This document shows positions 1 to 64,000 of a stretch of DNA of 64,000 bases, piece by piece. The notes beneath the pieces were generated by a model that did not search any database, had not been told where the DNA came from, and worked only from the letters and a program-made list of their open reading frames with translations. Position 1 is the stretch's first letter, and every line of letters starts with the position of its first letter. Position numbers and translations under genes: made by a program. This DNA comes from Parcubacteria group bacterium. GTDB lineage: Bacteria > Patescibacteriota > Minisyncoccia > Phycocordibacterales > DATDWN01. The stretch is from positions 4,013 to 68,012 of the forward strand of contig JBCLGS010000001.1 of the NCBI GenBank assembly GCA_039740895.1, written 5' to 3'.

Positions 1-49
1 CAGTTTAATTTGTAACTTAGGTTCATTCATTTACTATTACTGATGTAGT

Positions 50-1156
50 CTATATCCCCTCCTTCTGTAGTATTTCAAGAGCTTTTTTGGCGTCCTTGGA
101 AAGTTTTTTTGGAATCAAAATGTGAACTTTTATCAAAATATCTCCGCGTCTGCCTACATCATATGGAACACCTTTGCCTTTGATACGAAGTATTTCGCCA
201 AATGTAATTCCTTCAGGGATTTTTAGTTTTATTGCACCATCTAAAGTTTGGATATTTTGTTCGCCACCAAGCATTGCTTCCGTCAGCTTGACATTCAAAT
301 CCATTATTAGGTTTTGTCCGTCCCTTCGGAAAAGTGAATGTTTCTTTACATAAACTTTAATATACAAATCCCCCGATTGTCCGAGAGAGATAGCTTCGCC
401 CGCGCCAGAAAGTCTTATCATTTCTCCACTATCAATACCTGCTGGAATTTTAACTTTAATTTCAGTTTCTTTTTTCAATATTCCATGCCCCCGACAAATT
501 CCACATTTTACCTTTGGAACTTTTCCAGAACCATGACAAGCTTCACAAACCACCTGTGATTCAAATTGTCCGAAAAATGTTCTCTTCAATTCGCGAATCT
601 GTCCTTTGCCATTGCAAGTCTGGCATGTGACAAGCTCGCTTCCTTTCTCACTACCCGTTCCAGAACAGTGATCACATTTTGAAACTTTATTAAGTAGAAT
701 TTTTCTTTCAACACCGAAAATAGAATCTTCAAATGAGATTTCAATATCAATGGAAATATCACGGCCGCGTTTTGCTTGCTGTCGTCCTCTTCCACCAAAA
801 ACATCACCGAATATATCTCCTAGGTCAAATTCAAATCCCCCAGAATTTCCTCCTTGAGTAAACTGTGAGAAGTCAAAATCACCAAATCCGCTTGAAAATC
901 CCGAGCCCGTCGAGGGACCAGCACCTTGTCCTCCACCAAATCCAGATGATGGACCTGCTGAACCATATGAGTCATATTGCTGTCTCTTTTTCTCGTCTGA
1001 TAGGATAGAGTAAGCTTCATTTATTTCTTTGAATTTTTCTACATCTCCACCTTTTTTGTCGGGATGAAATTTGTGCGCCAAAGTACGATAGGCCTTTTTA
1101 ATTTCCTCATTATCTGCCTTTTTGTTTACGCCTAGAATGTTGTAGTAGTCTTTCAT
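50..1156 (-). CDS. dnaJ: Molecular chaperone DnaJ
   Basis: J domain with HPD (KFHPDK), Gly/Phe-rich linker, four CxxCxGxG repeats ([32 protein letters not shown]). Confidence 0.95.
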
Positions 1157-1158
1157 AA

Positions 1159-1200
1159 TACGAAATAACGAATTAATACACGAATGGCTACGAATAAATA
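1159..1200. repeat. ACGAAT-repeat element, copy D1
   Basis: tacgaaataacgaattaatacacgaatggctacgaataaata abuts the dnaJ start. It is near-identical (2 mismatches seen) to the reverse complement of 8853-8890 and shares acgaatggctacgaataaat with 6263-6283. Confidence 0.7.
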
Positions 1201-1327
1201 CTGACCAATTATTGTATTATACACTAATTTAGACAAAATTATACTTGACTATTTATCCAGTAAGTTGTCTTGCTTGTTTTTTTATTTTAAAAAATGTTTT
1301 TTCCATGAGGGGTACCCTTCGTGGATT

Positions 1328-1894
1328 TTAATGACCTTTAATTATTACGGTCTCTGTTAAATCGTCAAAAGTAACAGGAACAGAAAAAATAACATGGGCA
1401 AGTTGGGATGAAATATATTCTGTATTTGAGGTAGGTACGAAATATTTTTTAGATACAATGTGAACATAACCATTTGATATTTTTGACTCTCCGTTGATAA
1501 AACTTGTGGTTATAGAAAATTCATTTTTACTAATATTAACTGATGCTCTTCCGTATTTTTTTACATTGATGATGGCAAGAAATATTGCGTAATTTGAATT
1601 GTCTGTAGCATAAATATGAGATTCTTTTGTGTCAGATTGTAAAATGTTAAGTTTATCAATTTGTTTTAATGATCCATGCATGAGTATAGATTGATTTGTT
1701 GTATTGTCTGAATTTTTCTGATTTATAAAATCCATAAAATCAAATACGCCCTCTGTAACAAGATGATCGAAAAAGCCAACAAGATTTTTTAATCCTTTAG
1801 CTTTTATGTATATATTAATTATATCTCTTTTTAATACAGGGCTCATAGAAGTTAAGTATAACAGAAAATGCGTGCTTCTCAAGGAAACACGCAT
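1328..1894 (-). CDS. Hypothetical protein, possibly last gene of the radical SAM operon
   Basis: Long ORF starting 8 nt after the small peptide ORF stop. An alternative start is Met17 at 1846. No recognisable motif. Confidence 0.5.
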   Translation of the reverse strand: MRVSLRSTHFLLYLTSMSPVLKRDIINIYIKAKGLKNLVGFFDHLVTEGVFDFMDFINQKNSDNTTNQSILMHGSLKQIDKLNILQSDTKESHIYATDNSNYAIFLAIINVKKYGRASVNISKNEFSITTSFINGESKISNGYVHIVSKKYFVPTSNTEYISSQLAHVIFSVPVTFDDLTETVIIKGH

Positions 1895-1902
1895 TGCACC
1901 AA

Positions 1903-2067
1903 TTAGCGCCCGTCTTTATTCCAACCCTTATCCCAACTTTTGTCGAAGGTCTTTGGACCCAGAGAAAAGTTGGGGTTATTACTTGGTTGGATTTTTTTCA
2001 ACAACTCCCTGACTCGAACGGCTTTTTCAACCACTTGATCAGGTACTTCCAAGGTTGTACTTCCCAT
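1903..2067 (-). CDS. 54-aa candidate RiPP precursor peptide (not in ORF track)
   Basis: ATG at 2067 follows AAAGGAG with an 8-nt spacer, 43 nt after the rSAM stop. Translation by hand: MGSTTLEVPDQVVEKAVRVRELLKKIQPSNNPNFSLGPKTFDKSWDKGWNKDGR. The C-terminus carries three aromatic-x-Lys units. Confidence 0.55.
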   Translation of the reverse strand: MGSTTLEVPDQVVEKAVRVRELLKKIQPSNNPNFSLGPKTFDKSWDKGWNKDGR

Positions 2068-2110
2068 ATTTAAGGCTCCTTTCCGTATTCAATCTACCAT
2101 ATGCGGAGAA

Positions 2111-3202
2111 TCATAGCAACTTCAGAATCACCTCCACTGGTATCTGTTGAGAATTTTTACAATGGAGAGTTTCTGTCGCTACAATCTGCCCAAGCTCAAA
2201 AAACTTATTTGAAGCTTGTCCCCCGCGACAATAATCAAAAAACTTGCACTCTGATCGACATCGCTCAACACCTTGGAGATATTCTCGAACATAGAGTGAT
2301 TTCTGTCCCCGTTCCAATATCGTTGTAAAATCATTCACAAAAAGGTTGCCTGCGATAAAATCGTTGTGAGCGAGTGACTTTGCCCCCAACATTTCGGGAG
2401 AAAGAAGAACAATGTCTCCATTCCATCCAATAGTTGGGAAAATATCTTTCCTGTTCGGGATCGGTTTTGTTTCGCCAATCAACGAACCCATCCATTGGAT
2501 AATATTTGTGAATTCCCTCACTCGTATTTTCGGATTTTCATACCATCTGACGAAGAGTTCTTCCCAAAATCTTGCAACTTCTTCTCCCCCGGCAGAACCA
2601 GAGTTCATACCAAGCCGTTCCTCAAGGTTAACACCAAGAGACTCACACCCAACTTGACAGAAGAAGTCATAAATCTCAGAAGCTTTAAGTAACGATTCAT
2701 TTGTGATCACTGCTATGCAGGTGAAGTTAATATCGTACATCTTCAACAAACTCACGCCACGCATGATTTTGTTAAAAGATTCATTTCCCTGCCAATCCGT
2801 ACGATTAGTATTGAGCAAATGAGGACCGTCGATGCTTACTCCAACTTCGAAATCATAATTTTTGAAAAGTCTACACCACTCTTCATCAATCAATGTCCCA
2901 TTAGTCTGTACACAATGACTAATTTTGCCAGCCTTTCGTAGGTTTTCTAGTGGTGCAATCAGTTCTATAAAATGGTTTGCACCGTATGCTAGAGGTTCGC
3001 CACCATGCCAGACTAAAGGGACATTATATGGAAGATTTAAATCACCAATACCTTTTGCCAGATGTGTGGTCAACCGATTATCCATGCGAAAATTTTTATC
3101 TCTTGATGGGAGATAACAGTATGAGCAATTGAGATTGCAGACAGTTGTCGGTTGCAACACAATTTGCCCTAAAAAGAAAAAATCGTCTTCAAACAGATTC
3201 AC
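2111..3202 (-). CDS. Radical SAM protein with SPASM/twitch-like C-terminal Cys cluster (AslB/anSME-like fold)
   Basis: CNLNCSYC (CxxxCxxC) near the N-terminus, GGEPL, Cys-rich C-terminus CRSECKFFDYC...HC. GTG start preceded by AGGAG. Confidence 0.9.
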   Translation of the reverse strand: MNLFEDDFFFLGQIVLQPTTVCNLNCSYCYLPSRDKNFRMDNRLTTHLAKGIGDLNLPYNVPLVWHGGEPLAYGANHFIELIAPLENLRKAGKISHCVQTNGTLIDEEWCRLFKNYDFEVGVSIDGPHLLNTNRTDWQGNESFNKIMRGVSLLKMYDINFTCIAVITNESLLKASEIYDFFCQVGCESLGVNLEERLGMNSGSAGGEEVARFWEELFVRWYENPKIRVREFTNIIQWMGSLIGETKPIPNRKDIFPTIGWNGDIVLLSPEMLGAKSLAHNDFIAGNLFVNDFTTILERGQKSLYVREYLQGVERCRSECKFFDYCRGGQASNKFFELGQIVATETLHCKNSQQIPVEVILKLL

Positions 3203-3444
3203 ACAAGCTCCTTTCTGCTTATATGCAGACCAATCCTAACTTATTGTCAAAATCACAATTCTAAAAAGCATATTACCATACCTATTTATTATTGTCTAAT
3301 TTAAAATCCCCAGTTTTGTATTGACTTTAAAAACACCTAAAATAATGGCTTTGTTTAGCCGTTTATAGATAAATAGGGATGAGTACATTATTTCCCATAA
3401 TTCTATGTCGCAATTAGAACACGTGTTTTTATATTATATTGTAC

Positions 3445-3690
3445 TTATCCCCATTTCCCCAAATCACTAAGCGAATCAATTTCTATAGGCATGATTTCTT
3501 TACTCTCTAGAATTTTATTCAAATATATTTTTGTCATATCGAGCGGAATAAGTCCTGTAAAATTATGTGCCAATATTATTTCTGCATCTGATACCTCAAA
3601 AACCACACCAACACTTTGCATCACATGAGCATGGTTCGGTCTTTTATATGTCACTAATACAGTATCTCCTTTTTTATAATTTCTTGTCAT
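3445..3690 (-). CDS. Hypothetical protein (81 aa)
   Basis: ORF overlapping the upstream ORF by 17 nt, suggesting an operon. No known motif. Confidence 0.45.
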   Translation of the reverse strand: MTRNYKKGDTVLVTYKRPNHAHVMQSVGVVFEVSDAEIILAHNFTGLIPLDMTKIYLNKILESKEIMPIEIDSLSDLGKWG

Positions 3691-4174
3691 AAAATTCTAA
3701 ATTTGTAATGAAAGATTTTGGAATAGCAATAAAAGTTGGCTTTTCTACAGGATGATTATCGATCTTTATGCCAGTCTTTATTGTCTCTGGGTCTTTTATG
3801 ATAACGGCGTCTGGTGTAACTTTATATAAATTACCTTCACTATACATAACAGTACACTTATCTGACATACTTCCGTTTGTAAAATGAACTATATCTGTCC
3901 AATAAATACCGATATCCGAGCCTATTCGAGAAGATACATCAGATAAATCGGATTGTATCTCTCTATTTTTTCCTTTTAAAATTAAAGCTTGTTTTGGGAT
4001 AAGTAACCCCTCTTCCGCGACTCCATTTTTTTCAGTAAAAGAAATCGCTATGTGTTCACCAGAGGAAATAATGAGATTGCCGATTGCTATATTTGTCTTG
4101 AAATTTGTATGCTTAAGATCCTGTTCCGTATAGTATAGAGCATCTATGTATCTAATAGCTATAATTGTATTCAT
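3674..4174 (-). CDS. Hypothetical protein (166 aa)
   Basis: ORF downstream of the dnaK terminator. No known motif. Confidence 0.5.
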   Translation of the reverse strand: MNTIIAIRYIDALYYTEQDLKHTNFKTNIAIGNLIISSGEHIAISFTEKNGVAEEGLLIPKQALILKGKNREIQSDLSDVSSRIGSDIGIYWTDIVHFTNGSMSDKCTVMYSEGNLYKVTPDAVIIKDPETIKTGIKIDNHPVEKPTFIAIPKSFITNLEFYDKKL

Positions 4175-4199
4175 GGTATTTAGTATATCAAATAGAAAA

Positions 4200-4219
4200 G
4201 GGAACCGGTAACGGTCCCC
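4200..4219 (-). terminator. Rho-independent terminator after dnaK
   Basis: The minus strand reads GGGGACCGUUACCGGUUCCC followed by UUUUCUAUUU. Confidence 0.65.
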
Positions 4220-4240
4220 TTTATCCCCAAATATATAAAA

Positions 4241-4263
4241 AAAGGTGACTGACCCCTTTATCC
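4241..4263. repeat. 3'-end hairpin motif E (aaaggtgactgacccctttatcc)
   Basis: Lies 2 nt from the dnaK stop. Same motif family as 41940, 45376-45457, 45883, 48685, 36829 and 52613. Confidence 0.6.
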
Positions 4264-4264
4264 A

Positions 4265-6202
4265 CTATTTCCCCTCCTCACTCTTCTTCTCTTCAAAATC
4301 AGCATCTCTGACTTTTCCCTCTTGGCCGTCCGCAGGATTAGGCTCACCTTCTTTTGGGGCTGACTGTGCCTGTTCTTGTGCAGCTTTGTTCATTAGCTCT
4401 CCAATCTTTGAAAGTTCGTTTGATAAGTCAGAAGTTGTTGATTTTATTTTTTCCATATCTGGAGTGGTGTTGTCCTTTGCAGTTTTGGCGTCAGTTATTT
4501 TATCTTCAATTGATTTTCTTAGCTCTGCAGGAACTTTGTCCCCCGCATCTCGCAAAGATTTCTCCGCAGTGTAAATCATTTGTTCTGCAATATTTTTTGC
4601 CTCAATAACTTCTTTTTTCTTGGCATCTTCAGTGGCATGAACCTCAGCATCTTTCTGCATTTTTTCAATATCATCTTTTGAAAGACCCGAACGAGCTTCA
4701 ATGCGGATGGATTGTTCTTTGCCAGAAGCTTTATCTTTTGCCTTCACAGAGAGAATTCCATTTGCATCCAAATCAAACATGACCTCTATTTGTGGCATGC
4801 CTCGTGATGCTGGTGGTATTCCATCTAAAATAAATTGTCCAAGAGACTTATTGTCTCCAGCCATAGCGCGCTCACCCTGGACAATGTGAATTTCTACACT
4901 AGTTTGATTATCAGCAGCAGTGGAAAAGACTTGTGAACGAGAGGCTGGAATGGTCGTATTTCGCTCTACAAGCTTCGTAGCAACGCCCCCCATAGTTTCT
5001 ATACCAAGCGACAGAGGAATGACATCTAGGAGTAGTACATCCTTTACTTCACCCGACATAATACCTGCCTGAATAGCCGCCCCAAGTGCCACAACCTCAT
5101 CTGGATTGATTGTTTTATTTGGATCTTTACCGAAAAACTCCTTTACCTTGTCTGACATTTTTGGCATACGAGTTTGACCTCCGACTAAAATAACTTCATT
5201 GATTTCAGATATTTTAAATCCTGAAGCTTCCATTACACGCTTTGTGATAGACATTGCTCGGTCAATAAACTCAGAAGCTAACTCTTCAAGTTTTGCTCGG
5301 CTTATTTTTATAAGCAAGTGTTTTGGACCAGATGCGTCTGATGTGATGAATGGAATATTTACTTCCGATTCCATTGCAGTTGAAAGTTCTATCTTTGCTT
5401 TTTCTGCAGCTTCATCAAGTCTCTGAAGTGCAAGCATATCTGTTCGCAAATCTATTCCTGATTCTTTTTTAAATTCATCTGCAAGGAAATTTATAATTTT
5501 CTGGTCGATGTCTTTTCCTCCAAGATGACTATCTCCGTCTGTTGCTTTGACTTTGATGTCACCACCAACTTCATCAACATCCACTTCAAGAACTGAAATA
5601 TCAAAAGTTCCACCCCCAAAGTCGAAGACAACAATCTTTTCATCCTTTCGGCTCTTATCAAAACCGTAAGCAAGTGCGGCAGCTGTTGGTTCATTGATAA
5701 TTCTCAATACTTCAAGACCAGCAATCTGACCTGCATCCTTTGTAGCTTGTCTTTGTGCGTCGTTGAAATACGCAGGAACAGTAATGACAGCCTGAGTAAT
5801 TTTCTCGCCAAGTTTTGCTTCAGCATCTGCTTTCAATTTTCCAATAATCATAGCTGAGATTTCTTCTGGAGTGTATTCTTTGTCGTTCATTTTTACTTTC
5901 ACTCCACCAGTTGCTGATTTCAAAACTTCGAAAGGAACAATGGCTTTGTCCTTTTGAACCCCAGCGTCGTCAAATGTGTGGCCTATAAAACGCTTGATAC
6001 CATAAACAGTATTTTTAGCATTTGTTACAGCTTGTCTTTTGGCAAGCAAACCAACAATTCTCTCGCCAGTTTTTGAAACAGCCACAATAGAAGGAGTGGT
6101 TCTTGCACCTTCAACATTTTCCAATATTTTTGGTTGGCCGACTTCCATCACAGCGACAGCAGAGTTGGTGGTTCCAAGATCGATTCCTATAATTTTAGAC
6201 AT
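4265..6202 (-). CDS. dnaK: Molecular chaperone DnaK (Hsp70)
   Basis: [18 protein letters not shown] and [11 protein letters not shown] signatures over the full length. Confidence 0.97.
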
Positions 6203-6262
6203 AATTTTTTAGTGATTATTTTTTGTAATAGTAAAAGATACGAAAATGAAATCCGGAAAATT

Positions 6263-6310
6263 AACGAATGGCTACGAATAAATTCAAAATGCATTATTCG
6301 TATACATTCG
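6263..6310. repeat. ACGAAT-repeat element, copy D2 (palindromic form)
   Basis: cgaatggctacgaataa (6265-6281) faces ttattcgtatacattcg (6294-6310), an inverted repeat with 2 mismatches, upstream of the dnaK start. Confidence 0.6.
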
Positions 6311-6324
6311 CAACTACCCTAAAT

Positions 6325-6636
6325 TCATTTTCGTATTTCTGTAGGTGCCCTAGGTTTAGAACCTGATGAGTATAATATATTTGATACAAAATATGGAGAA
6401 ACAATGTTTCTATCAAAACAAAGTGTTGTATAAATAGATTTTTCAGTATTTAATCCTGAAAGAGCGTAGATTTTATTTTCTATATTCAACCCCTCCTGTA
6501 TCTCTACGGCTCCTACGAGCCGAGCCTTCATTCGCCCACCACACTGATACACGCAGAAAGTAGCACGAACAAGTCGCCCGCTTGAGTCGCGTAATATTTT
6601 CTCTATGAAATTACCTTTTGATGGTGTAAGTTGCAT
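6325..6636 (-). CDS. Doubtful ORF in the grpE-dnaK spacer
   Basis: 103-aa ORF with no SD and no motif. It contains a locally GC-rich hairpin-prone core and may be non-coding. Confidence 0.2.
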   Translation of the reverse strand: MQLTPSKGNFIEKILRDSSGRLVRATFCVYQCGGRMKARLVGAVEIQEGLNIENKIYALSGLNTEKSIYTTLCFDRNIVSPYFVSNILYSSGSKPRAPTEIRK

Positions 6637-6665
6637 ATTGTTAAAACAGAATTATAACACATTTT

Positions 6666-7256
6666 CTATTTATCAAAGTGTAGGACCTTCACTTTCGGTG
6701 CGCGGATTTCCTTTCCATTTAATGAGTAGCCGACACGGAGAACTTCAAGTATTTTTCCATCTTCATCTTCATTTTCTGTTGGCATACTTTCTACAGATTC
6801 ATCTCTGTTGTGGTCGTACTTCTCCCCTACTGGGTCAACAATTTTCAAACCACTCTGTGTAAGAACATTTATGAGTTGAGAGTGAATGTATTCCACACCA
6901 ACTCTCCAATTTTTATCAGCTTTTTCCCAAGCTTCTTTGTTTTTAAAGGCAGATTCAAATGAGTCCAAAACCGTAAGTAGTTCAGCAATAATATCTTCCG
7001 TAGCAAATTTGACCAACTCCTTTTTTGTCTCATCGTCTTTCTTCCGAAGATTTATGAAGTCTGCTTTTTCTCTCTGCCAGCCGTCCAAAAGCTCCGAGTT
7101 TTTCTTCTCAAGTTCTTTTATTCTTTCCTTGAGTTGTTTAACTTTAACAGAATAATCGCTACCTGTCACCTCAGTGTTGTCTTCAAAGATAAAATCATCC
7201 CCTGGGTCGGTATCTATCTCTGGTTCTATGTCTTTTTTTATTTCGTCATCTTTCAT
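6666..7256 (-). CDS. grpE: Nucleotide exchange factor GrpE
   Basis: Acidic N-terminus, coiled coil and a GrpE C-terminal beta domain (ILEVLRVGYSLNGKEIRAPKVKV). Positioned upstream of dnaK. Confidence 0.9.
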   Translation of the reverse strand: MKDDEIKKDIEPEIDTDPGDDFIFEDNTEVTGSDYSVKVKQLKERIKELEKKNSELLDGWQREKADFINLRKKDDETKKELVKFATEDIIAELLTVLDSFESAFKNKEAWEKADKNWRVGVEYIHSQLINVLTQSGLKIVDPVGEKYDHNRDESVESMPTENEDEDGKILEVLRVGYSLNGKEIRAPKVKVLHFDK

Positions 7257-7286
7257 AAAGTGTATATTACCATATCTTTCGTTTTC

Positions 7287-7564
7287 TCAAAACATGTCTT
7301 TTTTGAGACATTGCACAGGATATTAGAAAACAACGACGAAATTAAAGAAAGACCGAAGCACTGTTTGACGAAGTCGTAATCGACGAGGTGAGAAGCGAAG
7401 CTTCGCAAGACCTTGAGTATTTTGTAATCAAAATGCAAAAGGTGTACTGCTCCTGTAAGGAGTTTGCGAGAGGTCTTCGTAATGAGGAAGATTGTTTTCT
7501 TGATATCCGAGCATAGCAAAAGCCCACCAGGGCTTTCCGTGTCTCAAAAAAGACATGTTTTGAG
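7287..7564 (+). repeat. Structured palindromic element C1 carrying the conserved core (7389-7460)
   Basis: 25-bp perfect terminal inverted repeats (ctcaaaacatgtcttttttgagaca / tgtctcaaaaaagacatgttttgag). A 72-nt core is shared with 25727-25802 and 63641-63717. Confidence 0.8.
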
Positions 7565-7568
7565 ATTT

Positions 7569-8003
7569 TTATCTTTTTGACCACTGTGGGGCTTTTCGAG
7601 CTTTCTTCAGACCGAATTTTCTTCGCTCTTTAGCTCGGGGATCTCGTTTTAGGAATCCGGCTTTTTTCAAATCTTTTCGTAGGTCAGCTCTGTATTCAAC
7701 AAGCGCCCTTGCAACTCCGTGTCGCATAGCTTCTGCTTGTGAGTGGAGTCCTCCGCCGACAAGCTTTACTGTGACTAAGAATTTCTCTTCTGCACTAAGA
7801 CTTGCAAAAGGTTGCTTTACCACTACCTGCATTTCTTTTATTGAGAAGTATACGTGAAGTTCTTTGTCATTTACTTCAAACGACATCTTTGATGCTGGAG
7901 TGATGCGTATGCGGGCAATAGCGGTCTTTCGTCGTCCAACAGTTTCAATATATCTGTCGTCACTACTCTTGTTTATTTTTTTGATTGTTTTTATTTCAGC
8001 CAT
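7569..8003 (-). CDS. rpsI: 30S ribosomal protein S9
   Basis: C-terminus GGGLHSQAEAMRHGVARAL...RDPRAKERRKFGLKKARKAPQWSKR. Confidence 0.95.
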   Translation of the reverse strand: MAEIKTIKKINKSSDDRYIETVGRRKTAIARIRITPASKMSFEVNDKELHVYFSIKEMQVVVKQPFASLSAEEKFLVTVKLVGGGLHSQAEAMRHGVARALVEYRADLRKDLKKAGFLKRDPRAKERRKFGLKKARKAPQWSKR

Positions 8004-8009
8004 TTTGTT

Positions 8010-8354
8010 TTAACTAATTTTCAAATTATTCATCATTTTCTGTCGAAGTTTATTCTTTGGAAGCATACCTGAAACAGCTGACTTGAATAGCTCGCCGTGA
8101 CCTTTCTTCTCAATAACCTGTTCCATTGTTGGCTGTCTGAGACCTCCTGGGTAACCAGAAAAGTGATTGTATGTCTTTTGAGATAGTTTACTTTCTGTAA
8201 TATCTGCTTTAGCAGTATTGACAATTTCTACAGAAACTTCAGGGATTGAATTTCTAGTGAACTCTGGCAAATTTTTTCCCATTAGCAATACTGCCACTTC
8301 TGAAGCAACTCGTCCTACCTTTTTTCCTTCTGCATCTATAATGTGTTTTGTCAT
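8010..8354 (-). CDS. rplM: 50S ribosomal protein L13
   Basis: MTKHIIDAEGKKVGRVAS is an L13 N-terminus. The ORF-track start at 8381 is a TTG inside repeat A1, so the ATG at 8354 is preferred. Confidence 0.9.
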   Translation of the reverse strand: MTKHIIDAEGKKVGRVASEVAVLLMGKNLPEFTRNSIPEVSVEIVNTAKADITESKLSQKTYNHFSGYPGGLRQPTMEQVIEKKGHGELFKSAVSGMLPKNKLRQKMMNNLKIS

Positions 8355-8371
8355 GTTTTTTACCTTATCAT

Positions 8372-8497
8372 AAACTTTCAAATTTGACCAAGGTCGCGTA
8401 TAAAATTTGAAAAAAAATTGGAGCCTACCTGAGTGCGTAGGCGACGATTCTTTTTCAGATTTTAGACGATGAAATTGGGCATAATTTGGAAGTTTTA
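8372..8497. repeat. Structured intergenic element A1
   Basis: ~125-nt imperfect palindrome with central hairpin gcctac-CTGAGTGC-gtaggc (8423-8442). Its end runs into the rplQ stop codon. Confidence 0.8.
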
Positions 8498-8845
8498 TTA
8501 TACGAATTCTATTATGGCCATAAGGCTTCCGTCACTCTTTCGCGCTGGTAATTTGGTGATGCGTGTATAACCACCTTTTCTGTCTAGATATTTTGGAGAA
8601 ATATCATTGATAATTTTTTCTGCACCAAGAGCACCAATTTTTGATATAAGAAGTCTTTTTGATATAACTGTGTTTGTTCTTCCAGAAGTAATCATTTTCT
8701 CAGCGTATGGTCGAAGCTCTCGCGCCTTTGCATCTGTAGTCTTGATTTTACCTTCTAGAACTAATGCTAAAGCAAGCGACTTCATAAGTGCGTTTCGTAC
8801 TTTCTGTTCTCTTCCAAATTTTCTTTTTGTATTATGATGTCTCAT
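8498..8845 (-). CDS. rplQ: 50S ribosomal protein L17
   Basis: MRHHNTKRKFGREQKVRNALMKSLA is an L17 N-terminus. Confidence 0.95.
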   Translation of the reverse strand: MRHHNTKRKFGREQKVRNALMKSLALALVLEGKIKTTDAKARELRPYAEKMITSGRTNTVISKRLLISKIGALGAEKIINDISPKYLDRKGGYTRITKLPARKSDGSLMAIIEFV

Positions 8846-8852
8846 TGTATTA

Positions 8853-8890
8853 TATTATTCGTAACCATTCGTGTATTGATTCGTTATTTC
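8853..8890. repeat. ACGAAT-repeat element, copy D3 (inverted relative to D1)
   Basis: tattcgtaaccattcgtgtattgattcgttatttcgta lies between rpoA stop and rplQ start. Confidence 0.7.
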
Positions 8891-8896
8891 GTATAT

Positions 8897-9859
8897 TTAT
8901 TTTAAATTTATTCCGAAACCATTTAATATTTCTTTAATCTCATTCAAACCCTTTGAACCCAAGCCATCAATCTCTAAAATATCCTTTTCTTTCTTTCTTG
9001 CAAGTCCTCCAACTGTTCGAATGTTTGCGTTTGCAAGTGCATTCTGTGTTCTGACTGAAAAATTTAATGTTTCGATTCGTGTTTTTAATGAATCTTCATC
9101 GATCTCTGAATCCGCTTTACTGACTTTTTTGTCTCCTTCCTTGTAGTCAGTAGCGAAAACTTCATCTTCTTTGAAGCCAATAATGGCCTTAAGTTGATTT
9201 ATCATTGTATCGATTGATTTCTCAAGAGCTTCTTTCGGAGAAATTGTTCCGTCTGTTTCAATAAGAATTTTTAGTCTGTTGAAATCTGTTCTTTCTCCAA
9301 CTCGCATATTCTCTACTTCATAACTAACTCGTCTTATAGGTGAAAAAATAGCGTCAAGAGTAATGAATCCAATATCAACTCGGTTTTTCTGTAATGTGTC
9401 TTTTGATATAAATCCAAGTCCTTTTTCTGCGTGGATTTCCATATCAAGCTCAGCTGTCTTATCTGTCATCGTAGCAATGACAAGCTCTGGGTTTAGGATT
9501 TCAACACCACCTGAAACTTTGATGTCTCTGGCTGTAACATCCTTAATACCCTTCACTTTTAATGTAAAAACTTGAGGTTCATCGCTAATGATTCGAATTC
9601 TAACTTTCTTAAGATTAAGCAAGATACCAACGGCATCCTCTTTAACACCAGGAATAACTGAAAACTCATGATTAATACCCTCAATTTTGATTGAGGTTAT
9701 AGCACTTCCTTCTAGAGATGACAAAATAATTCTTCGGAGAGAGTTCCCAAGGGTATGTCCATAACCAGGGTATAGTCCATCAATCTCGTAAGAGCCGACG
9801 AAATCTACTTCTGATACAATCTTTGGCTTCGATGGTAAAATAATTGTATTGTCAAACAT
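8897..9859 (-). CDS. rpoA: DNA-directed RNA polymerase subunit alpha
   Basis: N-terminal assembly domain (GHTLGNSLRRILLSS-like) and C-terminal HhH domain (LNFSVRTQNALANANIRTVGGL). Confidence 0.95.
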   Translation of the reverse strand: MFDNTIILPSKPKIVSEVDFVGSYEIDGLYPGYGHTLGNSLRRIILSSLEGSAITSIKIEGINHEFSVIPGVKEDAVGILLNLKKVRIRIISDEPQVFTLKVKGIKDVTARDIKVSGGVEILNPELVIATMTDKTAELDMEIHAEKGLGFISKDTLQKNRVDIGFITLDAIFSPIRRVSYEVENMRVGERTDFNRLKILIETDGTISPKEALEKSIDTMINQLKAIIGFKEDEVFATDYKEGDKKVSKADSEIDEDSLKTRIETLNFSVRTQNALANANIRTVGGLARKKEKDILEIDGLGSKGLNEIKEILNGFGINLK

Positions 9860-9941
9860 AAAATTTAATTAATATTAGATTATATTATTATATAAAAGCT
9901 TGTAAATTCTACACTAATTTTATAAATAAAGCAAGTTTTTT

Positions 9942-10067
9942 AAAACTTCCAAATTTAGCCAAGATCAAGTATAAAATTTGAAAAAGAATTGGAGCCTACC
10001 TGAGTGCGTAGGTGACGATTCTTTTTCAAATTTTAGACGATGAGATTGGTTATAATTTGGGAGTTTT
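9942..10067. repeat. Structured intergenic element A2
   Basis: 17-bp perfect arm aaaatttgaaaaagaat / attctttttcaaatttt and hairpin gcctac-CTGAGTGC-gtaggt. Its end overlaps the rpsD stop. Confidence 0.8.
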
Positions 10068-10674
10068 ATCTACTATAGAACTCAATTACGGTATTAAGAT
10101 CAAACATATTATCGGACTGAACATACACTGGTGCACCCGTAATCTCGGCAACCTTCTTGATTATGTCAAACTTGATCCATGAAGGTGTTGTTACACTTTT
10201 CAATCTCTCATCAACATTTGCAAATAATGGTTTTGTCTTTGAACTCTCACGGATTTCAATCTTATCACCTATTTTCACTCGAATTGAAGGTATATCTACT
10301 CGCTTTCCGTTTACAAGAATGTGGCCGTGAGAAACAATCTGTCGACTACCAAGTCTTGTATTTGAAAGACCTATTCTACATATAACATTGTCCAGTCGTG
10401 TCTCTAGAAATTCAAAAATAGTTTGTGATTTGTTTGATGATTTCTTTGAAAGAGCCTCTTTAACATAATTTGAAAATGTTTTTTCTGTAAGACCATAAAT
10501 AAATCTAGCTTTTTGCTTTTCTGTTTGCTGTAGAGAATATTCAGATTTTGGTTTAGAAAATCCTTTCTTCCTGCCTTTTCTTTCCATTCTAAGTGCGTAT
10601 TTTTGAGTTTGAGTTTTCTCAAAAATTGGTGCTCCTAGGCGTCGTGCTATTTTGTATTTTGGTCCGATTATCAT
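10066..10674 (-). CDS. rpsD: 30S ribosomal protein S4
   Basis: MIIGPKYKIARRLG N-terminus and an S4 RNA-binding domain (RLDNVICRIGL...SRQIVSHGHILVNG). Confidence 0.95.
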   Translation of the reverse strand: MIIGPKYKIARRLGAPIFEKTQTQKYALRMERKGRKKGFSKPKSEYSLQQTEKQKARFIYGLTEKTFSNYVKEALSKKSSNKSQTIFEFLETRLDNVICRIGLSNTRLGSRQIVSHGHILVNGKRVDIPSIRVKIGDKIEIRESSKTKPLFANVDERLKSVTTPSWIKFDIIKKVAEITGAPVYVQSDNMFDLNTVIEFYSR

Positions 10675-10696
10675 AATATGTTTATTAATTTATTTA

Positions 10697-10822
10697 AAAA
10701 CTTTCAAATTTGTTCAAGATCGCGTATAAAATCTGGAATTGAATTGAAGACGTACTGAGTGCTACGTCGCCAATTCAATTCTGGATTTTAGACGATGAGA
10801 TTGGACATAATTTGAATGTTTT
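10697..10822. repeat. Structured intergenic element A3
   Basis: Same architecture with different arms (ctggaattgaattg / caattcaattctgg) and hairpin gacgta-CTGAGTGC-tacgtc (10749-10768). Its end overlaps the rpsK stop. Confidence 0.8.
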
Positions 10823-11252
10823 ATACTCTTCGTGACTTCTTAGGTTTGGGTCCATTATGTGGAACTGGAGTAACATCCTTGATTCCTGTTATGCTGATTC
10901 CTTTTGAAATAAATCCTCTGATTCCTGACTCTCGTCCTGAACCTACACCTTTTACAATAACTGCAACTTCTCGCATACCCATTGTTGCTGCCTTGCCTCC
11001 GAGGATTTCACCAACCTTTGCTGCTGCAAATGGAGTACCTTTCTTGGCACCCTTGAAGCCGATTGATCCACTTGAAGATGAACCTAGGACATTACCTTTG
11101 GTGTCTGTAAGGACGATTTTGGTGTTGTTGTATGTAGACTGGATGTATAGTCGGCCAACTTCAACTTTCTTTTTTGAGACAGCTAAAACCGGAGTAGCTT
11201 TTACTTCTCCTTCAGTATCACTTCCAGTTTTTACGATTCGTTTTTTTCCCAT
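10821..11252 (-). CDS. rpsK: 30S ribosomal protein S11
   Basis: GRLYIQSTYNNTKIVLTDTKGNVL...GFKGAKKGTPFAA. Confidence 0.95.
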   Translation of the reverse strand: MGKKRIVKTGSDTEGEVKATPVLAVSKKKVEVGRLYIQSTYNNTKIVLTDTKGNVLGSSSSGSIGFKGAKKGTPFAAAKVGEILGGKAATMGMREVAVIVKGVGSGRESGIRGFISKGISITGIKDVTPVPHNGPKPKKSRRV

Positions 11253-11267
11253 TTTATTAATTTATTT

Positions 11268-11451
11268 AAAAACTTTCAAATTTGTTCAAGATCGCGTATA
11301 AAATCTGGAATTGAATTGAAGACGTACTGAGTGCTACGTCGCCAATTCAATTCTGGATTTTAGACGATGCTCCATTGTTTTCTTATGAGCAAAGCGAGTT
11401 AGAAAACAAGCAGTACCCTTGTGGCAAGATTGGACATAATTTGGAACTTTT
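11268..11451. repeat. Structured intergenic element A4 with nested 57-nt insertion (11370-11426)
   Basis: Near-identical to A3 over the first ~100 nt, then a 57-nt insert between gacgatg and agattgg. Its end overlaps the rpsM stop. Confidence 0.8.
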
Positions 11452-11830
11452 ACTTCTTATCGGCAGCTTTCTTGCCAGACGCCATCGTCTTTCTGACATT
11501 TCCTCGTCTTGTTCTGGAATTTGTTTTTGTTCTTTGTCCTCGTGATGGAAGACCTTTTGCATGTCTGGTTCCTCGGTAAGTTTTGATATCCTTTAGTTGC
11601 TTTATGTTTCTAGCAACTTCACGTTTCAAATCTCCTTCTATTTTATACTCTTCTATAATCTTTCGAATTGTATTTTCTTGGTCAACCGTTATCTCTTTTG
11701 GCTTTAAACCGTGAGGAACCTTTGCCTTATCTAATATAGTATGTGCAAGAGGTCGTCCAATACCATAGAGGACTGTTAATCCAATTTCAATTCTTTTTTC
11801 TTCCGGTAATGTGATTCCAAGTATTCTCAT
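11450..11830 (-). CDS. rpsM: 30S ribosomal protein S13
   Basis: MRILGITLPEEKRIEIGLTVLYGIG N-terminus and a basic C-terminus. Confidence 0.95.
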   Translation of the reverse strand: MRILGITLPEEKRIEIGLTVLYGIGRPLAHTILDKAKVPHGLKPKEITVDQENTIRKIIEEYKIEGDLKREVARNIKQLKDIKTYRGTRHAKGLPSRGQRTKTNSRTRRGNVRKTMASGKKAADKK

Positions 11831-11870
11831 TTTATATTTTTATATTTTTTACTTTATTTTAAATCCTGTG

Positions 11871-11988
11871 AAATTTCAAATATGGATGAAATCCGAGGCG
11901 GACGAGAATTTTGTTTGGAGCCGTACTTATCGTACGGTGACAAACAAAATTTGAAGTCCAACGATGGAGTTCGCCATATTTGAAATTT
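11871..11988. repeat. Structured intergenic element B1
   Basis: 15-bp perfect terminal inverted repeat aaatttcaaatatgg / ccatatttgaaattt and central hairpin ccgtac-ttatc-gtacgg. Related copy at 59182-59305. Confidence 0.75.
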
Positions 11989-12104
11989 TACCCTTGGCGC
12001 TGTTTGTGTCGGGCGTTGGATTTGCATGTAATATAAACATAGCCCTTTCTTCGGACTACTTGGCATTGCGCACATATTTTTTTAACTGATGATTTTACTT
12101 TCAT
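11988..12104 (-). CDS. rpmJ: 50S ribosomal protein L36 (not in ORF track)
   Basis: Hand translation: [38 protein letters not shown]. Sits between infA and rpsM as expected. Confidence 0.9.
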
Positions 12105-12106
12105 AT

Positions 12107-12140
12107 TACGAATTATCACGAATTTATCGAATATACGAAT
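12107..12140. repeat. ACGAAT-repeat element, copy D4 (diverged)
   Basis: tacgaattatcacgaatttatcgaatatacgaat has four CGAAT units at 8-10 nt spacing and fills the infA-rpmJ gap. Confidence 0.5.
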
Positions 12141-12141
12141 G

Positions 12142-12360
12142 CTACATTCTTTTGACTATTCTTCCTTTACCTCCGTATGGGTCTATTTCTACCACGACCT
12201 TGTCTCCTATCAAAACTCTGATTCTATGCAGTCGCATTTTACCAGACAGATAACAAAGAATCTCCTCATCATCACTTTTTCTCACTCTGAAAAAAGCGTT
12301 GGGTAAGGCTTCCGTAACCGTACCTATTATACTGTTATCTTTTTTACTTTGATCGTGCAT
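12142..12360 (-). CDS. infA: Translation initiation factor IF-1
   Basis: S1-like fold sequence [14 protein letters not shown]...[18 protein letters not shown]. Confidence 0.95.
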
Positions 12361-12481
12361 TTGTGCTTTTAAAGCGTTTCAAAACTACGAGGTACATACT
12401 AGCAGAAAAGCACTATATTAGTCAATACCTTATAGTATTCTTAATAACAAAATCTCAAAAATAGCCTCAAAATGTTCTTGC

Positions 12482-13060
12482 TTACAGCAAAACATTATTG
12501 ATGCATGATTTTTGTTGTGCAAAAATCAAAAACTCCCTATTTTTGCCCTTCTCGCCGAGGATTGGTGATTCTGTTTCAGAAAGGATTTCGAGACCGAGGG
12601 ATTTTAATTTTTCTCTAACTTTTTCCAAAACTTCCGGAATAAACTCCTCCTCTAGCTTCCCTTTACGAATCATTCTTTGCTCCGCCTCATAGTGTGGCTT
12701 TAGCAATACTATAATATGCCCACCTTCTTTCAAATTTAGCAGAACATTTGGAATGACTTTTTCTAATTTGGTCCAGCTGGTGTCCACAGATATTAAGTCT
12801 GGCTTTTCTGGTAGCAAAACATGCATGGCATTGTTTCTCTCTAGCACTACCACTCTTTTGTCCTTTCGAAGCTTCCAGTCCAAAACGCCATAGCCAGTCT
12901 CTACTGCATAAACCTTTAGAGCACCGTTCTGAAGTAGACAATCAACGAAACCGCCCGTACTGGAGCCAAAATCAGCACAAATAAGACCCTTGGGGCTAAA
13001 TCCAAAGGTTTTTAAGGCATGTTCCATCTTCTCCCCGGCACGAGATACATATATAGTCAT
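12482..13060 (-). CDS. tlyA: TlyA/FtsJ-like rRNA methyltransferase
   Basis: SAM-binding DFGSSTGGFVDCLLQNGA. The start is taken at Met44 (13060) because upstream codons are encoded by palindromic element C4. The last codons and stop lie in a 30-nt palindrome shared with mnmA. Confidence 0.75.
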   Translation of the reverse strand: MTIYVSRAGEKMEHALKTFGFSPKGLICADFGSSTGGFVDCLLQNGALKVYAVETGYGVLDWKLRKDKRVVVLERNNAMHVLLPEKPDLISVDTSWTKLEKVIPNVLLNLKEGGHIIVLLKPHYEAEQRMIRKGKLEEEFIPEVLEKVREKLKSLGLEILSETESPILGEKGKNREFLIFAQQKSCINNVLL

Positions 13061-13260
13061 TTGAATATATTTTTTAAGACACGCATAAAGCCTTGGTTGG
13101 CTTTTGCTATGCTCGGATATCAAGAAAACAATATACTCGATACATAGCCCTTTCGCAAACTCCTCGTCGAGTACGACTTCGTCAAACAATGCTTCGGGCT
13201 TATTTCATCTTCGTATTTGTTTTCTAATATCCTGTGCAATGTCTTAAAAAATATATTCAA
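13061..13260 (-). repeat. Structured palindromic element C4 (homolog of C1, inverted, core absent)
   Basis: 21-bp perfect terminal inverted repeat ttgaatatattttttaagaca / tgtcttaaaaaatatattcaa. The reverse complement aligns with both C1 arms but joins cgacgagg directly to agtttgcga. Confidence 0.8.
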
Positions 13261-13265
13261 ATGTC

Positions 13266-14660
13266 CTACTGACTAAGAGTATTTACCAACTTCACTTTAT
13301 TAGGATCATTAGGAATTATCTTATTCCAAATTGGCTGTATTTTTATCCATGATTCTTTGATTGATTTATAGTTTGAAATTACAATTCTAGCTTTGTCATC
13401 CGAAAGACCAAGAAGATCTGATTTTAATTTATTTTCATCAAATATCCATTCAAACTTGGCGTCTCCCTTTAATGTAAAATCCAATGTATTTGAGGTGTTT
13501 GATTCAAATGTGGAATCTGTTGGATATGAAAATTCAAAACTTTCTAGATTTGAAATTTTTACCATATCGACTGTCATACTAGCCAATGCCTTACTTATTA
13601 TCGCTCTAGACAAAGAACCTTTATCAAAAATTATTGCAATCGCCGTGCCTTTCTTTCTTAACACAGCACTATTTTCTGCACCAGGTTCTGTTGCCTGTGT
13701 AATAGCTGAATAAACATAAGAAATACTACCTGTGTACAAAACGAAATTAGCTGGAATTTGAGACAATATTTCTCTTGAAAGGTACTCTTTAACTTTTGCC
13801 TCAAGTTCTGCCTCGGTAGCTTTCAAGACACCACCCTCCACCACTTTTTGCATACCTTCAAAACCTCCAGACATAGGTGTTTTAGATCTGGCATATATTT
13901 TTGAAAAACGAGGGTCACTTTTAAATCCAGGAATAGTAAAATCCTTTAATCCAACATTGTATTTATCACCAGGAGCATCTGCATATACATCAACCAAAAC
14001 ACTTCCAGCAATTGCCGTCTTACCTGGAATGTTTATTGCGCCAACAGATTTGAATATTAGACCTTCTAGTGTCTGAAATCTTGTGTTTATTAATAGTTTT
14101 TGAGGCTCAACACTATAGTTGTTATAAACCATGATCTGTCCTGTAGCTTTTCGGCTAACTTTTTGTTCGCTAGTGGCCGATACTGTCTTTTCCATATCTT
14201 TACTTAATACGACAGTCTGAAACGCTAAACCTCCATTATTGTTGTCTTTTTTAGCAGTAAATTTCTCATCAAATGTAACTATCTCATTCTTTGGAGTGAC
14301 TCCCACTATAGCACTTTTAAATAATGCTGATATTCCAAACACTAGAGCAATTACAAATAGCAGAATTGCTCCATATAATATTTTCTTTGATGACTTTGGT
14401 CTATCTTCATATTCAAAAGCGTATTTTTCCACTTCAACTTTATTAGATTTTGGAGGAATTTTTATTTCTTCCTTCTCAATTTTGATACCAACACTTCTTC
14501 CTAAAGGAGAAACTTTTTTGGGTTTGATATCAGAAAAAGCAACAGCGCTTGAATCTGGGGTTATTCGCTCTCGTCTTGAAGGAATACCGACATTTCGAAT
14601 TGATCTGTGTGCCGGCACAATATCTTGAACTAATTTTTTTTTAGGTTTTATATCATCCAT
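13266..14660 (-). CDS. Hypothetical membrane-anchored protein (464 aa)
   Basis: Single predicted TM segment (ILYGAILLFVIALVFGISALF) after a basic N-terminus. Sits downstream of an actin-like ATPase gene. Confidence 0.6.
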   Translation of the reverse strand: MDDIKPKKKLVQDIVPAHRSIRNVGIPSRRERITPDSSAVAFSDIKPKKVSPLGRSVGIKIEKEEIKIPPKSNKVEVEKYAFEYEDRPKSSKKILYGAILLFVIALVFGISALFKSAIVGVTPKNEIVTFDEKFTAKKDNNNGGLAFQTVVLSKDMEKTVSATSEQKVSRKATGQIMVYNNYSVEPQKLLINTRFQTLEGLIFKSVGAINIPGKTAIAGSVLVDVYADAPGDKYNVGLKDFTIPGFKSDPRFSKIYARSKTPMSGGFEGMQKVVEGGVLKATEAELEAKVKEYLSREILSQIPANFVLYTGSISYVYSAITQATEPGAENSAVLRKKGTAIAIIFDKGSLSRAIISKALASMTVDMVKISNLESFEFSYPTDSTFESNTSNTLDFTLKGDAKFEWIFDENKLKSDLLGLSDDKARIVISNYKSIKESWIKIQPIWNKIIPNDPNKVKLVNTLSQ

Positions 14661-14730
14661 AAACTAATTACATTCTAACTTAAACTACTCCAATTGCAAA
14701 ATAAATATGTTGATAAAAATAATTTGGGAA

Positions 14731-15927
14731 TTATTTTTTTATAATCTTGCTTAAGAAAACCGCAAGTAGTCCGATAAATTCATCTGATATTACTCTAGGG
14801 TCACATTCATATATTTGTGAAAGAATTTCATTATTTATGTGAATCACATTTGCATTCTTTCTAAAATTTAAAGTTAAACCAGTTTTAGGTAGTTTGATAC
14901 AATCAGAATAAAATGATGCTACATCGTCATCTGCTGTCAAAAATATTTTCGAGGGTAGCACCATATTGGAAGATAAGTCTAAAAGCGCGTCTTCTAAATA
15001 AATGGACCATTCTTTTTCCACATCTGTTAATACTTCATATACAGTATCTTTACTTTTATCATCAATCTTCTCTAGCATATAAAGTCGAAACATTGACTGG
15101 GCTAATTTATGGGATATATTTAGTTTTTTAGAAATTTGCCTAATGATAAAATTTCTACCAGAAAGAAACGATGTATTTTTTATCAAGACTCCACTCTGCA
15201 CGAGACTTATATCGGTCGTCTCTCCTGTCACATCCATGATAATAAAATCATTATCAGAAACAAAAAAATCTCTAATGACTAAGAAAGAAACGAGTGAAAA
15301 TGAGTGCAAAGATATATCTTCATCAGAAAGACCTGTGTGTTTAGAAACTATTGAACGAACTTTACCAGCAACAGCTTTTGATACTGCGGACAGACAGACA
15401 GAAGCATCAAGAATATTTGTTTTTTTCCCAATAATATTTTTTAATGAATAATCATTTAATCTTGAAGAAACAATTGTCTTATCGAGTACTTCAATAGAAT
15501 TGGTATGCAGACTTTTTAATGTTTCGCTTTCTAATTCATTTTTGAAAACAACCTCTTCTTTATTAATAACATCATTAATAAACGCCTCTGTAACTATAAA
15601 AGGTTTTTCTTCAGAAATATGAATTAATTTTGTATTAAGCACTATCCAAGGAGAAGAGAATGAGACTACGACATTTGATATTTTTGTATGTTTTTTGGCC
15701 TGATCTTTAGATATATCGCTCAAAATATCATTCAGTAGCCCGTACATATTATTCGCTAATTTTGTGTTGCTTTGTATATCTACTATATCAAATGCTTTTC
15801 TAGAACAATATAAGATTTTTGTTTTTTTAAAAGGAGAGGAAATAGCAATAGCTCCTGCAATACTTCCATTGCCGATATCAACTAATAAGGAGAGGTTTTG
15901 TTTTTTTCCGAATATATTTTCAAACAT
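14731..15927 (-). CDS. Actin-like ATPase, FtsA/PilM family
   Basis: Phosphate-1-like LLVDIGNGSIAG and IIMDVTGETTDISLV motifs. Confidence 0.55.
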   Translation of the reverse strand: MFENIFGKKQNLSLLVDIGNGSIAGAIAISSPFKKTKILYCSRKAFDIVDIQSNTKLANNMYGLLNDILSDISKDQAKKHTKISNVVVSFSSPWIVLNTKLIHISEEKPFIVTEAFINDVINKEEVVFKNELESETLKSLHTNSIEVLDKTIVSSRLNDYSLKNIIGKKTNILDASVCLSAVSKAVAGKVRSIVSKHTGLSDEDISLHSFSLVSFLVIRDFFVSDNDFIIMDVTGETTDISLVQSGVLIKNTSFLSGRNFIIRQISKKLNISHKLAQSMFRLYMLEKIDDKSKDTVYEVLTDVEKEWSIYLEDALLDLSSNMVLPSKIFLTADDDVASFYSDCIKLPKTGLTLNFRKNANVIHINNEILSQIYECDPRVISDEFIGLLAVFLSKIIKK

Positions 15928-15964
15928 AAGTTTTATTATACCATATCTCTATTTGTTATTTATT

Positions 15965-16600
15965 TTACTTAAGCATTTTTAAAAGTATAGGGTAGATTCT
16001 ATCAGCAATTTTTTGGTTTCCGATATCGTTTGGATGAATAGAATCCGCCATATATCTATCATCTGCTATTAAACCATCTAAAACATTTGAAACAAAAGCT
16101 GTATGATATTTATCTCTCAATTTTTCGAATTCGGTATCAAATTTATCACTCAGTATTCCACCTCTAATTCCAAGGAGTACCACAATAGTGCCTCTTCTTT
16201 GGAGGTCGGCGATTATTTTCTCCAAATCAATAAATGTTTCTTCTTTGGGAATTTTTTTTAAATAATCATTTCCACCAAAAAGAAGTAGGACAATTTTTGG
16301 ATGATATTTATCAAATTGGTTTAATCGAGCTATCCCGTCTGCTGTAGTATTTCCAGAAATTCCTAAGTTGATTATAGGGATACCTATTTTTTTTGAAAGA
16401 AGCGACACAAAATTTTTACTTTCGCTCGACGCTCCTGTTCCTACAATTAAACTATCTCCGAAAGCAATGATATCTGTTCCACTGGAAGGATAATTGACTA
16501 TTTTATCTTCTCGAATAAATTTGAAATAAAAAATAGCAAACAAAATAAATACGATTGAAACACATATAGCGTAAATGACTTTTTTGTTTATGGAATACAT
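15965..16600 (-). CDS. SGNH/GDSL hydrolase
   Basis: Block I FGDSL, block III GGNDY, block V DSIHPN, with an N-terminal TM anchor. Confidence 0.85.
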   Translation of the reverse strand: MYSINKKVIYAICVSIVFILFAIFYFKFIREDKIVNYPSSGTDIIAFGDSLIVGTGASSESKNFVSLLSKKIGIPIINLGISGNTTADGIARLNQFDKYHPKIVLLLFGGNDYLKKIPKEETFIDLEKIIADLQRRGTIVVLLGIRGGILSDKFDTEFEKLRDKYHTAFVSNVLDGLIADDRYMADSIHPNDIGNQKIADRIYPILLKMLK

Positions 16601-16966
16601 ATGATTATGGCTGTATCAAAGAAATTAGCTCTTTTTCTGACAAAACAGGAACTCCTTCTTTTAATGCTTTTTGGTACTTACTTCCAGGCTCATTTCCTAC
16701 TACTACGAATGAAGTCTGTTTTGAAACACTTTCTGTAATTTTCCCACCAAGTTCTTTAATTTTTTTCTTGGCATCATCACGACTCATTGTTTCAAGTGTA
16801 CCAGTAATGACAAAAGTTTTGCCAGCTAATTTCTGACTTATAGTCTGAGATTTATACGGTAATATAGAGACTCCATTTTTGAAAAGTTTTTCTATAAATT
16901 TCAAATTATCTTTATTTCGGAAATATTCAAAGACACTTTTAGAAACCACTGGTCCTATATTTTCAA
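16599..16966. repeat. 368-bp direct repeat, left copy (duplicate of ligA 3' end)
   Basis: Matches 18445-18812 at an offset of 1846. Both boundaries were mapped by eye and the encoded residues are identical. Confidence 0.85.
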
Positions 16967-16970
16967 ACAT
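16605..16970 (-). CDS. Stand-alone BRCT-domain ORF, chimeric duplicate of the LigA C-terminus
   Basis: The last 119 residues are identical to the LigA C-terminus. The first codons MFENI and upstream sequence match the start region of gene 14731-15927. Confidence 0.6.
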   Translation of the reverse strand: MFENIGPVVSKSVFEYFRNKDNLKFIEKLFKNGVSILPYKSQTISQKLAGKTFVITGTLETMSRDDAKKKIKELGGKITESVSKQTSFVVVGNEPGSKYQKALKEGVPVLSEKELISLIQP

Positions 16971-17012
16971 AAGTTTTATTATAACATATCTTGATACGAT
17001 TTTTTTATAATT

Positions 17013-18200
17013 TTAAACATCTTGCTGGGTATTTTGAGGAGCAGGCTCTCTTTTTCCAGCTATTGTGTTCATAATCTCAGGAAGTTTTTCAAGTTTTATA
17101 CGCTTAAGAAAATCAGTTGTTCCTTCACTTAATTTGTCTTGATTCATTAATTCTATTGCTTTTTTTAAATGTTTTTTAGTAAACTTCTCTTCGTACTTCC
17201 AGATACCTTTTTGTTCCAATTCATATTCAAGTACACGCTTACGAGCATCCATTTCCGTAGGATTAGAAAAATATTCATTATCCTCTTTTGCATCCGAGGA
17301 TAATGAACGATATGCTTTTTTGTACAATTTTTTAGCATACCTTGACATATATTTGTTATCATCTGTAATTGCATGCTGTCCTTCATGAAGAGCCACGGGT
17401 TCATTCATTAAATGAGCATCAGAGCTGATAATGTATTTACCTTCTAATTCAGGTCTTCCAGTTCCAGAATTATAAGAAATATACTCCCCAGCAACTCCTT
17501 TATCCAGAGGGTGATGTTGATCCTGAATTCTTAGATTGTCAGATACTGCAATACCTTTTCTACGTTCTATTTCCTCATCAGATAGACCCTCAAATTTCTT
17601 AGCTTTTAAAGCATATTCCGGAGAATGTACTACTCCTGCCAACCACCTTCTTTGGTCATCAGCATCTTTATAATTAAGTTCAGCTTCCATCTTAAGTTTA
17701 TTAAATTCAGATTCCCCTACTAAATTATATTCCCGATGAGTTTTTACATATTTTTTATACTTATCATAACTTTCAAATGCTATTCGTTGAGGATTATTTT
17801 TTTCAATTTCCACATGTGCTCTTTCACCATTCGTTGTTTGTGCTTCTATACCACCTGCCATAGAAGCTAGTACTCCTATAGCCATAATTTTTTTAAAACT
17901 TTTATATAATCCACTAGCTGAATCTTTGATGCCACTTAGTGCAGAATTTGTGCCACTTGATTCCATGCGTGATGTAACCTCATCAGAAGTAAATCCTAAT
18001 CTTTCACCAAAACCAATCACATTTGGAGTTACAGTGTCTGCTTTTTCGTCAAATGAAGCTATTTCCGCATCAGATTTTAGATCTAATTCTTTTATTTCTT
18101 CTGTTTCTGTTAAGGGTAATGCTTCGGGTGATACTTCGGGCAGTACGGTACCCTCTTTTAAAGACAAGTCATCTTCTTTTTGTTTTTGTTCAAAATTCAT
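17013..18200 (-). CDS. Hypothetical HExxH protein (putative Zn metallopeptidase-like), membrane-associated
   Basis: ALHEGQHAITD contains HExxH. One hydrophobic segment (IMAIGVLASMAGGI) and an acidic N-terminus. Confidence 0.6.
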   Translation of the reverse strand: MNFEQKQKEDDLSLKEGTVLPEVSPEALPLTETEEIKELDLKSDAEIASFDEKADTVTPNVIGFGERLGFTSDEVTSRMESSGTNSALSGIKDSASGLYKSFKKIMAIGVLASMAGGIEAQTTNGERAHVEIEKNNPQRIAFESYDKYKKYVKTHREYNLVGESEFNKLKMEAELNYKDADDQRRWLAGVVHSPEYALKAKKFEGLSDEEIERRKGIAVSDNLRIQDQHHPLDKGVAGEYISYNSGTGRPELEGKYIISSDAHLMNEPVALHEGQHAITDDNKYMSRYAKKLYKKAYRSLSSDAKEDNEYFSNPTEMDARKRVLEYELEQKGIWKYEEKFTKKHLKKAIELMNQDKLSEGTTDFLKRIKLEKLPEIMNTIAGKREPAPQNTQQDV

Positions 18201-18202
18201 AA

Positions 18203-18361
18203 TTACATTTTTAAATCTTTACGCAACCTTTCTATTTTTTCTTTTTCAAGCTGTCGTCTAAAATTAGAAATTATTTTTTCTTGCTCTTCACTCAATTCAC
18301 CTAATTGCTCTTTGAATTTTAGAAAAGCTATTTTAATTTTTGATATGTTATCTTGAGACAT
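18203..18361 (-). CDS. Small coiled-coil ORF (52 aa, not in ORF track)
   Basis: Hand translation: MSQDNISKIKIAFLKFKEQLGELSEEQEKIISNFRRQLEKEKIERLRKDLKM. The stop is 2 nt before the start of 17013-18200. Confidence 0.4.
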   Translation of the reverse strand: MSQDNISKIKIAFLKFKEQLGELSEEQEKIISNFRRQLEKEKIERLRKDLKM

Positions 18362-18444
18362 TTGAGTTAGTTGGATTCAAGTTTCTAATACAAATAGTAT
18401 AACCTAATTGCACATGAACAACAAATCATATTCATTTTAAATGA

Positions 18445-22282
<3,838 letters not shown>

Positions 22283-22688
22283 AAAATATGATAACACAAA
22301 AACTACTTGAGACCAATGGTTTTTCTATTTTTGTCACTCGTAAATCAAGAGAGTAAATCTCGCTATTTTTAGGTTCTTTGTTTAAAACTTTATCGGTAAT
22401 TACTTTTTCTAGACCATCTATACGGACAATTAGTCTATCTTCTGTTTCCATTATTTCTTTTCTTAATCCAATCCCCAGAGAAAATATCTCAGATTTTAGT
22501 TCTTTGTGCACAGAATCAAAACCCTTGGCTACCATAATGGCAGAATTATCAAGCTTTGTATCAAAATCTTTTGTTACAGAAATAAAACCCTTATTCATCA
22601 TGGTGGCCAAATCATCAATTGTCACACTTTTTATTTTTTTGGAAGTTTCTTTTTTCATTGTTGTTATTATATCATATCAAAAAATAAG

Positions 22689-23288
22689 TCAAAGAAACTT
22701 TTTTAATATTTGAAAATCTTTTAAGAGTAATTCTTTCTGCGAGCCGTTGTATAAAGCCACGGCTGGGTGATATAGAGGAATGACTGTTACTTTACCATTT
22801 TTTGTCTTGGCCACAAAGGATTTCCCATGCATCTCACCAATAGGTCCTAGTAAATCCTTTAACCCAAGACGATTCCTAATATAGACCATTGAAAATCGGC
22901 CAAGCGTAGCAATGACTTTGGGCTTTATTATTTCTATTTGCCTATCCAGAAATGGAGCATATAATTCTATTTCGGCAGGTGTTGGGTCACGGTTTTCTTG
23001 AGGCCTATCCTTCACAATATTTGTAATGTAAACATCTTCGCGTTTTAGACCGATTGAAGCAATCATTTCGTCTAGAAGTTTTCCTGACCGCCCACAAAAA
23101 GGCCGAGCCGTCTCAGCTTCTTTCTTTCCCGGTGCTTCGCCAATGAACATTATTTTTGCATTACAATTCCCTTCTCCAACTACAGGAAAATATTTATTTT
23201 CTATTCTGTATTTATATAAAGGAGATTTTTTAAATTTCAAAAGCTCTTCATAAATCTCTTTCATTTTTTCACTTCTCGTTTCTTTCAT
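22689..23288 (-). CDS. Uracil-DNA glycosylase, family 4
   Basis: GEAPGKKEAETARPFCGRSGKLLD and HPAVALYN motifs. Confidence 0.88.
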   Translation of the reverse strand: MKETRSEKMKEIYEELLKFKKSPLYKYRIENKYFPVVGEGNCNAKIMFIGEAPGKKEAETARPFCGRSGKLLDEMIASIGLKREDVYITNIVKDRPQENRDPTPAEIELYAPFLDRQIEIIKPKVIATLGRFSMVYIRNRLGLKDLLGPIGEMHGKSFVAKTKNGKVTVIPLYHPAVALYNGSQKELLLKDFQILKKFL

Positions 23289-23291
23289 TAA

Positions 23292-24140
23292 CTATAATGA
23301 TTTTATTTCCTCTAAAACTTTTTTGGCTTCCTCGCCCTTTACTCCAACTGACTCAAGTAACTCTGGATTTTCTGCAAGTGTTTTACACAAAACAATTCCT
23401 CGAGAAAGCAATTCTTTTTTTGCAAAACCTTCCAGAGTGACAAGGCAGGTTAGCGGATGAAGTTTGGCTTCAAGTATCATGTCGTGCAGATTTCCATGCT
23501 CGGGATAATTCCAACCTATCATTATCAAACGGTTCCCATGATGTGAGCCATACTCTATAGCGGTGCTTGTAAATTTTGTATTTGTAATAAGCCAACCTTC
23601 ATCTAGTTTTCTTTTCTTTCCACCATACTCAAATGTTTGTGTGCTTAAATCGTCAAATCTCTCTTTGACATACAAAACAATCTTCAAATCTGATTTCACT
23701 CCAAGCTCATTATGAAATTTCGCTTCCACCATTATAAGCTTCTGGTCGTTCCATGCTACGACATCCATTTCGTGTTCTACATACTGTCCCTTGACCACCT
23801 GACCGGTCAAAGTTTCAAAACCTTTTGTTTTAAATATCTCTGCAACATAATCCTCAAATGGAAAGCCAGAAGGTCCAAGTTCCATAATGGCTCTTTTCAA
23901 CGAATATCTTACTGCTACTGGGCGATTCTCTTCATGAAGTAAAGTAAAAGCACGATGATAAATATCGTATGTCGTCATACCATCAATCAAATCGTTTTGG
24001 ATTGTATTTATAATAGACTGGACATCATTTGAGCTTGCTCCAGCGTGCTTTAAAGAATGTTCAAGTTTAGAAACATCAAATAATTCCCGAGTGCCATCGG
24101 CTTTTATAATATAAATTGGTTCTGTATTCATACAAAACAT
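23292..24140 (-). CDS. ATP-cone domain protein with restriction-endonuclease-like (PD-(D/E)xK) C-terminal domain
   Basis: N-terminal ATP-cone (IIKADGTRELFDVSKLEHSL) and later MDVVAW...VEAKF. An alternative start is at 24131. Confidence 0.7.
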   Translation of the reverse strand: MFCMNTEPIYIIKADGTRELFDVSKLEHSLKHAGASSNDVQSIINTIQNDLIDGMTTYDIYHRAFTLLHEENRPVAVRYSLKRAIMELGPSGFPFEDYVAEIFKTKGFETLTGQVVKGQYVEHEMDVVAWNDQKLIMVEAKFHNELGVKSDLKIVLYVKERFDDLSTQTFEYGGKKRKLDEGWLITNTKFTSTAIEYGSHHGNRLIMIGWNYPEHGNLHDMILEAKLHPLTCLVTLEGFAKKELLSRGIVLCKTLAENPELLESVGVKGEEAKKVLEEIKSL

Positions 24141-24167
24141 TATCGCATATTTATAGCTTGGAGCAAA

Positions 24168-25586
24168 TTATAGCGTTTTTTCGATAATTCCTCCGCCAAG
24201 ACACTTATCCCCCCGCCCGCCTCGACCATGAGAGCGTGTCGGGCAGGCATCATACAAAACAGCAGACTGTCCAACCGCCACGCCATTTTGAGGTTTGTCA
24301 AACTTAATTACATAACATGCAGGACTTTTTTTTGAGCTATCGAAAAAATGTTCTTGCTTACGCAAAACATTATTTTCGATCCGATTTTCCTTGTTGGAAA
24401 ATCGTCTGCGTTCTCGTGCAGAAGGCTCTCTTCTGCAAGTCCTACTAATAGTGCATTTTTGTTTTTCTTGACGATATCTTATTCGGACTAGACATTTTAG
24501 AGGAAGTTTTGGTTCGGTGTTTGAAATAAAATGCATATCTGAAACAACAACTTCAGAAGTGCTGAAAACATCCTCAGCTTCAGTTTCTTTATTTGCGACA
24601 GTAATGGTATTTTTATCCAAATCTTTTGCTACCACAAAATACCGAGGCTCATTTGGAGTTTTTTTCAAGATATTATATCCCTGTCTAGCACCTATGGTGT
24701 AAAAAATTGCACCATCGTGATATCCAATAACTTCACTACTAGTATTCAAAACATCTCCCCGTTTAGTTTTTATAAAGTGAGATAAAAATTCACGCATATC
24801 AAGTTTGCCCAAAAAACAAACCCCTTGGCTGTCTTTCTTTGTGGCTGTTGGTAAACCAAACTTTTCCGCGAGCTTCCGAACCTCTGGCTTTGTCATCCCA
24901 CCAATCGGAAAAAGTGAACGAGAAAGCTGTTCTTGATTCAGTGTGTATAAAAAATATGATTGATCTTTATTTTTATCAACTGATTCATGGAGTTGATACT
25001 CGTAATTAAAAATCTCTTTCTCGTCATATCCTTTGGGGAGCACGGATATTTTTCTGTTGAAAAATTCCTCAAGTCTCGCCTGCCCGGCTTGCGAAGTCTC
25101 CCCAAAGGATACGACATCAACGAGATTTTTTTTACTTATCAATCCTATTTGACTATAGTGACCAGTGGCAATAAAATCTGCACCCATCTCCAGTGCCTTT
25201 TTTAAAAAGACACCAAATTTTACATATTTATTACAAAAAACATCTGGGTTTGGAGTTCGTCCCATTTTATACTCTCTTATCATATAGTCAGCAACTTCTT
25301 TCTTGTATTCAGCTTCACAATCCATGGTCAGGAAAGGAACACCGAGTGTGGCGCAAACCCGCATAGCACTTCGTCTTTCTTCCTTCCAATCACATGGCAA
25401 AAAATCTGGATGCCAGGTCTTCAAAAATACACCTGTCACGTCGAAACCATCCCTAAACCCCTCTGGGGTCGGGCGACCAAATAATTTTTCAAAATTATTT
25501 GGTGTAGCCTTTTGTAAGAGCGCCAAAGCCACAGAGCTATCCACTCCACCTGAGACACCTACGAACACCTTTGGCTTTTTATTCAT
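24168..25586 (-). CDS. mnmA: tRNA 2-thiouridine(34) synthase MnmA with in-frame insertions
   Basis: PP-loop VGVSGGVDSSVA, GHY and a C-terminal LGGGII. It is longer than I recall for typical MnmA, owing to inserted segments. Confidence 0.9.
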   Translation of the reverse strand: MNKKPKVFVGVSGGVDSSVALALLQKATPNNFEKLFGRPTPEGFRDGFDVTGVFLKTWHPDFLPCDWKEERRSAMRVCATLGVPFLTMDCEAEYKKEVADYMIREYKMGRTPNPDVFCNKYVKFGVFLKKALEMGADFIATGHYSQIGLISKKNLVDVVSFGETSQAGQARLEEFFNRKISVLPKGYDEKEIFNYEYQLHESVDKNKDQSYFLYTLNQEQLSRSLFPIGGMTKPEVRKLAEKFGLPTATKKDSQGVCFLGKLDMREFLSHFIKTKRGDVLNTSSEVIGYHDGAIFYTIGARQGYNILKKTPNEPRYFVVAKDLDKNTITVANKETEAEDVFSTSEVVVSDMHFISNTEPKLPLKCLVRIRYRQEKQKCTISRTCRREPSARERRRFSNKENRIENNVLRKQEHFFDSSKKSPACYVIKFDKPQNGVAVGQSAVLYDACPTRSHGRGGRGDKCLGGGIIEKTL

Positions 25587-25623
25587 TCACAAGTTATAAC
25601 ATAAAATTAGAAGATGGTAAAAT

Positions 25624-25865
25624 AAAACAAACTAAATAATACCTTTTCTGAGACCCCGCAGACCTGAAGCAGGTTTTGTCAACGACCCGACTGAAAGGAG
25701 GGCTCATTGACAAATTCAGGTCGAGGTGAGAAGTGATAGTATCACTTCGCAAGACCTTGAGCGTCTGTAGTCAGATGCGAAAGGTGTACTGCTCCTGTAA
25801 GGAGAGAATTCAAAACCCGCTGGGGTTTTGAATGTTCTCAGAAAAGGTATTATTTAGTTTGTTTT
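25624..25865 (+). repeat. Structured palindromic element C2 carrying the conserved core (25727-25802)
   Basis: ~30-bp terminal inverted repeats (aaaacaaactaaataataccttttctgaga / tctcagaaaaggtattatttagtttgtttt). Its end overlaps the mltG stop. Confidence 0.8.
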
Positions 25866-26883
25866 ATTTGAGATATTTTTGCTTGTTAATAATATGCTCA
25901 GCAAAAGTTTTTGCGTAGTGAATTGTGCCATCTTTTTCTGTGAGAAAATAAAGATAATTTGTTTTTATAGGTGTATATGCGGCAATGATAGCATCGATAC
26001 CGGGGTTTGATATTGGTCCTATAGGAAGACCTTTATTTGTGTAAGTATTGTAAGGAGAATCTATTTTCAAATCATCCAAAGTTAATTCGTATGTATTTTT
26101 TCCATTTATATATTTAAAAGTCGCATCAACTTGTAGTGGCATACCGATAGCAATTCTTTTCCATAAAATACCTGCCACTATTTGTTTGTCTTTAGGAAGT
26201 GCCTCACCTTCAAGGATTGAAGCCATAATGATGATATCACTAATTGATTTTTTCGTCGTTTGAAGATTTGCAACTTGGAGAATTTTCTTATTGAAATTAT
26301 TCTTCATCAATTCTATAATGTCTGCAGGTTTCGCACTCATCGATACAAAATATGTATCAGGAAATAAATAGCCTTCATATTTTTTGGCTGAATCAACGAA
26401 TTCTTTTTTATTAAATTTCAATAAATTTTTCTCAAGATAATCCCCTATCTGAAATACATTCCAACCTTCTGGTATTGTAATTTTAATTGTATTGATTTGA
26501 AATACTCCATTAACCAGTCTGCGTGCCAACATGAACGAACTTTCTTTCTTGGACAACAAATAATCACCAGCGATAACCTTTTTTTCACCACCAAAAAGAA
26601 TAACCAGCGAACGGAAAACTAATTCCGAACCAATAATATTCTTATTCTTCAAATCAACTGTAATGGACTGGAGAGATTCTCCAAAGCGTATTGTCAAAAC
26701 ATCTCCAACAGGAAAATTTGTTGGTGTAGTGAACAAAAGAACAGAAATAAATGCAAAAATAAAAGCTGTAATAAAAGCTAAAATTGCTTTTGGTCTGGTA
26801 ACTTTCTGATATTCCACATACACCTTAACCTTTTCAGACCAAGATTTCAAAAAAATAATATATTTTGGGTCTTCCATAGGCAA
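25864..26883 (-). CDS. mltG: Endolytic transglycosylase MltG (YceG-like)
   Basis: N-terminal TM and a YceG domain (LEGYLFPDTY, ASILEGEA, SPYNTYTNKGLPIGPISNPG). Confidence 0.88.
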   Translation of the reverse strand: MPMEDPKYIIFLKSWSEKVKVYVEYQKVTRPKAILAFITAFIFAFISVLLFTTPTNFPVGDVLTIRFGESLQSITVDLKNKNIIGSELVFRSLVILFGGEKKVIAGDYLLSKKESSFMLARRLVNGVFQINTIKITIPEGWNVFQIGDYLEKNLLKFNKKEFVDSAKKYEGYLFPDTYFVSMSAKPADIIELMKNNFNKKILQVANLQTTKKSISDIIIMASILEGEALPKDKQIVAGILWKRIAIGMPLQVDATFKYINGKNTYELTLDDLKIDSPYNTYTNKGLPIGPISNPGIDAIIAAYTPIKTNYLYFLTEKDGTIHYAKTFAEHIINKQKYLK

Positions 26884-26886
26884 TTA

Positions 26887-28149
26887 TTATGACGGTAGGT
26901 TTGATGGAGCCTCGGCCTTCTTAGAGCCAATACGCGTGAATGTAGGAGTGGTAGAAACGCCTCCAGGAAAATGATACATTGTGGCAAGCTCCTCGGTATT
27001 CAAAACAAAATGTGGACTTTTAAATGGCCTATAAAAATAGGCTCGTCGTTTATATGCATTAAGTAAATTTTGTTTTGCAAAATCAATATTTTTTTTGGGT
27101 CTATCTTTCCATGCAAGTAAAACTGGCTTATATTTTGGAGGAGGGGCACCACGAGCAGTTTTAAACCCATTTAAAGAATTTGAATTAAAATGCATTATGC
27201 CTCCAACCAAACCCCCAATGTTATTTGAACTACCTAGGCTTTTCGGTGCTGTATATATTAGTCTAATACCTGTATCAAATCCATTTTTTGAGATACTTCG
27301 CTCAAGTGCAGCCACAGTATCTGTTTCACCTTTAGTTAAAAAGCGTGTAGAACCAGGAATTATTTTTCCGTCTTCGCCTTTTTCACCTTTACTTTTTGCT
27401 AAAATTTTATCAATTTGAACTTCAGCATCTTTTTTCCATTTCTTATCGATAAATTTTCCGGGTTTATCAGGATCTGGGTCTTCATCTTTGTGTGCTCGAA
27501 TAATAATCTGAACCCAAGCCTGATAACCCTTACCAAGTGAGCCAAGTGCTTCAATGAGTGGAGTTAGTGGGTCAATTTTAAACTCTTCTTTTGGATCTTT
27601 ATCCATACCATAATCTAAATAAGTTTTTATTGGAAAAGCATCTGGTTTAGTTAGATCAAATTCCGTGGCAAACATATCAGTTACTTCAGGATTATAATTC
27701 ATTGGAAGAGTATAATCTGGAACCTCATAAATCTCAATTCCAGGAAATTGAGAATATAAATTGGCTTCAATTTGATTTTTTGAGCCCTTCTCGCACCATA
27801 TGAAAAAATGCACTCCTCCATCAATTGAAACCATTTCAAGAGAAAAATGTTGTCTGACTTGTCCTTTCCAATATTTTTCAAACCAACTTCCTTCCCGTAA
27901 AGTAGTCCATAAACCGCTAATAAAAAACTCTGCAGCCAAAGGTGATTTAAACATTTCTCTAGGAAGTTTTATTTCCAATAAAATGTATGTTGTTTTAGCA
28001 AAAAATTGAGCACGTCTATAGTCAACCCACAAATCCCACAGTGCCCATCCCAAAATCACAGGTATCCAAATAAATGACGTGTTATAAAGATACTTAAATG
28101 TCATCGCTATAGTTGGATCAGAAAAAAACTTTATATATGAATCAAACAT
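26887..28149 (-). CDS. Hypothetical membrane protein (420 aa)
   Basis: Two N-terminal TM segments and a C-terminal LNTEELATMYHFP motif. No assigned function. Confidence 0.6.
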   Translation of the reverse strand: MFDSYIKFFSDPTIAMTFKYLYNTSFIWIPVILGWALWDLWVDYRRAQFFAKTTYILLEIKLPREMFKSPLAAEFFISGLWTTLREGSWFEKYWKGQVRQHFSLEMVSIDGGVHFFIWCEKGSKNQIEANLYSQFPGIEIYEVPDYTLPMNYNPEVTDMFATEFDLTKPDAFPIKTYLDYGMDKDPKEEFKIDPLTPLIEALGSLGKGYQAWVQIIIRAHKDEDPDPDKPGKFIDKKWKKDAEVQIDKILAKSKGEKGEDGKIIPGSTRFLTKGETDTVAALERSISKNGFDTGIRLIYTAPKSLGSSNNIGGLVGGIMHFNSNSLNGFKTARGAPPPKYKPVLLAWKDRPKKNIDFAKQNLLNAYKRRAYFYRPFKSPHFVLNTEELATMYHFPGGVSTTPTFTRIGSKKAEAPSNLPS

Positions 28150-28174
28150 ATAGTGAAGTATAACAAATTTTAAT

Positions 28175-29245
28175 TTATACTGCTATGTATTTACCTTCTT
28201 TATTTTTCTTAAAAAACTTTGGATTCTGTAGGTTTACCATGATAGTGTTTTCCTTTACATATCTTTCCTTCAAAACTTTTTCAATGACTTGTTCCTTTGT
28301 AAGTGGGCCGTTCTTTTCTAATACCCCTCGGATAACATCCTTGACCACACCTGACATATATCCCCATTCTCTTAGAGCATATAGTCCTCGGCCAACCAAA
28401 ACAAATCGAGGGTCTTTAATGAGCTCGTTGTGTGTTGTGGCAACATGAGCTTTTTTCTTGAACAATTCTGTAATAAGTTTTGCAACCTCTCGGAAGTGAA
28501 TTGGTGAACCATGTCGTCGGATAACTAGAAAAGCATAATCTCGCATACCTTTCGCATTGATGTTTGGAGAACCAGTCTTACCCCATTCGCCCAGCGGGTT
28601 TTTATCAATCAACTTTGAAAGATGTAACCATCTCTTTGCTATTTCTTGATTTTTGTATTTATCTGAAACATCTATCAAATTCTCTAGAAACTTTTCAATC
28701 ATATCTGATTCCAAAAGAATTTCTTCGTCTGAAAGTTTGCTGTATAGCTGTCGAAGAGACTCGTGAATCTTCTTTGCAAGATCCTTATCTACATACCATC
28801 GATGTTTAAATTCTTCGTCTTCTTTTTCCTTTATAAAATCTTCACCAATAATAAGCAAAAAATGGAGATGATTTTGCGTTGATTTATCTTTAGATAGATG
28901 TGCTAGAAAATGCTCTTCAGAAACTATTGTTCCCAAGTCTGTCATGATCTTTTTCAATTCATCAAAAGCTGGCTTTTCCTTGATATATTCTTTGGATTTT
29001 CTAATACTTGCGATTGAATAGTTTTCAATTTGTCGTACCCGCTCACGAGTGATTTTATACTTCTTTCCAATAGCCTCAAGGGTCATTCTTTTTGTCTCTG
29101 CACCAAGACCTATGCGGCTTATCAAAACATCCTGAGCTCTATTTGAAAGAACTGAAAGTAGACGCTTTGTTACTTGTTTAGGTTTGAATGTGATTGGTGA
29201 TTTTTCGCTCATATTTATAATGTTTCTAATTGATAATAAATTCAA
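28175..29245 (-). CDS. Sigma-70 region-4-like HTH protein with HARE-HTH-like C-terminal domain
   Basis: TLEAIGKKYKITRERVRQIENYSI (region 4.2-like) and C-terminal FLVIRRHGSPIHFREVAKLI. An alternative start is at 29212. Confidence 0.6.
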   Translation of the reverse strand: MNLLSIRNIINMSEKSPITFKPKQVTKRLLSVLSNRAQDVLISRIGLGAETKRMTLEAIGKKYKITRERVRQIENYSIASIRKSKEYIKEKPAFDELKKIMTDLGTIVSEEHFLAHLSKDKSTQNHLHFLLIIGEDFIKEKEDEEFKHRWYVDKDLAKKIHESLRQLYSKLSDEEILLESDMIEKFLENLIDVSDKYKNQEIAKRWLHLSKLIDKNPLGEWGKTGSPNINAKGMRDYAFLVIRRHGSPIHFREVAKLITELFKKKAHVATTHNELIKDPRFVLVGRGLYALREWGYMSGVVKDVIRGVLEKNGPLTKEQVIEKVLKERYVKENTIMVNLQNPKFFKKNKEGKYIAV

Positions 29246-29303
29246 ACTAACTTCAAACTAACTTATGGGTTATTTGTATCATTATTGTCCATTTAAGTCA
29301 AGT

Positions 29304-31766
29304 CTAGACAACAATACTCACCAACTTGAGAGGAACATATATAATCTTGCGTATTTCTTTGCCAGCGATCCACTTATCCACATCCTCCAATCTCTTCACA
29401 TATTCTATAATGTCCGCCTCTGACATATCTGAAGTGATAAATGTCTCGGCTCGAACCTTTCCATTGATTTGGATTGCTATTGTTATCTCAGTTTCTTTCA
29501 TTTTGTTTGGATCGGCTTTAGGCCAAGCTTCCGTGGACAGGATTTTTTTGTCCCCCAATTCAGCCCAAATCTCCTCCGTGACATGTGGTGCAAATGGTGA
29601 CAACACTTTCAAAAACATTTCGAAATCACTCTTTCTAATTTGTTCTATCTTATCCATAAAATTAACCAAAATCATCATTGAAGAAATAGCGGTATTGAAC
29701 CTCATACTCTCAATATCATCAGATACTTTTTTCACTGTCTTATGTAGAAGTGTTTCAAACTTTTTGTATTCCTCCGTGGTAAGGACCGTCCTTGCCATGT
29801 TTGTGTCAAAGACCGTCTTTGACACAACTTTATTTTGAATTTTCCAGACACGCTCAATAAACCTTCTGACACCTATTATATTGTCCTCACCCCAAGCAAT
29901 GGCTTGGTCAAAAGGACCCATAAACATTTCGTACATTCGGAGTGTATCCGCACCATAAGTTTTAACAATATCATCCGGATTTATAACATTACCTTTTGAC
30001 TTGGACATTTTCTCTCCATTTTTAGCTAAAATCATGCCGTGAGAGGTACGCTTTTTATAAGCTTCTGAAAATGGCACAAGTCCGATGTCGAACAAAAACT
30101 TATTCCAGAATCGTGAATATAAAAGGTGAAGTGTTGTATGTTCCATTCCGCCATTATACCAATCTACCTGCATCCAATATTTCAATTTTTTTATGTCTGC
30201 AAACTTTTTTGAATTTTTTGGATCACAATATCTCAAGAAATACCAAGAAGAACCAGCCCAGTTTGGCATTGTGTCTGTTTCTCTCTTTGCTTTTCCAAAA
30301 CACTTAGGACACTTCGTATTAACCCATTTTGAAATACCAGCAAGTGGAGACTCTCCGCTATTCGTAGGCTCATACTTTGCAATTTTTGGAAGCTTCAATG
30401 GTAAATCTTTTTCTGATAGCGGAACAACTCCGCACTTATCACAATGAACAACAGGAATTGGTTCTCCCCAATATCTCTGTCGTGAAAAAACCCAATCGCG
30501 AAGTTTATATTTCGTAACCCACTTTCCACCAACAAATTTTGTGATTTCTTTTTTTACTAATTCTGAATCCTGACCATCAAATTTTCCTGAGTTAATCATT
30601 TTTCCATCTCCAACATATGCAGAATTTCCATCTCCACCTGAAACCACAACCAAGACAGGCAAATTATATTTATTCGCAAAAGCAAAATCACGCTCATCAT
30701 GAGCAGGTACAGCCATCACAGCTCCTGTACCATATGTCGCAATCACATAGTCCGCGATAAAAACTGGAATTTCTTCATTATTTGCAGGATTAATTGCTAT
30801 CAACCCTTTTAGTTGTACACCAGTCTTTGCTTGCCCTGAGCCCGTCGAAGGGTCTTTTTCGTCTGCTGAGCGTTCTATTTCTGCCTTGGCTTTTGCTTTC
30901 ACTATATATTTTTCAACTTCTTCCCAATTTGAGATTTTAGATTTAAGATTTGAAACCAATTCATTTTCTGGAGCAAGTACAACATAAGTGGCGCCAAAAA
31001 TAGTATCCGGTCGTGTCGTAAAAACTTTTATTTCATCTTCAACATTTGAATTTGAACTTTTAATTTTAAAACCTATCTCCGCTCCCTCACTTCTTCCAAT
31101 CCAGTTTCTCTGTTGAAGTTTTATTTTTTCCAGGAAATCGACATCGTCCAAATCCTTATCTAGTTTATCAGCATATTTTGTTATGCGAAGCATCCACTGT
31201 TCCTTTTCGCGTTTCTCAACTGGCGTGCCACATCTTTCGCAACAACCACCAACAACTTCTTCATTTGCCAATCCAATTTTGTCCTTTGGACACCAATTTA
31301 TATTTATTTTAGCTTTGTATGCTAAATCATGTTTTAAAAACTGCAAGAAAAGCCACTGAGTCCATTTATAATATTTTGGGTCAGTGGTGTTTACTTCTCT
31401 GGACCAATCAAAAGAAAAGCCAATTGACTTTAACTGTCTTCGAAAGATGTCCGTGTTTATCTTGGTAACTTTTTCAGGAGAAATTCCAGTTTTAATAGCG
31501 TAGTTTTCTGTAGGTAATCCAAAAGCGTCCCATCCAATAGGATATAAAACATTAAACCCCTCCATCCGTCGTTTGCGAGCGATAATATCCATTGCTGTAT
31601 TACTACGAATATGCCCGACATGAAGTCCCTCGCCTGATGGATATGGAAATTCTATAAGTCCGTAAAATTTAGGTTTTTTTGAAAAATCAGAGGCATTAAA
31701 AACTTCTTTCTTTTCCCATTCTTTTTGCCATTTGGCTTCAATTTTTTTATGATCGTATTCTTTCAT
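29304..31766 (-). CDS. leuS: Leucine-tRNA ligase
   Basis: HVGH and KMSKS signatures, with editing domain. Confidence 0.96.
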   Translation of the reverse strand: MKEYDHKKIEAKWQKEWEKKEVFNASDFSKKPKFYGLIEFPYPSGEGLHVGHIRSNTAMDIIARKRRMEGFNVLYPIGWDAFGLPTENYAIKTGISPEKVTKINTDIFRRQLKSIGFSFDWSREVNTTDPKYYKWTQWLFLQFLKHDLAYKAKININWCPKDKIGLANEEVVGGCCERCGTPVEKREKEQWMLRITKYADKLDKDLDDVDFLEKIKLQQRNWIGRSEGAEIGFKIKSSNSNVEDEIKVFTTRPDTIFGATYVVLAPENELVSNLKSKISNWEEVEKYIVKAKAKAEIERSADEKDPSTGSGQAKTGVQLKGLIAINPANNEEIPVFIADYVIATYGTGAVMAVPAHDERDFAFANKYNLPVLVVVSGGDGNSAYVGDGKMINSGKFDGQDSELVKKEITKFVGGKWVTKYKLRDWVFSRQRYWGEPIPVVHCDKCGVVPLSEKDLPLKLPKIAKYEPTNSGESPLAGISKWVNTKCPKCFGKAKRETDTMPNWAGSSWYFLRYCDPKNSKKFADIKKLKYWMQVDWYNGGMEHTTLHLLYSRFWNKFLFDIGLVPFSEAYKKRTSHGMILAKNGEKMSKSKGNVINPDDIVKTYGADTLRMYEMFMGPFDQAIAWGEDNIIGVRRFIERVWKIQNKVVSKTVFDTNMARTVLTTEEYKKFETLLHKTVKKVSDDIESMRFNTAISSMMILVNFMDKIEQIRKSDFEMFLKVLSPFAPHVTEEIWAELGDKKILSTEAWPKADPNKMKETEITIAIQINGKVRAETFITSDMSEADIIEYVKRLEDVDKWIAGKEIRKIIYVPLKLVSIVV

Positions 31767-31797
31767 ATTATTCTCATAATACCCTAAAAATCTCTGG

Positions 31798-31838
31798 TTA
31801 GCAAAATCCCCAAGGAGAGTCCTTTGGGATTTTGCTAA
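31798..31838 (-). terminator. Long hairpin between 31886-32854 and leuS (terminator or attenuator-like)
   Basis: 13-bp perfect stem ttagcaaaatccc / gggattttgctaa plus an inner 4 bp. On the minus strand a U-run follows after 6 nt. Confidence 0.45.
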
Positions 31839-31885
31839 ACCACTTCTACATAGGTTAGACCTATGTAAAATTTAATTACTTATCT

Positions 31886-32854
31886 TTATTGGGTAAGCAT
31901 TGGGATATTGGTATATTGTATTGGCGTTACCACACCATTAAAACAATGTCTTCCAGCAGGATGTGTCTCAGAAATATTATCATAACCTAAAACCCTAGTA
32001 GGTGAAGTGTTTTGATAACTATCTCCTTTTGTGTCATCTGTTGTATTCTTATTAAATACAGCGCATACACTATATTCAGTTTCGCTTATTTTTATATACT
32101 CGTATGGTTTTCCAGTCTGACTATCATTCTTCGTAAGATAAGAATTAAATGTGGATAAATCATCAATTGTTTGTGGCAAAAAGCCCTTAATATCGTAATA
32201 ATATTGTATCTGGCTATTTAGATTTACCAAATGAGAAACTTTTTGATTATCGTATTTTAAAAGTTGTTGTGTCCGAGGTGAACCAAGGACTGAAAACCCC
32301 CAGACGATTGAAAATAAGATAACTGCAACAGACACACCGAGCCAGATTTTTTTTGAAACACTTGTAAGTTTTTCACGAAGGTCTGAAATATAATATAGGA
32401 AAATCATTACAGCCAAAACAAGTACCACTAAGATTTTCATCAAAAACCCGACAGTTAACTCCTGACCATCAATGAAGTAGTAGAGTACAGTTACCAAATC
32501 TCCTGCGATAGCAAGCCCTGCGATGAATAAAGTGATAAATGTCAGCCATTTTCGTATACCTACATGTCTTTTCTCAGGCTCGGAAGCATAGCTCTTTTCC
32601 AAAAGCCACATAAGCAAAATGTAAATTGGAAAGAAAATAATAAGTGTAGCTACTGGAAAGCTTATTGAGCTACTAGAATTGTAATAATAGGAATAAGAGT
32701 TTATTAATGGAAATGCTTTGTTGATGGCCGTGAATAGAAGATTTATAAGATTGCCCGCGACAGTAAACATTGCGACTATCGCACCGAGATTTAAAAAGAA
32801 GTCTTTGGCGCTACTTTTAGGTTTAACTGTGTATGTAATTGTGTTTGGTTCCAT
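31886..32854 (-). CDS. Polytopic membrane protein (DUF5671-like)
   Basis: Multiple TM segments and a C-terminal soluble domain. Confidence 0.6.
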   Translation of the reverse strand: MEPNTITYTVKPKSSAKDFFLNLGAIVAMFTVAGNLINLLFTAINKAFPLINSYSYYYNSSSSISFPVATLIIFFPIYILLMWLLEKSYASEPEKRHVGIRKWLTFITLFIAGLAIAGDLVTVLYYFIDGQELTVGFLMKILVVLVLAVMIFLYYISDLREKLTSVSKKIWLGVSVAVILFSIVWGFSVLGSPRTQQLLKYDNQKVSHLVNLNSQIQYYYDIKGFLPQTIDDLSTFNSYLTKNDSQTGKPYEYIKISETEYSVCAVFNKNTTDDTKGDSYQNTSPTRVLGYDNISETHPAGRHCFNGVVTPIQYTNIPMLTQ

Positions 32855-32905
32855 ATGTTTAATAAATGATAAATGATAAATTTCATTTCAAATTATACCA
32901 CAATA

Positions 32906-33967
32906 TTAAATCTTAAACTCTACGATATCTCCATCTTTGACTACATACTCTTTTCCTTCTGTCTTGACCAATCCTTTTTCGCGAGCGGAAGCATATGAGC
33001 CAGAAGAAAGTAAGTCTGTATTATGGACAACCTCCGCTCGAATAAATTTATCTTTGAAATCTGTGTGAATAGCCATACCCGCGACAGGAGCTGTTGAGCC
33101 TTTAGCCACTGTCCATGCCCGAGTCTCGTCTTCACCTGTAGTAAAATATGTAATCAAATTTAAAAGCTCGTAGCCCTTTTTTATCAAATCATCTAGCCCT
33201 TTTTCAAAGACGGGATCAACTTCAACATACATTCCAGGTATTTTATAAGAATCATCCCCGCCCGAATGACTGGTATCATCCGGTCGGGCGGGCCTTCTAT
33301 TTTCTGTCGCTTCAGAAGTATTCAGAACATACATAATTGGCTTCATGGTCAAAAGAGAAAGTTGTTTTATGACAGGCAATTCTTTTTCATCCATCTCTAA
33401 AGTATTTGCCAATTTGCTATCCTTAAGGTGAGCTTCAACTCTCTTTAATAATTCATCTTCAAACTCAGCTTCTTTTTTGCCCCTTCCAGGGATAAGTGTT
33501 CCCTTACCAGCTTTCACATCTTTTTGGATGTTACTGAGCCTTTTTGTCACAGTCTGCAAATCTGCTTGAATAAGTTCAAAATTTATAATTTCAATATCAA
33601 AAAGAGGGTCAATTCTGCCGCCAACATGAATAATATCTTTGTCCTCAAAAATGCGAACGACTTGCGCAATGGCATCCACTTCTCGAATATTTTGTAAAAA
33701 TTTATTTCCCAAACCTTCACCCTCTGAAGCACCTTTGACAAGACCCGCGATATCCACAAACTCCACCACTGCTGGAATAGTTTTTTTAGATTTTGAAAAT
33801 TCTGAGAGTTTCCAGAGTCGCTCGTCTGGCACAGGAACAATACCCACAGACGGGTCAATAGTACAAAAAGGATAATTCTCCGCTGGCACGCTTTTTTTCG
33901 TCAGCGCATTAAAAAGCGTGGATTTCCCCACATTTGGCAAGCCGACGATTCCAATCGAAAGATTCAT
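32906..33967 (-). CDS. ychF: Ribosome-binding ATPase YchF
   Basis: [19 protein letters not shown]-loop and a TGS-like C-terminus. Contains a GC-rich palindromic insert. Confidence 0.93.
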
Positions 33968-34081
33968 CCTCTAATTATGTCTTATTTTCGGCTAAAATTC
34001 AAATAATTTTTTCAATTCCAATAAAGACACCCAATTTCTTTATCCAACTACTTTTTTTCTAAATCATTTGAGCTTATTCGT

Positions 34082-34885
34082 TTAGTGACAATTTAATGCT
34101 TTCCGCCAACCGGAAGCTTGAGCTTCAGCTTCGGTGCAAAACCATTTTTCACCACGGCTTTCGCCAATTGTTGTCTTTAAATACGAACCGCACCCTTGCA
34201 TATGGTAGATCTTCTCACCGGATGTGCTTATGTTGCCCTTGATGGTGCACGAAGGGTCCGTGGCGGATGTTTGCGATGCTGGTGTTACGACAGTGGCTGG
34301 AGCCGTTTCTGAAGTACAGGCGGTCCAAAGACCAATTTTATCTTCCCTTGCTTTCTTTTCAGCTGCTACAAACTTGTCTTGGTATTTGATATCCGGTGGA
34401 TATGAATATGACTTGGCAAACCCCTGTTCCACCAGCTCTTGATTGATTAAGGTATCGCCGAGCCATATATAACGAAGTAGCCGATTGTATTTATCTCTGT
34501 CAGTAATGTCTTTCTCTAATCTTACCATCTTACCTTCCACGAGCTCTTTATTTTTCTTTGATGCTTCCACACCAAAGCATTGTACTGGCTTTCTCGGGTC
34601 AACGGTCTCTGGGGTATCAATACCAATATAGCGGACTCGTTCACCTCCTTCTATTTCAATAGTATCACCATCAACGACACGGGTTACTTTCACAAGAGTA
34701 CCTGATTGTGTACTCGTACCAACTGTTCCGATATTTAATGGGATAAGATTTTCTGATTCGTGAACCGTCTGTCCTGTCGCTTGCAGGTTCACTTGGTTTC
34801 TAGTCAACAATGTGCCAATAAAGATACCTGTAACAAGTAGCACTACACTTCCAGCTAGATATAAAATTTTCTTTGAGATGAACAT
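34082..34885 (-). CDS. Secreted thermonuclease (SNase-like) with Cys-containing C-terminal domain
   Basis: VVDGDTIEI...VRYIGIDTPE and C-terminal KIYHMQGCGSYLKT...FCTEAEAQASGWR. Confidence 0.85.
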   Translation of the reverse strand: MFISKKILYLAGSVVLLVTGIFIGTLLTRNQVNLQATGQTVHESENLIPLNIGTVGTSTQSGTLVKVTRVVDGDTIEIEGGERVRYIGIDTPETVDPRKPVQCFGVEASKKNKELVEGKMVRLEKDITDRDKYNRLLRYIWLGDTLINQELVEQGFAKSYSYPPDIKYQDKFVAAEKKAREDKIGLWTACTSETAPATVVTPASQTSATDPSCTIKGNISTSGEKIYHMQGCGSYLKTTIGESRGEKWFCTEAEAQASGWRKALNCH

Positions 34886-34984
34886 ATTAAATAATTATTT
34901 TAACACATCTTTACCTATAGGAAGGAGCTTTTTCACCATCAGTACCGTTACCATCGTCTTTTTTCTAGTTTGTCTGACATATTT

Positions 34985-35428
34985 TTAAGGCAGTTTTAAA
35001 GTATTGTTTTCAAAAACTTCAGGGCACTCATCTTTTAGATGGTTCATAAATAAAAAATCTGATGTTAATCTTCTTCTCTCTTCTTCCCTTTCTTCAATGG
35101 TCCATCTATCACTCAATAATTGTGCTAACTCACGAGTTCTTCTTATTGATCGTTCTCTGTATTTGTAGATTTGAAAAAATACAACCCAATATATTATAGC
35201 GAGTAGCCATATAGCTACGGAAACATCATCATCTTCTCTGTTAATAAAGATAGGGTCCCACTTCACAAAAAAGTACATCAGTATAGGGGGAAATGTTAAC
35301 AACAAACCAAATAAAAAGGCGTGGAGTGATTTTTTTAGTTTATCTGATTTTTCTTTTCTTTCTTCCTTTCGAAATATTTCATTAATATTATCATCGATAT
35401 TTTGATTTTTCATATTTTTTATATCCAA
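34985..35428 (-). CDS. Hypothetical membrane protein (147 aa)
   Basis: Two TM segments. No known motif. Confidence 0.5.
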   Translation of the reverse strand: MDIKNMKNQNIDDNINEIFRKEERKEKSDKLKKSLHAFLFGLLLTFPPILMYFFVKWDPIFINREDDDVSVAIWLLAIIYWVVFFQIYKYRERSIRRTRELAQLLSDRWTIEEREEERRRLTSDFLFMNHLKDECPEVFENNTLKLP

Positions 35429-35462
35429 TATTAGACATTTTTATTGTAAGCTTAAGGAGTAC

Positions 35463-35852
35463 CTAGTTTATACTTGGTGCTAAGTTAACTTGCACACCAT
35501 TGGCAACTAAGAGTCCATTCTCTACTAATTTATCGGTTACTTCTCTAATCCTGTCTATTTCCTCTGGGTCAGTTCTTGTAATTTCAAAAATTTTTGAAAT
35601 ATATTGAGGAATTTGATCTCGCATAATACCAATATGTACTGCTCTATGGAAAAACCACTCCACAAACGCGCCACAGAGATGAATACTGAGGAAAATGATC
35701 AAAATAACTTCTGGTTTTGAAGATATTTGAACTTTCCATATCTCTGGTGCGGACCATGCAAAAACATATATGGTCACGAACAGAGATACTGCTAATGTCA
35801 GTAGAAATACCAATGGATTGAATGGTTTTCTAAAAATCTTTTTTTTTGACAC
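35463..35852 (-). CDS. Hypothetical membrane protein (129 aa)
   Basis: Two TM segments. No known motif. Confidence 0.5.
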   Translation of the reverse strand: MSKKKIFRKPFNPLVFLLTLAVSLFVTIYVFAWSAPEIWKVQISSKPEVILIIFLSIHLCGAFVEWFFHRAVHIGIMRDQIPQYISKIFEITRTDPEEIDRIREVTDKLVENGLLVANGVQVNLAPSIN

Positions 35853-35943
35853 AGTTAGCCTCCTTTTTATCAGGGAATTTTAATTCAAAAAACAATTCCT
35901 TCGTAAGGGTACAGTATATTGTATCTAATAGCAATGTTTTTAT

Positions 35944-36105
35944 ATGAAATTATTATTCACTCAAAAAGTCTATGCAGTAGTCAAAAGAATTCCTAAAGGA
36001 AAAACTTTAATGTATAAAGAAGTAGCACGACATGCTGGTAGTCCTCTTGCATTTCGTGCAGTAGGAAATATCTTAAAAAAGAATTATTTCCATTCTTTCC
36101 GTTAG
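35944..36105 (+). pseudogene. Truncated MGMT/Ogt-family DNA-binding domain (53 aa, active-site PCHR missing)
   Basis: Hand translation: MKLLFTQKVYAVVKRIPKGKTLMYKEVARHAGSPLAFRAVGNILKKNYFHSFR. It stops just before the position where PCHRV is expected. Confidence 0.7.
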
Positions 36106-36246
36106 GATGAGATTATACTTTTTGGGAGACTTGCGAACGCGACTGGCGTGAGTACGAGGAATTTTCTAGTAAGAAAATATCCGTGCTCCCAAGAAAACCT
36201 GTTCAAAACCAGAATTATTTGGTACTATCATGATAGGAGGAATTCA

Positions 36247-36663
36247 ATGACAATGAATTTAAATAGTTTTTTCGAATTAAACCAGAAATCAGAGGAAATT
36301 GTCAGGAGAGCCAAGGTCATTGGTCAAATCTTTTGGTGGGCTGAATCCAGAGAGACTCTGAAATTAAGCACAAAAGGTTACAGTAAAGTATTTTTTTTCT
36401 GTAACATAGAAGGCTATGAGAGCCCATCAGATGTCGGAAATAGAGGCATGATGATGACCTTTTTTAGAGAGGTTACAAAGAAAGCGACAGGATTTAGTCA
36501 TCATGAAGTAGATGCTAAATCTTTTAATCAAGCCTGTTCAATTCTGTTTGGCAACCCCAACCACTATTTCCAGACTCTTTTTCGGGTGTACGAACATGAC
36601 CTGAATTATGGAGATGTCTTGAAACATTTCCTTCCCAGAGTTCCTCAAATATCTTGGGAATAA
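36247..36663 (+). CDS. Hypothetical protein (138 aa)
   Basis: ATG at 36247 preceded by TAGGAGG. The ORF-track start at 36148 is less likely. Confidence 0.55.
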   Translation: MTMNLNSFFELNQKSEEIVRRAKVIGQIFWWAESRETLKLSTKGYSKVFFFCNIEGYESPSDVGNRGMMMTFFREVTKKATGFSHHEVDAKSFNQACSILFGNPNHYFQTLFRVYEHDLNYGDVLKHFLPRVPQISWE

Positions 36664-36670
36664 GCATTTC

Positions 36671-36699
36671 CCGCCAGTGTAACATCTGGCGGTTTTTTT
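36671..36699 (+). terminator. Rho-independent terminator
   Basis: ccgccag-tgtaacat-ctggcgg followed by ttttttt. Confidence 0.85.
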
Positions 36700-36828
36700 C
36701 TTTATTTTTTTTCTTTATTTTTCAAAAAATACTTGATACCAAATGGCTAATATATATAGAAGATAAATTTTTCGTGTATTGTCTTTCTTTTCAATAATCT
36801 GTTGGTTGATAATTTTTTCAATTCCAAT

Positions 36829-36853
36829 AAAGGTACCTGGCACCAATTCTTCC
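36829..36853. repeat. Motif E variant (aaaggtacctggcaccaattcttcc) with shared upstream aattttttcaattccaataa
   Basis: The upstream 20 nt is also found at 34005-34024 (aattttttcaattccaataa). Confidence 0.45.
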
Positions 36854-36939
36854 AATCAGACTATATATTCAAGTCAAAGTATTGTATATTAATTTTACAA
36901 CTAAATAGTTAGTAGTAGCCTAAACCAGTAATGATACAG

Positions 36940-37052
36940 GTATGGCAAAGGTCCAGTTAGACATCAAAGAACCAATCATGGGGTTGTCTAACTGGCCATA
37001 TCGGGAAACCGATATGAGTGACTTCGGTCACTACCTATGTGGTGGGCTTTTT
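36940..37052 (+). ncRNA. Candidate structured RNA or leader (unclassified)
   Basis: Three hairpins: an 11-bp stem 36953-36963/36985-36995; catatcgg-GAAA-ccgatatg (36997-37016); agtgac-UUCG-gtcact (37017-37032). A GGGCUUUUU tract follows. Confidence 0.45.
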
Positions 37053-37169
37053 ATATATAAAAAAAGGATTTAATCCATCTTATGACCCAATTAAGACCGT
37101 AAACTTGACAAGTTAATAAGTTACATGGTATATTGTTACTAATTTTTAATACAGCATCAAAAAATTAAT

Positions 37170-38765
37170 ATGAAAAATAAAATAAACATTGTTTTCATTT
37201 TCTTATTAGGAATAATTTTAATACCACAGATAGCCTTGGCGGCTTGGTGGAATCCTTTTAGTTGGAAAATTTTTAACAGAACTTCTACACCAGTAACTAA
37301 TATAACGATTTCTAATAACACTGAAGTACAATCGTCAACACTTATTAAGTTTGATGACGCTGTTATTAAATCAGTAATGATGATTAAGATTTTTGATAAT
37401 AATGAGAATAGAATTATCTCTTCAGGATCAGGAATTTCTCTCGGTGGCTTTGGGAATATTTTAACAAATTATCATGTAGTTGAAAAAGTTTTTTCAAATC
37501 CTAGTAGATATAAAGCTTATGGGTGTGTGACGATCTCATTGAACACAGCTCCAGAATGTAATTATTTGCTCAGCACCACAAGAAAACTATTAAACGATAA
37601 TACTGTTAATGCAAAATATAATAAAAATTTAGATTTAGCCCTACTTTACATAGATCAAATTAAGATAAATGATGAGTGGACATCAATTATAAATATATCA
37701 CTTGATAATTTAAAAGATCGCTCTATAAATCTTTCTTCTTATACAAAAAACTATAATGATTTATTGGTTGGTAGCCCAATATATTCAGTAGGTTATCCAG
37801 ATTATGGAGGTGAAAAGACAATTCAAGTTGATGGTGCAGTTGAAAAAATTATAAAAGATCAACAAAGTGGTCAAATACTTATACTAAGTTCCTTAAATAT
37901 ATCTCATGGAAATTCTGGTGGTCCTGTTTTTAATTCCAATGGTGAGTTAGTGGGTGTCACAGTTCAGTGTCTTACGGCTTTTTTGGGAGCTTATGAGTGT
38001 CTAACAAATAGTGGTATATTCATTCCCTTACCAACAGTAAATTGGTGGTACACGAAAGTTAATAATTCACACATAATATCGTGGCAAGGGAAGAATTATT
38101 ATTCTTCTAATAATGGTATTTCTGATAATACTCAAAAGACTGCTTTTTGTAGTGTGCCACTAAAACAAAATTCTTATTATGACGCTAATGTTTCAACAGA
38201 TAATTGTATATGTAAATCTGGGTTTTCTAAAAACTCAAACGGGGATTGTGTGAATGGATCAGGATATGTTGATCCAAGTTTGCGCTATGGCAAGCTAGCT
38301 GATCCAGAAGCAGAAAAGAAAGCCCTCCAGGCTCTCGATAGTTTGTTTAGTGACTTAAACCAAAATTCAGTACAAACACCTGTTCTAAGTTATTTGTACA
38401 ACAACTATAATCCTGCTATTTTAAAAGGTAATGCGGGGGAAGAGTACAGAAACAAAGGTTTGTATTCTGCTGCAGATGGGCAAAAAACCGATGCGACTAA
38501 TTATCTTAATCTTGCAATAAATTCTTATGATGATGCATTAAGAATCTTAGGTAATAATCCGCCAATGGAATGGAAAAGATCATATGATTGTCTTGTTTCT
38601 GGGTTTAATAATGCACGCAGTGCTTCACAGATATTGTTACAAGGTGTTCCATATTTTAAAGTGAGTATGAAATCTGTGGACTATTTGAATCAGGCGCAAG
38701 TATTGCTTAATAAAGGTATTTTAGATTCAGTGTGTGCTTCAAATAATGCTCCAAGTTTAAAATAA
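37170..38765 (+). CDS. Secreted trypsin-like serine protease (S1 family) with C-terminal extension
   Basis: Signal peptide; TNYHVV (His), LDLALL (Asp) and HGNSGGPVF (Ser). Confidence 0.8.
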   Translation: MKNKINIVFIFLLGIILIPQIALAAWWNPFSWKIFNRTSTPVTNITISNNTEVQSSTLIKFDDAVIKSVMMIKIFDNNENRIISSGSGISLGGFGNILTNYHVVEKVFSNPSRYKAYGCVTISLNTAPECNYLLSTTRKLLNDNTVNAKYNKNLDLALLYIDQIKINDEWTSIINISLDNLKDRSINLSSYTKNYNDLLVGSPIYSVGYPDYGGEKTIQVDGAVEKIIKDQQSGQILILSSLNISHGNSGGPVFNSNGELVGVTVQCLTAFLGAYECLTNSGIFIPLPTVNWWYTKVNNSHIISWQGKNYYSSNNGISDNTQKTAFCSVPLKQNSYYDANVSTDNCICKSGFSKNSNGDCVNGSGYVDPSLRYGKLADPEAEKKALQALDSLFSDLNQNSVQTPVLSYLYNNYNPAILKGNAGEEYRNKGLYSAADGQKTDATNYLNLAINSYDDALRILGNNPPMEWKRSYDCLVSGFNNARSASQILLQGVPYFKVSMKSVDYLNQAQVLLNKGILDSVCASNNAPSLK

Positions 38766-38805
38766 TTATTTAAGCACTTATGAAGTGCGTATAACAATTT
38801 AAAAT

Positions 38806-39282
38806 ATGAAATATTGTATACATTGTGGAACAGAATTATCTAATGAAGCTAAATTTTGCTCATTTTGTGGTAAATTATCAAAGTTACATGAGGAAAACAG
38901 TTCAAAAAATACCCATTCTGAGTTTCAACAGCCACAAACTGAGAAACATGTAGATAATGTAAAGAAAGTTGTTATAAAAACAACCAAATTATCCAAATTA
39001 TTTTCAGCAAAAATTGGACGGGGAGATTTTGCTCTACGTTATTTTCCGACTATTTTTGTAGTATATTTTGATAGTAAGTATTCATTTCTCCCATCAATTT
39101 TTGGGGATATATTATCAGGTATAATTCTACTTGCACTTATTTTGTATGGAATTTTATTGGTTATTCAGCGTATAAACGATTTAGGATGGTCTCGCTGGTC
39201 TGCACTTTTAGGATTGGTGCCAATAGTAAACATTATTTTTGCTATGCGTTTATATTTTAAAAAAGGAATCGATGACAAATAA
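38806..39282 (+). CDS. Zinc-ribbon plus DUF805-like membrane protein
   Basis: CIHCGTEL...CSFCG ribbon and a C-terminal RINDLGWSRWSALLGLVPIVNIIF. Confidence 0.7.
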   Translation: MKYCIHCGTELSNEAKFCSFCGKLSKLHEENSSKNTHSEFQQPQTEKHVDNVKKVVIKTTKLSKLFSAKIGRGDFALRYFPTIFVVYFDSKYSFLPSIFGDILSGIILLALILYGILLVIQRINDLGWSRWSALLGLVPIVNIIFAMRLYFKKGIDDK

Positions 39283-39898
39283 AAGGAAAATTTCTTGGGG
39301 AATATTTATTGTAACTATTATTATAGTCGCTTTTGGTATATATCAGAATATTGGTAAATCTGGTTCGGTTCCAACACCAGAATCATCATCAAATCCAATT
39401 ATTGACCCATTAGTTATTCAACAAAACCAAAAAAAGTTTCTTGAGTTAATTAATCCATTACTTAGTAGATATGATTTTCTTATTAAAGCGTCAGAAATAT
39501 CGCTGCCCTATCTTGAAAATGGGCACCAAAGAAATATGAATACCATAGCAAGTTTACAAAATCTGCAAATTAAATTTTTTCGTAACGATGTCGATAGTGT
39601 TATTAAGTTGCTTATGGTAGAAGAAGAGGCATTACTAGCATCTGTTGATTATGTAAAAAGTGTGCAAGAATATGCAAAAAAAATGAAAGGTGTTTGGGGT
39701 GAGTATTATAATACTTTCGGAACACGACCGATTGACGCTAATTCAAGAAAAGCTGTAAATATGGCTATGGGTGAAATCGATATATTGTTATTTTTGTTTA
39801 TTCCAGATGATCCAAATAGTATCTTCGCTACGACTAGTGAGAGAGAATCAAAAATTGATGAACAGGTGCGTTTAATGTTTCAACGTTTAAACAATTAA
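39272..39898 (+). CDS. Hypothetical membrane-anchored protein
   Basis: Start taken at MTNKRKISWGIFIVTIIIV, overlapping the upstream stop. One TM. Confidence 0.5.
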   Translation: MTNKRKISWGIFIVTIIIVAFGIYQNIGKSGSVPTPESSSNPIIDPLVIQQNQKKFLELINPLLSRYDFLIKASEISLPYLENGHQRNMNTIASLQNLQIKFFRNDVDSVIKLLMVEEEALLASVDYVKSVQEYAKKMKGVWGEYYNTFGTRPIDANSRKAVNMAMGEIDILLFLFIPDDPNSIFATTSERESKIDEQVRLMFQRLNN

Positions 39899-40109
39899 AT
39901 ATAATTAATATTAAAAATCGTGGCTGCTTTAAGGTTACAAATAAAAATATTCCAACAATCAAAAAAATCAATTCATACCACAATTTCATTATTTAAGCTA
40001 TTATAAACCCAATGCTAAACCACTTCAAAAAACCATTAATCCAAAAATTGTTTTCAATAAAAATTGGAAGACGGCTATATATATTTTTTATTAATAAATA
40101 ATAATTAAC

Positions 40110-41000
40110 TTAATACCAACAAATTTCAACTTCCTCACCTATTTTTTTATTCAAATATTTTTTAACCTCGCTTATTCCACCAATCTCGTCAATCAAACCG
40201 AGATTTTTTGCCTTTGCGCCTAACACAGAGGATCCGTCAGCTATAGCGTGAACTTTCTCTATCGGCATGTTTCTGTTTTCAGAAACAGCTTCTATGAAGT
40301 TATTGTGTATAATTTTAAGATCTCGCATGAATATTGCTCTTTCTTCTTCTGTAAGAACCTTGTCTGGGTCTCCTGCATCTTTGAATTTTCCAGCACTAAG
40401 TTGGATATAATTATTACCTTCTTTTTGGTTCTTCCCTATATTATCTAAGTAGGAAGAAGTCACACCAATACTTCCGACATCTGAATTTATGGAAGCAAAG
40501 ATGCGGTCGGCGCCTGTACTGGCCCAATAAGCCGCAGACTGACCGGATTCACGGATTAAAGCCACTGTAGGTTTTTTCGCATTCTTTAATGCATTGGCTA
40601 CTTCTTCAGCAGCTACCGGATAACCGCCTCTCGAATCAACTTCAAGCACGATTGCTCTGATTTTCTCATCATCTTCAGCTTGCTCGATATAGTAGGTAAT
40701 ATTTTCACTAGCCACAAAATCGGAGTCTTCTATATCTTTTGGCAGGTATGTTTCTAATGACCCATGAAGATTTATACCCATAACATTACATTCTGGTGTA
40801 TCTGTGGTTGAATCAACCATGAGAGCAGTAGGATTTTCAGATCTATAGATTACATCATATACAGCGTAGCTCGACATGCTTAATGCAAAAAATAAGATAA
40901 TAAAACCAATAGCTGAATAAACCGGTTTAGTCCTATTTAAAAAAGCCAATATGAATTTTTTGATGTTATAAAACATTGATTTTGTACCACTATTATACAC
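40110..41000 (-). CDS. sppA: Signal peptide peptidase SppA (S49, 36K type)
   Basis: VLEVDSRGGYPVAAEEV, SAAYWAST and KFKDAGDP motifs. An alternative start is at 40976. Confidence 0.85.
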   Translation of the reverse strand: MYNSGTKSMFYNIKKFILAFLNRTKPVYSAIGFIILFFALSMSSYAVYDVIYRSENPTALMVDSTTDTPECNVMGINLHGSLETYLPKDIEDSDFVASENITYYIEQAEDDEKIRAIVLEVDSRGGYPVAAEEVANALKNAKKPTVALIRESGQSAAYWASTGADRIFASINSDVGSIGVTSSYLDNIGKNQKEGNNYIQLSAGKFKDAGDPDKVLTEEERAIFMRDLKIIHNNFIEAVSENRNMPIEKVHAIADGSSVLGAKAKNLGLIDEIGGISEVKKYLNKKIGEEVEICWY

Positions 41001-41049
41001 AAATCTATCTTATGTCAAGTTTTGGGGTGGATAACTGGATTTTCCACTA

Positions 41050-41229
41050 TTATAGGTCGTCTTTCAATTCCACAGCATCGTCCTCATCCAAACCTTCGTC
41101 CATTAGCTCTAAAACATGTTCAGCTTCCTCTTTATCTAGGTCGTGATTTTCCATGATCTCCAAAACTTCCTCGGTTGGAGCTTCATCATCATCTTCATTC
41201 CCTTCTTTTTTTTCTAAATCATCAGACAT
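41050..41229 (-). CDS. Small acidic ORF (59 aa, not in ORF track)
   Basis: Hand translation: MSDDLEKKEGNEDDDEAPTEEVLEIMENHDLDKEEAEHVLELMDEGLDEDDAVELKDDL. Begins 10 nt after the upstream stop. Confidence 0.4.
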   Translation of the reverse strand: MSDDLEKKEGNEDDDEAPTEEVLEIMENHDLDKEEAEHVLELMDEGLDEDDAVELKDDL

Positions 41230-41238
41230 TATGGTTTA

Positions 41239-41850
41239 TTACAAATGATAATTAGACTTACTTATTGCATCTTCAATATAAGCCTTGAAAATGACTCTGT
41301 CTTCCTCCAACGGAGGTTTTTCACAGAAAGCTCTCAAGACATACTCACCGTCTCCTTCTAATCTATAAACCCAAAACCAAAATCCTGTATCTGGCTTGTC
41401 TATAAAGGCGATGTATCCCTGAACACCACCATAATCATTATCTAATGCATCTAAAATAACAAACTTACTTTTATAATAATCCTTGCTAAAATTACCCAAT
41501 CCACACTTCATATCATTGTTTGTTGCGGTTATAGCATCTTCTTCTACCCCGTTATTTGTTCCATTCACGTAACTATTTAATGCTGTGCGAAGATGCTTAA
41601 TGTATGGACTCTCATAAATTTCTTTTTCAGTTGGATATTTGCCAATTCTTGGAGGATATTGCGATTCAGCATATTTTATCGCTTCCGCAATTTTTTCCTC
41701 ATCCCGTCGGGTAGAATCACCGATATACACCGCTTCATTTTTTGTTTTATAAAAATTTACTGAAGCGTATAAAATTACGAAAAATAGCAATAGCAATAAT
41801 ACTGCTATTATTTTGTGTTTTTTTATTCTAGCTAAAATTTTATTTTTCAT
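41239..41850 (-). CDS. Hypothetical membrane-anchored protein (203 aa)
   Basis: N-terminal TM. No known motif. Confidence 0.55.
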   Translation of the reverse strand: MKNKILARIKKHKIIAVLLLLLFFVILYASVNFYKTKNEAVYIGDSTRRDEEKIAEAIKYAESQYPPRIGKYPTEKEIYESPYIKHLRTALNSYVNGTNNGVEEDAITATNNDMKCGLGNFSKDYYKSKFVILDALDNDYGGVQGYIAFIDKPDTGFWFWVYRLEGDGEYVLRAFCEKPPLEEDRVIFKAYIEDAISKSNYHL

Positions 41851-41939
41851 ATTTATCTATATACTTCTGGACAACACCAGAGACGGTTGAGTAATTTATA
41901 TTTTTATTTTTACAATATTCGCCCTTAAACCAGTCCAAT

Positions 41940-41962
41940 AAAGGTGCCTGACCGCTTTATCC
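41940..41962. repeat. Motif E (aaaggtgcctgaccgctttatcc), overlaps the stop codon of 41957-42664
   Basis: Matches the motif family, with the stop codon TAA inside the cTTTAtcc tail. Confidence 0.6.
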
Positions 41963-42664
41963 ACAAGGTCCATCTTTTCCCCAATCACAAGGCCATACGG
42001 TTATGTTTGTTTTTGTAAGCGCATCAATATCTGTTTCTGCTGGTTCAAAATCTTTAATACCTGCGCTATTTTGCCCATCAATAATGGCATTGTAATATAA
42101 GAAATCTAGGTCTTTGATAGCGTTCAATTCAAAACCAAGTTCACATTGAGCAATCATTCCAGGAGTACCAGAGCCATATCTAAATGCGTTACTAGCTTTG
42201 CAATACGAATCTCTATAGGCCTCAAAACCTATTCTCCACTTTCTAATTTTCTTCTGTTCACCTGCCAATGGTAAACCACTACCCATATTGTAGACATTAA
42301 CCTCTTTATCATTCATTGTCTCAAGTTTGCGCTGTTTCCATTCGCGTTCTGCTGAAGCGCGATCAACTTGATCAATCATGCATTTATTCCAATCCTGTTG
42401 AGAATCAAAACCGCATACATATCTATTATCTGTTGCATTATTACGATTATCTATCTTCTTTATTGCTATTGCGCTTTCACTTTCCGCAACAATCACGGAT
42501 GACGGGGTTGCGCTTGCTGGTACTACAGCTACGCTCGTAGTCGATAATTCATTCGTATCAGTTTTATTAAAAATACTCCAGCTAAACGGATTCCACCACA
42601 CAGCAAGAGCAACTTGTGGAGTAATAAATATTGCTAAAATTAAAATTGAAAGATATTTTTTCAT
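41957..42664 (-). CDS. Secreted hypothetical protein (DUF1311/LprI-like, tentative)
   Basis: Signal peptide followed by the WWNPFSW motif, then a Cys-containing domain. Confidence 0.55.
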   Translation of the reverse strand: MKKYLSILILAIFITPQVALAVWWNPFSWSIFNKTDTNELSTTSVAVVPASATPSSVIVAESESAIAIKKIDNRNNATDNRYVCGFDSQQDWNKCMIDQVDRASAEREWKQRKLETMNDKEVNVYNMGSGLPLAGEQKKIRKWRIGFEAYRDSYCKASNAFRYGSGTPGMIAQCELGFELNAIKDLDFLYYNAIIDGQNSAGIKDFEPAETDIDALTKTNITVWPCDWGKDGPCG

Positions 42665-42683
42665 ATTATCTATTATAACCCTA

Positions 42684-42920
42684 TTATTTTTTAGTTAAAT
42701 TTTCTACAATTTCCTCCGCCTCTTTGTTGTAAAAACCTTCTACTTTCGAACCCCATTCCCAACTACAGCTGTCGCAGTGCCAGTCAGGATCCTCGCCAGT
42801 CACACAACAACCACCTAAATAAACATCATCAGGAATTTTATATGAAGGATCTGGATATCCGTATTGGATCCTCATGACCTTCTCTGATTTACATTTTGGA
42901 CATTCAGCTGGTTTTTTCAT
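42684..42920 (-). CDS. Small zinc-ribbon protein (78 aa)
   Basis: CPKC...CDSC Cys pairs. Its start overlaps the HNH gene end. Confidence 0.55.
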   Translation of the reverse strand: MKKPAECPKCKSEKVMRIQYGYPDPSYKIPDDVYLGGCCVTGEDPDWHCDSCSWEWGSKVEGFYNKEAEEIVENLTKK

Positions 42921-43287
42921 ATTTATCTATATACTTCTTAACTACATTTGCTACAGTTTCTTCATTGATAATTTTTACCATAGAATTCTTTCCTTCAGCA
43001 CAATATCCCTTCTTAAACCATTTCAACAAAGATTTGCTACCACGACTAGAATTGCAAGACTTACAACAAATCGCAACGATTTCTGAAACAGGTTTGCCTT
43101 CTCTCATATAACATCCAACACTATCCCAGTCAGGCTTATGGTTCAGATGCTCTAATTCGTCCCAGTCTACACGCGTTTCTGTGTGATGAGTTTTATCAAA
43201 ATCTTTTCCGCAATAAACACAGACTTTATCTCTCTTTCTTATTTCAGCCAATGTTTCTTCTGATGGTCTAGTGGTTTTAGCTTGCAT
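42904..43287 (-). CDS. HNH endonuclease-like protein
   Basis: CVYCGK...EHLNH...CCKSCNSSRGSK, i.e. Cys pairs flanking His/Asn. Its start is 1 nt after the DUF2779 stop. Confidence 0.7.
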   Translation of the reverse strand: MQAKTTRPSEETLAEIRKRDKVCVYCGKDFDKTHHTETRVDWDELEHLNHKPDWDSVGCYMREGKPVSEIVAICCKSCNSSRGSKSLLKWFKKGYCAEGKNSMVKIINEETVANVVKKYIDKYEKTS

Positions 43288-43288
43288 A

Positions 43289-44794
43289 TTATTTTTTTAT
43301 ACTAATTATCTCCAATAATCTTTTCCATATTTCAACCATGGCGAAAGTGTCCAGTTCGCAGTATTTCAACAAATCATTAACAATTTTTTCTTTATCATTG
43401 CCATTTTTACCATAAAGAAATGTGTCCATCCATATACTTTGAGCGTAAGTACCACCTTGGATGTTTAGAATCTTATATGATAGCTCAGGTATCATTACAG
43501 GCAATACAGCCTTGAGAGAAGCACTTCCGTAGAAATCCTTATCTACAAACCAACCTTTAGAAAAAGGAACTTTCAGGTCTTCCATTCTATTATTCAAATC
43601 CTCCAAAAAACTGGCATAATCTGGAAACATCTCCCCCATTTCTGTATTCCTACTTTTTTCAAAAGACATATGCCAAGCAAGTACTGTTCCATGCTTTCCG
43701 ATATCCCCTTTCAATTGTTTCAAAAGTGATTCAACAGGATTGGAACTATCTGTATGTAAAAACTCCTTATGAACAACTTCTGCTTCTGGTGATTCTATCA
43801 CATGCAAAGAATACTGAAATGGAATTTGTTGATATGGTTTTGTCCCGTCATAGAGTGGAACTATTCCCTGTGCTGTCTCATAGTCAAAAAAGTACAATGG
43901 AAATTGAAGCGAATTCATAAAATCCTTTATACTTTCTTTATCAAGAAGTCTATCAGCACCTTTCACTGCTTCCGCCTGCAAAGTCTGAGTTCTGTTCAAT
44001 TCAAAATCATCTGGGATATCCTCAATTTTAGAAATACCTAAATCCTCCAACTGCCCGACTTTTTCGGGATTGATTCCTGCTAGATAGTAGACGCTTTGTG
44101 GGTCCAAAGTTTTTGGTGAAAGTTCTTCAAATATTTCCATCCATTGCTCAAAAGCCTTATCAAAATCTGTATTTACATATCGTGGCGATGGGTCTGGCAT
44201 TTTTGCTTGGCTCGCTACAACAAGTGCCTTTTCAATATTCTTTCTTGTCTTCACCATTGCTTCTCGAACTCTTTCTGTAACATCTTCAACTGACACAAGT
44301 TTTTCAGATTCAATTTCACCTGAACGCACATACTCATTATTCACAAAAGCAACTGAAATATCTTTCACCACTAATCCAGCTCCTTCAATGACAATTGTCT
44401 GAAAAGCCAAATCCTCAATATGGTCATCTTTTACGCTTGTTGTTGATTTTATTTCAACAAGATTAAAAGTATTATCTTCAGCTCGCTGTAGCACATCTAC
44501 GATACAAGTAATATTTCTTGCTTCAAACCTACCCTGAAAAATTGTACCAGCACCACTTTTTAATACAACTTTTGTTCTTTCAGGTAAAGCCAGATATTCA
44601 TCATATCCGTTAAAACTAAGCATCACTCCTCCGGGAAATAATTCCTGTGCATACTTCTCAAAATCATGTCCTGCGTCAAACCTAGCCTGAGTTGATTCAC
44701 TAACTGCCGGCAATTTTGACTTATCATGCTTTTTCAGCCACAACCACGCTGGGTGCTTCAAAAACATCATGTATTCTGATTTAGAAAGTATCAT
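43289..44794 (-). CDS. DUF2779-family protein (Cas4/RecB-like nuclease N-terminus plus RNase-H-like exonuclease C-terminus)
   Basis: N-terminal SKSEYMMFLKHPAWLWLK, IVDVLQ...LVEIKS (D..E.K) and C-terminal FFDYET...WHMSFE...CELDTFAM acidic motifs. Confidence 0.65.
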   Translation of the reverse strand: MILSKSEYMMFLKHPAWLWLKKHDKSKLPAVSESTQARFDAGHDFEKYAQELFPGGVMLSFNGYDEYLALPERTKVVLKSGAGTIFQGRFEARNITCIVDVLQRAEDNTFNLVEIKSTTSVKDDHIEDLAFQTIVIEGAGLVVKDISVAFVNNEYVRSGEIESEKLVSVEDVTERVREAMVKTRKNIEKALVVASQAKMPDPSPRYVNTDFDKAFEQWMEIFEELSPKTLDPQSVYYLAGINPEKVGQLEDLGISKIEDIPDDFELNRTQTLQAEAVKGADRLLDKESIKDFMNSLQFPLYFFDYETAQGIVPLYDGTKPYQQIPFQYSLHVIESPEAEVVHKEFLHTDSSNPVESLLKQLKGDIGKHGTVLAWHMSFEKSRNTEMGEMFPDYASFLEDLNNRMEDLKVPFSKGWFVDKDFYGSASLKAVLPVMIPELSYKILNIQGGTYAQSIWMDTFLYGKNGNDKEKIVNDLLKYCELDTFAMVEIWKRLLEIISIKK

Positions 44795-44820
44795 AATACC
44801 CCAAGTCTATACTTTTAGCC

Positions 44821-45027
44821 CTAAATGTAAAGAAGTTTTTTGAGCCACTCTAGGAAAGACTTCTTTGGTTTTGTGGGTTCTGAAATTGGTTGTGGACTAA
44901 CATCTATTGGGACATAATTGTCGGCCATTACATTTTTGTTAAGATTATCCACAAATTCTTGCGCCATTTTATCCATCATTTTTCTATGTTCTGGTGAATA
45001 TGTTACTTTTTTTAATTTTTCTTCCAT
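44821..45027 (-). CDS. Hypothetical protein (68 aa)
   Basis: ORF only. Confidence 0.35.
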   Translation of the reverse strand: MEEKLKKVTYSPEHRKMMDKMAQEFVDNLNKNVMADNYVPIDVSPQPISEPTKPKKSFLEWLKKLLYI

Positions 45028-45375
45028 TTTTTTATTTCTTAAAATAATAATTTTCTATTATCCCCTAGCTTTTAGATTTGTGGACGAGACAAACGAAAAA
45101 GCGACTAGGAGTTTTGATCCAGCTCGACTGCTGAATGAAATCTCCCAACCGCTTTTTACCCGAACAATTTCTTGTTTTAGGGTTTGGTCAGTCGCTTATA
45201 TCTTGTGGCTCCTCGCAGATTTCCCAAGTTGCCTATCCCCTGCAAAAGCAAAGGAAGATATAAACAGTCCGAATTAGCTGCACGGACTACAGTATTGATA
45301 ACTCAATGAACTACACTAGCAGTATAGCATAGTTTGTGTAAAAACACCAAAATATTTAGTAATAACTATATAATG

Positions 45376-45457
45376 ATGGCTGACCCTATTTCCCATGAAT
45401 CAAAGGTATCTGACCTCTTTATCTCTTTAATTAAAGGTGACTGACCCCTTTTCCTCC
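45376..45457. repeat. Three tandem motif-E copies (45376-45394, 45403-45425, 45433-45457)
   Basis: atggctgaccctatttccc, aaaggtatctgacctctttatct and aaaggtgactgaccccttttcctcc. The third supplies the last 9 codons and stop of the DUF262 fragment. Confidence 0.7.
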
Positions 45458-45658
45458 TGCAGTATGCGATTCTGTTAAAAATATTATTGTTCCCAATAAA
45501 TGGAATTCATTCTCTCTTAAATAATTGATATCATTAAATAGCGCGTCAAGTTGTTTAACACCCCATGCATATCTTCTTTGATAAGGAGGTATAAAAAATT
45601 GTTCATTTGTGCTAATAAACAACTGTATTATTGATTGTGTGTTGGGTGTGATTTTCAT
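45431..45658 (-). pseudogene. N-terminal fragment of a DUF262 (GmrSD/ParB-like nuclease) gene
   Basis: FFIPPYQRRYAWGVKQLDALFNDI is the DUF262 signature. The ORF ends after 75 aa, before the expected DGQQR, inside motif E. A strong SD is retained. Confidence 0.7.
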
Positions 45659-45805
45659 ATTTTTAAATGTTCCTCCTAGTGTAGCATATTAACGCTAATC
45701 TGAACCGCTCCAACATACAACAACCCAGCGGTCAGCCAATTCATCGCTTTCCCATACTTCTCCTTAGTTTTTGGATCTAGAGTAGTCAGATACATTTGAT
45801 TTACC

Positions 45806-45907
45806 TCTCCCTTTCTTCCTCATTGTGGTTTCAAGACCAAACTTTTTTATTACCTTATCAAATTTCCTTCGGTTTTAAGAATAAAGGTTCCTGACACCCT
45901 TATTCCC
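45806..45907. repeat. ~100-bp direct repeat R1 (34-nt perfect core 45835-45868)
   Basis: gaccaaacttttttattaccttatcaaatttcct is identical at 48636-48669, and flanks are similar. Ends with motif E (45883-45907). Confidence 0.75.
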
Positions 45908-45925
45908 TAATAATATAACTTGCTT

Positions 45926-48088
45926 TTACTCATTGATTGTCTTTTCTGCAAAAATCACAGCTTCGGTATTTTCTGGGTTCATAAGAACTGGCCACCAAAA
46001 TGGTGTATCGCGCCAGCCACTATCTTTGTCACCATTTTGACGTATCAGCATTAAAGCAGGAATATCTTGTGCAATATCTCGTGCGACAGAACGTACTGAT
46101 TTTCCACTTCCTCCGTCTGGGTCGTCTGAGATACGACCATCATTCTTATGTCTACTCAGATTCATGTTCTTTCGTATAACAATCCACACCTTTCCGCGCT
46201 GTTCGATATTTTTACTATTCACAGACAGGTACTCCATGCTCGACCTAAAAGTACTCCAACTCCATGCATACAAAGGATCCAGTTCTAGCGTCTTTTCAAT
46301 CAGGCTTACAACATGAAGTGCTTCCTTCAAATCAACGCTAACTGAGCCATTTTCATCAATAGTCGCAAACCATTCACTTACTATTCCGTCTACTTCAGCA
46401 ATTACAGATTCAATATGTGTTTTATATCCAGACTGAAAACCAACTGGTAACATTCTTTTGTGCGGCTGTAGTGTAGCAAGAGAAGATAGCAGTAATTTAT
46501 TTGGGGAACACGGCACCAACTTACCTGTTACATCCTTCCTAATAAAATATACTCCTTGCTCATGGCTTCCCCTCTCAAATGCCTCTCTTAGCGCTGAATC
46601 AAATTGGTGTATTCGTCTCATCACTTCGTAAATATCACGTGTTGTATAAAATCTTGTAACAGCCAGGTCCTCTCTTGATCTTGCCCCATACATACGTGAA
46701 TGTTGCAGGACGGTATCTTGCTGAAACTTCTTAGGGCTTCTTCCATAATAAAAACCTATGAGATTATTTATGGTCACCCCACGGTCAAGAATCTGACCGC
46801 CAACAAAAATATTCATTGGGTTACGTAGTTTAAGTTGGCCCTCATTATCGAGCAATTCTTCAACATCTTTATCAGAGTTTACAACAATGGTAACAATATA
46901 TTCCTTTATAAGCGCCTCTAAAGAGTTTTCTAGTACAACATCTATAGAAGGAATCACCATCCCGTCAACTTTCTGCAATGATTTTATGATATCATCATAA
47001 GCTTCTCGCAGGAGTTGACGAACAACTGGCTTGTCACTTTTTGCAGCAATGGCAAGCTGAGACACAATCGCTTTAATCACTTCAGCTTGCCAATGATGCG
47101 AAGCTCTACTTATTTCACTATGTGCTATAAGTGCATACTTCTGCACTTTTTCATTAGTAGATTCTTGTTGAAATCTTCTTATAACACTACCTACTATAAA
47201 ATTTATAACAGCAGAACGAAGTGACTTAATTTTTTCAGAAAATAACACATCGTCCAGTTTTAATCGACGAGAGTCTGATTTTTTTAATACATCACGTTCA
47301 TCCGTAGAAACCTCTTCATACACGTTATACGCTATTGAATCCTCGTCGTCACTTTCTTCAAAATAAAACTGACCTCCAACATAATTATCATGAATTGGTA
47401 CTAATGTAGTAAAAATGGGTCTCCTTGGAAGGAATTTCATGTTTGCTGTCTCTTCTGTGGTGGGCTGAAGGTATAAAGAATATGGAGTAGCGGTAACCTG
47501 CAGATAATCTACCTCTTTAACAATATTCCAGAGCTCGTCAATTTGTGACGATATTCTACCAACCTCTATCGCTTCCTCATGTTTTCTAAAACTAATGCTG
47601 GCAAAGTCAGCTTCATCGTCAATGATAAGAATCTTCTTTTCGCGGAGATCCGGATAAACACTAGCAAGCGTTTTAAGAATCCGTCTCATGTTATTGACTT
47701 CCTTCTTAACAATAATGATTAGTTTTTTATTACGCTCATACCCGGTTAGATTGTCTGGCATATGCATAATATCAAACACATCCACAAGGTCCTCTTCGAT
47801 AAATTCCTTAAAGTCTTTTCCCATTCTATGCACAGTCTGCGTCAAGAGGGCTTTCGTGCCTTTAGTAAGAATGATCGAAACATCGTACCCCTTATCAAAA
47901 GCAAGGGCCATGATTCCAATAAAGGCTCGCGTCTTCCCACTCTGAATTTTCCCGAGGAGTATTCCAGGCTTCTTTGAAGAGGTATCATTCTCGAGTAATT
48001 TTGTGACTGTTTCTTTCATGCACTCCACAAGATCTGGCGCATCTTCACGCATGCTTACAAGTCTGTTGAACATCGTTTCTTTTTCCAT
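45926..48088 (-). CDS. Z1-domain P-loop NTPase (restriction-system-associated family)
   Basis: Walker A GKIQSGKTRAF, Walker B IIDDEADFASI and a large C-terminal domain. Assignment to Z1 is from recalled family features. Confidence 0.6.
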   Translation of the reverse strand: MEKETMFNRLVSMREDAPDLVECMKETVTKLLENDTSSKKPGILLGKIQSGKTRAFIGIMALAFDKGYDVSIILTKGTKALLTQTVHRMGKDFKEFIEEDLVDVFDIMHMPDNLTGYERNKKLIIIVKKEVNNMRRILKTLASVYPDLREKKILIIDDEADFASISFRKHEEAIEVGRISSQIDELWNIVKEVDYLQVTATPYSLYLQPTTEETANMKFLPRRPIFTTLVPIHDNYVGGQFYFEESDDEDSIAYNVYEEVSTDERDVLKKSDSRRLKLDDVLFSEKIKSLRSAVINFIVGSVIRRFQQESTNEKVQKYALIAHSEISRASHHWQAEVIKAIVSQLAIAAKSDKPVVRQLLREAYDDIIKSLQKVDGMVIPSIDVVLENSLEALIKEYIVTIVVNSDKDVEELLDNEGQLKLRNPMNIFVGGQILDRGVTINNLIGFYYGRSPKKFQQDTVLQHSRMYGARSREDLAVTRFYTTRDIYEVMRRIHQFDSALREAFERGSHEQGVYFIRKDVTGKLVPCSPNKLLLSSLATLQPHKRMLPVGFQSGYKTHIESVIAEVDGIVSEWFATIDENGSVSVDLKEALHVVSLIEKTLELDPLYAWSWSTFRSSMEYLSVNSKNIEQRGKVWIVIRKNMNLSRHKNDGRISDDPDGGSGKSVRSVARDIAQDIPALMLIRQNGDKDSGWRDTPFWWPVLMNPENTEAVIFAEKTINE

Positions 48089-48091
48089 AAT

Positions 48092-48412
48092 TTATTTTAT
48101 TTGAATTATCTTCATCACTTCGTCGCCATAGCGATTGATGACCTTATATGGGAATCTTGCCTGTTACCGGCTTGGCAAATGGTCTTGAGATGGTGGAAAC
48201 GAGTGAATCAAAAATGTCAGGGTTTATATCTACCTTGGGGGCCTTCTTGAGTTTCTCGTAGGGGTTCTCAAATGACTGGGAATATGCGATTGCGGACGCT
48301 TCAATTTCTTTGCTACCTCAGTTTGAGTCAACTCTGCTTCTTCCAGGGCTTTCCGCAATCGCTCGACAAAATGGGCGTATTCCTTTGTTTGTCTTGACTT
48401 AGTCGTATACTA
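48092..48412 (-). pseudogene. Decayed XRE-family HTH gene (no start codon, at least two frame changes)
   Basis: Frame 1 reads FVERLRKALEEAELTQTEVAKKLKRPQSHI, then shifts. The final frame ends ...VINRYGDEVMKIIQIK with its stop 3 nt before the Z1 ATG. No ORF of 60 aa or more on either strand in 48089-48712. Confidence 0.45.
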
Positions 48413-48580
48413 CTATGTTCTATCTAAATTGTCAATAGCCCACTCCAGCTCATTAAAACTGTTAGCTAGCCAAGAATGAATATCTCGCAAATAGGTTACA
48501 GTATTTCCATATAAAAATGGAAATAAAGTACGAGATATCCAAACAAGTACCACAGCACAGCATCTATTCCCCCACAAAGA

Positions 48581-48602
48581 GAAAAGGTGTCAGGAACTTT
48601 TC
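48581..48602. repeat. Motif E, inverted orientation
   Basis: gaaaaggtgtcaggaacttttc; its reverse complement resembles aaaggttcctgacaccctt at 45883. Confidence 0.45.
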
Positions 48603-48605
48603 TTT

Positions 48606-48707
48606 GCCTCCCCATCTTCCCCGTTGTGTTTTCAGGACCAAACTTTTTTATTACCTTATCAAATTTCCTCTCGATTTAACAAACAATGGTGCCTGACCCA
48701 TTTTCCC
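48606..48707. repeat. ~100-bp direct repeat R2 (34-nt perfect core 48636-48669)
   Basis: See R1. Ends with motif E (aatggtgcctgacccattttccc, 48685-48707), whose stem is AATGG/CCATT versus AAAGG/CCTTT elsewhere. Confidence 0.75.
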
Positions 48708-48712
48708 ACCTT

Positions 48713-49813
48713 TTAAGTTTTTTTATTCTTTTCCCTCAATTTTATTTTTCGTTTTTCGACAAATTGTTCTTGGTGTTTGAAATATTCGCTTAAGTAAAAG
48801 TTTTGCTGCATCATATTTGATAAGTGTTTAGACCAAAAAATGTTGTCTGGTCTTGCTGGGGTTAAGATACATTTTTTATTTGTGTCAAAATAAAACTTAT
48901 CCTTATTAACCGCCTCATCGTGTGTAAAATCTAAATTACGGTTATCCTCTTTGTTGTCTATTGAAAAATCAATGATGTTGATTTGTTCAACCTGAATTGG
49001 ATCAAACAATTTACCATTTTCCAAAATTAAACAAGGGTGATTTTGACAATAATCCAGCAAATTTCCTGTATCATATTTACTATTTTTTAACTCATAATAA
49101 ATGTCCTTCAATAACTGTTTTAATTCAGTCTGTCGTTCTATGCCTATTATTTTCATATTGATACTATATAAGGCAAAAAATAACATAACTAAATCAATAT
49201 CTAAACATATTTCTTCATTAGCAAATTCACAGGCTGGATTAAATAATAATTCGTTAGTCGTATGTGATTTGATAACGTCTTGCTGACCGCCAGCAATATA
49301 AACATAAATATAACCCTCCAATTTTTCATTTCCTATATTCACAGGATTGGAAATATTATTTTTTCTTTTTATCACAGAGTTTTTCCAACTTGGAAACCTC
49401 TCATTTAATTTTTTAAAAGCACTTCTCGCTGTTTGCGAGGAAGAAACACCATCCTCATTTCTTATTGAAATCATTGAAGAAACAACCTCATCAGAACCTA
49501 ATCGACTTTTTATAACATTAAATAATGAATTCTTATCTTCATCTACGTTAAAATAATCTTCATTGATAAATTCCACAACAACACCACCAGAGAAGGTCTC
49601 TAGTTGCTCAAGTGTGAGTTTGTTTTTATTTACGGTTTTCCAAGAAATTAGAACACGATTCTTACGAGATGTTCGTTTTTGAAATAACTCATCAGGAACA
49701 TTACCTTGTGCAGTTTTCCCGCATAGATTTGTTAATTTTGTCCTAATTTTATCACCTTTATCAAAACTATTTAAAAAATTAATTGTTTTATTTCGTAATT
49801 GATTTTTTTTCAT
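48713..49813 (-). CDS. Putative type II restriction endonuclease (by position only)
   Basis: Start MKKNQLRNK lies 4 nt after the C-protein stop, and the gene is divergent from the methyltransferase. No recognised catalytic motif. Confidence 0.45.
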   Translation of the reverse strand: MKKNQLRNKTINFLNSFDKGDKIRTKLTNLCGKTAQGNVPDELFQKRTSRKNRVLISWKTVNKNKLTLEQLETFSGGVVVEFINEDYFNVDEDKNSLFNVIKSRLGSDEVVSSMISIRNEDGVSSSQTARSAFKKLNERFPSWKNSVIKRKNNISNPVNIGNEKLEGYIYVYIAGGQQDVIKSHTTNELLFNPACEFANEEICLDIDLVMLFFALYSINMKIIGIERQTELKQLLKDIYYELKNSKYDTGNLLDYCQNHPCLILENGKLFDPIQVEQINIIDFSIDNKEDNRNLDFTHDEAVNKDKFYFDTNKKCILTPARPDNIFWSKHLSNMMQQNFYLSEYFKHQEQFVEKRKIKLREKNKKT

Positions 49814-49817
49814 ATTA

Positions 49818-50048
49818 CTACTTTTGATTAAAAATTTTTCTGATATCAATATCAAGCGCATGAAAAATTTTTATGAGCGTATGGACAGATGCTTTGCGTC
49901 TATTTGTTTCAATATCACTTATAGATTTTGCCGCTAGGTTGACGGTGCGCGCGAGTTGCTCTTGTGTTATTTTTTTTGCTCGACGAAAATCGCCAATTTT
50001 TGATTGGATTTCATTCTGCACCTTCAAAAAGTCTATATTGGGGAGCAT
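49818..50048 (-). CDS. XRE-family HTH controller (C) protein
   Basis: ITQEQLARTVNLAAKSISDIETNRRKASVHTLIKI is a typical HTH_3, and the gene sits immediately upstream of the putative REase. Confidence 0.75.
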   Translation of the reverse strand: MLPNIDFLKVQNEIQSKIGDFRRAKKITQEQLARTVNLAAKSISDIETNRRKASVHTLIKIFHALDIDIRKIFNQK

Positions 50049-50125
50049 GTTTAAATTTTAACTTATATTATGATACAATATAACCGGCTAACTGCCGTAG
50101 TAAAAAATGATTATTAAGTAAAAAT

Positions 50126-52198
50126 ATGCTAAAATATAAAAATATGAAAAGTTATATAATGGAACTGAAGAATTTAAAAGATCACCTTGATTTTTCTATT
50201 TCAAATAAAAAATTGATTTCGCTAGCTTTGAGTGTTTCTAGGGTTGCAGACAAGAAACTTACAATCCATATAAATGATTTCAAATCAAAATACAATATTA
50301 AGCTTTCAGCCTTGCAGAGAAATAGTATTCGCGACTATATTTTAGATTTAGATAGTTGGAAAATAGAGGGAATCTCTCCGATAGAAAAAAATATAATTCA
50401 TGAAAATGATATTTTATTCGCTATCAATCTTATGAATATTGGTATAGAAAGAAATAAAACAAAGGTTGTTGGAACAATAAAATCTCGTTTAAACAAAAAA
50501 GAGAAGGAGGGAGAGAATACTTTAAATTATTTAGAAATAATTAAAGAATATGAAAAAAATAAAAATCAATTTTTAATTATAGAAGTTCAGCCAGATAAAA
50601 AAAATACAACTACAATAGTCAAATCAATAATTGACCAAGAATACAAAAATTTAGCAAATTATCATTACACAGCAATAATTTTTAAAGATAATAGCTGGAG
50701 TACAATTTCAGAAATTGCTATATATTGTGAATCCTTTAAACAAGAAAGTAATTTCGGAGTATTTAATAAGAAAAAAAACGAAAAAATAGATGAATTAAAT
50801 AACTTTATTAGGAAAAATAAGAATATTAAATATACGAAAGAAATTGAGAATAATATTAAACATCTTTTTCATGGTGTTCCTTATGGTTTTCAATTTAATG
50901 ATTTAATTATTTCAGATAATGACAATACAAAGATTTTAATCATTCAGAAAATTGAATTGGATGAAACAATTTTACCTTGCCCAGCCTGTATGGAAAAAAT
51001 GGTTCGCGGTAATTCATACCCAAAACTTCTTCTGAAAAGTTTTGAGTGTCAAAATTCTAATTGTCCAAGTCGGAGTAAAATTGGTCGAGGAAAAAGATTT
51101 GATTATTTTAATGTAAAAAGAAATGTTTATCTTAAACTGAATGACGAAAATAATTTAATAAATAAGGATTTGTTGAAGAAGTTTCGTAGAGATATTTTTT
51201 CAAACAAAGATGATATTTACGATATGTTAATTCAATTTTTTTCTTGGTCTGGTGACAAAGTTAAATATATTTCAAATATTGGAAAACTAAATACAAAACA
51301 AGGACATAATAGAAAAATTGAATTCTATAATATTGACACTTATAAAATAAATAAATTTAGTGATACATTATTAAACTCCTTACTTAAAGAAGTTATTAAG
51401 AACATAAACATAAAACCTGAGGAGCCAAGTAATAAAATTATTGAAGATGATTTTAGTATTTATGAGGGTAATTCATCAAATATACTTAATAACATTAAGG
51501 AAAAAATAAATGGGGTTATAACTTCTCCACCTTACTATAACGCAAGGGAATATTCTCAATGGCCAACAATGTTGTGCTATCTAATAGATATGGCTGTAAA
51601 CGCCAAAGCAGTTTTTGAAAAAATGGAAAATGGAACTTACTATTTTTATAATATTGGTGATATTGTTGGGCAAGATAACATGTTTGTTTCGTCCCACATG
51701 TCTAAGCGTCGCTTAATGCTTGGTTTTTATAGCATTTCAATTTTTGAAGAGCTTGGTTATGAGTTAGTCGAAAATATTATTTGGGATAAAGGTGAGGTCC
51801 AATCAAAACGTAATTCAACCGAAAATATTTTTCCAACTTATATAAAACCTATAAATTGTTATGAGCACATATTGATCTTTGGTAAAAAGGCTAAAAAAAT
51901 AAAATTACAAAAAAATGTTTTTAAGATTGATACTGTTAAAAAAATTAATTCTAAGGGTGAAAACATACTTGGACATACAGCACCTTACCCAGAACAACTT
52001 GTTGAATTAATTTTTCCTTACATAGATAAAAATAAAGGTTACCTTTTAGATCCATATCTAGGAAGTGGAACAACAGTTATCGCTGGCTATAAAAATGGTT
52101 TTAAAACTGTTGGTATTGAATATGATAAAAATTATTTTGAGCTTGCCAATAAACGAATTAAATCGTCAATTGATAATTCCCAGCAAGGTCTTTTTTAA
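50126..52198 (+). CDS. DNA methyltransferase (N4/N6, beta-class order) with ~470-aa N-terminal extension containing a zinc ribbon
   Basis: Motif IV SPPYYNA precedes motif I DPYLGSGTT. Ribbon CPACMEK...CQNSNCPS. Confidence 0.85.
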   Translation: MLKYKNMKSYIMELKNLKDHLDFSISNKKLISLALSVSRVADKKLTIHINDFKSKYNIKLSALQRNSIRDYILDLDSWKIEGISPIEKNIIHENDILFAINLMNIGIERNKTKVVGTIKSRLNKKEKEGENTLNYLEIIKEYEKNKNQFLIIEVQPDKKNTTTIVKSIIDQEYKNLANYHYTAIIFKDNSWSTISEIAIYCESFKQESNFGVFNKKKNEKIDELNNFIRKNKNIKYTKEIENNIKHLFHGVPYGFQFNDLIISDNDNTKILIIQKIELDETILPCPACMEKMVRGNSYPKLLLKSFECQNSNCPSRSKIGRGKRFDYFNVKRNVYLKLNDENNLINKDLLKKFRRDIFSNKDDIYDMLIQFFSWSGDKVKYISNIGKLNTKQGHNRKIEFYNIDTYKINKFSDTLLNSLLKEVIKNINIKPEEPSNKIIEDDFSIYEGNSSNILNNIKEKINGVITSPPYYNAREYSQWPTMLCYLIDMAVNAKAVFEKMENGTYYFYNIGDIVGQDNMFVSSHMSKRRLMLGFYSISIFEELGYELVENIIWDKGEVQSKRNSTENIFPTYIKPINCYEHILIFGKKAKKIKLQKNVFKIDTVKKINSKGENILGHTAPYPEQLVELIFPYIDKNKGYLLDPYLGSGTTVIAGYKNGFKTVGIEYDKNYFELANKRIKSSIDNSQQGLF

Positions 52199-52364
52199 AA
52201 TATTCGTTTACATCCATACCCCACGGCACACGCTCATAATCTTTGAGCTCATTATCGGCTTCCTGTTTCCCGTCATCATCTAAACAAATTTCCGCCTCTT
52301 CATCACGCTCGCCAATCTGTTGCCAAATAATTTTAATGGTTCTTTTGGTAATTTTAAGGTCTAC
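52158..52364 (-). pseudogene. Remnant of a type I R-M HsdM-like C-terminus
   Basis: Hand translation: ...IKIIWQQIGERDEEAEICLDDDGKQEADNELKDYERVPWGMDVNEYFKKDL. It resembles the conserved HsdM tail (..LRD.ENVPL..I.EYF..EV). No start codon, and it overlaps the MTase 3' end. Confidence 0.45.
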
Positions 52365-52426
52365 CTCTCTTCCTTTATCCCGCCTATTTTAAAGAAAGTA
52401 GTTCTTTTAAAATCTGATCTAGATCT

Positions 52427-52600
52427 TCTTATATCGATGAATCAACTTTTCCAATATGTTTTATAGCTCTTTAACCTGTTAGTTATAATAGAATCATTAC
52501 TTTCATTCCACAACAAAGAAGCATCTTTGGTAGAAAAGATAGTTTTGGAAGACCTTAACAAGATCTCTAAATATTCCCCTTTTATTGGTTTTTTATCCAT
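52427..52600 (-). pseudogene. Truncated AbiEi-like antitoxin N-terminal fragment (57 aa)
   Basis: Hand translation: MDKKPIKGEYLEILLRSSKTIFSTKDASLLWNESNDSIITNRLKSYKTYWKS. It stops where the L.RL.RG.Y segment is expected. Confidence 0.35.
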
Positions 52601-52612
52601 ATTTATGACCAG

Positions 52613-52635
52613 AAAGGTGGCTGTACTTATTTTCC
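52613..52635. repeat. Motif E variant (aaaggtggctgtacttattttcc)
   Basis: Lies 10 nt downstream of the stop of 52645-54330. Confidence 0.4.
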
Positions 52636-52644
52636 ATCTTTGTG

Positions 52645-54330
52645 TTATATCATAGCTTTTACTATATCTTCTGTTGTTATATTTTGATTGTTTTGTAATT
52701 TTAATTCTAGGTCGAGGAATTTCTGACTTCTTTTATCACCTATTTTTTCGAATAATGTACGCATACGATTCAAACTATAGATGAAATTGGGTTGAAGATA
52801 AAGAGCTTTCAGGTATTCTTGTATAGCTTCTTCTGTTTTACCATCTGCTATCAGACAATTTGCCAGATTATGATGAGTTTGGGGGTAAGAATCATTGAGC
52901 TCTATCGCCTTTCTATAGTGAGGTATAGCAGAGACGCAATCCTCTTTGTCGGCATACTGCATGGCAAGATTATTGTAAATACGAGCAGAAGAAGTTGAGT
53001 ACTTTAGCTCGTTATTATAGAATTTGATCGGATCCCCCCACTCTACATTACGAGCTATAATTCTAAAAGAAAAAAGAATTAAAATTAATATTAAAATATA
53101 GAGGATTATTTGTCGAGTCATGAAAGAAAATTTGTCAAAATATAAGTCATAGAGATAACATATACAGAATATCAAACCGATGATGGGTGTATAGAGCCAG
53201 TGTTCAAGATACATAGAATTCACGGGAATAATACCAGAGACAGGCAGGAGTGCTATGATGAACCAAGATAAACCCAAAAAAAGTTCACCCTTTTTTTTAA
53301 TTATGGAAACAACAGCAAGAGTACCACCTGCTAGAATTGAAATAATGCTAAAAATAGACTGCATGGATAATAAAGAATAAAAAGCTATATAAGGCTTCTC
53401 ATAGTTTAGTCGCCATGGCCAGAGGATCATTTTGAAATATTCTGGCAAGATGTGTATGAATGTCATTAAACGAACCCACAGATTTGAAGTATATGAATTT
53501 ATCTCTCCAAAAAGACCCGCAACTCCGGTGAAATTTAAAAATTGAAACCTGATAAATAAAAAAATAATAGAAATAATAAATAAAATAGAAAATATAGTTA
53601 TGGGTCTTGATATCTTTACGACTTCCCCTCTCTTATATTTATAAATAAATATAAGAGCAATCAAACCTAGAGAAACCACTTGACTCTCTTTTGAGAATAA
53701 ACCGAGTATAAACACAAGACAAGATAATAATACTAATTTAATAAAGATTTTCTTTGTTATATCTCCAAATGATTCGATGAATAGTATTACAGTTAAGAGT
53801 ATGCTAGAAAGCACCAGTGGCTCAGATAGTCCAGATATGTAGCTGACAGCCTGAGTCAGTATCGGGTGAAGGAGGAAAAATACGGAACCAAAGAGCGCTG
53901 TGTGGCGACGTAAACCAAGCTTGGTAAACAATATGAAAATGAGAAATCCATTCATAATATGTAGGAGTATGGGTACAAGGTGGAAGAAGAATGGCGTCAA
54001 ACCAAAAAGGGTGTAAAGGACAGTATAGATGAGCTGCTGATTCGGACGATAGAAATTATCCCCTACGAGGCCAGAGCCGGCAGTCGTGCTCGAAGTGTAA
54101 ATAGTACCGATATTTGAAAGTGAGCGAATCATAGTATTATTCTCTATGAAAATATTGTCATCGAAGATGAAGTGTCCGAATAATACATTGGCGTAAACAA
54201 ATAGTGTGATACAAAACAAAAAATAGAAAACTGAGCGTTGGCTAGATGTGACCTTATCAATTAATTTGCTGATACTTTTAATCATATTTGTATCTTCTAT
54301 GAAATGCCAAGAAATAGGGACAGCCGCCAT
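52645..54330 (-). CDS. Polytopic membrane protein with C-terminal TPR repeats (TMTC/PMT-like glycosyltransferase family, tentative)
   Basis: About ten or more TM segments, FIFDDNIFIENN near the N-terminus and C-terminal TPRs (YNNLAMQY...AIELNDSYPQTHHNLANCL). An alternative start is at 54285. Confidence 0.7.
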   Translation of the reverse strand: MAAVPISWHFIEDTNMIKSISKLIDKVTSSQRSVFYFLFCITLFVYANVLFGHFIFDDNIFIENNTMIRSLSNIGTIYTSSTTAGSGLVGDNFYRPNQQLIYTVLYTLFGLTPFFFHLVPILLHIMNGFLIFILFTKLGLRRHTALFGSVFFLLHPILTQAVSYISGLSEPLVLSSILLTVILFIESFGDITKKIFIKLVLLSCLVFILGLFSKESQVVSLGLIALIFIYKYKRGEVVKISRPITIFSILFIISIIFLFIRFQFLNFTGVAGLFGEINSYTSNLWVRLMTFIHILPEYFKMILWPWRLNYEKPYIAFYSLLSMQSIFSIISILAGGTLAVVSIIKKKGELFLGLSWFIIALLPVSGIIPVNSMYLEHWLYTPIIGLIFCICYLYDLYFDKFSFMTRQIILYILILILILFSFRIIARNVEWGDPIKFYNNELKYSTSSARIYNNLAMQYADKEDCVSAIPHYRKAIELNDSYPQTHHNLANCLIADGKTEEAIQEYLKALYLQPNFIYSLNRMRTLFEKIGDKRSQKFLDLELKLQNNQNITTEDIVKAMI

Positions 54331-54447
54331 TTAAAACTACTATATTTTCTTTGGTCTTCCAACCCCGCGTAATTTCTGCTCCAAACTGTATTTATTAATT
54401 ATATACCCCCTTAATTATTTATCAATTTAATGTATAATATAAAGATA

Positions 54448-54480
54448 TTTTTACTATATAAATTATTTATATAGTAAAAA
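54448..54480. promoter_or_regulatory. 33-nt perfect palindrome in a divergent intergenic region
   Basis: tttttactatataaat-t-atttatatagtaaaaa. Confidence 0.4.
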
Positions 54481-54508
54481 GAAGTACAAACCTTATAAGT
54501 AAAAAATA

Positions 54509-55048
54509 ATGTGTGAAATAATAGGAATAATCACAAAAACAAAGAGAAATATATTACCAGAAATGGTAAGTGCACTATCTCGTCTAGAGTATAGAGGATA
54601 TGATAGTGCTGGAATAGTTTTTCCATATGATAATAAATTATCAACACACAAGTGTCTTGGAGCACCATCTCTAAACTTACATGCCAAAGATATTTATGAG
54701 GGTATAAAAAATGAGTCACCAATGTTAAGTATTGGAATAGGACATAATAGGTGGGCTACACATGGTAAACCAAGCATAAAAAACGCACATCCACATGTCG
54801 ATATGTGTAATACTGTTGCAGTTGTTCATAATGGAACTATTCTAAACTATAATTTTCTAAAAAAAGAACTTGAGGGGTCAAATATTATATTCTCATCTGA
54901 AACAGATACAGAAGTTATACCTCAGATGATAGCGTTTTATATTAGAAATGGCGATACAATGAGAAAGGCTTTTAAAAAAACCATTAACAATTATTTCTTC
55001 AATGCGAGTCTCGCCTTTTTAATTGCGAGACGCTTCTTTGTTTTGTGA
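54509..55048 (+). pseudogene. glmS: Truncated glmS (N-terminal part of the glutaminase domain only)
   Basis: MCEIIG (Cys2 nucleophile), HNRWATHG, VVHNGTILNY and SETDTEV. Homology ends near residue 160, and the tail is antisense to a small basic ORF. Confidence 0.75.
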
Positions 55049-55095
55049 GAACGAGTTGCTTTGTTTTTTGTGTTTGTAGCTAATCTTTTTGCCAT
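54991..55095 (-). CDS. Small very basic ORF (34 aa, not in ORF track)
   Basis: Hand translation: MAKRLATNTKNKATRSHKTKKRLAIKKARLALKK. No SD, and its identity is not recognised. Confidence 0.3.
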   Translation of the reverse strand: MAKRLATNTKNKATRSHKTKKRLAIKKARLALKK

Positions 55096-55135
55096 ATAAT
55101 TTTACTATACACTAATTTATCAAAATAAGATATAT

Positions 55136-55522
55136 CTAAGTCATTGGTTCAAGACAAACAGAATTCATACAATATCTTTTTCCTGTGTTGGTTGGACCAT
55201 CATCAAATACATGTCCGAGATGCGCTCCGCATTTTGCGCAAGTAGCTTCTGTCCGAGTCATCTCTCCAGAATTATCTAAACTTTCCATAATAGCTCCGGA
55301 CAATGCATCATCAAAACTAGGCCAGCCAGTACCAGAATCAAATTTTGTATCCGCAGAAAAAAGTGGATTGCCACATGCAGAGCAGGCAAAGACTCCGCCT
55401 TCTGTAACTTTCAGTTCTTTACCAGAAAAAGGAGCTTCTGTTCCTTTTTCTCTCATAATTTTATACTGTTCCGGAGTCAAAAATTCTTTCCACTCCTCAT
55501 CTGTTTTTGGAAGTAAATTCAT
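55136..55522 (-). CDS. msrB: Peptide-methionine (R)-S-oxide reductase MsrB
   Basis: CxxC pairs (CSACGN, CAKCGAHLGH), GWPSF and RYCMNS. Start taken at MNLLPKTDEEW. Confidence 0.92.
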   Translation of the reverse strand: MNLLPKTDEEWKEFLTPEQYKIMREKGTEAPFSGKELKVTEGGVFACSACGNPLFSADTKFDSGTGWPSFDDALSGAIMESLDNSGEMTRTEATCAKCGAHLGHVFDDGPTNTGKRYCMNSVCLEPMT

Positions 55523-55559
55523 GCTTACATTATATACTAAATAAAGGGATTTGAGAGCA

Positions 55560-56084
55560 TTAAACACCGCTAACTAGAATAGAAACTGTGCGCTCACGGT
55601 CGTGGTCTAGCTCAATTAGCATGATTTCTTGCCATCGTCCGCGGAGAAGTTTCCCGTCGTCGACAATGAGTTGAATAGCTGGGTGAATCATAAGTGCCTG
55701 TGCATGAGCATGACCATTTATACATTCTTGTATCACTCCATTTTCATCTGGTTCGCAAAGATGTGTATTGCGCTTACCGTTAACATTTTCTGCACAACGA
55801 ATATCATTGTGCCCGTACTCAAGTGTGGGATGAGCAAAATTATCCAAAATTTTTTGAAGATCAGAAGCATAGCCAATCTCCTCAGATGGACCTATCAGGT
55901 TTTTTTCATTTTCATTTACCCAAATACCACAAGTGGTGTGATGTGTTTGGATTAGAACAGTTCCACTTTTTATTTGTGAGTCTAAAATAACTTGTTCTAC
56001 ATCAGATGTGATAGTGATAAATTCTGTTCTATACTTAGTCTGATATTTTTTCGTATCTAAATGCGTTTTAAAGTTGTTATTCAT
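55560..56084 (-). CDS. YjbQ/UPF0047-family protein
   Basis: TVLIQTHHTTCGIWVNENE and later His-rich motifs fit UPF0047. Assignment is from recalled family features. Confidence 0.55.
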   Translation of the reverse strand: MNNNFKTHLDTKKYQTKYRTEFITITSDVEQVILDSQIKSGTVLIQTHHTTCGIWVNENEKNLIGPSEEIGYASDLQKILDNFAHPTLEYGHNDIRCAENVNGKRNTHLCEPDENGVIQECINGHAHAQALMIHPAIQLIVDDGKLLRGRWQEIMLIELDHDRERTVSILVSGV

Positions 56085-56129
56085 TTTTATAAAATAAATT
56101 TTAAGGTAAGAATATTATATAACAAAAAA

Positions 56130-56354
56130 TTACATAAGTCCCCTCAAGTCAGCCTCATGTCTTTTTACAACTTCCTGAGTTGCAGCCATCTGACTCTTAC
56201 CTTTCTTCATCTCTGCTTGGACTTCAAGACCAATCTTCTGAAACAAGTCTGGATTTTTCTCCAGCATGGCAAAAACTTTGTCTTGGTCCCCTTGTGGCAC
56301 ATCTTTCATCTTATTTGCCAGCATTTTTCTCATTAAAAACGATTTTATAGACAT
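56130..56354 (-). CDS. Hypothetical protein (74 aa)
   Basis: ORF only. Confidence 0.4.
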   Translation of the reverse strand: MSIKSFLMRKMLANKMKDVPQGDQDKVFAMLEKNPDLFQKIGLEVQAEMKKGKSQMAATQEVVKRHEADLRGLM

Positions 56355-56398
56355 AAATTTATTTTTATTTTTATATCTATATATGCTATCATAAAAAT

Positions 56399-57193
56399 AT
56401 GAAATGGAAAGTAATTATTGCACTGTTTGTTATAGCTATTGGTGGTCTAGTTAGCACTGTAAAATATTATGGTTTTGAATGGAATGTCTTGGCCAATTTA
56501 ACATTTTACGAAAATCTAGCAAACCCATCTATAAAAATAATCAGAATTCAAGAAGGATTACGAAAAGAAGAAGTGTCAAAAGTCATTGGCGACAAACTCG
56601 GCTGGAATACAACTCAAAAACAAGAATTTGAAAACGCTCACCTAGCCCTAGGTAAAACAAATGTTGAAGGATACCTTTTCCCAAAAACCTATATGATTTT
56701 AAAAACTAATTCTCCAAAAGAGGTTAGTAAAACCATCACAGATGAATTCAAAACCCAGACGAGCACAATAAAAAAAGCTAAACAAACCAAAATTATTAAC
56801 GAAGAAACAGCGATTAAAATTGCTTCTATTATTCAAAAAGAAGCTGGACATAAAAGTGATATGAAGCTTATTTCTGGAATTATCTGGAATCGCATTTTTA
56901 AGGGAATGAAGTTAGAAATGGATGTCACTCTCCAATATGCAAAAGGTAGTGAGGCAGGTGGTTGGTGGCCAGAAATTGAACCTGAAGACAAAAAAATTGA
57001 TTCTCCGTACAATACATATATGTATTTTTCCCTACCGCCGTACCCTATCGCCAGTCCAGGACTGACCGCTATTGAAGCAGCTTACAACCCTCAGAAGACG
57101 ACCTGTATTTTCTTTTTACATGACAAAAAAGGAAAAATGCACTGTTCTGCAACATACGAGGAACATAAAAGAAATATTCAAAGATATTATTGA
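56399..57193 (+). CDS. MltG/YceG-like transglycosylase, second paralog
   Basis: VEGYLFPKTY, ASIIQKEA and SPYNTYMYFSLPPYPIASPG. Confidence 0.8.
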   Translation: MKWKVIIALFVIAIGGLVSTVKYYGFEWNVLANLTFYENLANPSIKIIRIQEGLRKEEVSKVIGDKLGWNTTQKQEFENAHLALGKTNVEGYLFPKTYMILKTNSPKEVSKTITDEFKTQTSTIKKAKQTKIINEETAIKIASIIQKEAGHKSDMKLISGIIWNRIFKGMKLEMDVTLQYAKGSEAGGWWPEIEPEDKKIDSPYNTYMYFSLPPYPIASPGLTAIEAAYNPQKTTCIFFLHDKKGKMHCSATYEEHKRNIQRYY

Positions 57194-57205
57194 TTCTAAT
57201 CCAAG

Positions 57206-58753
57206 ATGAAAAAAGGTTTTATAATTATTTGTATATTTCTTTCTCTCTATCTGGCATTTTTTGTCACCCAAAAAATAAACTTTCTAACGGCGGACTTAGG
57301 AAGACATGTAAAAAATGGGGAGATTTTTCTAAATAGTGTGCAGTTTGGTGCTTCCAAAACTGCCATATTACACACCAATTTTTACTCAAGCACTTTCCCC
57401 GAATTCCCTTTTATCAATCACCACTGGGGTAGCGGAATTTTAGTTTATTTAATTTATTTGATATCTGGCTGGAATGGCTTGTCCATCGCCTACATAATTT
57501 GCTTCATTCTAGCCCTCATCTTTTCTCTATTAGTAGCAAGGAAAGATGTTCCATTGTGGAGTGTTGGACTATCTGGTTTTTTTCTAGTGCCGATGATTGC
57601 AAGCCGTATGGAAGTCAGACCAGAAGTTTTGAGCTACCTTTTTATCTGTGTTTTCATTTATCTACTCTACCAATTTTCTAAAAATCAAATCTCATATAAA
57701 TTACTTTTTATATTGCCCGTGTTGGGGTTGCTCTGGTCAAATATTCATATTTATTTTATTTTCGGAGTTTTTATAATTGGAGTATTTCTTTTTGAAAAGT
57801 TAATTAATCGTGATTTTGTTAGTGCAAGAAAACTATCTATTATTTTAGGACTAACAGGCCTAGCCACACTTATCACACCCTACGGTCTACTAGGTGCTCT
57901 ATACCCTTTTACTATATTTGCGAACTATGGTTATCTAATTGTTGAAAACCAATCAATCCCTTTTCTGGAAAATCTATCATTTGCCAATCCAAACTTCCTT
58001 TGGTACAAAATAACACTCTGTCTAATTGTCATTTCCTCAATCATAATCTTGGTCAAAAAAAGAAATGATTTTATCATTTCACTTTCAATAATCTCTCTGA
58101 CATTCGCTGTTCTAGCTTTTTTTGGCATTCGCCACCTATCAGTTTTCGCGCTAGTATCACTTCCGCTTCTCGCTTATAATTTTTCAATAATTAGAGAATT
58201 ATTTTTCAATAAAATAAAGAAAGAAAATTTCGCTATTGGTCTTGGAATTATTTTCTGTCTTATTTTTTTTACCGCCACTGTAAATTTTTGGAATAAACTA
58301 CCGTGGAATACAAATTTCGGTATTGGACTACTTCCAGAAAGTTTGAACTCTAGCCAATTTATAAAAAATACGAACATCCATGGACCAATATTCAATAATT
58401 ATGATATCGGAGGATCTATGATATTCACTCTCTATCCGAAAGAAAAAGTTTTCGTGGATAATAGACCAGAAGCCTACCCAAAAGAATTTTTTAGCCAAAC
58501 CTACATAGCTATGCAAGAAGATGATTCTGTCTGGCAAAAAATTTCTGAAAAAGAAAAATTTAATTCTATTTATTTTTATCGTCTGGACTACACACCATGG
58601 GCTCAAAAATTTTTGATAGAAAGAGTAAAAGACCCAGAGTGGGCTCCAGTGTATGTTGATTCTCAAACAATTATTTTTTTAAAGCGAAATAATCAAAATA
58701 AATATATAATAGAAAAATATGAACTGCCAAGAGAAATGTTTAATATAAAATGA
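57206..58753 (+). CDS. Polytopic membrane protein (515 aa)
   Basis: Many TM segments. No assigned family. Confidence 0.6.
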   Translation: MKKGFIIICIFLSLYLAFFVTQKINFLTADLGRHVKNGEIFLNSVQFGASKTAILHTNFYSSTFPEFPFINHHWGSGILVYLIYLISGWNGLSIAYIICFILALIFSLLVARKDVPLWSVGLSGFFLVPMIASRMEVRPEVLSYLFICVFIYLLYQFSKNQISYKLLFILPVLGLLWSNIHIYFIFGVFIIGVFLFEKLINRDFVSARKLSIILGLTGLATLITPYGLLGALYPFTIFANYGYLIVENQSIPFLENLSFANPNFLWYKITLCLIVISSIIILVKKRNDFIISLSIISLTFAVLAFFGIRHLSVFALVSLPLLAYNFSIIRELFFNKIKKENFAIGLGIIFCLIFFTATVNFWNKLPWNTNFGIGLLPESLNSSQFIKNTNIHGPIFNNYDIGGSMIFTLYPKEKVFVDNRPEAYPKEFFSQTYIAMQEDDSVWQKISEKEKFNSIYFYRLDYTPWAQKFLIERVKDPEWAPVYVDSQTIIFLKRNNQNKYIIEKYELPREMFNIK

Positions 58754-58776
58754 AACTTTCAATAGCTATTTATTAT

Positions 58777-59166
58777 TTATTGGAAATCAATTTCAAAAGG
58801 ATACATTCCCATACCACAAGTTCCATTGAGTAACCCTGCTTTTGGATTGCCTAAGTCTATATCTGTTACCCCTGACTGCGATAAGTTTTGAGCAATGTCC
58901 ATACTTGGAATACGGACTGTTGAAGAACAATCAAAGGTGCCGTTTGTATTGACTCGAAGAATTGTTGGGATACCAGCTTTTGCAGTACTTTTTCTCGGTA
59001 GATATCCTCCTTTTGCTGTTAAATCTATAATTTGTTTTCCATCTACAATAGCCACATTATTTACCGAAACAGTCTGATCACCCGAAGAAGTTCTTAATCC
59101 CGAAGAGAGCATCACTCCGACGATGATTAAAATTCCAAAGATAATTGAAAAGAATATATATTTCAT
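58777..59166 (-). CDS. Cupredoxin-like secreted protein
   Basis: Start taken at MKYIFFSIIFG. Has FDCSS and a C-terminal GTCGMGMY Cys/Met cluster. Last gene of the copper operon. Confidence 0.6.
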   Translation of the reverse strand: MKYIFFSIIFGILIIVGVMLSSGLRTSSGDQTVSVNNVAIVDGKQIIDLTAKGGYLPRKSTAKAGIPTILRVNTNGTFDCSSTVRIPSMDIAQNLSQSGVTDIDLGNPKAGLLNGTCGMGMYPFEIDFQ

Positions 59167-59181
59167 CTTATTTTGTTTTTT

Positions 59182-59305
59182 AAAAACTTTTATAATTTGA
59201 ATGAAATCCGAGACGGACAAAAAATTTGTGCGAAACCGTACTCCTGTACGGTGACAAACAAATTTTGAAGTCCAACGATGGAGTTCGTCAAATTTGAAAG
59301 TTTTT
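59182..59305. repeat. Structured intergenic element B2
   Basis: Shares atgaaatccgag, hairpin ccgtac-tcct-gtacgg, gtgacaaacaaa and gaagtccaacgatggagttcg with B1. Confidence 0.75.
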
Positions 59306-59306
59306 A

Positions 59307-60395
59307 TTAGAAATTAAATATAGGGGGTATTACATTTATTACCACCAAACTGTTTATTATATTAAACAGAGCAAACATTATAACAATAAGTCCGGCAGAT
59401 TTAAAGAAGATTCCCCGGGAAAAATAACTGCTTGAATTATTTTGGAAACTTAGCGAACTAAAACTGACAAGGGCTAGTGCTGGAAGTGTACCCAAGGCAA
59501 AAACAAACATTGTCATTGCTCCAGTCCAAAAAGTCCCAGTTGATAGAGCATAAATCTGCATTGATTGGGTAAATCCGCATGGTAGAAAAAAAGTAACAAT
59601 ACCAACCAAAAGTGGTGTCAGCGTGTGATTCAGTTTTGAAATTTTCATAGCATTCTTTGAAAGGAACTTTGGCATACTAGGTTGAAGTTTTTTTGAAAAA
59701 TGAAAAACATCAAGCAAATTTAATCCCATAATAAGCATGACCAGTCCAATTATAAAACCGAGGATAAATGTTGCCGAAGTGTTTAATTGAAATACGGCAC
59801 CGAGTGCCCCAATTATTCCACCGAGGATAAAAAAGGAAACCAGTCTTCCTCCATGGAACATAAGCTGAGGTTCAAATTTCTTGACCCGACGGGTCAATGA
59901 CACATGTTTATTATCTTGTAAAGATGTGTCTTCTTTTGCAAAAGTGGCTGACATAGAAAGTAATAGTCCGCCTACAATTGCCAAACATGAAGACAGAGAT
60001 GCAATAGCACCAATAATAAATACCGTGCCGTAATTCATTTTGGATGCATCAACTAAATTAACAAGTCCCATTTTTTGAAGCAAAACAAAAAGAACTGCAA
60101 AGCCGATGGCAATAGGTATCGCCACTTTAAAATCCTTCCAATTTTTATCTGCCTTTTTTTTATCAATTGACACTACATATTTATATTTCGCAAGTAATGT
60201 GGAAAAATCTTCCGCAATAGATTCTGGTGGCACACCTTCAAAGTCCCCTGTCACTCTCAAAGTTTCGTGCTTCAAGTCTACCTTCACATTTTCAACATAA
60301 GAAAGATCTTTTATTTCCTCTTCAATGATAAGTCCGCATGATTTGCAGTGCATTCCACTGACATGAAATGTATATGTTTTTGATTCTCTTTCCAC
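59307..60395 (-). CDS. HMA-domain membrane protein (DsbD_2/UreH-like permease family, tentative)
   Basis: N-terminal GMHCKSC heavy-metal-binding domain, then about six TM segments with FFLPCGFTQ. Confidence 0.65.
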   Translation of the reverse strand: MERESKTYTFHVSGMHCKSCGLIIEEEIKDLSYVENVKVDLKHETLRVTGDFEGVPPESIAEDFSTLLAKYKYVVSIDKKKADKNWKDFKVAIPIAIGFAVLFVLLQKMGLVNLVDASKMNYGTVFIIGAIASLSSCLAIVGGLLLSMSATFAKEDTSLQDNKHVSLTRRVKKFEPQLMFHGGRLVSFFILGGIIGALGAVFQLNTSATFILGFIIGLVMLIMGLNLLDVFHFSKKLQPSMPKFLSKNAMKISKLNHTLTPLLVGIVTFFLPCGFTQSMQIYALSTGTFWTGAMTMFVFALGTLPALALVSFSSLSFQNNSSSYFSRGIFFKSAGLIVIMFALFNIINSLVVINVIPPIFNF

Positions 60396-62713
60396 TATAG
60401 TTTTTTTGATTTTAATCTTAATGAATTTGATACAACTGAGACAGAAGACATCGCCATGGCGAAGCCAGCAAAGACAGGATTTAGTAGCCAGCCAGTAAAA
60501 GGATAGAATAGACCAGCAGCAAGTGGGATACCTACTATATTATATATGAATGCCCAGAATAAATTTTGCTTGATACCTCGCATTGTCATTTTTGAAAGCT
60601 TGATCGCTTTGACAAGTTTTGATATATCTCCGCCAAGCAGAGTGATGCCAGCCGACTCTATAGCCACATCTGTGCCAGTACCCATTGCAATCCCAACATC
60701 GGCTTGAGCGAGAGCTGGAGCATCGTTTACTCCATCTCCTGCCATTGCTACGATTCGTCCCTGTGACTGCAACTCTTTAATTTTTGCCAGTTTATCTTGT
60801 GGCAGAACATGTGCGATAACTTCATCTATTCCAACAAGAGATGCGATATGTTTTGCTGCTTTTTCGTCGTCTCCGGTGAGCATAATCACTTTGATACCTA
60901 GTTTGTGGAGATTTTGAACAGCTTCCTTCGATTCTGATTTTACTTTGTCCGCCACCATCACAAAACCAAGTACTCCTTTTTTCGTTGCGAGAATAACCGG
61001 AGTTTTTCCCTGTGAAGTAAACTCATCAAGTTTTGTTGTATCAAAGGAAATATTGAGATCACTTATGAGTTTTGTACTACCGATAAAATATTCTGTTCCA
61101 TTAATCAACCCCTTTATTCCTTTACCTTGTAAATTTTCGAAATTTGAAACTGTATGGATATCAATTTTATTTTCCAAAGCATAATTTACAATTGCGTGAG
61201 CAATCGGATGCTCTGATTTCTTTTCAAGCGAAGCAAGTATCGCTACCAATTCCTTGTCTTTTTGATTTGAAAGATTGATGATATCTACAAGCGTCGGTTT
61301 ACCAATAGTGATGGTGCCTGTTTTATCAACAATGACCGTGTCTACTTTGTGGAGCTTCTCTAATGTTGCGGCATCCTTTACTAGAATACCTTCTTTAGCG
61401 CCTTTACCAACTCCGACAATAATTGCTGTTGGTGTAGCGAGACCTAAGGCGCATGGACATGCGATTACAAGTATCCCAACAAATGAGACAAGGCCGAAAG
61501 AAAGAGCCTGAGAGAAGCCCATGTATTGAGTGCCGACAATAAGCCATGTGCCGAGCGTCAGGAAAGCAATCACAAGAACAATCGGCACAAAAATACTTGA
61601 GATTTTATCTGCTAGTGCCTGAATAGGTGCTTTACTACCTTGTGCTTCTTCAACCATTTTTACAATATGAGCAAGTAGAGTTTCAGAACCAATTTTAGTA
61701 GCCTTGAATGTAAACGAGCCACTTGTATTTATAGTTCCGGACACAACAGTATCTCCAATCTTTTTTTGAATTGGCATTGGTTCGCCAGTAATCATTGATT
61801 CATCTACAAAAGAAGTTCCTTCAGTTAAAATTCCATCTACTGGAATTTTCGCACCGGGTTTAACAATGATTAGATCGCCATGCACAACATCGTTCACTGA
61901 AATTTCTACTTCCTCATTTACCCCGAGTGTAGCCGAGGGGCGAATGACAAGAGCAGTTTTAGCTTGCAAATTTAGAAGCTTTTCTATTGCATCACCTGTC
62001 TGTATTTTTGAGCGTGCTTCCAGATATTTACCGAGCGCGATGAAAGTAATAACTATAATCGTTACATCGTAATATTGATAATCAACATTTATAAAAGGTC
62101 GAAGAACTTCCTCAAAAGCAGAGACTGCAAAACTATATAGATAAGCGGCAACAGTTCCTATGCCGATGAGTGTATCCATATTTGCCTTTCCATATCGAAG
62201 AAATCTGTAGAAGCCGAGAAGGTAGGGTTTGCCAACCACGAAGAGGATATACGTAGCCATTAATGGTAACAAATGATGAAAGAATTCATATACAGTAGCA
62301 CCCATGGCTTCGACAACTTTGTACTCCGCAAGAATGTCCCAGCCCATAACAAAAGTGGCAAACACCGCAATTGGGATTGCAGAGATTACCAGTAATCTCT
62401 GACTTGCCACTTCAGCAAGTTTTTCTTTTTTTGACTGATTTAAGCCGAGATGTTGTGCATGCTCGGAGGCGCTCATACCTGGCATCTCGGATGACATTTC
62501 TTCTTGAATAAACGAATATCCTAAAGGTTCTATTTTTTTGCTCAATTCATTTAGATTTGTTTTAGATTCATCGAAAGACATCTTGGCTTTTTCTGTTCCA
62601 TAACTCACTTCTACACCTGAAACTCCATCTACTTTTTGTAGAGTTTTTTCAATAATACTTGCGCATGAAGCGCAGTGCATTCCTTTTACTCTATATGTTT
62701 TTGTATGATTCAT
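60395..62713 (-). CDS. copA: Copper-translocating P1B-type ATPase
   Basis: GMHCASC, CPC, DKTGT and GDGVNDAP. Confidence 0.95.
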
Positions 62714-62726
62714 ATATATTTAATAA

Positions 62727-63005
62727 TTATTTTCTTTTTAATCTATAAACTTTTAATATTTCTTCGGTTGCTACTGCGGGCTTTCCACTTTGCATTTGAT
62801 GGACTACGCAAATATTCAAATGGCTCTCCATCAGTGCATCTTCTACACCAGAAAGAGCCTGCTTCACCGCAGATGTCTGTGTAATAATATCAATACAATA
62901 TGTCCCCCTACTAAGCATTTCTTGAAGCCCTCTGACCTGGCCTTCAATTATTTTCAACCTTTGAATTAGCTTGTTATTATTATTCTCATTATTATTCATT
63001 GTCAT
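62727..63005 (-). CDS. csoR: CsoR-family metal-sensing repressor
   Basis: RLKIIEGQVRGLQEML...YCIDIITQ...H..C matches the CsoR/RcnR pattern. Confidence 0.88.
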   Translation of the reverse strand: MTMNNNENNNNKLIQRLKIIEGQVRGLQEMLSRGTYCIDIITQTSAVKQALSGVEDALMESHLNICVVHQMQSGKPAVATEEILKVYRLKRK

Positions 63006-63013
63006 ATTACCTT

Positions 63014-63044
63014 ATAGTATGTACCCCTAGGGGGTACTAGTCAA
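63014..63044 (-). promoter_or_regulatory. csoR-copA promoter with embedded CsoR-type operator
   Basis: The minus strand reads TTGACT-N-TACTAT with the perfect palindrome GTACCCCTAGGGGGTAC (63021-37) between the -35 and -10. Confidence 0.7.
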
Positions 63045-63170
63045 GTAAAATTGCCTGTGGATAAAAGTAGTCAAATCAAAGTCTCTTGAAAAATAGCCTC
63101 GACCTTGCATCATAAATAAAATAATGTAGAATGTAGTTTGTTCATATATTGTCAGATTCACATATATTTT

Positions 63171-63299
63171 GGGCCCGTAGCTCATCTGGTAGAGTGAGTT
63201 TGGGATAGGGACCCAAACGCAAGACCGGAGGCGCGACGGCGCTGAGGTGGGGTCGAAAGATTTTTCAGTAGAAAAATACTTTTGACCAGCATTTGCAAT
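63171..63299 (+). pseudogene. tRNA-Ala 5' fragment interrupted by a 92-nt structured insert
   Basis: The first 24 nt are identical to tRNA-Ala at 63319. An insert spans 63195-63286, then agcatttgcaat matches the anticodon-loop region. No 3' half. Confidence 0.6.
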
Positions 63300-63318
63300 T
63301 TGTTTAATATATTTTATT

Positions 63319-63391
63319 GGGCCCGTAGCTCATCTGGTAGAGCACATCATTTGCAATGATGGGGTGGCAGGTTCGAGTCCTGTCGGGTCCA
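63319..63391 (+). tRNA. tRNA-Ala(UGC)
   Basis: Folded by hand as a cloverleaf: acceptor GGGCCCG/CGGGUCC with G3-U70, anticodon loop UUUGCAA, T-loop UUCGAGU, discriminator A. CCA is not encoded. Confidence 0.9.
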
Positions 63392-63583
63392 CAGAAAAAT
63401 CCGCATTACAGCGGATATTTTTGGTGGTGTTTGTTTGAAAAAGTCAGAACCCATTTCGAGCAGAACCCCTAGCTTCGCACGCTCCGCGTGCGTGGTGGCT
63501 TGAAACTCAATCGTACGCTCCGATTGCGCCTCGGGCGCGCTCGCGGACTCGCGCGGGCAAGGGAACACTTGTGCAGAGCCAAA

Positions 63584-63746
63584 ACCCAAAAATTTTCCTT
63601 CCTTTCTGATTTAATTCGGCGGGGGGTGTGGGGGGTGAGGTGCGACAACTGGAAGCACCGCAAGATCTTGAGCATTTTGTAATCAAAATGTGAAAGGTGT
63701 ACAGTTTCTGTAAGAAAACGACAAAAAATGGAAAGGAAATTTTTGG
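63584..63746 (+). repeat. Structured element C3 carrying the conserved core (63641-63717)
   Basis: Outer stem ccaaaaattttccttcc / ggaaaggaaatttttgg. The core shares GCAAGAYCUUGAG, the attttgtaatcaaaat hairpin and AAAGGUGUAC with C1 and C2. Confidence 0.7.
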
Positions 63747-63942
63747 TTTTGCTTCGTCGCTTCAGTCTCCGAAAAGAGCAATCTAATTATGACATTTTTG
63801 TTTGCTCTTTTCTACATCTTCGCGGCGACCCGAGGCGCATACAATTCGGTTTGCGTTGTTGTTTGTAGCTACTTGGCGAAAATCGTGAATTTGATTTCGC
63901 AATTTTCTTTTTTCAATCCTCCAAATTTTTCTTTAGTGGCTT

Positions 63943-64000
63943 CTAACGAAGCGTACTGCCAACAAGAATGCCGTTGGCCCAATAGAATCCAGTACCGCCG
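63943..64000 (-). CDS. 3' end of a CDS running off the window
   Basis: The minus frame reads ...GGTGFYWANGILVGSTLR then stop. It is too short to identify. Confidence 0.25.
   Translation of the reverse strand, partial: GGTGFYWANGILVGSTLR

Follow-up and report, generated by a model that had tools for sequence, protein, structure and literature searches.

Correia/NEMIS and ERIC/IRU elements are non-coding intergenic repeats that form long hairpins, are found in either orientation and are co-transcribed with their neighbours; Correia hairpins are substrates of RNase III. Both a long and a short version of these elements exist, the long one having a discrete internal segment of ~50–70 bp in addition, like the filled and empty host repeats described below. 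They are genus- or family-restricted, feature conserved terminal inverted repeats (Correia also a TA duplication) and are without a deeply conserved, covarying RNA core, whereas in the present element the terminal arms vary per copy and the inner module, here called the core, is near-invariant across a superphylum. REP/REPIN sequences and IS200/IS605 PATEs have in common with the core their strand-specific hairpins, dispersed intergenic copies and precise insertion and excision without target duplication; however, they feature a single imperfect hairpin rather than a three-hairpin junction, and neither a RAYT/TnpA gene beside any copy nor a conserved REP head was found for the core. Small ribozymes carried on repeats are like the core in size (50–90 nt), in having invariant junctions and covarying stems of variable length, and in being dispersed and multi-copy without gene association, but the core matches no Rfam ribozyme model and any catalysis by it would be putative. 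tRNAs and tRNA-like structures (YrlA/Y RNA modules, viral TLS) have a four-way cloverleaf-like connectivity in common with the core. Additionally, the closing helix of tRNA-linked variants of the core contains the 3' strand of the adjacent tRNA exactly, and copies are co-oriented downstream of tRNA genes, but the Rfam models for tRNA and Y RNA miss the core and in most copies the arms are either unlike tRNA or absent. The rRNA IVS are long hairpins at helix tips that are excised by RNase III and are present or absent between relatives, which resembles the core, although they are located in rRNA genes and the core in intergenic DNA and other repeats. Patescibacteria account for a large part of the diversity of bacteria and have tiny genomes; to our knowledge, almost no non-coding RNA biology beyond introns has been described for them.

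The window, which is the whole 64-kb stretch of DNA analysed, features three copies of the core, C1, C2 and C3. A covariance model was derived from 94 relatives of the core and the window was searched with filters off. The model gave 89.3 bits for C1 (7386–7464), 90.8 bits for C2 (25724–25806) and 87.0 bits for C3 (63633–63719), all on the plus strand. The runner-up scored 13.6 bits, so the window holds exactly three copies, and loose patterns together with the filter-off search did not find a fourth. An earlier sequence-only reading had placed three plus-strand copies at these positions and written out their hairpins, and both the places and the hairpin sequences were correct. The alignment of C1–C3 has 56 invariant columns. 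The features of the three units, and of two core-less repeats to which they are compared, are as follows.

7285–7565, plus strand: whole C1 unit, a host-1 repeat bearing the core, with arms at 7285–7310 and 7540–7565
7389–7460, plus strand: C1 core as an insertion, 72 nt absent from the collinear hosts H4 and L116
7389–7407, plus strand: P1 of C1, UGA-G AAGC GAA GCUU C-GCA
7410–7443, plus strand: P2 of C1, with the ACCUU/AAGGU base, tandem G.A/A.G and a variable distal stem and loop
7444–7449, plus strand: linker GUACNG of C1, invariant, 5' of P3
7450–7462, plus strand: P3 of C1, a 5-bp stem with a GUA triloop
11871–11988, plus strand: H5, a core-less host of the second type, a rod-like repeat (..CCGAGGCGG / ACGAGAAUUUUG..)
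13058–13263, minus strand: H4, a host-1 copy that lacks the core, with a 464-aa ORF on one side and an FtsJ-like gene on the other
25620–25869, plus strand: whole C2 unit, with arms at 25620–25653 and 25836–25869 and a host-1-relative frame
25724–25806, plus strand: C2 core by covariance model
63582–63750, plus strand: C3 unit, with imperfect arms at 63582–63605 and 63727–63750
63633–63719, plus strand: C3 core by covariance model

The core is laid out as RGG, P1, AG, P2, GUACNG and P3 and is ~72–90 nt long. P1 is closed by a U-A pair, a G-C pair and a conserved A.G (UGA..GCA), and its tip is one of several interchangeable hairpin types. P2 features an invariant ACCUU/AAGGU base, tandem G.A/A.G pairs and a variable stem above them, and P3 consists of 5 bp and a GNA triloop. 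RNAalifold recovered the three helices from a MAFFT alignment of 94 sequences, in which all three show compensatory changes. Pair counting on this alignment found 97.5% of 2049 cells paired, compared to 84.5% in shuffles, and 272 double-change cells, compared to 60 in shuffles. The covariation score was 0.402, as opposed to 0.150 in shuffles and at most 0.108 when the partners were slid by 1–3 columns. Both-side changes were found at 4 of the 6 pairs of P1 and at all 5 pairs of P3, which is 98.7% paired. The core pairs include 58 G-U and 7 A-C, and this excess of G-U over A-C assigns the structure to the plus strand of the window. The larger alignment thus bears out the three helices, and the compensatory changes and the G-U count support what had been proposed from three copies, a conserved structured element on the plus strand.

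There were two points on which the proposed fold had to be revised. The middle hairpin does have a covarying stem, but it is only the tip of the longer P2, ACCUU-GA-GC...GC-GA-AAGGU. As a consequence, AAAGGU, which had been taken as a competing partner of ACCUU, is its regular partner within P2. The putative switch would pair CGAGGU with ACCUUG, and the 94 copies speak neither for nor against it. ACCUU is invariant; all six pairs between CGAGGU and ACCUUG are possible in 29 of the 94 copies and only two in 17. CGAGG is host sequence at the insertion site and lies outside the module. The 5' flank of the core is diverse across copies, with only RGGU before GAG conserved, and this diversity rules out a universal CGAG target. 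An obligatory hairpin directly 5' of the core was also ruled out (44% of copies compared to 31% of shuffles).

Approximately 35 nt of the core are invariant and are located in the junctions and internal loops, whereas the stems, which vary in length, covary freely. These invariant nucleotides and the three covarying helices imply that either a conserved partner or an activity of the module itself maintains it. With any closing helix added, the core would model as a cloverleaf-like junction. The core is a self-contained structured module that acts single-stranded, most likely as RNA; the two lines that favour RNA over ssDNA as the acting strand are the tRNA co-orientation and the RNA-like motifs. 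The P1 types can be compared at two orthologous-looking loci, L015 4391–4470 and L032 2223–2305, which have the same downstream protein family, P3 and 3' flank. P1 has an 11-nt loop in one of these cores and a GGGA loop in the other, which suggests that P1 is exchanged between copies.

The core is a discrete insertion in rod-shaped, palindromic, multi-copy intergenic repeats and is not a free-standing gene. The C1 unit features an inner conserved helix, AUUAGAAAACAA with UUGUUUUCUUGAU, and a small 3' hairpin, GCCC-ACCA-GGGC. H4 has 24-bp perfect arms, and its apex, ..CGACGAGG / AGUUUGCGA.., is the empty site of C1. L116 is the rpsI-grpE spacer of another Paceibacteria-type genome whose GrpE is 73% identical, the nearest relative. 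This spacer is core-less and is closed by an outer helix of 26 perfect bp whose sequence is unrelated, and its inner sequence and that of C1 share ..AUUAGAAAACAACGACGAAAU..GAAGCAYUGUYUGACGAAGU..ACGAGG / AGUUUGCGAG..GAUUGUUUUCUUGAU.. A four-way alignment shows that C1 is an H4/L116-type host plus 72 nt (7389–7460), with a 3-nt ambiguity at the insertion boundary that comes from an AGG repeat. The C2 unit shares the host-1 frame on its 5' side (a T-run and GAGACCCCGCAG, ..TTTTCTGAGACCCCGCAG..) and on its 3' side (the small hairpin and UUCUCAGAAAA, ..TTCTCAGAAAA). The palindromes around the copies had been called otherwise unrelated, which is wrong for C1 and C2, as both belong to one recurrent host repeat family.

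Host-1 has a second core site, 3' of ..UUCUUGAnnnCGAG, that is used in L047, L072 and L093, and in L082 and L086 a core stands in place of the host-1 apex. The second type of host (..CGAGGCGG / ..) is empty in H5 and in L043, and its frame carries a core in L001, L010, L017, L021, L043, L048, L060, L075, L099, L102 and L115. In L105 the core is located in the variable loop of a copy of a tRNA-Ile 3' half, after GACGAGG. Precise presence and absence of the core was therefore found at four kinds of site. In three of the four filled/empty comparisons the core lies 3' of CGAG(G), and none of the four features a consistent target-site duplication (0–3 nt of ambiguity, or replacement). A terminal repeat conserved at the core ends was not found. 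The host repeats are Patescibacteria-specific and are also found core-less. These filled and empty sites directly support the earlier suggestion of a mobile module. No exact S9 and GrpE protein matches that could be used for strain-level polymorphism at C1 are on record. The rpsI-grpE spacer of a third genome (L119 1862–2501, 639 nt) has no core and no obvious host-1 frame, and it contains an ORF-like stretch when read on the minus strand.

The outer inverted repeats reported from the window are real and are longer than had been stated. They comprise 26/26 bp in C1, 34/34 bp in C2 (perfect, within a 59-nt repeat of 83%) and 24 nt at 83% in C3, of which 12 nt are perfect. The whole units of C1 and C2 are far more stably folded than their shuffles (z of −10.0 and −15.1), and for C3 the difference is less clear (z of −3.0). 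Across 26 units, the 514 arm positions consist of 492 Watson-Crick pairs, 6 G-T, 6 A-C and 10 others; G-T and A-C are equal, so the arms are without strand asymmetry. The arms also vary between copies of one genome (C1 compared to H4, and L031 compared to L053). In the L031/L053 paralogues a 6-nt block differs within otherwise identical arms and is perfectly matched in both arms. We infer that the arms are DNA-level palindromes of the hosts, which templated correction keeps perfect or lengthens. Only ~18% of copies have a long outer helix that is significant (~16 of 88 with at least 13 bp), which rules out a universal long outer helix as part of the motif. Arms acting as guides or spacers were rejected, since none of the arm sequences is matched elsewhere in the window and IMG/VR gave nothing for the 24-nt C2 arm. 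Eleven nt of the C1 arms (ATGTCTTTTTT at 7294–7304 and AAAAAAGACAT at 7546–7556) recur at 7228–7238, which lies within the first codons of grpE on the minus strand. This recurrence could be chance in AT-rich DNA, or the arm could have been copied from the flank.

When a single genome from each GTDB species was scanned with a pattern, at least 115 loci were found, with about 100 true members among the matches listed. Nearly all of the matches listed are Patescibacteria MAGs, and the groups among them are Saccharibacteria, Paceibacteria and Zambryski-, Nomura-, Taylor-, Kaiser- and Yonath-bacteria; mis-binning probably accounts for the few short contigs assigned outside Patescibacteria. The covariance model gave 112 matches in 709 kb, with up to 4–5 copies per 8 kb. 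Near-identical copies include the L072 pair (97% over 197 nt) and L018/L069 (95% over 179 nt). Paralogues within a genome share only about 170–200 nt, which makes the repeated unit small, though it exceeds the core. Copies are also kept at orthologous loci across genomes (L016/L098 and L015/L032). No core was found in the viral contigs of IMG/VR, where 5 regex matches all fail the covariance model, and a phage origin was rejected on this IMG/VR result.

Several loci show unusual arrangements of the core. In L037 (1–3800; Saccharibacteria, CAYGHQ010000002.1) 4–5 cores lie within 8 kb and two of them flank rpsP, and positions 2465–3731 form a stretch of ~1.27 kb without a convincing ORF that features two cores in opposite orientation. 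The cores of L003 at 739–819 (plus) and 876–961 (minus) are head-to-head and 57 nt apart, so that the pair forms an inverted repeat. L060 (~4040–4100, minus) and L099 (~830–890, plus) feature a truncated 5' half-core, GUGAG-P1-CGCAAGACC, joined directly to a host-2 frame that bears a complete second core, and these are nested or recombined. Cores cut at contig or stored-locus ends (pooled) were found at L036 5673–5741, L057 7924–8000, L067 1–66, L071 1–74 and L073 1–70. The end-cut cores fit a multi-copy repeat that breaks MAG assemblies, and where assemblies of CPR MAGs break, the core repeat is likely to be responsible.

The element is new to the catalogues searched, and the finding is real. 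Rfam 15 at gathering thresholds found only a LOOT RNA (36917–37032) and one tRNA in the whole window and nothing over the cores, and relaxing the limit to E of 5–10 over C1, C2, C3, H4 and H5 also gave nothing over the cores. The novelty that had been proposed therefore stands as far as Rfam 15 is concerned, since none of its families matches the cores even at E≤10. A 'Bacillus-plasmid' match upstream of the C2 core (20.5 bits, gathering threshold 31) was set aside as chance. A literature search by taxon, topic and literal conserved sequence found no description of the core module. The group I introns reported in Patescibacteria tRNAs are anticodon-loop introns and are distinct from the core element (PMC13011429).

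The described families were compared to the core one at a time. The hammerhead ribozyme features CUGANGA and GAAA boxes, a three-helix junction and an NUH cleavage site. It has no Rfam match in the cores at E≤10, the UGA-[stem]-GAAA of P2 is plain two-strand tandem G.A, and stem I and the C17 position are absent. Twister, twister-sister, pistol, hatchet, hairpin and HDV were rejected for want of an Rfam match at the same E-value. The failure of the core to match hammerhead, twister and pistol by eye is thus upheld by the Rfam models. The core is not a tRNA: it is missed by ARAGORN and RF00005 and is without D-loop and T-loop features, and a tRNA-type elbow is impossible because the P3 loop is 3 nt. 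[quoted passage not shown] The element is non-coding and multi-copy with near-identical dispersed copies, as MITEs are, but family-wide terminal inverted repeats are absent (host-1 shares only an inner frame, the T-run and GAGAC), and so is a target-site duplication of fixed length. REP/REPIN was rejected because the arms share no sequence and a RAYT-like neighbour was not found. As for integron attC sites, the R''/L''-L'/R' boxes (GTTRRRY) are absent from the perfect-palindrome arms, and the copies are located among housekeeping genes and not in arrays.

The genes that flank C1 encode Ribosomal_S9 and GrpE and those that flank C2 encode MnmA-type tRNA_Me_trans and YceG/MltG. All four genes are on the minus strand, which agrees with the earlier statement that C1 and C2 are antisense to the grpE/rpsI and mnmA/mltG operons. 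The only promoter-like site is weak, a TG-extended −10 (TAAAAT) that ends at 25623, beside the 5' arm of C2; apart from this site, little could be learned from scans for promoters and terminators, and the copies share no conserved promoter. Clustering of 191 flanking ORFs gave no enriched protein family, and, with respect to IS200/IS605 PATEs or omega-RNA, no recurrent neighbour family was found among these ORFs (loci only). Genes for Y1 (tnpA), RAYT, TnpB and integrase are not enriched beside any of 128 copies, and a linked transposase, reverse transcriptase or recombinase was not found. Relative to co-directional flanking genes for proteins, 21 cores are antisense and 14 are sense, a mixed pattern.

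tRNA genes recur as neighbours of the core. A tRNA is located within 300 nt of 32 of 128 cores, where 9.5 are expected (maximum of 21 in 1000 permutations), and 23 of 128 have a same-strand tRNA upstream within 300 nt, where 2.2 are expected (maximum of 8 in 1000 permutations). In the window, a tRNA-Ala (63319–63392) on the same strand ends 241 nt upstream of the C3 core. In at least 10 tRNA-linked loci the arms are the adjacent tRNA 3' end, and the order after the tRNA is inverted copy, module, direct copy. The inverted copy covers the T-loop and the 3' part of the T-stem (11–18 nt) and the direct copy the tRNA 3' end (12–25 nt). Lower-scoring variants in L016, L089, L018 and the first L001 copy share a tRNA-armed fold that consists of a 5' acceptor-strand copy, P1, an anti-T segment, P2, GUAC, P3 and the tRNA 3' strand. 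ARAGORN found 72 tRNAs in the loci, none of which overlaps a core, and the only RF00005 match in the window is 63319–63391, with none over the cores. A terminator-like hairpin precedes some tRNA-linked copies (L048, L016 and C3, the last at 63399–63416). The tRNA-end repeats may be tRNA mimicry, or they may be the scar of a tRNA-targeting integrase with att-like direct repeats.

The reading that we favour, on sequence grounds and with a little less than an even chance of being right, is that of a modular, mobile structured-RNA element that is carried on palindromic, rod-like repeats, depends on read-through for its expression and undergoes processing at its stems. The unit would be transcribed by read-through, especially from upstream tRNA genes. 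A long perfect stem would be an RNase III-type processing signal and would set free an RNA with the core as its cap, and the tRNA-derived stem of the tRNA-linked copies would be a signal of the RNase P/Z type. A conserved trans-acting factor or an intrinsic chemical activity would keep the invariant junction nucleotides, and such an activity might also be behind the copying of the core into new hairpins. The differing outer arms would be DNA palindromes of the host repeats, outside the conserved RNA. Mixed orientation, the antisense position of C1 and C2 with just one weak promoter-like site, terminator-like hairpins ahead of some tRNA-linked copies, the lack of a linked mobility gene, of a target-site duplication and of a terminal repeat that would define the core, its diverse 5' flank and the small share of copies with a significant long outer helix are points against this mobile RNA, and ~35 invariant nt across a whole superphylum are unusual for a purely selfish repeat. 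The depth of core conservation and the orthologous retention at L016/L098 and L015/L032 also suit an unlikely alternative, in which the copies are trans-acting small RNA genes, tRNA-like paralogues whose core is a protein-binding or tRNA-like scaffold, whose closing helix is a variable analogue of the acceptor stem and for which mobility and hosts are incidental. The cloverleaf-like connectivity (2 nt, P1, 2 nt, P2, 6 nt, P3, 0 nt) speaks for such genes, as does the closing helix of tRNA-linked copies, which reproduces the tRNA acceptor and T 3' strand (L016, L089 and L018). Hosts that exist both with and without the core are difficult to reconcile with a gene, however, as are the missing significant closing helix in most copies, the mixed orientation and the lack of a conserved promoter; additionally, the cores go unrecognised by ARAGORN and by the tRNA model of Rfam, and P3 has a 3-nt loop.

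The core may also act purely as DNA, as folded ssDNA that is recognised in trans by an HUH transposase, RAYT or recombinase and has no RNA role. Precise insertion or absence without target duplication, the position 3' of CGAG(G) in 3 of 4 filled/empty comparisons, strand-specific hairpins, arms that are perfect Watson-Crick helices with no G-T bias, and tRNA 3'-end direct repeats that resemble att sites are all consistent with this. On the other side, Y1, RAYT, TnpB and integrase genes are not enriched beside the 128 copies, and both the R/L boxes of attC and a conserved REP head are absent. The tandem G.A, the GNA triloop and the long invariant unpaired stretches kept across the superphylum are also RNA-like. 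IS608-type elements use the exposed lagging-strand template. The GC skew is −0.004 to −0.20 throughout the window, so the plus strand is C-rich. This places C1–C3 on the template of the leading strand and speaks against a mechanism like that of IS608. We judge the DNA-only explanation distinctly unlikely. Approximately 35 invariant junction and internal-loop nucleotides set among covarying stems of variable length, in many dispersed copies with no gene association, would also be expected of a new small self-cleaving, splicing or ligating ribozyme carried on repeats. Its active site would be the junction and the tandem G.A, and its reaction site the sharp 5' boundary between G and UGAG, which would suit the precise 5' and 3' boundaries of the filled/empty comparisons. 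Yet none of the Rfam ribozyme models matches at E≤10 and the sequence marks no cleavage site, and we regard a ribozyme of this kind as quite improbable. A more speculative proposal, which we consider doubtful, is a Patescibacteria-specific, programmable, promoter-less RNA cassette with arms copied from local DNA; it would be excised by tRNA- or dsRNA-processing enzymes and would yield tRNA-end mimics or decoys, or a self-inserting RNA.

A genome of roughly the 1-Mb class has several copies of the core in 64 kb, and the core is conserved from Saccharibacteria to Paceibacteria. The modular insertion and the tRNA-derived arms are concrete, testable handles on the element. A catalytic or guide-like core would be a new class, and even a purely selfish repeat would still be the first interspersed repeat family with deep conservation to be described in the CPR radiation.

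Two further structured features were observed in the window. Within the mnmA coding region, at 25027–25111, the two arms of an inverted repeat (TATCCTTTGGGGAG; 14 bp, perfect) are separated by 57 nt, and the repeat has no visible relation to the core or the host family. The LOOT RNA (RF03000) on the plus strand at 36917–37032 scores 73.7 bits against a gathering threshold of 46.4 and is a second orphan structured RNA in the window.

Follow-up and report, generated by a model that had tools for sequence, protein, structure and literature searches.

Hairpin elements at stop codons in Patescibacteria, a probable new family of mobile DNA

In a 64-kb stretch of DNA from a Parcubacteria group bacterium (referred to as the window), six copies of a small hairpin element were identified, corresponding to a density of approximately one copy per 10 kb. 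They belong to a family of mobile elements of Patescibacteria that has not been described before. The elements (A1 to A4, B1 and B2) look like selfish DNA and not like an operon regulator. We consider it probable that they are non-autonomous, MITE/REPIN-like mobile hairpins of Paceibacteria-type Patescibacteria which move as a folded single strand.

The element has a length of about 120-130 nt, contains no ORF and has no coding capacity. The covariance-model search proposed in an earlier note on this DNA, together with a pattern scan, revealed about 120 copies in about 30 Patescibacteria MAGs, which are mostly labeled Zambryskibacteria, Paceibacterota or Parcubacteria. The family, which had not been recognized in the earlier note either, is absent from Rfam, as judged by scans with gathering thresholds and with E-values: in the whole window only LOOT and a tRNA were detected, both away from the elements, and no score between 8300 and 12100 came anywhere near the gathering thresholds. 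No description of the family and nothing relevant on MITE, REP or attC in Patescibacteria, CPR or Saccharibacteria was found in the literature.

Copies of the element in the window

Five copies are located in the alpha operon, within the rpsI-to-infA cluster, all genes of which are encoded on the minus strand (gene identities by Pfam). The features are as follows.

7569-8003, minus strand: rpsI
8010-8354, minus strand: rplM
8371-8497, plus strand: A1, family A with class-I termini, between the rplQ stop and the rplM start (covariance model R1, 123.7 bits)
8498-8845, minus strand: rplQ
8897-9859, minus strand: rpoA
9906-9936, minus strand: promoter-like sequence TTGCTT-17-TAGAAT upstream of rpoA, outside the element
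9941-10068, plus strand: A2, between the rpsD stop and the conserved rpoA promoter-like site (115.1 bits)
10066-10674, minus strand: rpsD
10696-10823, plus strand: A3, between the rpsK stop (10821-10823) and the rpsD start (111.5 bits)
10821-11252, minus strand: rpsK
11268-11452, plus strand: A4, between the rpsM stop (11450-11452) and the rpsK start (67.7 bits)
11370-11426, plus strand: nested hairpin insert of 57 nt in A4 (alignment gap), with the loop GAGCAAAGCGAG
11450-11830, minus strand: rpsM
11870-11990, plus strand: B1, family B, between the rpmJ stop (11988-11990) and the rpsM start (46.5 bits, E 1.4e-9)
11988-12104, minus strand: rpmJ
12142-12360, minus strand: infA
59181-59306, plus strand: B2, family B, abutting the stop codon (59307-59309) of a DsbD_2/HMA membrane-protein gene (Pfam; 48.1 bits, E about 1e-9)

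The four palindromes of about 125 nt described in the earlier note were located as A1 to A4, each of which forms one long hairpin (z = -9.9 to -12.2 compared to dinucleotide shuffles). The rpoA-rplQ junction is empty, as had been stated, and no copy was found at the infA-rpmJ and rplM-rpsI junctions; B1, at the rpmJ-rpsM junction, and B2 had been overlooked. Families A and B have the termini and the apex motif GGAG...TGAC in common and differ in the core. The 20-mer ATTTTAGACGATGAGATTGG occurs three times, compared to 0.01 expected occurrences.

The cores of A3 are located at 10716-10732 (5') and 10785-10802 (3'). A4 corresponds to A3 with the 57-nt nested hairpin, which interrupts the 3' core at GACGATG^AGATTGG and explains the low covariance-model score of this copy. 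Over 117 nt, including 16 nt of the left flank, A3 and A4 are 100% identical, which points to recent activity of the element. A relative of the inserted hairpin was found at the same core position in the locus L078, and free-standing relatives are present in other loci.

According to the earlier note, the element supplies the TAA stop codon of the upstream gene in all four A copies. For A2 to A4 the stop is indeed composed of TA and the first base of the element, and the rpsD stop (10066-10068) falls inside the end of A2. At A1, rplQ has its own TAA (8498-8500), and the element contributes a second in-frame TAA.

Structure, covariation and strand preference

The outer, inner and apical stems of the element vary. 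The core that they flank (AAGGTCGCGTATAAAAT / ATTTTAGACGATGAGATT) is conserved and asymmetric; it includes a G·U wobble and an A·G mismatch as well as a bulged A and a 2x2 purine loop. The outer stem (terminal inverted repeats) is 15-17 bp in length and occurs in at least two sequence classes. Class-I ends read TAAAAC...GTTTTA and class-II ends GCTCAGAGG...CCTGAGC; the class-II termini are unrelated to those of class I, and the core is the same. In the window, the change of the apical stem from gcctac/gtaggc to gacgta/tacgtc was confirmed, as were the inner arms, which are wholly different yet complementary. The 8-nt loop CTGAGTGC, described as invariant, is common to A1-A4 in this genome but is not constant in the family, whose apical loops differ.

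For the analysis of covariation, 96 copies from about 30 genomes, ascertained with the pattern TATAAAAT...ATTTTAGACGATG, were aligned. Paired cells amounted to 94.8% compared to 77% after shuffling, and compensatory double changes were found in 25 of the 35 modelled pairs; the observed values were reached by none of 500 shuffles. The mismatches of the core are kept in 92-96 of the 96 copies. The structure itself is therefore conserved, as had been proposed. The accompanying view that this is not expected of a recently amplified MITE alone is wrong here: the subfamilies that covary with respect to each other are those of a mobile element.

The fold was found to be strand-specific. Of 90 copies, 89 fold better on the core strand, which is antisense to the abutted gene (mean -52.9 vs. 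-39.7 kcal/mol). In the window, the values for the plus strand and the opposite strand were -52.7 and -39.6 kcal/mol (A1), -63.1 and -44.4 kcal/mol (A2), -56.7 and -44.3 kcal/mol (A3), -61.0 and -46.4 kcal/mol (B1) and -47.9 and -40.7 kcal/mol (B2), respectively. The G·T pairs noticed earlier on the plus strand are thus real: in A1-A3 the fold of this strand exceeds that of the mRNA strand in stability by 12-19 kcal/mol. On the folding strand, G·T pairs outnumber A·C pairs by 253 to 24, or by 84 to 24 if the two conserved wobbles are left out. The usual deamination bias would place G·T on the G-rich sense strand. Mutational bias was rejected as the cause of the G·T excess because it acts on the other strand.

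Two further readings of the structure were rejected. A hammerhead-like arrangement, suggested by GUC...CGAUGAG, does not fit the single hairpin between the motifs and the missing GAAA segment. As for a promoter or terminator role, the sequence TTCAAA-18-TAAAAT was found in no copies outside class I, and the bases of the stems either are rich in AT or have no U-run.

Empty junctions and gene ends

The comparison of orthologous operons, also proposed earlier, comprised six relatives with five distinct sequences (L001/L002, L003, L004, L122 and L123), whose RpoA is 79-85% identical. In all of them the homologous junctions have a length of only 4-110 nt and contain no intact element; the rpmJ-rpsM junction of L003 carries a 25-nt remnant consisting of the termini only. 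In the more distant relative L009, copies are present at two of the window's junctions. The elements are therefore insertions at operon junctions and not operon parts. The promoter-like motif of rpoA is also found in L001 and L003, which lack A2, and A2 sits upstream of the motif; L004 retains the -10-like sequence GTGTAGAAT at this site. A search for empty sites in the same species by exact-protein look-ups for the window's L36, S13 and RpoA gave no record, and an rpsK 24-mer was unmatched in metagenome contigs.

Copies at orthologous sites are 89-93% identical, and the synonymous sites of the flanking genes are near saturation. This conservation could reflect purifying selection at the host level and not selfish turnover.

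In about 70-80% of the copies, the same end of the element is located 0-5 nt from the stop codon of the antisense gene. The abutted stops are TAA (38), TAG (35) and TGA (2), compared to a background of 59%, 24% and 16%, respectively. The native C-termini of the abutted genes are retained. About 70 unrelated genes are abutted, including convergent gene ends without a downstream gene, and ribosomal-protein genes are approximately 3-fold enriched among them. At convergent gene ends the element abuts one of the stops in 17 of 20 cases despite other free TAs, so that selection alone is unlikely to be the origin of the abutment. Many copies, including many of class I, are flanked by TA...TA and many others are not; since TA is self-complementary, these flanks are indistinguishable from the final base pairs of the stem.

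An ordinary TA-targeting MITE of the DDE type (IS630/Tc1-mariner), whose transposase would read the duplex termini with the hairpin being idle, was judged quite unlikely. The apparent covariation would then result from palindrome-correcting template switching or from different palindromic founders. The TA...TA flanks and the TA at the junction fit this explanation, as do the small size, the copy number and the lack of an ORF, and families A and B, with their different cores, have class-I termini in common in the manner of shared terminal inverted repeats. However, if only duplex DNA counted, neither the excess of G·T relative to A·C nor a conserved core of asymmetric structure would be expected, and template-switch correction would remove the mismatches that nearly all copies retain. 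In addition, class-II termini are unrelated with the same core, no IS with the element's termini (AAACTTTCAGATTTG-type) was found in the window and related loci, and random insertion at TA does not predict an abutment within 0-5 nt at convergent ends with other TAs.

A second alternative is a domesticated or host-beneficial structured RNA with copies kept by host selection, which appears unlikely. The active molecule would be the plus-strand transcript, which is antisense to the abutted gene at its 3' end, or the weaker hairpin in the mRNA sense, and mRNA processing, 3'-end protection, antisense control and translational coupling are the proposed functions. The conserved G·U wobbles, the tandem mismatches of purines and the bulged A are typical features of RNA helices to which proteins bind. 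Orthologous copies are far more conserved than synonymous sites, the elements are enriched at highly expressed ribosomal-protein operons, and the fixed position at the stop codon would put the base of the stem beside the terminating ribosome. On the other hand, the elements are absent from the same junctions in the closest relatives, the strand that folds better is the one antisense to the operon, and the abutted genes are functionally unrelated. The same three observations argue against a role in operon mRNA processing, stability or attenuation, which had been considered in the earlier note. Furthermore, no family-wide promoter or terminator was found on the plus strand (class-II copies lack a -35-like hexamer), and identical recent copies as well as TA-linked junctions indicate mobility. 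Among the three candidate roles named at that time, "ssDNA-acting selfish elements" fits best.

For such mobile hairpins, the following course is proposed. The element would be copied or moved as a folded single strand, most likely ssDNA, with an RNA intermediate being possible, and a putative structure-specific enzyme acting in trans would recognize the core. Integration would take place at TA, and the TA of the stop together with the terminal purine of the element would restore the stop codon. An insertion that rebuilds the stop in this way would be nearly cost-free to the host, even in a ribosomal-protein operon. The five alpha-operon copies are best explained as hitch-hikers in an operon that is highly expressed and offers permissive or hot sites, and not as a regulatory device. 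Any effect on the mRNA would be a side effect; for example, the hairpin present at every junction (-40 to -46 kcal/mol) may serve as a nuclease substrate.

Several observations count against the mobile-hairpin reading, among them the many copies without TA...TA flanks, the high identity of copies at orthologous sites and the negative search for a mobilizing enzyme or an autonomous relative described below. In addition, the model offers no mechanism for the polarity with respect to the gene, which holds even at convergent ends, and variable termini with a conserved core are the reverse of a classical DDE-type MITE. The placement at the stop and the fold of the opposite strand suggest either a target choice that senses gene ends or a strong orientation-dependent survival, both of which would be informative on ssDNA or RNA transactions in these organisms.

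Mobilization and comparison with known systems

The analysis of the window and of about 0.9 Mb of related loci revealed neither a mobilizing enzyme nor an autonomous relative. When core halves were sought that are unpaired or lie far apart, all matches proved to be truncated or diverged copies, and the candidate L108, obtained from widely spaced termini, is not an IS. Using approximate Y1 sequences as tblastn queries against the 0.9 Mb of element-bearing loci, one spurious match to an rsmE-like gene was obtained, and no RAYT adjoining any copy was detected. The Pfam analysis of 10 proteins from the low-GC part of the window revealed no transposase; this part resembles a defence island. Carriage by phages was rejected, since all 18 pattern matches in viral contigs were chance or coding matches and covariance model R1 gave none.

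Patescibacteria genomes are tiny and tightly packed, and to our knowledge their content of mobile elements is poorly known. The family described here is abundant, is common to different species and has spread even into the core operon of ribosomal-protein genes. In the annotation of MAGs, whose assemblies are broken and whose intergenic regions are inflated by the elements, copies can be flagged with the covariance model, and insertion polymorphisms could serve as strain markers.

REPINs are REP doublets forming hairpins which are mobilized by RAYT/TnpA-REP, for example in Pseudomonas fluorescens SBW25 (PMC3116915; PMC8266576). Like the elements of this study they are non-coding hairpins of about 100 nt, multicopy, extragenic and long-persisting, with subfamilies co-existing in one genome, and they are thought to move as folded ssDNA by means of an enzyme provided in trans (PMC3116915; PMC8266576). 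They differ in the host phylum and in their architecture: the present element is a single continuous hairpin with one asymmetric core and does not evidently contain an inverted pair of REPs that carry a GTAG-type motif at the 5' end. REPINs are also not known to abut stop codons in a fixed polarity or to have a TA junction.

ERIC/IRU sequences are imperfect palindromes of about 127 bp in transcribed intergenic regions of Enterobacteriaceae and Vibrio and are conserved across genera. The length is nearly equal, both form one long imperfect hairpin at operon junctions or 3' ends, both are common to species with saturated synonymous sites, and for neither a mobilizing enzyme is known. However, no sequence is shared (no Rfam or other match), and ERICs are known in both orientations relative to transcription, whereas the polarity of the present element is nearly fixed and its fold favors the non-mRNA strand.

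The Correia elements of Neisseria (NEMIS/CREE) have TA at both flanks, a length of about 100-150 nt and terminal inverted repeats, and are located near genes; their co-transcription yields nuclease-sensitive RNA hairpins. The present elements resemble them and other TA-duplicating MITEs in the TA flanks of many copies, the length, the terminal inverted repeats and the proximity to genes. In contrast, the family described here combines class-dependent termini with a conserved internal core, has a strand-specific fold and takes positions linked to stop codons.

In the attC sites of integrons, recognition involves a folded single strand, namely the one antisense to the ORF upstream, and the structure outweighs the sequence. 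By analogy, the element could be an attC-like site whose folded "bottom" strand would be used by a tyrosine recombinase and added at gene 3' ends, resulting in cassette-like units of gene plus site; this was regarded as highly improbable. The size range, the imperfect palindrome with unpaired bases in its stem, the structure being more conserved than most of the sequence, and the favored strand antisense to the gene are consistent with it. The same is true for the start of the site at or in the stop codon, the fixed polarity, the AAC/GTT triplets in the class-I ends TAAAAC...GTTTTA and the array of gene-site-gene-site units in a single orientation in the window. However, the R-box consensus RYYYAAC/GTTRRRY is not matched, AAC/GTT is missing from the homologous position of class-II ends, attC sites are not known for a strongly conserved internal core, and the neighbors are essential, syntenic ribosomal-protein genes and not cassettes. 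No integron integrase was detected among 20 window proteins scanned with Pfam, a XerD sequence gave no tblastn match in the window, and no attI platform was seen. The one XerD-like gene found with this query is ordinary and merely one of 72 abutted genes.

More generally, a placement mechanism that reads the gene end, either by integration coupled to the termination of transcription or translation or by addition of an attC-like site to stops with fixed polarity, is considered very doubtful. If attC-like addition were true, it would represent a natural route from plain genes to units of gene plus folded site, which bears on the unsolved origin of integron cassettes.

Element copies and operon junctions in the window

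The genes of the ribosomal-protein cluster run infA, rpmJ, rpsM, rpsK, rpsD, rpoA, rplQ, rplM, rpsI, all on the minus strand. The four palindromic elements described there in the earlier note (A1 to A4) were re-found at their positions. Using the family-A covariance model for a scan of the 64-kb window, two overlooked copies, B1 and B2, were recovered (E ~1e-9), and no copies beyond these six were detected. Five of the six are packed into 3.6 kb.

Element copies in the window (core on the plus strand)
8371-8497: A1, family A, element of ~125 nt
9941-10068: A2, family A, element of ~125 nt
10696-10823: A3, family A, element of ~125 nt
11268-11452: A4, family A, A3 plus a 57-nt hairpin insert
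11870-11990: B1, family B, rpmJ-rpsM junction
59181-59306: B2, family B, away from the cluster

A1 to A4 each form a single long hairpin (z −9.9 to −12.2 against dinucleotide shuffles). A3 and A4 share 117 nt at 100% identity, and the additional hairpin of A4 (11370-11426) lies within the 3′ conserved block. B1 and B2 have termini and an apical GGAG...TGAC motif in common with family A but differ in the core. The shared outer arms and internal blocks, the apical-stem swap between copies and the wholly different yet complementary inner arms reported earlier hold within the window. The loop CTGAGTGC, previously regarded as invariant, is common to A1 to A4, but the apical loop is variable across the wider family.

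The earlier note had also proposed a comparison of orthologous operons, which revealed presence and absence of elements. Gene order is identical in all six relatives compared (L001, L002, L003, L004, L122 and L123, loci of related genomes), with junctions of 4 to 110 nt. L001 and L002 are equal in RpoA and gene spacings; L003, L122 and L123 are each distinct. RpoA identity to the window is 84-85% for these five and 79% for the more distant L004.

Junction lengths in the six relatives
rpsM-rpsK: 8-20 nt
rpsK-rpsD: 25-60 nt
rpsD-rpoA: 73-110 nt
rpoA-rplQ: 5-18 nt
rplQ-rplM: 4-13 nt

The elements of the window are insertions. In the more distant locus L009 (S13 75% identical), family-A copies follow rpmJ and rpsM with unchanged polarity. 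The rpmJ-rpsM junction of L003 holds a 25-nt palindrome of the two termini and nothing else, which looks like a collapsed copy. Since L009 is filled, L003 carries this apparent remnant and close relatives are empty, these junctions have undergone repeated gain and loss.

A promoter-like TTGCTT-17-TAGAAT motif upstream of rpoA (9906-9936, minus strand) is also present in L001 and L003, in the spacer between rpsD and rpoA, and L004 retains just the −10-like part, GTGTAGAAT. A2 lies between the rpsD stop and this motif, whose conservation suggests that rpoA has an internal promoter in this lineage.

Family architecture and strand of the fold

Species-representative genomes were scanned with the pattern TATAAAAT-N35-65-ATTTTAGACGATG, and at least 117 stretches matched. 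Among the matches listed, ~90 are true members, the others being chance matches in unrelated taxa without the flanking core. The hosts among the matches listed are ~30 MAGs, all Patescibacteria with several copies per genome, mostly labelled Zambryskibacteria, Paceibacterota, Parcubacteria or Minisyncoccia in the records; the automatic label 'Saccharibacteria' of some was not trusted. A covariance-model search, likewise proposed before, was applied to these loci and added ~25 copies of greater divergence, of which many are family-B-like. No family member was found in the viral contigs searched.

Outer stems fall into at least two classes with unrelated sequences, AAACTTTCAGATTTG/CAAATCTGGAAGTTT and GCTCAGAGGATTTTT/AAAAAGACCTGAGC. 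Inside the outer stem lie, in order, a short stem that varies, the core AAGGTCGCGTATAAAAT / ATTTTAGACGATGAGATT, which is conserved, and a hypervariable inner stem (~18 bp); at the apex, GGAG and TGAC flank an apical stem of 5-6 bp with a variable loop. Because the search pattern contains TATAAAAT and ATTTTAGACGATG, their invariance is a product of the search; the adjacent AAGGTCGCG and AGATT were not part of the pattern and are conserved at 90% or more.

The covariation anticipated from the window copies persists over 96 model-aligned copies, collected by pattern. Standard pairs make up 94.8% of cells (77.2% shuffled, 36-44% with partners slid), 25 of 35 pairs change on both sides (18.9 shuffled) and double-change cells number 500 (130 shuffled). 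No observed value is attained in any of 500 shuffles, a statistic that overstates significance because the copies are phylogenetically non-independent. The core contains a G·U wobble (92/96 copies), a bulged A, an A·G mismatch and a 2x2 purine loop; a second G·U is found in the apex of 77/96 copies.

The core orientation is the more stable one in 89 of 90 distinct copies (mean −52.9 vs −39.7 kcal/mol). Modelled pairs comprise 253 G·T and 24 A·C, or 84 and 24 without the two conserved wobbles. In the window the core strand is antisense to the genes and the sense strand is the G-rich one, so that deamination bias would be expected to cause the opposite asymmetry. The G·T excess is indicative of selection acting on the strand that folds. 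A plain TA-targeting DDE MITE, with the covariation as a DNA-level artefact, is quite unlikely.

Where different species carry a copy at the same orthologous stop (after L6, S7 and S18), the copies are 89-93% identical; in the abutted gene, codons for identical amino acids agree at only 39-61% of third positions. A subfamily with apex CCTACCTGAGTGCGTAGG and inner stem TTGAAAAAGAAT occupies different sites in at least 7 genomes. Two explanations may apply to the conserved orthologous copies: purifying selection acting on the entire element, or a recent spread with turnover. That the elements represent a host-beneficial RNA is doubtful. The mRNA-processing or attenuator role put forward earlier was not supported as the selected function; even so, five junctions of the operon mRNA must each form a hairpin of −40 to −46 kcal/mol.

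Further repeats and structured motifs

In two genomes (window 11370-11426; L078 ~2716-2854, minus strand) the family-A 3′ core is split at GACGATG^AG by another small hairpin element (stem, loop GAGCRAAGCGA and ...GTACYCTTGTGG), which may target this core. It is also free-standing, the loci listed besides these being L016, L051, L100, L024 and L097. The long intergenic regions 7257-7568, 25587-25863 and 63393-63800, two of them bounded by long inverted repeats, share a strongly folding block of ~65 nt (GGTGAGAAG..CTTCGCAAGACCTTGAG-hairpin-GCAAAAGGTGTACTGCTCCTGTAAGGAG) without an Rfam family match; the 3′ part of its motif runs straight into the family-A 5′ core in L042 and L031. A structured motif, ...GGTCTTGTCAACGACCCGAGCAYAGCGAGGGCTCTTGACAAGTC..., set between GC-rich segments that pair, recurs in several Patescibacteria loci (L069, L087, L100, L102, L105) and in the window (~25650-25730).

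In L004, a different ~35-nt repeat, ACGTATGCACGAGGGTTACCTCRGGCGCAATT, follows the rpmJ and rpsK stops by a few nt in one orientation (8354-8407, 9222-9281), and infA-rpmJ of L001 holds another inverted-repeat-bounded element, ATCCCGTTAGAGGT...ACCTCTAACGGGAT. Small structured inserts after stops may be general in these lineages.

Other features of the window
16594-16893 and 18440-18739: direct repeat of 300 nt, 99% identical, spacing 1846 nt, overlapping the ends of minus-strand ORFs
36917-37032, plus strand: Rfam LOOT RNA motif, full-length, 73.7 bits (gathering score 46.4)
43289-52198: lower-GC, defence-like island with a DUF2779 protein, a Z1-domain/ResIII helicase-like protein and an N6_N4 DNA methylase
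45807-45881 and 48608-48682: 75-nt repeat within this island

Stop-codon abutment and nature of the elements

Genes were called by simple ORF heuristics. An antisense ORF with 60 or more open codons (30 or more if the frame leaves the locus) ending within 90 nt of the 3′ block was found in 75 of 94 copies, with the stop exactly at the element end in ~66 of these 75. The mirror-image test at the opposite end of the 94 copies gave no peak. By greedy gene calls, the neighbour at the 3′-block end is antisense in 67/88 callable copies; the gap is 0±5 nt in 27/30 tandem and 17/20 convergent cases, and the 9 sense-tandem cases show no abutment. At convergent ends the opposite gene often has its own GC-hairpin/T-run terminator, and the element hugs one stop despite other TAs in the spacer. 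Family-B-like copies obey the rule in 17/27.

Stop codons of the abutted genes (background of the same loci)
TAA: 38 (59%)
TAG: 35 (24%)
TGA: 2 (16%)

The junction therefore appears to need TA, the third base being supplied by the element. Native C-termini are kept in L36 (...KQRQG*) and S7 (...AFAHFAW*) and, compared with relatives, in S13, S11, S4 and L17. The abutted genes are diverse, including those of L6, S7, S3, S18, M23 peptidase, PBP, FtsW and an XerD-like gene; ribosomal-protein genes make up ~1/4, ~3x their genome share.

The element is probably non-autonomous: a trans-acting enzyme would read the conserved core and handle the element in its folded, single-stranded form, and integration at TA would rebuild the stop codon. 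The mobilising enzyme was not found in the window or the related loci searched. The polarity may arise from coupling between integration and the termination of transcription or translation, from a loss of the stronger hairpin that depends on orientation, or from selection that removes strongly folding RNA from operons. An attC-like single-strand recombination site is very improbable; strand, position and polarity are shared with attC sites, but the copies fail with respect to R-box and platform.

Several traits together place the elements with the MITE/REPIN/ERIC type: they are present or absent at orthologous sites, include identical recent copies, occur many times next to unrelated genes, lack coding capacity, and have terminal inverted repeats as well as junctions linked to TA. 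Unlike usual representatives, they have an internal core that is more conserved than the termini, a fold maintained on one strand and one specific end that abuts the stop of an opposite-strand gene.

Follow-up and report, generated by a model that had tools for sequence, protein, structure and literature searches.

A ~125-base hairpin repeat in the ribosomal-protein and copper operons of a Paceibacteria-type bacterium, a candidate non-autonomous mobile or duplicative element

The 64-kb stretch of DNA analysed here (the window) has a GC content of 35% and carries nearly all of its genes on the minus strand. Two copies of an imperfect hairpin, element B, were found in two functionally unrelated operons. 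B1 takes up most of the spacer between rpmJ and rpsM, and B2 lies in a copper operon whose order according to Pfam is CsoR, P-type ATPase, HMA+DsbD_2 permease, B2 and cupredoxin, and this gene context, proposed in the initial annotation, was borne out. The coordinates are collected in Table 1, where the plus label of B1 denotes the better-folding strand, which is antisense to the genes. In sense orientation, the first three bases of B1 are the TAA stop codon of rpmJ, and the earlier claim that the terminus of B1 forms this stop codon proved correct, with the TAA (11988-11990, minus strand) lying inside the outer stem. In the copper operon, the stop codon of the permease gene (TAA, 59307-59309) has another in-frame TAA (59304-59306) immediately behind it, and it is this second TAA which makes up the first three bases of B2 in sense orientation, position 59306 being the end of the element on the plus strand.

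Table 1. Genes, hairpin elements and parts of elements discussed in the text, with their positions in the window
Feature	Positions	Strand	Remarks
Family A copy, rplQ-rplM spacer	8372..8500	+	orthologous copy in L026, 85.7% identical
Family A copy, rpsD-rpoA spacer	9943..10068	+	matched full-length by the B model
Family A copy, rpsK-rpsD spacer	10698..10823	+	orthologous copy in L035, 92.9% identical
Family A copy, rpsM-rpsK spacer	11270..11452	+	carries the unique 57-nt insertion
rpsM (S13)	11450..11830	-	downstream of B1; start codon 37 nt past the hairpin
Element B1	11868..11991	+	124-nt imperfect hairpin; 145 bits with model R1
B1 outer-stem 5' arm	11868..11885	+	GTGAAATTTCAAATATGG; I15: 18 nt, 94% complementary
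B1 apical GC hairpin	11921..11937	+	CCGTAC-TTATC-GTACGG; flanked by GA/GA internal loop
B1 ACGATG	11961..11966	+	invariant in all seven A/B copies aligned
B1 outer-stem 3' arm	11974..11991	+	CCATATTTGAAATTTTAC; holds the complement of the rpmJ stop codon
rpmJ (L36)	11988..12119	-	L36 homologs in relatives; upstream of B1
Cupredoxin gene	58777..59166	-	downstream of B2; start codon 14 nt past the hairpin
Element B2	59181..59306 (best limits)	+	126-nt hairpin; 150 bits by covariance model
B2 ACGATG invariant motif	59275..59280	+	from the A/B alignment
HMA + DsbD_2 permease gene	59307..60395	-	Pfam; upstream gene of B2

Element B was confirmed to be a real hairpin repeat of about 125 bases. The perfect 15-nt terminal inverted repeats previously described for B1, aaatttcaaatatgg (11871-11885) and ccatatttgaaattt (11974-11988), checked out in both coordinates and sequence, and G-U pairs lengthen this outer stem to 18 bp (11868-11885 / 11974-11991). 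The inner stem (11907-11917 / 11942-11952) and the apical hairpin that it encloses were also found as described, within 11907-11952. B1 and B2 have atgaaatccgag, gtgacaaacaaa and the 21-mer gaagtccaacgatggagttcg in common, and the apical stem of B2 is that of B1 with the loop tcct, in agreement with the motifs listed before for this copy. The cores of the two copies are 85% identical, and the outer arms of B2 look like those of family A, which is described below. In comparison to dinucleotide shuffles, the folding energies were -64.3 kcal/mol (z -10.7) for the plus strand and -47.9 kcal/mol (z -8.8) for the minus strand of B1, and -48.5 kcal/mol (z -7.2) and -40.7 kcal/mol (z -6.9), respectively, for B2. 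The view of B as a genuine second family was upheld. That such hairpins arose by chance, as palindromes in AT-rich DNA of low complexity, or through faulty assembly might be suggested by their AT-rich outer arms and by the single contig from which B comes, but this explanation is already refuted by z-scores of -7 to -11, by the 21-mer GAAGTCCAACGATGGAGTTCG, which occurs exactly twice in the window in comparison to 0.00 expected occurrences, by the GC-rich apical stem and the 85%-identical core at two unrelated loci, and by the presence of A/B-family relatives in independent assemblies from NCBI, JGI and ENA.

No coding signal was found in the elements, which show no stop-codon avoidance and no conserved ORF, and coding or in-frame read-through of B was rejected since stop codons are not avoided and the frames of B1 and B2 differ. 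A K-turn or C/D-box reading of ACGATGGAG...CCGAG was rejected as well, because the register that it needs would sacrifice the UCCG/UGGA helix and the C stem is predicted to stay unformed.

Family A comprises four copies in the window together with one copy each in the relatives L026 (rplQ-rplM spacer) and L035 (rpsK-rpsD spacer), at the same sites as window copies. The covariance model of B matched every A copy over its full length and in the same orientation only, with 38-53 bits (E 1e-10 to 1e-6), and the covariance model of A matched B1 with 51 bits and B2 with 37 bits, while in 155 kb searched with both models no other hairpin was matched, family C included. The initial annotation had suggested one superfamily of families A, B and C. 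The kinship of A and B is supported by these reciprocal matches, but family C, which neither model matches, does not belong to the A/B superfamily. Covariance models and alignment also addressed the concern that nothing might be shared beyond AT-rich arms, which did not hold. The joint A/B structure has 51 pairs, in which 90.1% of cells are paired in comparison to 78.5% in shuffles, and 21 pairs are changed on both sides in comparison to 11.3 +/- 2.1 in shuffles (0 of 500 shuffles reach 21) and 4 to 9 in slid controls, all of this for seven usable sequences, two of them B, which are not independent copies. Within this modelled structure, the A/B hairpin is shown to be maintained by compensatory changes. 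By sequence and model comparison, A and B form one superfamily, with B a diverged subfamily. We define the superfamily by a hairpin of ~125-130 nt, read as TAAAA(A)C... in sense orientation, with an AT-rich outer stem, a GC-rich apical hairpin, a fixed orientation and, within the 3' arm of the antisense strand, an ACGATG that does not vary, features which A and B possess and which family C does not show together.

The cores of A and B are only ~50% identical, and ACGATG is invariant in 7 of 7 A/B copies. In the predicted folds, most of the stretch ACGATGA of family A would be in a helix, with TCGCGT as its pairing partner and one A bulged out, and in the best fold of B, AACGA would form a loop and TGGA a stem. 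Since the stretch is mostly helical in A and partly loop in B, the common internal-loop motif proposed earlier was not established, and what A and B share in ACGATG is a sequence motif in corresponding positions. Family C itself consists of large structured elements (7285-7565, 25620-25869 and 63582-63750) which share the 30-mer ATGCAAAAGGTGTACTGCTCCTGTAAGGAG and whose outer parts are long inverted repeats, perfect over 26 nt at 7285/7540. The first of them has a 291-nt multi-branched fold of -115.7 kcal/mol (z -10), with ACGAGGTGAG in its 5' half near a multiloop, and no Rfam match.

The placement of the A/B elements follows strict rules. All eight copies lie between co-directional genes in one orientation, and all eight, read in sense orientation, start with the stop codon of the upstream gene. 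Most copies have TAAAA(A)C as their sense-strand start, replaced by TAAAAT in B1 and by TAAAAG in A_11253, a second TAA comes right after the true stop at two sites, and the copies stop 14-84 nt short of the next start codon. Five of the six window copies lie within one ribosomal-protein operon, where A/B elements fill five consecutive spacers of the essential rpmJ-rplM cluster and are flanked by rpmJ, rpsM, rpsK, rpsD, rpoA, rplQ and rplM in their universal order. No conserved promoter-like or terminator-like site was found at A/B elements; an outward or antisense promoter and an intrinsic terminator were rejected as candidates, with consensus matches only at chance level and none of them position-conserved, and neither B1 nor B2, whose hairpin base is AT-rich, has the form of an intrinsic (Rho-independent) terminator. 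A ribosomal-protein autoregulatory leader was rejected because B2 lies in the copper operon and relatives lack the element.

The two strands of the elements are not equivalent. In 7 of 7 A/B copies, the strand antisense to the genes (plus in the window) folds better than the sense strand by 8-19 kcal/mol, or 16-33% of dG, and it contains 3-7 G-U pairs in comparison to 0-2 on the sense strand; with DNA parameters the advantage persists in the three copies tested (B1, B2 and A_10681). A fold-independent comparison, in which each arm was set against the reverse complement of the other, gave 26 G·T in comparison to 6 A·C on the antisense strand, with a p value of 5e-4 that, like the other pooled polarity statistics, overstates the significance owing to the non-independence of the copies. 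When B was taken alone, the asymmetry was 6 in comparison to 3, which is not significant. The internal-loop residues of the antisense strand comprise 100 purines and 21 pyrimidines (18 of 19 are purines in B1), arranged in loops such as GA/GA, GA/GAA and A/G; the extra-helical bases are also carried by the antisense strand, and on the sense strand the wobbles turn into C·A mismatches and the loops become pyrimidine-pyrimidine. Third-position and GC3 skews weakly indicate that the minus strand is the leading strand, which would make the better-folding strand the leading-strand template. A mutational bias behind the G·T asymmetry was rejected by reasoning, since the deamination that usually gives the non-transcribed or leading strand its surplus of C-to-T changes would place the additional wobbles on the sense strand, opposite to the strand on which they are found.

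This polarity bears directly on two explanations in which the element acts as RNA. In the first, the hairpin in the operon mRNA is the functional form, as a cis-acting intercistronic RNA which could be a site of processing by RNase III or another enzyme, a barrier that protects the upstream cistron from 3'-exonucleases, or a means of tuning or uncoupling translation at the stop codon. Each copy lies between co-transcribed genes, from the stop codon to 14-84 nt before the start codon, the sense strand of B still folds strongly (z -6.9 to -8.8), the A/B structure covaries, and family A is more conserved than its flanking genes. REP elements near stop codons are also reported to lower the translation of the upstream gene. 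In Neisseria, transcripts of neighbouring genes include the Correia elements, which RNase III cleaves (PMC10969869, PMC2649163). We nevertheless regard this explanation as unlikely, given a sense strand that folds systematically worse, with its C·A mismatches and pyrimidine-pyrimidine loops, the occurrence of B in two functionally unrelated operons, and an element that is dispensable, close relatives having the same operons with spacers of 4-30 nt. A structured RNA of the operon transcript, the reading implicit in the initial annotation, thus became doubtful because the antisense strand folds better. In the second explanation, the elements would be multi-copy small RNA genes whose plus-strand transcripts run antisense to the operons, with the purine-rich loops as binding sites for protein or RNA. 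The strand polarity of G-U pairs and purine-rich loops would be accounted for, as would the invariant ACGATG, the apical loop CTGAGTG, which is invariant in family A, and the U-run in which the plus-strand hairpin ends, but no promoter-like box keeps a constant distance to the elements, the gap to the start codon of the neighbouring gene is just 14-40 nt, close relatives do not have the element, and Rfam has no match, which makes small RNA genes quite improbable.

Comparison with relatives showed that the sites of B are empty elsewhere. The rpmJ-rpsM spacer measures 24-50 nt and contains no element in eight relatives (L026, L030, L032-L035, L039 and L040) whose S13 is 86-93% identical to that of the window, the S13 relatives being named Patescibacteria, Parcubacteria, Paceibacterota or Minisyncoccia, and the permease-cupredoxin spacer is 19 nt long in the two nearest permease relatives (L036 and L037, 70% identity). 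Since the orthologous spacers are only 19-50 nt long, B1 and B2 are insertions specific to this lineage, and the insertions at the stop codons of the two operon genes are recent. The rpmJ-rpsM spacers of L033 and L034 (S13 91% identical) hold only outer-arm-like pieces, TAA-ACTTCAAATTTGAAAG; at ~60-80 in L033 and ~1265-1290 in L034 there is just the short palindrome ACTTCAAATTTGAAAG or what is left of a single arm, similar to the outer stem of A/B. These pieces look like deletion remnants or a footprint, or else like a precursor palindrome or empty target.

Family A occurs at one site each in L026 and L035, is absent from the other spacers of those genomes, and is absent from L030, L039 and L040. 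At the shared sites, the copies are 92.9% identical between the window and L035 and 85.7% identical between the window and L026, in comparison to 71-82% for the ribosomal-protein genes that flank A and 57-61% for their third codon positions. Because A is conserved above its flanking genes, its sequence is either under strong constraint or recently renewed since the genomes split. In addition, rpsK is bracketed by two A copies (10698-10823 and 11270-11452) which are identical over the element and 16 nt of downstream leader, and which differ only in ~9 nt by each stop codon and in a hairpin-forming 57-nt insertion (11370-11426), nested in the second copy, where it splits ACGATG|AG; no second copy of this insertion was found elsewhere in the window or in the loci of the relatives. 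The identity covers the element and the 16-nt leader and is interrupted near the stops, so the duplicated A unit is offset from the base of the hairpin, and the two copies are a recent duplication. ACGATG as the edge of the identity tract was rejected, since identity resumes past the 57-nt insertion. At the scale of closely related genomes, the comparison shows gains, duplications and losses of A/B elements.

Database searches were in line with a narrow distribution of B. The element was not found in related Patescibacteria contigs (nine or more), and in Rfam 15 it was unmatched at gathering and permissive thresholds, with the best permissive scores at B1 and B2 reaching 9-21 bits in comparison to cut-offs of 40-80; only LOOT and a tRNA pass the gathering threshold in the window. 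The exact-core scans, which demand exact matches and which diverged copies would escape, returned four chance matches in GC-rich coding DNA for AATCCGAG-N40-70-GTCCAACGATGGAG in metagenome contigs, a single chance match in a cyanobacterium for an exact 19-mer in genome contigs, and chance matches only in three scans of viral contigs. There was no blastn match of B1 in phage and plasmid collections either, and B was thus not found in any of the public DNA collections searched besides Rfam (metagenome, genome, viral, phage and plasmid). A literature search found no description of interspersed hairpin repeats in CPR/Patescibacteria, and B is so far a genome-specific subfamily.

[quoted passage not shown] The antisense strand of A/B corresponds to the attC bottom strand in stability, G:T pairs, purines and leading-strand template, and both kinds of element are imperfect palindromes directly 3' of ORFs, in a single orientation, with AAC/GTT at the base of most A/B copies. 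As an anatomical and statistical positive control, we gathered six genuine attC sites, mostly near-identical and GC-rich, and an aadA1 attC sequence was checked against plasmids (100% match). With the same pipeline, the bottom strand of the controls was more stable in 5 of 6, with 14 G-U pairs in comparison to 4, so that A/B elements show attC-type polarity more strongly than the genuine attC controls. The anatomy is different. The folds of the controls have 1-8 pairs from the base (5-8 in four of six) followed by 5-6 unpaired nt on each side, in comparison to 12-18 uninterrupted pairs from the base in six of seven A/B copies and a single mismatch after 4 pairs in A_10681. The RYYY/RRRY context of the attC base triplets is absent, though AAC...GTT is present in five of six A copies and B2; the base of B1 reads AAATTTC...GAAATTT, and in the A copy at 11270-11452 GTT is replaced by CTT. 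A/B elements thus show the bottom-strand preference but lack the R/L box layout and the unpaired central spacer, core genes flank them in place of accessory cassettes, and the window has no tyrosine recombinase, and thus no integrase, nearby. By these criteria, A/B elements share the strand logic of attC sites but are not attC sites.

An attC reading was weighed in two forms. If the elements were integron-type attC sites or a CALIN (an integrase-less attC cluster), their folded bottom strand would be the substrate of an IntI-like tyrosine recombinase. The position just past ORFs, the orientation rule, the length range (57-141 bp), the layout of ORF-element-ORF-element, the AAC...GTT base in five of six A copies and B2, and the three strand signatures shared with published attC (PMC5027507) and with the six genuine sites would all fit, as would the extra-helical bases of family A, both of which, like those of attC, fall within the bottom strand's 3' arm; the single-base bulge of B1 is on the 5' arm. 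This possibility is nonetheless very slight, considering that no unpaired central spacer follows a 5-8-bp R box, that B1 and the A copy at 11270-11452 have no AAC/GTT at the base, that the window contains no integrase, that the 'cassettes' would be universal ribosomal-protein genes in universal order, that the identity tract of the A copies runs across the would-be crossover point, and that a literature search found no report of integrons in Patescibacteria. A wider form, in which A/B elements would be attC-like, structure-specific recombination or transposition substrates (antisense ssDNA) that target stop codons or short palindromes in CPR bacteria and have spread into successive spacers of the essential ribosomal-protein operon, is conceivable though doubtful. 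If it were true, a new recombinase or transposase partner would be implied, and core genes such as rpsK would be bracketed by recombinogenic sites.

Among known repeats, REPINs are REP doublets forming a hairpin, mobilised by RAYT, with a putative transposition intermediate that is offset from the hairpin (PMC3116915). Similar to REPINs (~70-120 nt), A/B elements are non-autonomous long hairpins, extragenic, with conserved ends and compensatory changes; REPINs are thought to act as a folded single strand, and the duplicated A unit is likewise offset from its hairpin. They differ from REPINs in that GC-rich palindromes of the REP type are missing from their ends, the window has no RAYT and a handful of copies is seen in comparison to hundreds, and in lying strictly between co-transcribed genes of an AT-rich CPR genome, with a stop-codon start and purine-rich loops. 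In terms of architecture, 21 of 51 pairs are changed on both sides and the outer arms are shared, but no REP unit is recognisable in each arm. MITEs are defined as non-coding, AT-rich elements of less than ~300 bp with terminal inverted repeats and a tightly paired structure (PMC3049150). B agrees with this definition in size and structure (124-126 nt, terminal arms of 15-18 bp, non-coding), and there are two B and four A copies in 64 kb with a patchy distribution among relatives, while no target-site duplication is present at either B site. Correia/CREE, ERIC, RUP and BOX repeats are also ~100-150 nt long, AT-rich, non-coding and patchy, with terminal inverted repeats and a predicted structure that is tightly paired, and Correia-type repeats can act on mRNA when co-transcribed (PMC3049150, PMC10969869, PMC2649163). 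A/B elements differ from these MITE-type repeats in their fixed orientation, strand-polarised structure, lack of target-site duplication and lack of a cognate IS in the window. Another difference is in location, since the spacers of co-transcribed genes are reported to be depleted of pneumococcal repeats (PMC3049150) but are the only places where A/B elements occur. In general, A/B elements depart from the usual bacterial small repeats in being intercistronic only, starting at stop codons, being locked in orientation and carrying attC-like strand signatures, and the conservation of family A above the adjoining ribosomal-protein genes is also unlike such repeats.

The best explanation is that A/B elements are a lineage-specific family of ~125-nt non-autonomous palindromic repeats in a Paceibacteria-type (CPR/Patescibacteria) bacterium. 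We assign a probability of about 0.5 to the reading that they are mobile or duplicative DNA, non-autonomous and dependent on structure, in which selection acts on the folded antisense strand and which is passively co-transcribed. The antisense-to-genes strand would fold alone, most likely as single-stranded DNA, and a structure-specific enzyme whose gene lies elsewhere in the genome would recognise it, for instance a tyrosine recombinase or a RAYT/IS200-like HUH/Y1 transposase. Such an enzyme would copy or insert the element beside a TAA or into a short AAACTTTCAAAT|ATTTGAAAGTTT palindrome. Within operons, the element would be co-transcribed, and the mRNA would bear a weakened hairpin right after the stop codon, which may affect processing, stability or translational coupling. 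Such effects are seen as a by-product because close relatives run the same operons with 4-30-nt spacers.

Compensatory changes occur in mobile REPIN hairpins too (PMC3116915), so the covariation is no argument against mobile DNA. Several observations temper this reading. No transposase, RAYT or integrase was found among the ~60 ORFs of the window that were scanned, and the comparison of filled and empty sites revealed no visible target-site duplication at either B location. Five of six copies in one operon would fit local gene conversion or selection at the RNA level equally well, the conservation above the flanking genes would also fit a functional RNA, and an HUH/Y1 enzyme working on the lagging-strand template would predict an active sense strand, unlike what is seen here, although the skews on which this point rests are weak. 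If the polarity reflects an ssDNA substrate, it would point to a hitherto unknown structure-specific mobilisation system in CPR bacteria, and if it reflects RNA, to a class of multi-copy RNA that is new. The genomes of CPR/Patescibacteria are very small, with little room between genes. B alone amounts to two copies of a diverged subfamily, and it is the entire A/B superfamily that is of interest.

Some other features of the window were observed along the way. The LOOT RNA (RF03000, 36917-37032, plus strand) scores 73.7 bits in comparison to a gathering score of 46.4, lies upstream of the gene for a trypsin-like peptidase, in a gap of 506 nt, and has no similarity to A/B. A 300-nt direct repeat, 99% identical (16594-16893 / 18440-18739), duplicates the 3' end of ligA (BRCT domain) as a 121-aa ORF; a 395-aa ORF (17013-18200) with no Pfam match lies between the two repeats, and the region looks like an insertion into or beside ligA. 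A remnant of an A 3' arm with an rplM-like leader is present at ~17750-17790. Six copies of a AATAAAGGTGCCTGACCGCTTTATCCAC-like 28-nt unit (4238, 41937, 45399, 45430, 45880 and 48682) read on the minus strand as a short GC-containing hairpin followed by a T-run, that is, a repeated terminator-like element. At the 5' end of an FtsJ-like methyltransferase gene, a perfect 24-nt inverted repeat (13058-13081 / 13240-13263, 158 nt apart) may be another hairpin element. A small defence island at ~45400-52200 contains a GmrSD N-terminal fragment, a Z1/ResIII helicase-like protein, an HTH protein and an N6/N4 DNA methylase, with duplicated upstream segments of ~75 nt (45807-45881 / 48608-48682) that are 85% identical. 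In two relatives (L030, 4921-5062, and L032, ~55-180), a different hairpin, AATCCCGTTAGA...TCTAACGGGAT, lies between infA and rpmJ, its 3' end including the rpmJ start codon, so that there are several intercistronic hairpin families in the clade.

Follow-up and report, generated by a model that had tools for sequence, protein, structure and literature searches.

The window analysed here, a stretch of 64,000 nt from contig JBCLGS010000001.1 of a Parcubacteria group bacterium, contains two closely related hairpin elements, C1 and C4, which share a body that we call H. C1 (7285-7565, plus strand; delimited by repeats, alignment and nhmmer) lies between rpsI and grpE and is closed by perfect 26-bp outer arms (7285-7310 and 7540-7565), and C4 (13058-13263, minus strand) lies between a 464-aa ORF and a gene recognized with Pfam as FtsJ/TlyA-like. 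Since the flanking genes are all on the minus strand, the two elements are in opposite orientations relative to their neighbours, as the first-pass annotation of this DNA had reported. The H body of C4 (13089-13246) scores 117 bits with an nhmmer H profile, and it is enclosed by a perfectly paired, locus-specific palindrome, one arm of which (13058-13081) takes in the start codon (CAT) of the FtsJ-like gene, the other (13240-13263) being its inverted copy. C4 had been described as filling the whole intergenic gap, from the start codon to 5 nt from the upstream stop; with limits of 13058 and 13263 it in fact includes the CAT itself (13058-13060) and ends 2 nt, not 5, short of the stop codon at 13266-13268, which closes the upstream ORF. 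If C4 is carried in the operon transcript, in which it would be in sense, the start codon of the FtsJ-like gene would fall inside a 24-bp stem. The predicted folds are strong for both elements, at -115.7 kcal/mol for C1 (z = -10) and -84.5 kcal/mol for the minus strand of C4 (z = -11.3), and a search for promoter and terminator consensus sequences at C1 and C4 returned nothing above shuffled sequence.

Alignment of 7270-7580 (plus strand) with 13050-13275 (minus strand) using MAFFT gives a single block of 72 gap columns, with continuous homology on both sides, and this bears out the original observation that C4 corresponds to an inverted C1 minus a 72-nt core. The C4 junction reads cgacgagg|agtttgcga, and the same flanks in C1 enclose TGAGAAG...CTGTAAGG (7389-7460); placement of the gap is ambiguous in that it slides over an AGG (13162-13164 on the minus strand of C4, in the context cgacgAGGagtttgcga) at the site where C1 holds its core. 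The arms of the two elements match over segments of 95 nt (86% identity), 69 nt (84%) and 29 nt (79%) according to a repeat finder run on the window, and a 33-mer of the right arm, TTGTTTTCTTGATATCCGAGCATAGCAAAAGCC, occurs exactly twice in the window against an expectation of 0. An nhmmer profile of the H arms likewise finds exactly two copies in the window, at 7304-7534 (plus) and 13246-13089 (minus), and these two are each other's closest relatives, with about 85% identity. C1 is an H copy with an apical core, and C4 is a paralogous, coreless H copy in the same genome. The label of 'empty site' that had been given to C4 is not established by this relationship, as C4 may either never have held a core or have lost one by slippage between the two AGG triplets, which the C1 fold brings together. 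Such slippage would yield exactly the C4 sequence, and the apex of the H lineage to which C4 belongs has no outgroup. The nearest homologue of the FtsJ-like gene is 77% identical and is not syntenic, so that there is no orthologous site with which C4 can be compared.

The core itself is a module of approximately 75-85 nt with three hairpins, for which aligned copies give the layout RGGUGAG-P1-CGCAAG-ACCUU-GA-P3-GA-AAGGU-GUACWG-P4, where P4 is a hairpin of 4-5 bp with a YGUAR loop. The window contains three full cores, all on the plus strand, and these have diverged from one another yet are all intact. The C1 core matches the covariance model in full at 7386-7463 (cmsearch R1, 83.4 bits), C4 lacking positions 7389-7460 of it. 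A second (25724-25805; 87.7 bits) is at the apex of C2 (25620-25869, plus strand), a different, H-like hairpin with 59-nt inverted arms recognized from its repeats and sequence, and the third, C3 (63633-63718; 85.7 bits), has no long arms and lies 240 nt downstream of a tRNA-Ala gene (63319-63392) on the same strand. C1 and C2 are both antisense to their two neighbouring genes. The tRNA-Ala gene is also preceded by a composite on the plus strand (63173-63228), in which a duplicate of tRNA positions 1-24 (63173-63196) leads into a truncated core (63197-63228) that retains TGAG, P1 and CGCAAGACC and is followed by an H2-like piece (H2 being a second palindrome family discussed below) and a remnant of the anticodon arm; the composite, identified by sequence together with a weak R1 match at 63192-63276, is 35 nt upstream of the intact gene. 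This is the one truncated core that we have seen, and it is interrupted by another repeat.

Cores are widespread beyond this genome. A scan of one-genome-per-species contigs for the pattern CAAGANCTTGAG, 8-36 nt, AAGGTGTAC recovered at least 115 loci, nearly all from Patescibacteria, and 70 of the 80 record titles displayed name members of that phylum, including Saccharibacteria, Paceibacteria, Zambryski-, Kaiser-, Nomura- and Taylorbacteria among others. Four of the genome matches arose by chance and are without the remainder of the motif. The same holds for three matches within a single coding sequence among 2.9 million viral contigs, which yielded no true core. In more than 100 copies the conservation is bounded by RGGTGAG at the 5' end and by the 3' strand of P4, with unrelated flanks beyond, and these boundaries are the sharp, uniform ends of a discrete module, as had been proposed, and not the heterogeneous ends of ordinary decay.

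The pairing of the core is well supported by covariation in a set of 71 distinct copies. Standard pairs make up 98.2% of the cells, as against 33-53% in controls with slid partners, and 176 cells have changed on both sides, as against 37 ± 5 in shuffles; compensatory change is seen at 10 of the 20 pairs. In the consensus pairs G-U outnumbers A-C by 31 to 2, and in P3 by 36 to 2, and the strand carrying GGUGAG is the better-folding one in all 71 copies. The excess of G-U over A-C, which recurs in the H arms, indicates that the form under selection is a single strand, either RNA or single-stranded DNA. Saccharibacteria, Paceibacteria and other lineages all have the same joining nucleotides, although a part of these is fixed by the scan pattern itself. 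The core has no coding capacity of its own, with a single sense frame open in a consensus reading and that without a start codon, and core lengths are uniformly distributed modulo 3. With Rfam 15, the whole window at gathering thresholds gives LOOT and tRNA alone and leaves the core without a match, the C1 and C4 regions at E<=10 give chance matches to microRNAs and snoRNAs alone, and twelve core-bearing loci give tRNA and tmRNA alone. A literature search for the motif, and for repeats of this type in Patescibacteria, did not turn up any description of the core. Resemblances to the hammerhead, the K-turn, the T-box, group II domain 5, 6S, SRP and tracrRNA were also considered, and do not fit the pairing that covariation supports.

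H, the family to which the arms of C1 and C4 belong, is an element of approximately 200 nt that forms a long, imperfectly paired hairpin from which a small one branches at the side, in the order AGACAYTGCRCAGGAWATTAGAAAACAACGACGAA...GAAGCCYGAAGCA..., a variable apex, ...CGAGTTTGCGAGAAGGCT...GATTGTTTTCTTGATTTCCGAGCAWAGCAAAA, the side hairpin and ...ATGCGTGTCT; the side hairpin has 8-10 bp and covaries. H is also without a family match in Rfam 15. Metagenome contigs scanned with the 5' arm motif GCRCAGGAWATTAGAAAACAA gave 28 loci, of which about 24-25 are true H copies, and one of these (L132) carries a core. In this unbiased sample the coreless form is the rule for H. A profile search of all the contigs fetched gave about 33 copies. 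In Patescibacteria contigs there are at least 30, and several contigs carry more than one, including the window with two, L142 with two in opposite orientations and L048 with at least two. In the window and in L142 the element is seen in both orientations and more than once per contig, which agrees with the suggestion that the outer palindrome is independent of orientation. A description at the DNA level alone is incomplete, given that the folds of core and arms alike belong to one particular strand, with G-U far in excess of A-C. The asymmetry of H is milder than that of the core, at 47 G-U against 21 A-C, and the strand shown here folds better in 20 of 21 copies.

The palindrome that closes each element also needs to be divided into two parts. 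The inner arms are H, with conserved bulges and G-U pairs; the outermost 15-26 bp, which had been treated as part of the repeat, are not H but a locus-specific inverted copy of the flank, with which each H copy is extended, often perfectly and differently at every locus. At two loci (L049 and L050) these outer palindromes are built from the 3' end of a neighbouring tRNA gene. Quasi-palindromes are known to undergo correction and extension, and on this basis the perfect outer palindromes may be secondary products of fold-back copying of one flank, through intrastrand template switching, at the edge of a long hairpin.

Within H, cores are found in three positions. They occupy the apex in C1 and in L045, and also in a short H variant (L083/L132); in L055 the core follows gagttttgcaagaagg, where the coreless relatives L119 and L134 read ...gcgagaagGCTCtggagtgagg; and in L048 and L097 it lies in the right arm at cgaG^CATagcaaaa. 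Filled and empty apexes can be paired in two different H sublineages, namely C1 with C4 and L045 with L117 (ggcgaccgaagg^gagtctgcga). We considered whether C4 and L117 might be excision footprints with an extra GAG, and rejected this because both sequences are accounted for equally well when they are aligned without gaps to other H apexes (CGAG to GGAG). H2, the second palindrome family, carries an apical core in L095, L031, L028, L020, L014, L001 and others, and is present without a core in the window at 25035-25130 (minus strand, in frame in mnmA) and at 36118-36195 (plus strand, located with the repeat finder). The core is oriented with the better-folding strand of H in all six distinct cases of H with a core, and with respect to flanking ORFs it is oriented almost at random (19 opposite to both, 13 the same as both). 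An association of cores with long palindromes in every case is not borne out, as strong pairing between the 100-nt flanks is seen in only about 21 of 100 copies; a long palindrome is thus a frequent host and not a required one. H and the composite of H2 with a core are also seen to have spread as units, so that some apparent insertions were perhaps inherited and are not independent.

The sequences at the junctions bear on how cores come and go. The three bases before UGAG are purine-rich, with G at position -2 in 76% of copies and A in 21%, and a purine at position -3 in 93%; G at position -1 follows from the construction of the core search. GAGG, which had been put forward as a possible target preference, is indeed the commonest tetramer before the core. 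It had been suggested that the AGG on either side of the C1 core could be a target duplication or microhomology. The conserved ends of the module are themselves RGG|UGAG at the 5' side and GUAAGG with the rest of P4 at the 3' side, so that an AGG is expected at any clean gain or loss and does not point to a target duplication. In a scripted suffix test the longest direct repeat at a junction ranges from 0 to 9 nt, and the lengths are distributed as in shuffled pairings, so that there is no target duplication of fixed length and microhomology is no more than suggestive. Among the longer repeats are an 8-nt CCGAAGGG in L045 and GTAAGG or TGTAAGG (6-7 nt) in L002, L080 and L042, and a 10-nt repeat TAGGGACTAG was read by eye around the core of L038, where the scripted test gave TAGGG only.

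The 3' limit of the moving unit is set by P4. Two loci on one contig, L028 and L048, have cores that are identical from AGTGAG through the whole of P4 and have different flanks, and the moving unit therefore holds both P4 strands. The notion that the 3' strand of P4 is supplied by the target fits C1/C4 and L045/L117, but is contradicted by this pair, in which P4 has travelled with the core. Mosaic cores also occur: several pairs have near-identical P1 to P3 and entirely different P4 sequences, and the C1 and C2 cores have P4 in common and differ in P1 and P3. Such copies indicate short-patch exchange between cores.

Some cores are located inside protein-coding genes. In L030 a 1023-aa ORF, which we read from its sequence as a ribonucleotide reductase, has a sense core in frame in its C-terminal linker, where the core encodes KGETRILGASQDLERPSSDAKGVQLRYG; sense in-frame cores are also present in L114 and L027, and the host reading frames stay open through the sense cores. 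Antisense cores are in frame in L082 and L026, where they encode LTGSVHLSH...QGLA. The L082 product is a phosphosugar mutase with approximately 42 extra residues, relative to PDB 1wqa, exactly at the core, and the L026 ORF is one that we take, by sequence resemblance and not by family comparison, to be dehydrogenase-like. The H2 palindrome in the window behaves similarly, in that its MnmA has an insert of approximately 43 aa relative to E. coli MnmA (PDB 2der), within residues 148-198, that coincides with it.

Others are associated with tRNA genes. Of 116 cores, 28 are within 500 nt of a tRNA gene, and by a hand tally about 20 of these are on the strand of the tRNA and most are downstream of it. 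Some lie inside partial tRNA duplicates that adjoin the intact gene, as in L110, L010 and the window (63173-63228). L110 contains the 3' half of a tRNA-Ile (from position 33), in the variable loop of which the core follows GACGAGG, the same heptamer that precedes the C1 core, and L010 contains the 5' part of a tRNA-Thr with the core after the D arm, an architecture shared with the composite in the window. In L049 and L050 the 3' end of the neighbouring tRNA is repeated at the borders of a composite of arms and core, once inverted and once direct, and these repeats start in the T-loop (positions 54-56). Thus the 3' part of the tRNA is duplicated in L110, L049 and L050, and the 5' part in the window and L010. 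The starts in the anticodon loop (L110) and in the T-loop (L049 and L050) are at the classical crossover positions of integrases.

A search for genes that might mobilize the cores found no gene family that recurs within 2.5 kb of 116 of them, and no transposase, integrase or reverse transcriptase that does so; nor is there one among the 20 window ORFs that were scanned. The largest cluster of neighbours comprises seven loci and is, by its sequence, apparently a housekeeping membrane protein. The strand of the core shows no bias with respect to local GC skew (57:51, p = 0.63), skew being a proxy only for the direction of replication.

The phenomenon first noticed as a 72-nt difference between two hairpins is real, and is more general than a reading of the one sequence had suggested. 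H and the core are two independent, nested families of structured repeats, and the core is discrete, structured in a strand-specific manner, dispersed, nested in other repeats and present in frame inside genes. We consider it probable that the core is a non-autonomous insertion module, behaving as a small selfish element and nested in H and H2, that spreads by way of a folded single strand. Copies of the whole unit would enter other DNA, with a preference for sites immediately 3' of a purine-rich RGG or GAG at or near the apexes of hairpins, with gain proceeding through a folded single-stranded intermediate and short, variable microhomology to its own ends (RGG...AGG). Spread would then most likely occur by copy-choice or template switching together with short-patch conversion, with no dedicated transposase, and loss of the core as a unit would occur by slippage between the two AGG triplets that the fold draws together.

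The main rival to this view is that the fold is retained as a useful RNA or protein-binding domain, a proposal that is compatible with mobility. In this case the core would be a structured RNA domain that serves the host, for example as a protein-binding or regulatory small RNA often expressed with tRNAs, and that has been duplicated and exchanged between transcripts, and C1 and C4 would be paralogous H RNAs with and without it. The strong covariation and strand-specific G-U pairs are in keeping with such a domain, as are the intactness of the three divergent cores in the window and the agreement of core orientation with the better-folding H strand; selection on an RNA or on a protein-binding site accounts for the invariance of the joining nucleotides across divergent lineages at least as well as passive copying does, and the position of many cores downstream of tRNA genes on the same strand hints at expression with the tRNAs. 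We nonetheless regard it as unlikely, because C1 and C2 are antisense to both neighbours and are not flanked by promoter or terminator consensus sequences, cores are oriented almost at random with respect to flanking ORFs, the gene neighbourhood is not conserved, no Rfam family matches, and copies occur in frame within enzymes, some of them in antisense. Mobilization in trans, either by a single-strand HUH transposase of the IS200/IS605 or REP/RAYT type or by a tyrosine integrase that targets tRNA genes and acts on miniature elements, seems to us doubtful. While the module boundaries are sharp, the strand-specific fold places hairpins beside both ends, the purine-rich RGG context resembles a target tetranucleotide and some partial tRNA copies start in the anticodon loop (L110) or the T-loop (L049 and L050), no transposase, integrase or reverse transcriptase recurs within 2.5 kb of the cores or is present among the window ORFs scanned, the GC-skew bias of IS200/IS605 elements is absent, the 3' boundary holds both strands of P4, the junction repeats vary in length and the viral contigs contain no true core.

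Two further explanations are considerably weaker. One is that nothing is mobile, and that C4 is a C1-like duplicate from which replication slippage between AGG triplets has removed 72 nt. C1 and C4 are indeed closest relatives, and the missing segment has an AGG on both sides that the fold brings together, so that slippage may well explain C4; it does not explain the family, in which coreless H is the rule, the core keeps the same boundaries at three sites in H and across many unrelated contexts, and a single truncated copy, interrupted by another repeat, has been seen. As a general account it is refuted by the family data, and we think it very improbable that decay of this kind is all that is involved. 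The other is that the core is an intron-like element removed from RNA, a reading prompted by the fact that the 72 nt may be read as GUGAG...UAAG and that sense copies occur in tRNA fragments and in some ORFs. It can be given almost no credence, since antisense copies are in frame within conserved enzymes, sense copies leave the host frame open, the core-bearing pieces of tRNA are partial duplicates that adjoin intact genes, core lengths are uniform modulo 3 and no intron family matches.

The nested insertion module that we favour resembles several known systems and differs from each in some respects. Like the Rickettsia palindromic elements (RPEs), which are short, have no gene of their own, are dispersed in a reduced genome and occur both in intergenic regions and in frame in housekeeping genes, where they add tolerated peptides (PMC10969869), the core is found in frame in unrelated genes (L030, L082, L026 and L114), among them those for the putative ribonucleotide reductase and the phosphosugar mutase, and H2 is found in that for MnmA. 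This is a functional analogy only, as the host phylum is unrelated, the core spans many class-level lineages whereas RPEs are confined to one genus, and the core is not a palindrome but has three separate hairpins, linked by invariant nucleotides, and folds clearly on one strand. Bacterial MITEs and nested small repeats, such as Correia/NEMIS, ERIC and the mutually inserting pneumococcal BOX/RUP/SPRITE clusters, are multi-copy and non-autonomous, form hairpins in transcripts and nest in one another (PMC10969869). Core and H are similarly multi-copy, non-autonomous and nested, the core being dispersed over at least 115 loci, several per contig, with no coding capacity of its own, and H has long inverted arms like those of a MITE. 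However, the ends of the core, RGGTGAG... and ...YGTAR-stem, are not complementary, so that it has no terminal inverted repeats, and it has neither a target duplication of fixed length nor a known parent insertion sequence; the outermost H palindrome, moreover, is locus-specific and is not the terminus of an element.

Palindrome elements of the IS200/IS605 group and the REP/RAYT system offer a parallel in that one strand is specifically folded, hairpins stand next to the ends, terminal inverted repeats are lacking and the 5' context is short and specific. The differences are that the core has no GC-skew bias and no TnpA or RAYT that recurs within 2.5 kb of 116 copies, that its 3' end is a complete covarying hairpin and not a cleavage tetranucleotide beyond a hairpin, and that its centre is highly conserved, whereas such elements need no conserved centre. 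Group I introns occur in tRNA genes of Patescibacteria (PMC13011429), and the core shares with mobile self-splicing introns of groups I and II a strand-specific structure and an occurrence as interruptions of genes for tRNAs and proteins, within the phylum in which these group I introns are found. It differs in its size of about 80 nt, in matching no ribozyme family, in occurring antisense and in frame within ORFs and in host frames that are read through, and the pieces of tRNA that carry it are not functional genes.

These observations have several implications for the Patescibacteria, whose genomes are among the smallest and most streamlined of any bacteria; this window still contains no fewer than four families of small structured repeats, which nest within each other and are inserted even in essential genes (mnmA here, and the putative ribonucleotide reductase and the phosphosugar mutase elsewhere). 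Such elements are a hazard for annotation in this group, in which they extend ORFs spuriously, insert peptides and give rise to pseudo-tRNA fragments. Filled and empty sites provide a handle on the movement of tiny repeats that have no transposase, a question that is unexplained for the RPEs too. We would go further only tentatively, and think it rather improbable, in suggesting that the core is a new mobile structured nucleic acid specific to Patescibacteria, in which the ~80-nt RNA or single-stranded DNA fold is itself the recognized or catalytic unit that is copied in; if so, it would target hairpin apexes, tRNA-like stems and coding DNA, with H and H2 as preferred landing pads, and would be a bacterial counterpart of SINEs or a minimal self-inserting element. 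With more than 100 representatives, covariation and no Rfam entry, the core is a candidate for a new family of RNA or single-stranded DNA motifs.

Four intergenic spacers of the ribosomal-protein operon are filled by copies of a hairpin repeat of ~143 nt, located at 8355-8497 (rplM-rplQ spacer), 9926-10068 (rpoA-rpsD), 10681-10823 (rpsD-rpsK) and 11253-11452 (rpsK-rpsM). The stems show compensatory changes among these four copies, and the loop CTGAGTGC is kept across them. Within the fourth copy is an additional 57-nt hairpin (11370-11426; ...ATTGTTTTCTT...TTAGAAAACAA...) that echoes the arms of the ~200-nt hairpin repeat family H; this is a further pair of filled and empty sites.

Compared with MnmA proteins of solved structure, the MnmA ORF (24168-25586, minus strand; 472 aa) contains several inserts. 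The largest (residues 148-198; window 24992-25145) is an in-frame palindrome of the type of H2, the second palindrome family; other gaps in the alignment lie at approximately residues 27-45, 382-427 and 447-458. An H2-like fragment (63229-63300), fused to a truncated copy of the three-hairpin core, also adjoins the tRNA-Ala gene, as does a markedly G+C-rich stretch of ~180 nt (63450-63630) immediately upstream of the core copy C3. Neither the fragment nor the G+C-rich stretch has a match in Rfam at E<=1.

The window contains other repeats as well. A structured-looking repeat of ~115 nt is present in two copies with 78-93% identity (11874-11989 and 59189-59303). One copy lies between rpsM and infA, and the other precedes a heavy-metal-associated/DsbD-like ORF. 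A direct repeat of 300 nt (16594-16893 and 18440-18739; 99% identity, spacing 1846 nt) overlaps the 3' ends of two ORFs, of 121 aa and 693 aa; part of a gene could have been duplicated recently, or the repeat could be an artefact of the assembly. A 40-nt inverted repeat (1158-1197 and 8855-8894; 95% complementary) is composed of ACGAAT-like hexamers, and similar CGAAT runs are found upstream of infA (12076-12141); this type of repeat may represent a motif that recurs near promoters or has a regulatory role.

A LOOT RNA (Rfam RF03000) is present at 36917-37032 on the plus strand, its 73.7 bits well above the family's gathering score of 46.4, with a trypsin-like peptidase ORF (37170-38765) downstream. 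The low-GC segment at 45926-52198 (GC minimum 25%) codes for two proteins, one Z1-domain/ResIII helicase-like and the other an N6/N4 DNA methylase of 690 aa, and has the appearance of an islet for restriction-modification or defence.

Outside the window, contig L142 carries two H copies in opposite orientations 1.5 kb apart, at 3933-4088 (minus) and 5548-5702 (plus). At L128, L129, L135 and L137, on contigs from two lake samples that are related to each other (Ga0194053 and Ga0194054), the H interiors are near-identical and the flanks different, and for this reason H itself looks to have been recently dispersed.
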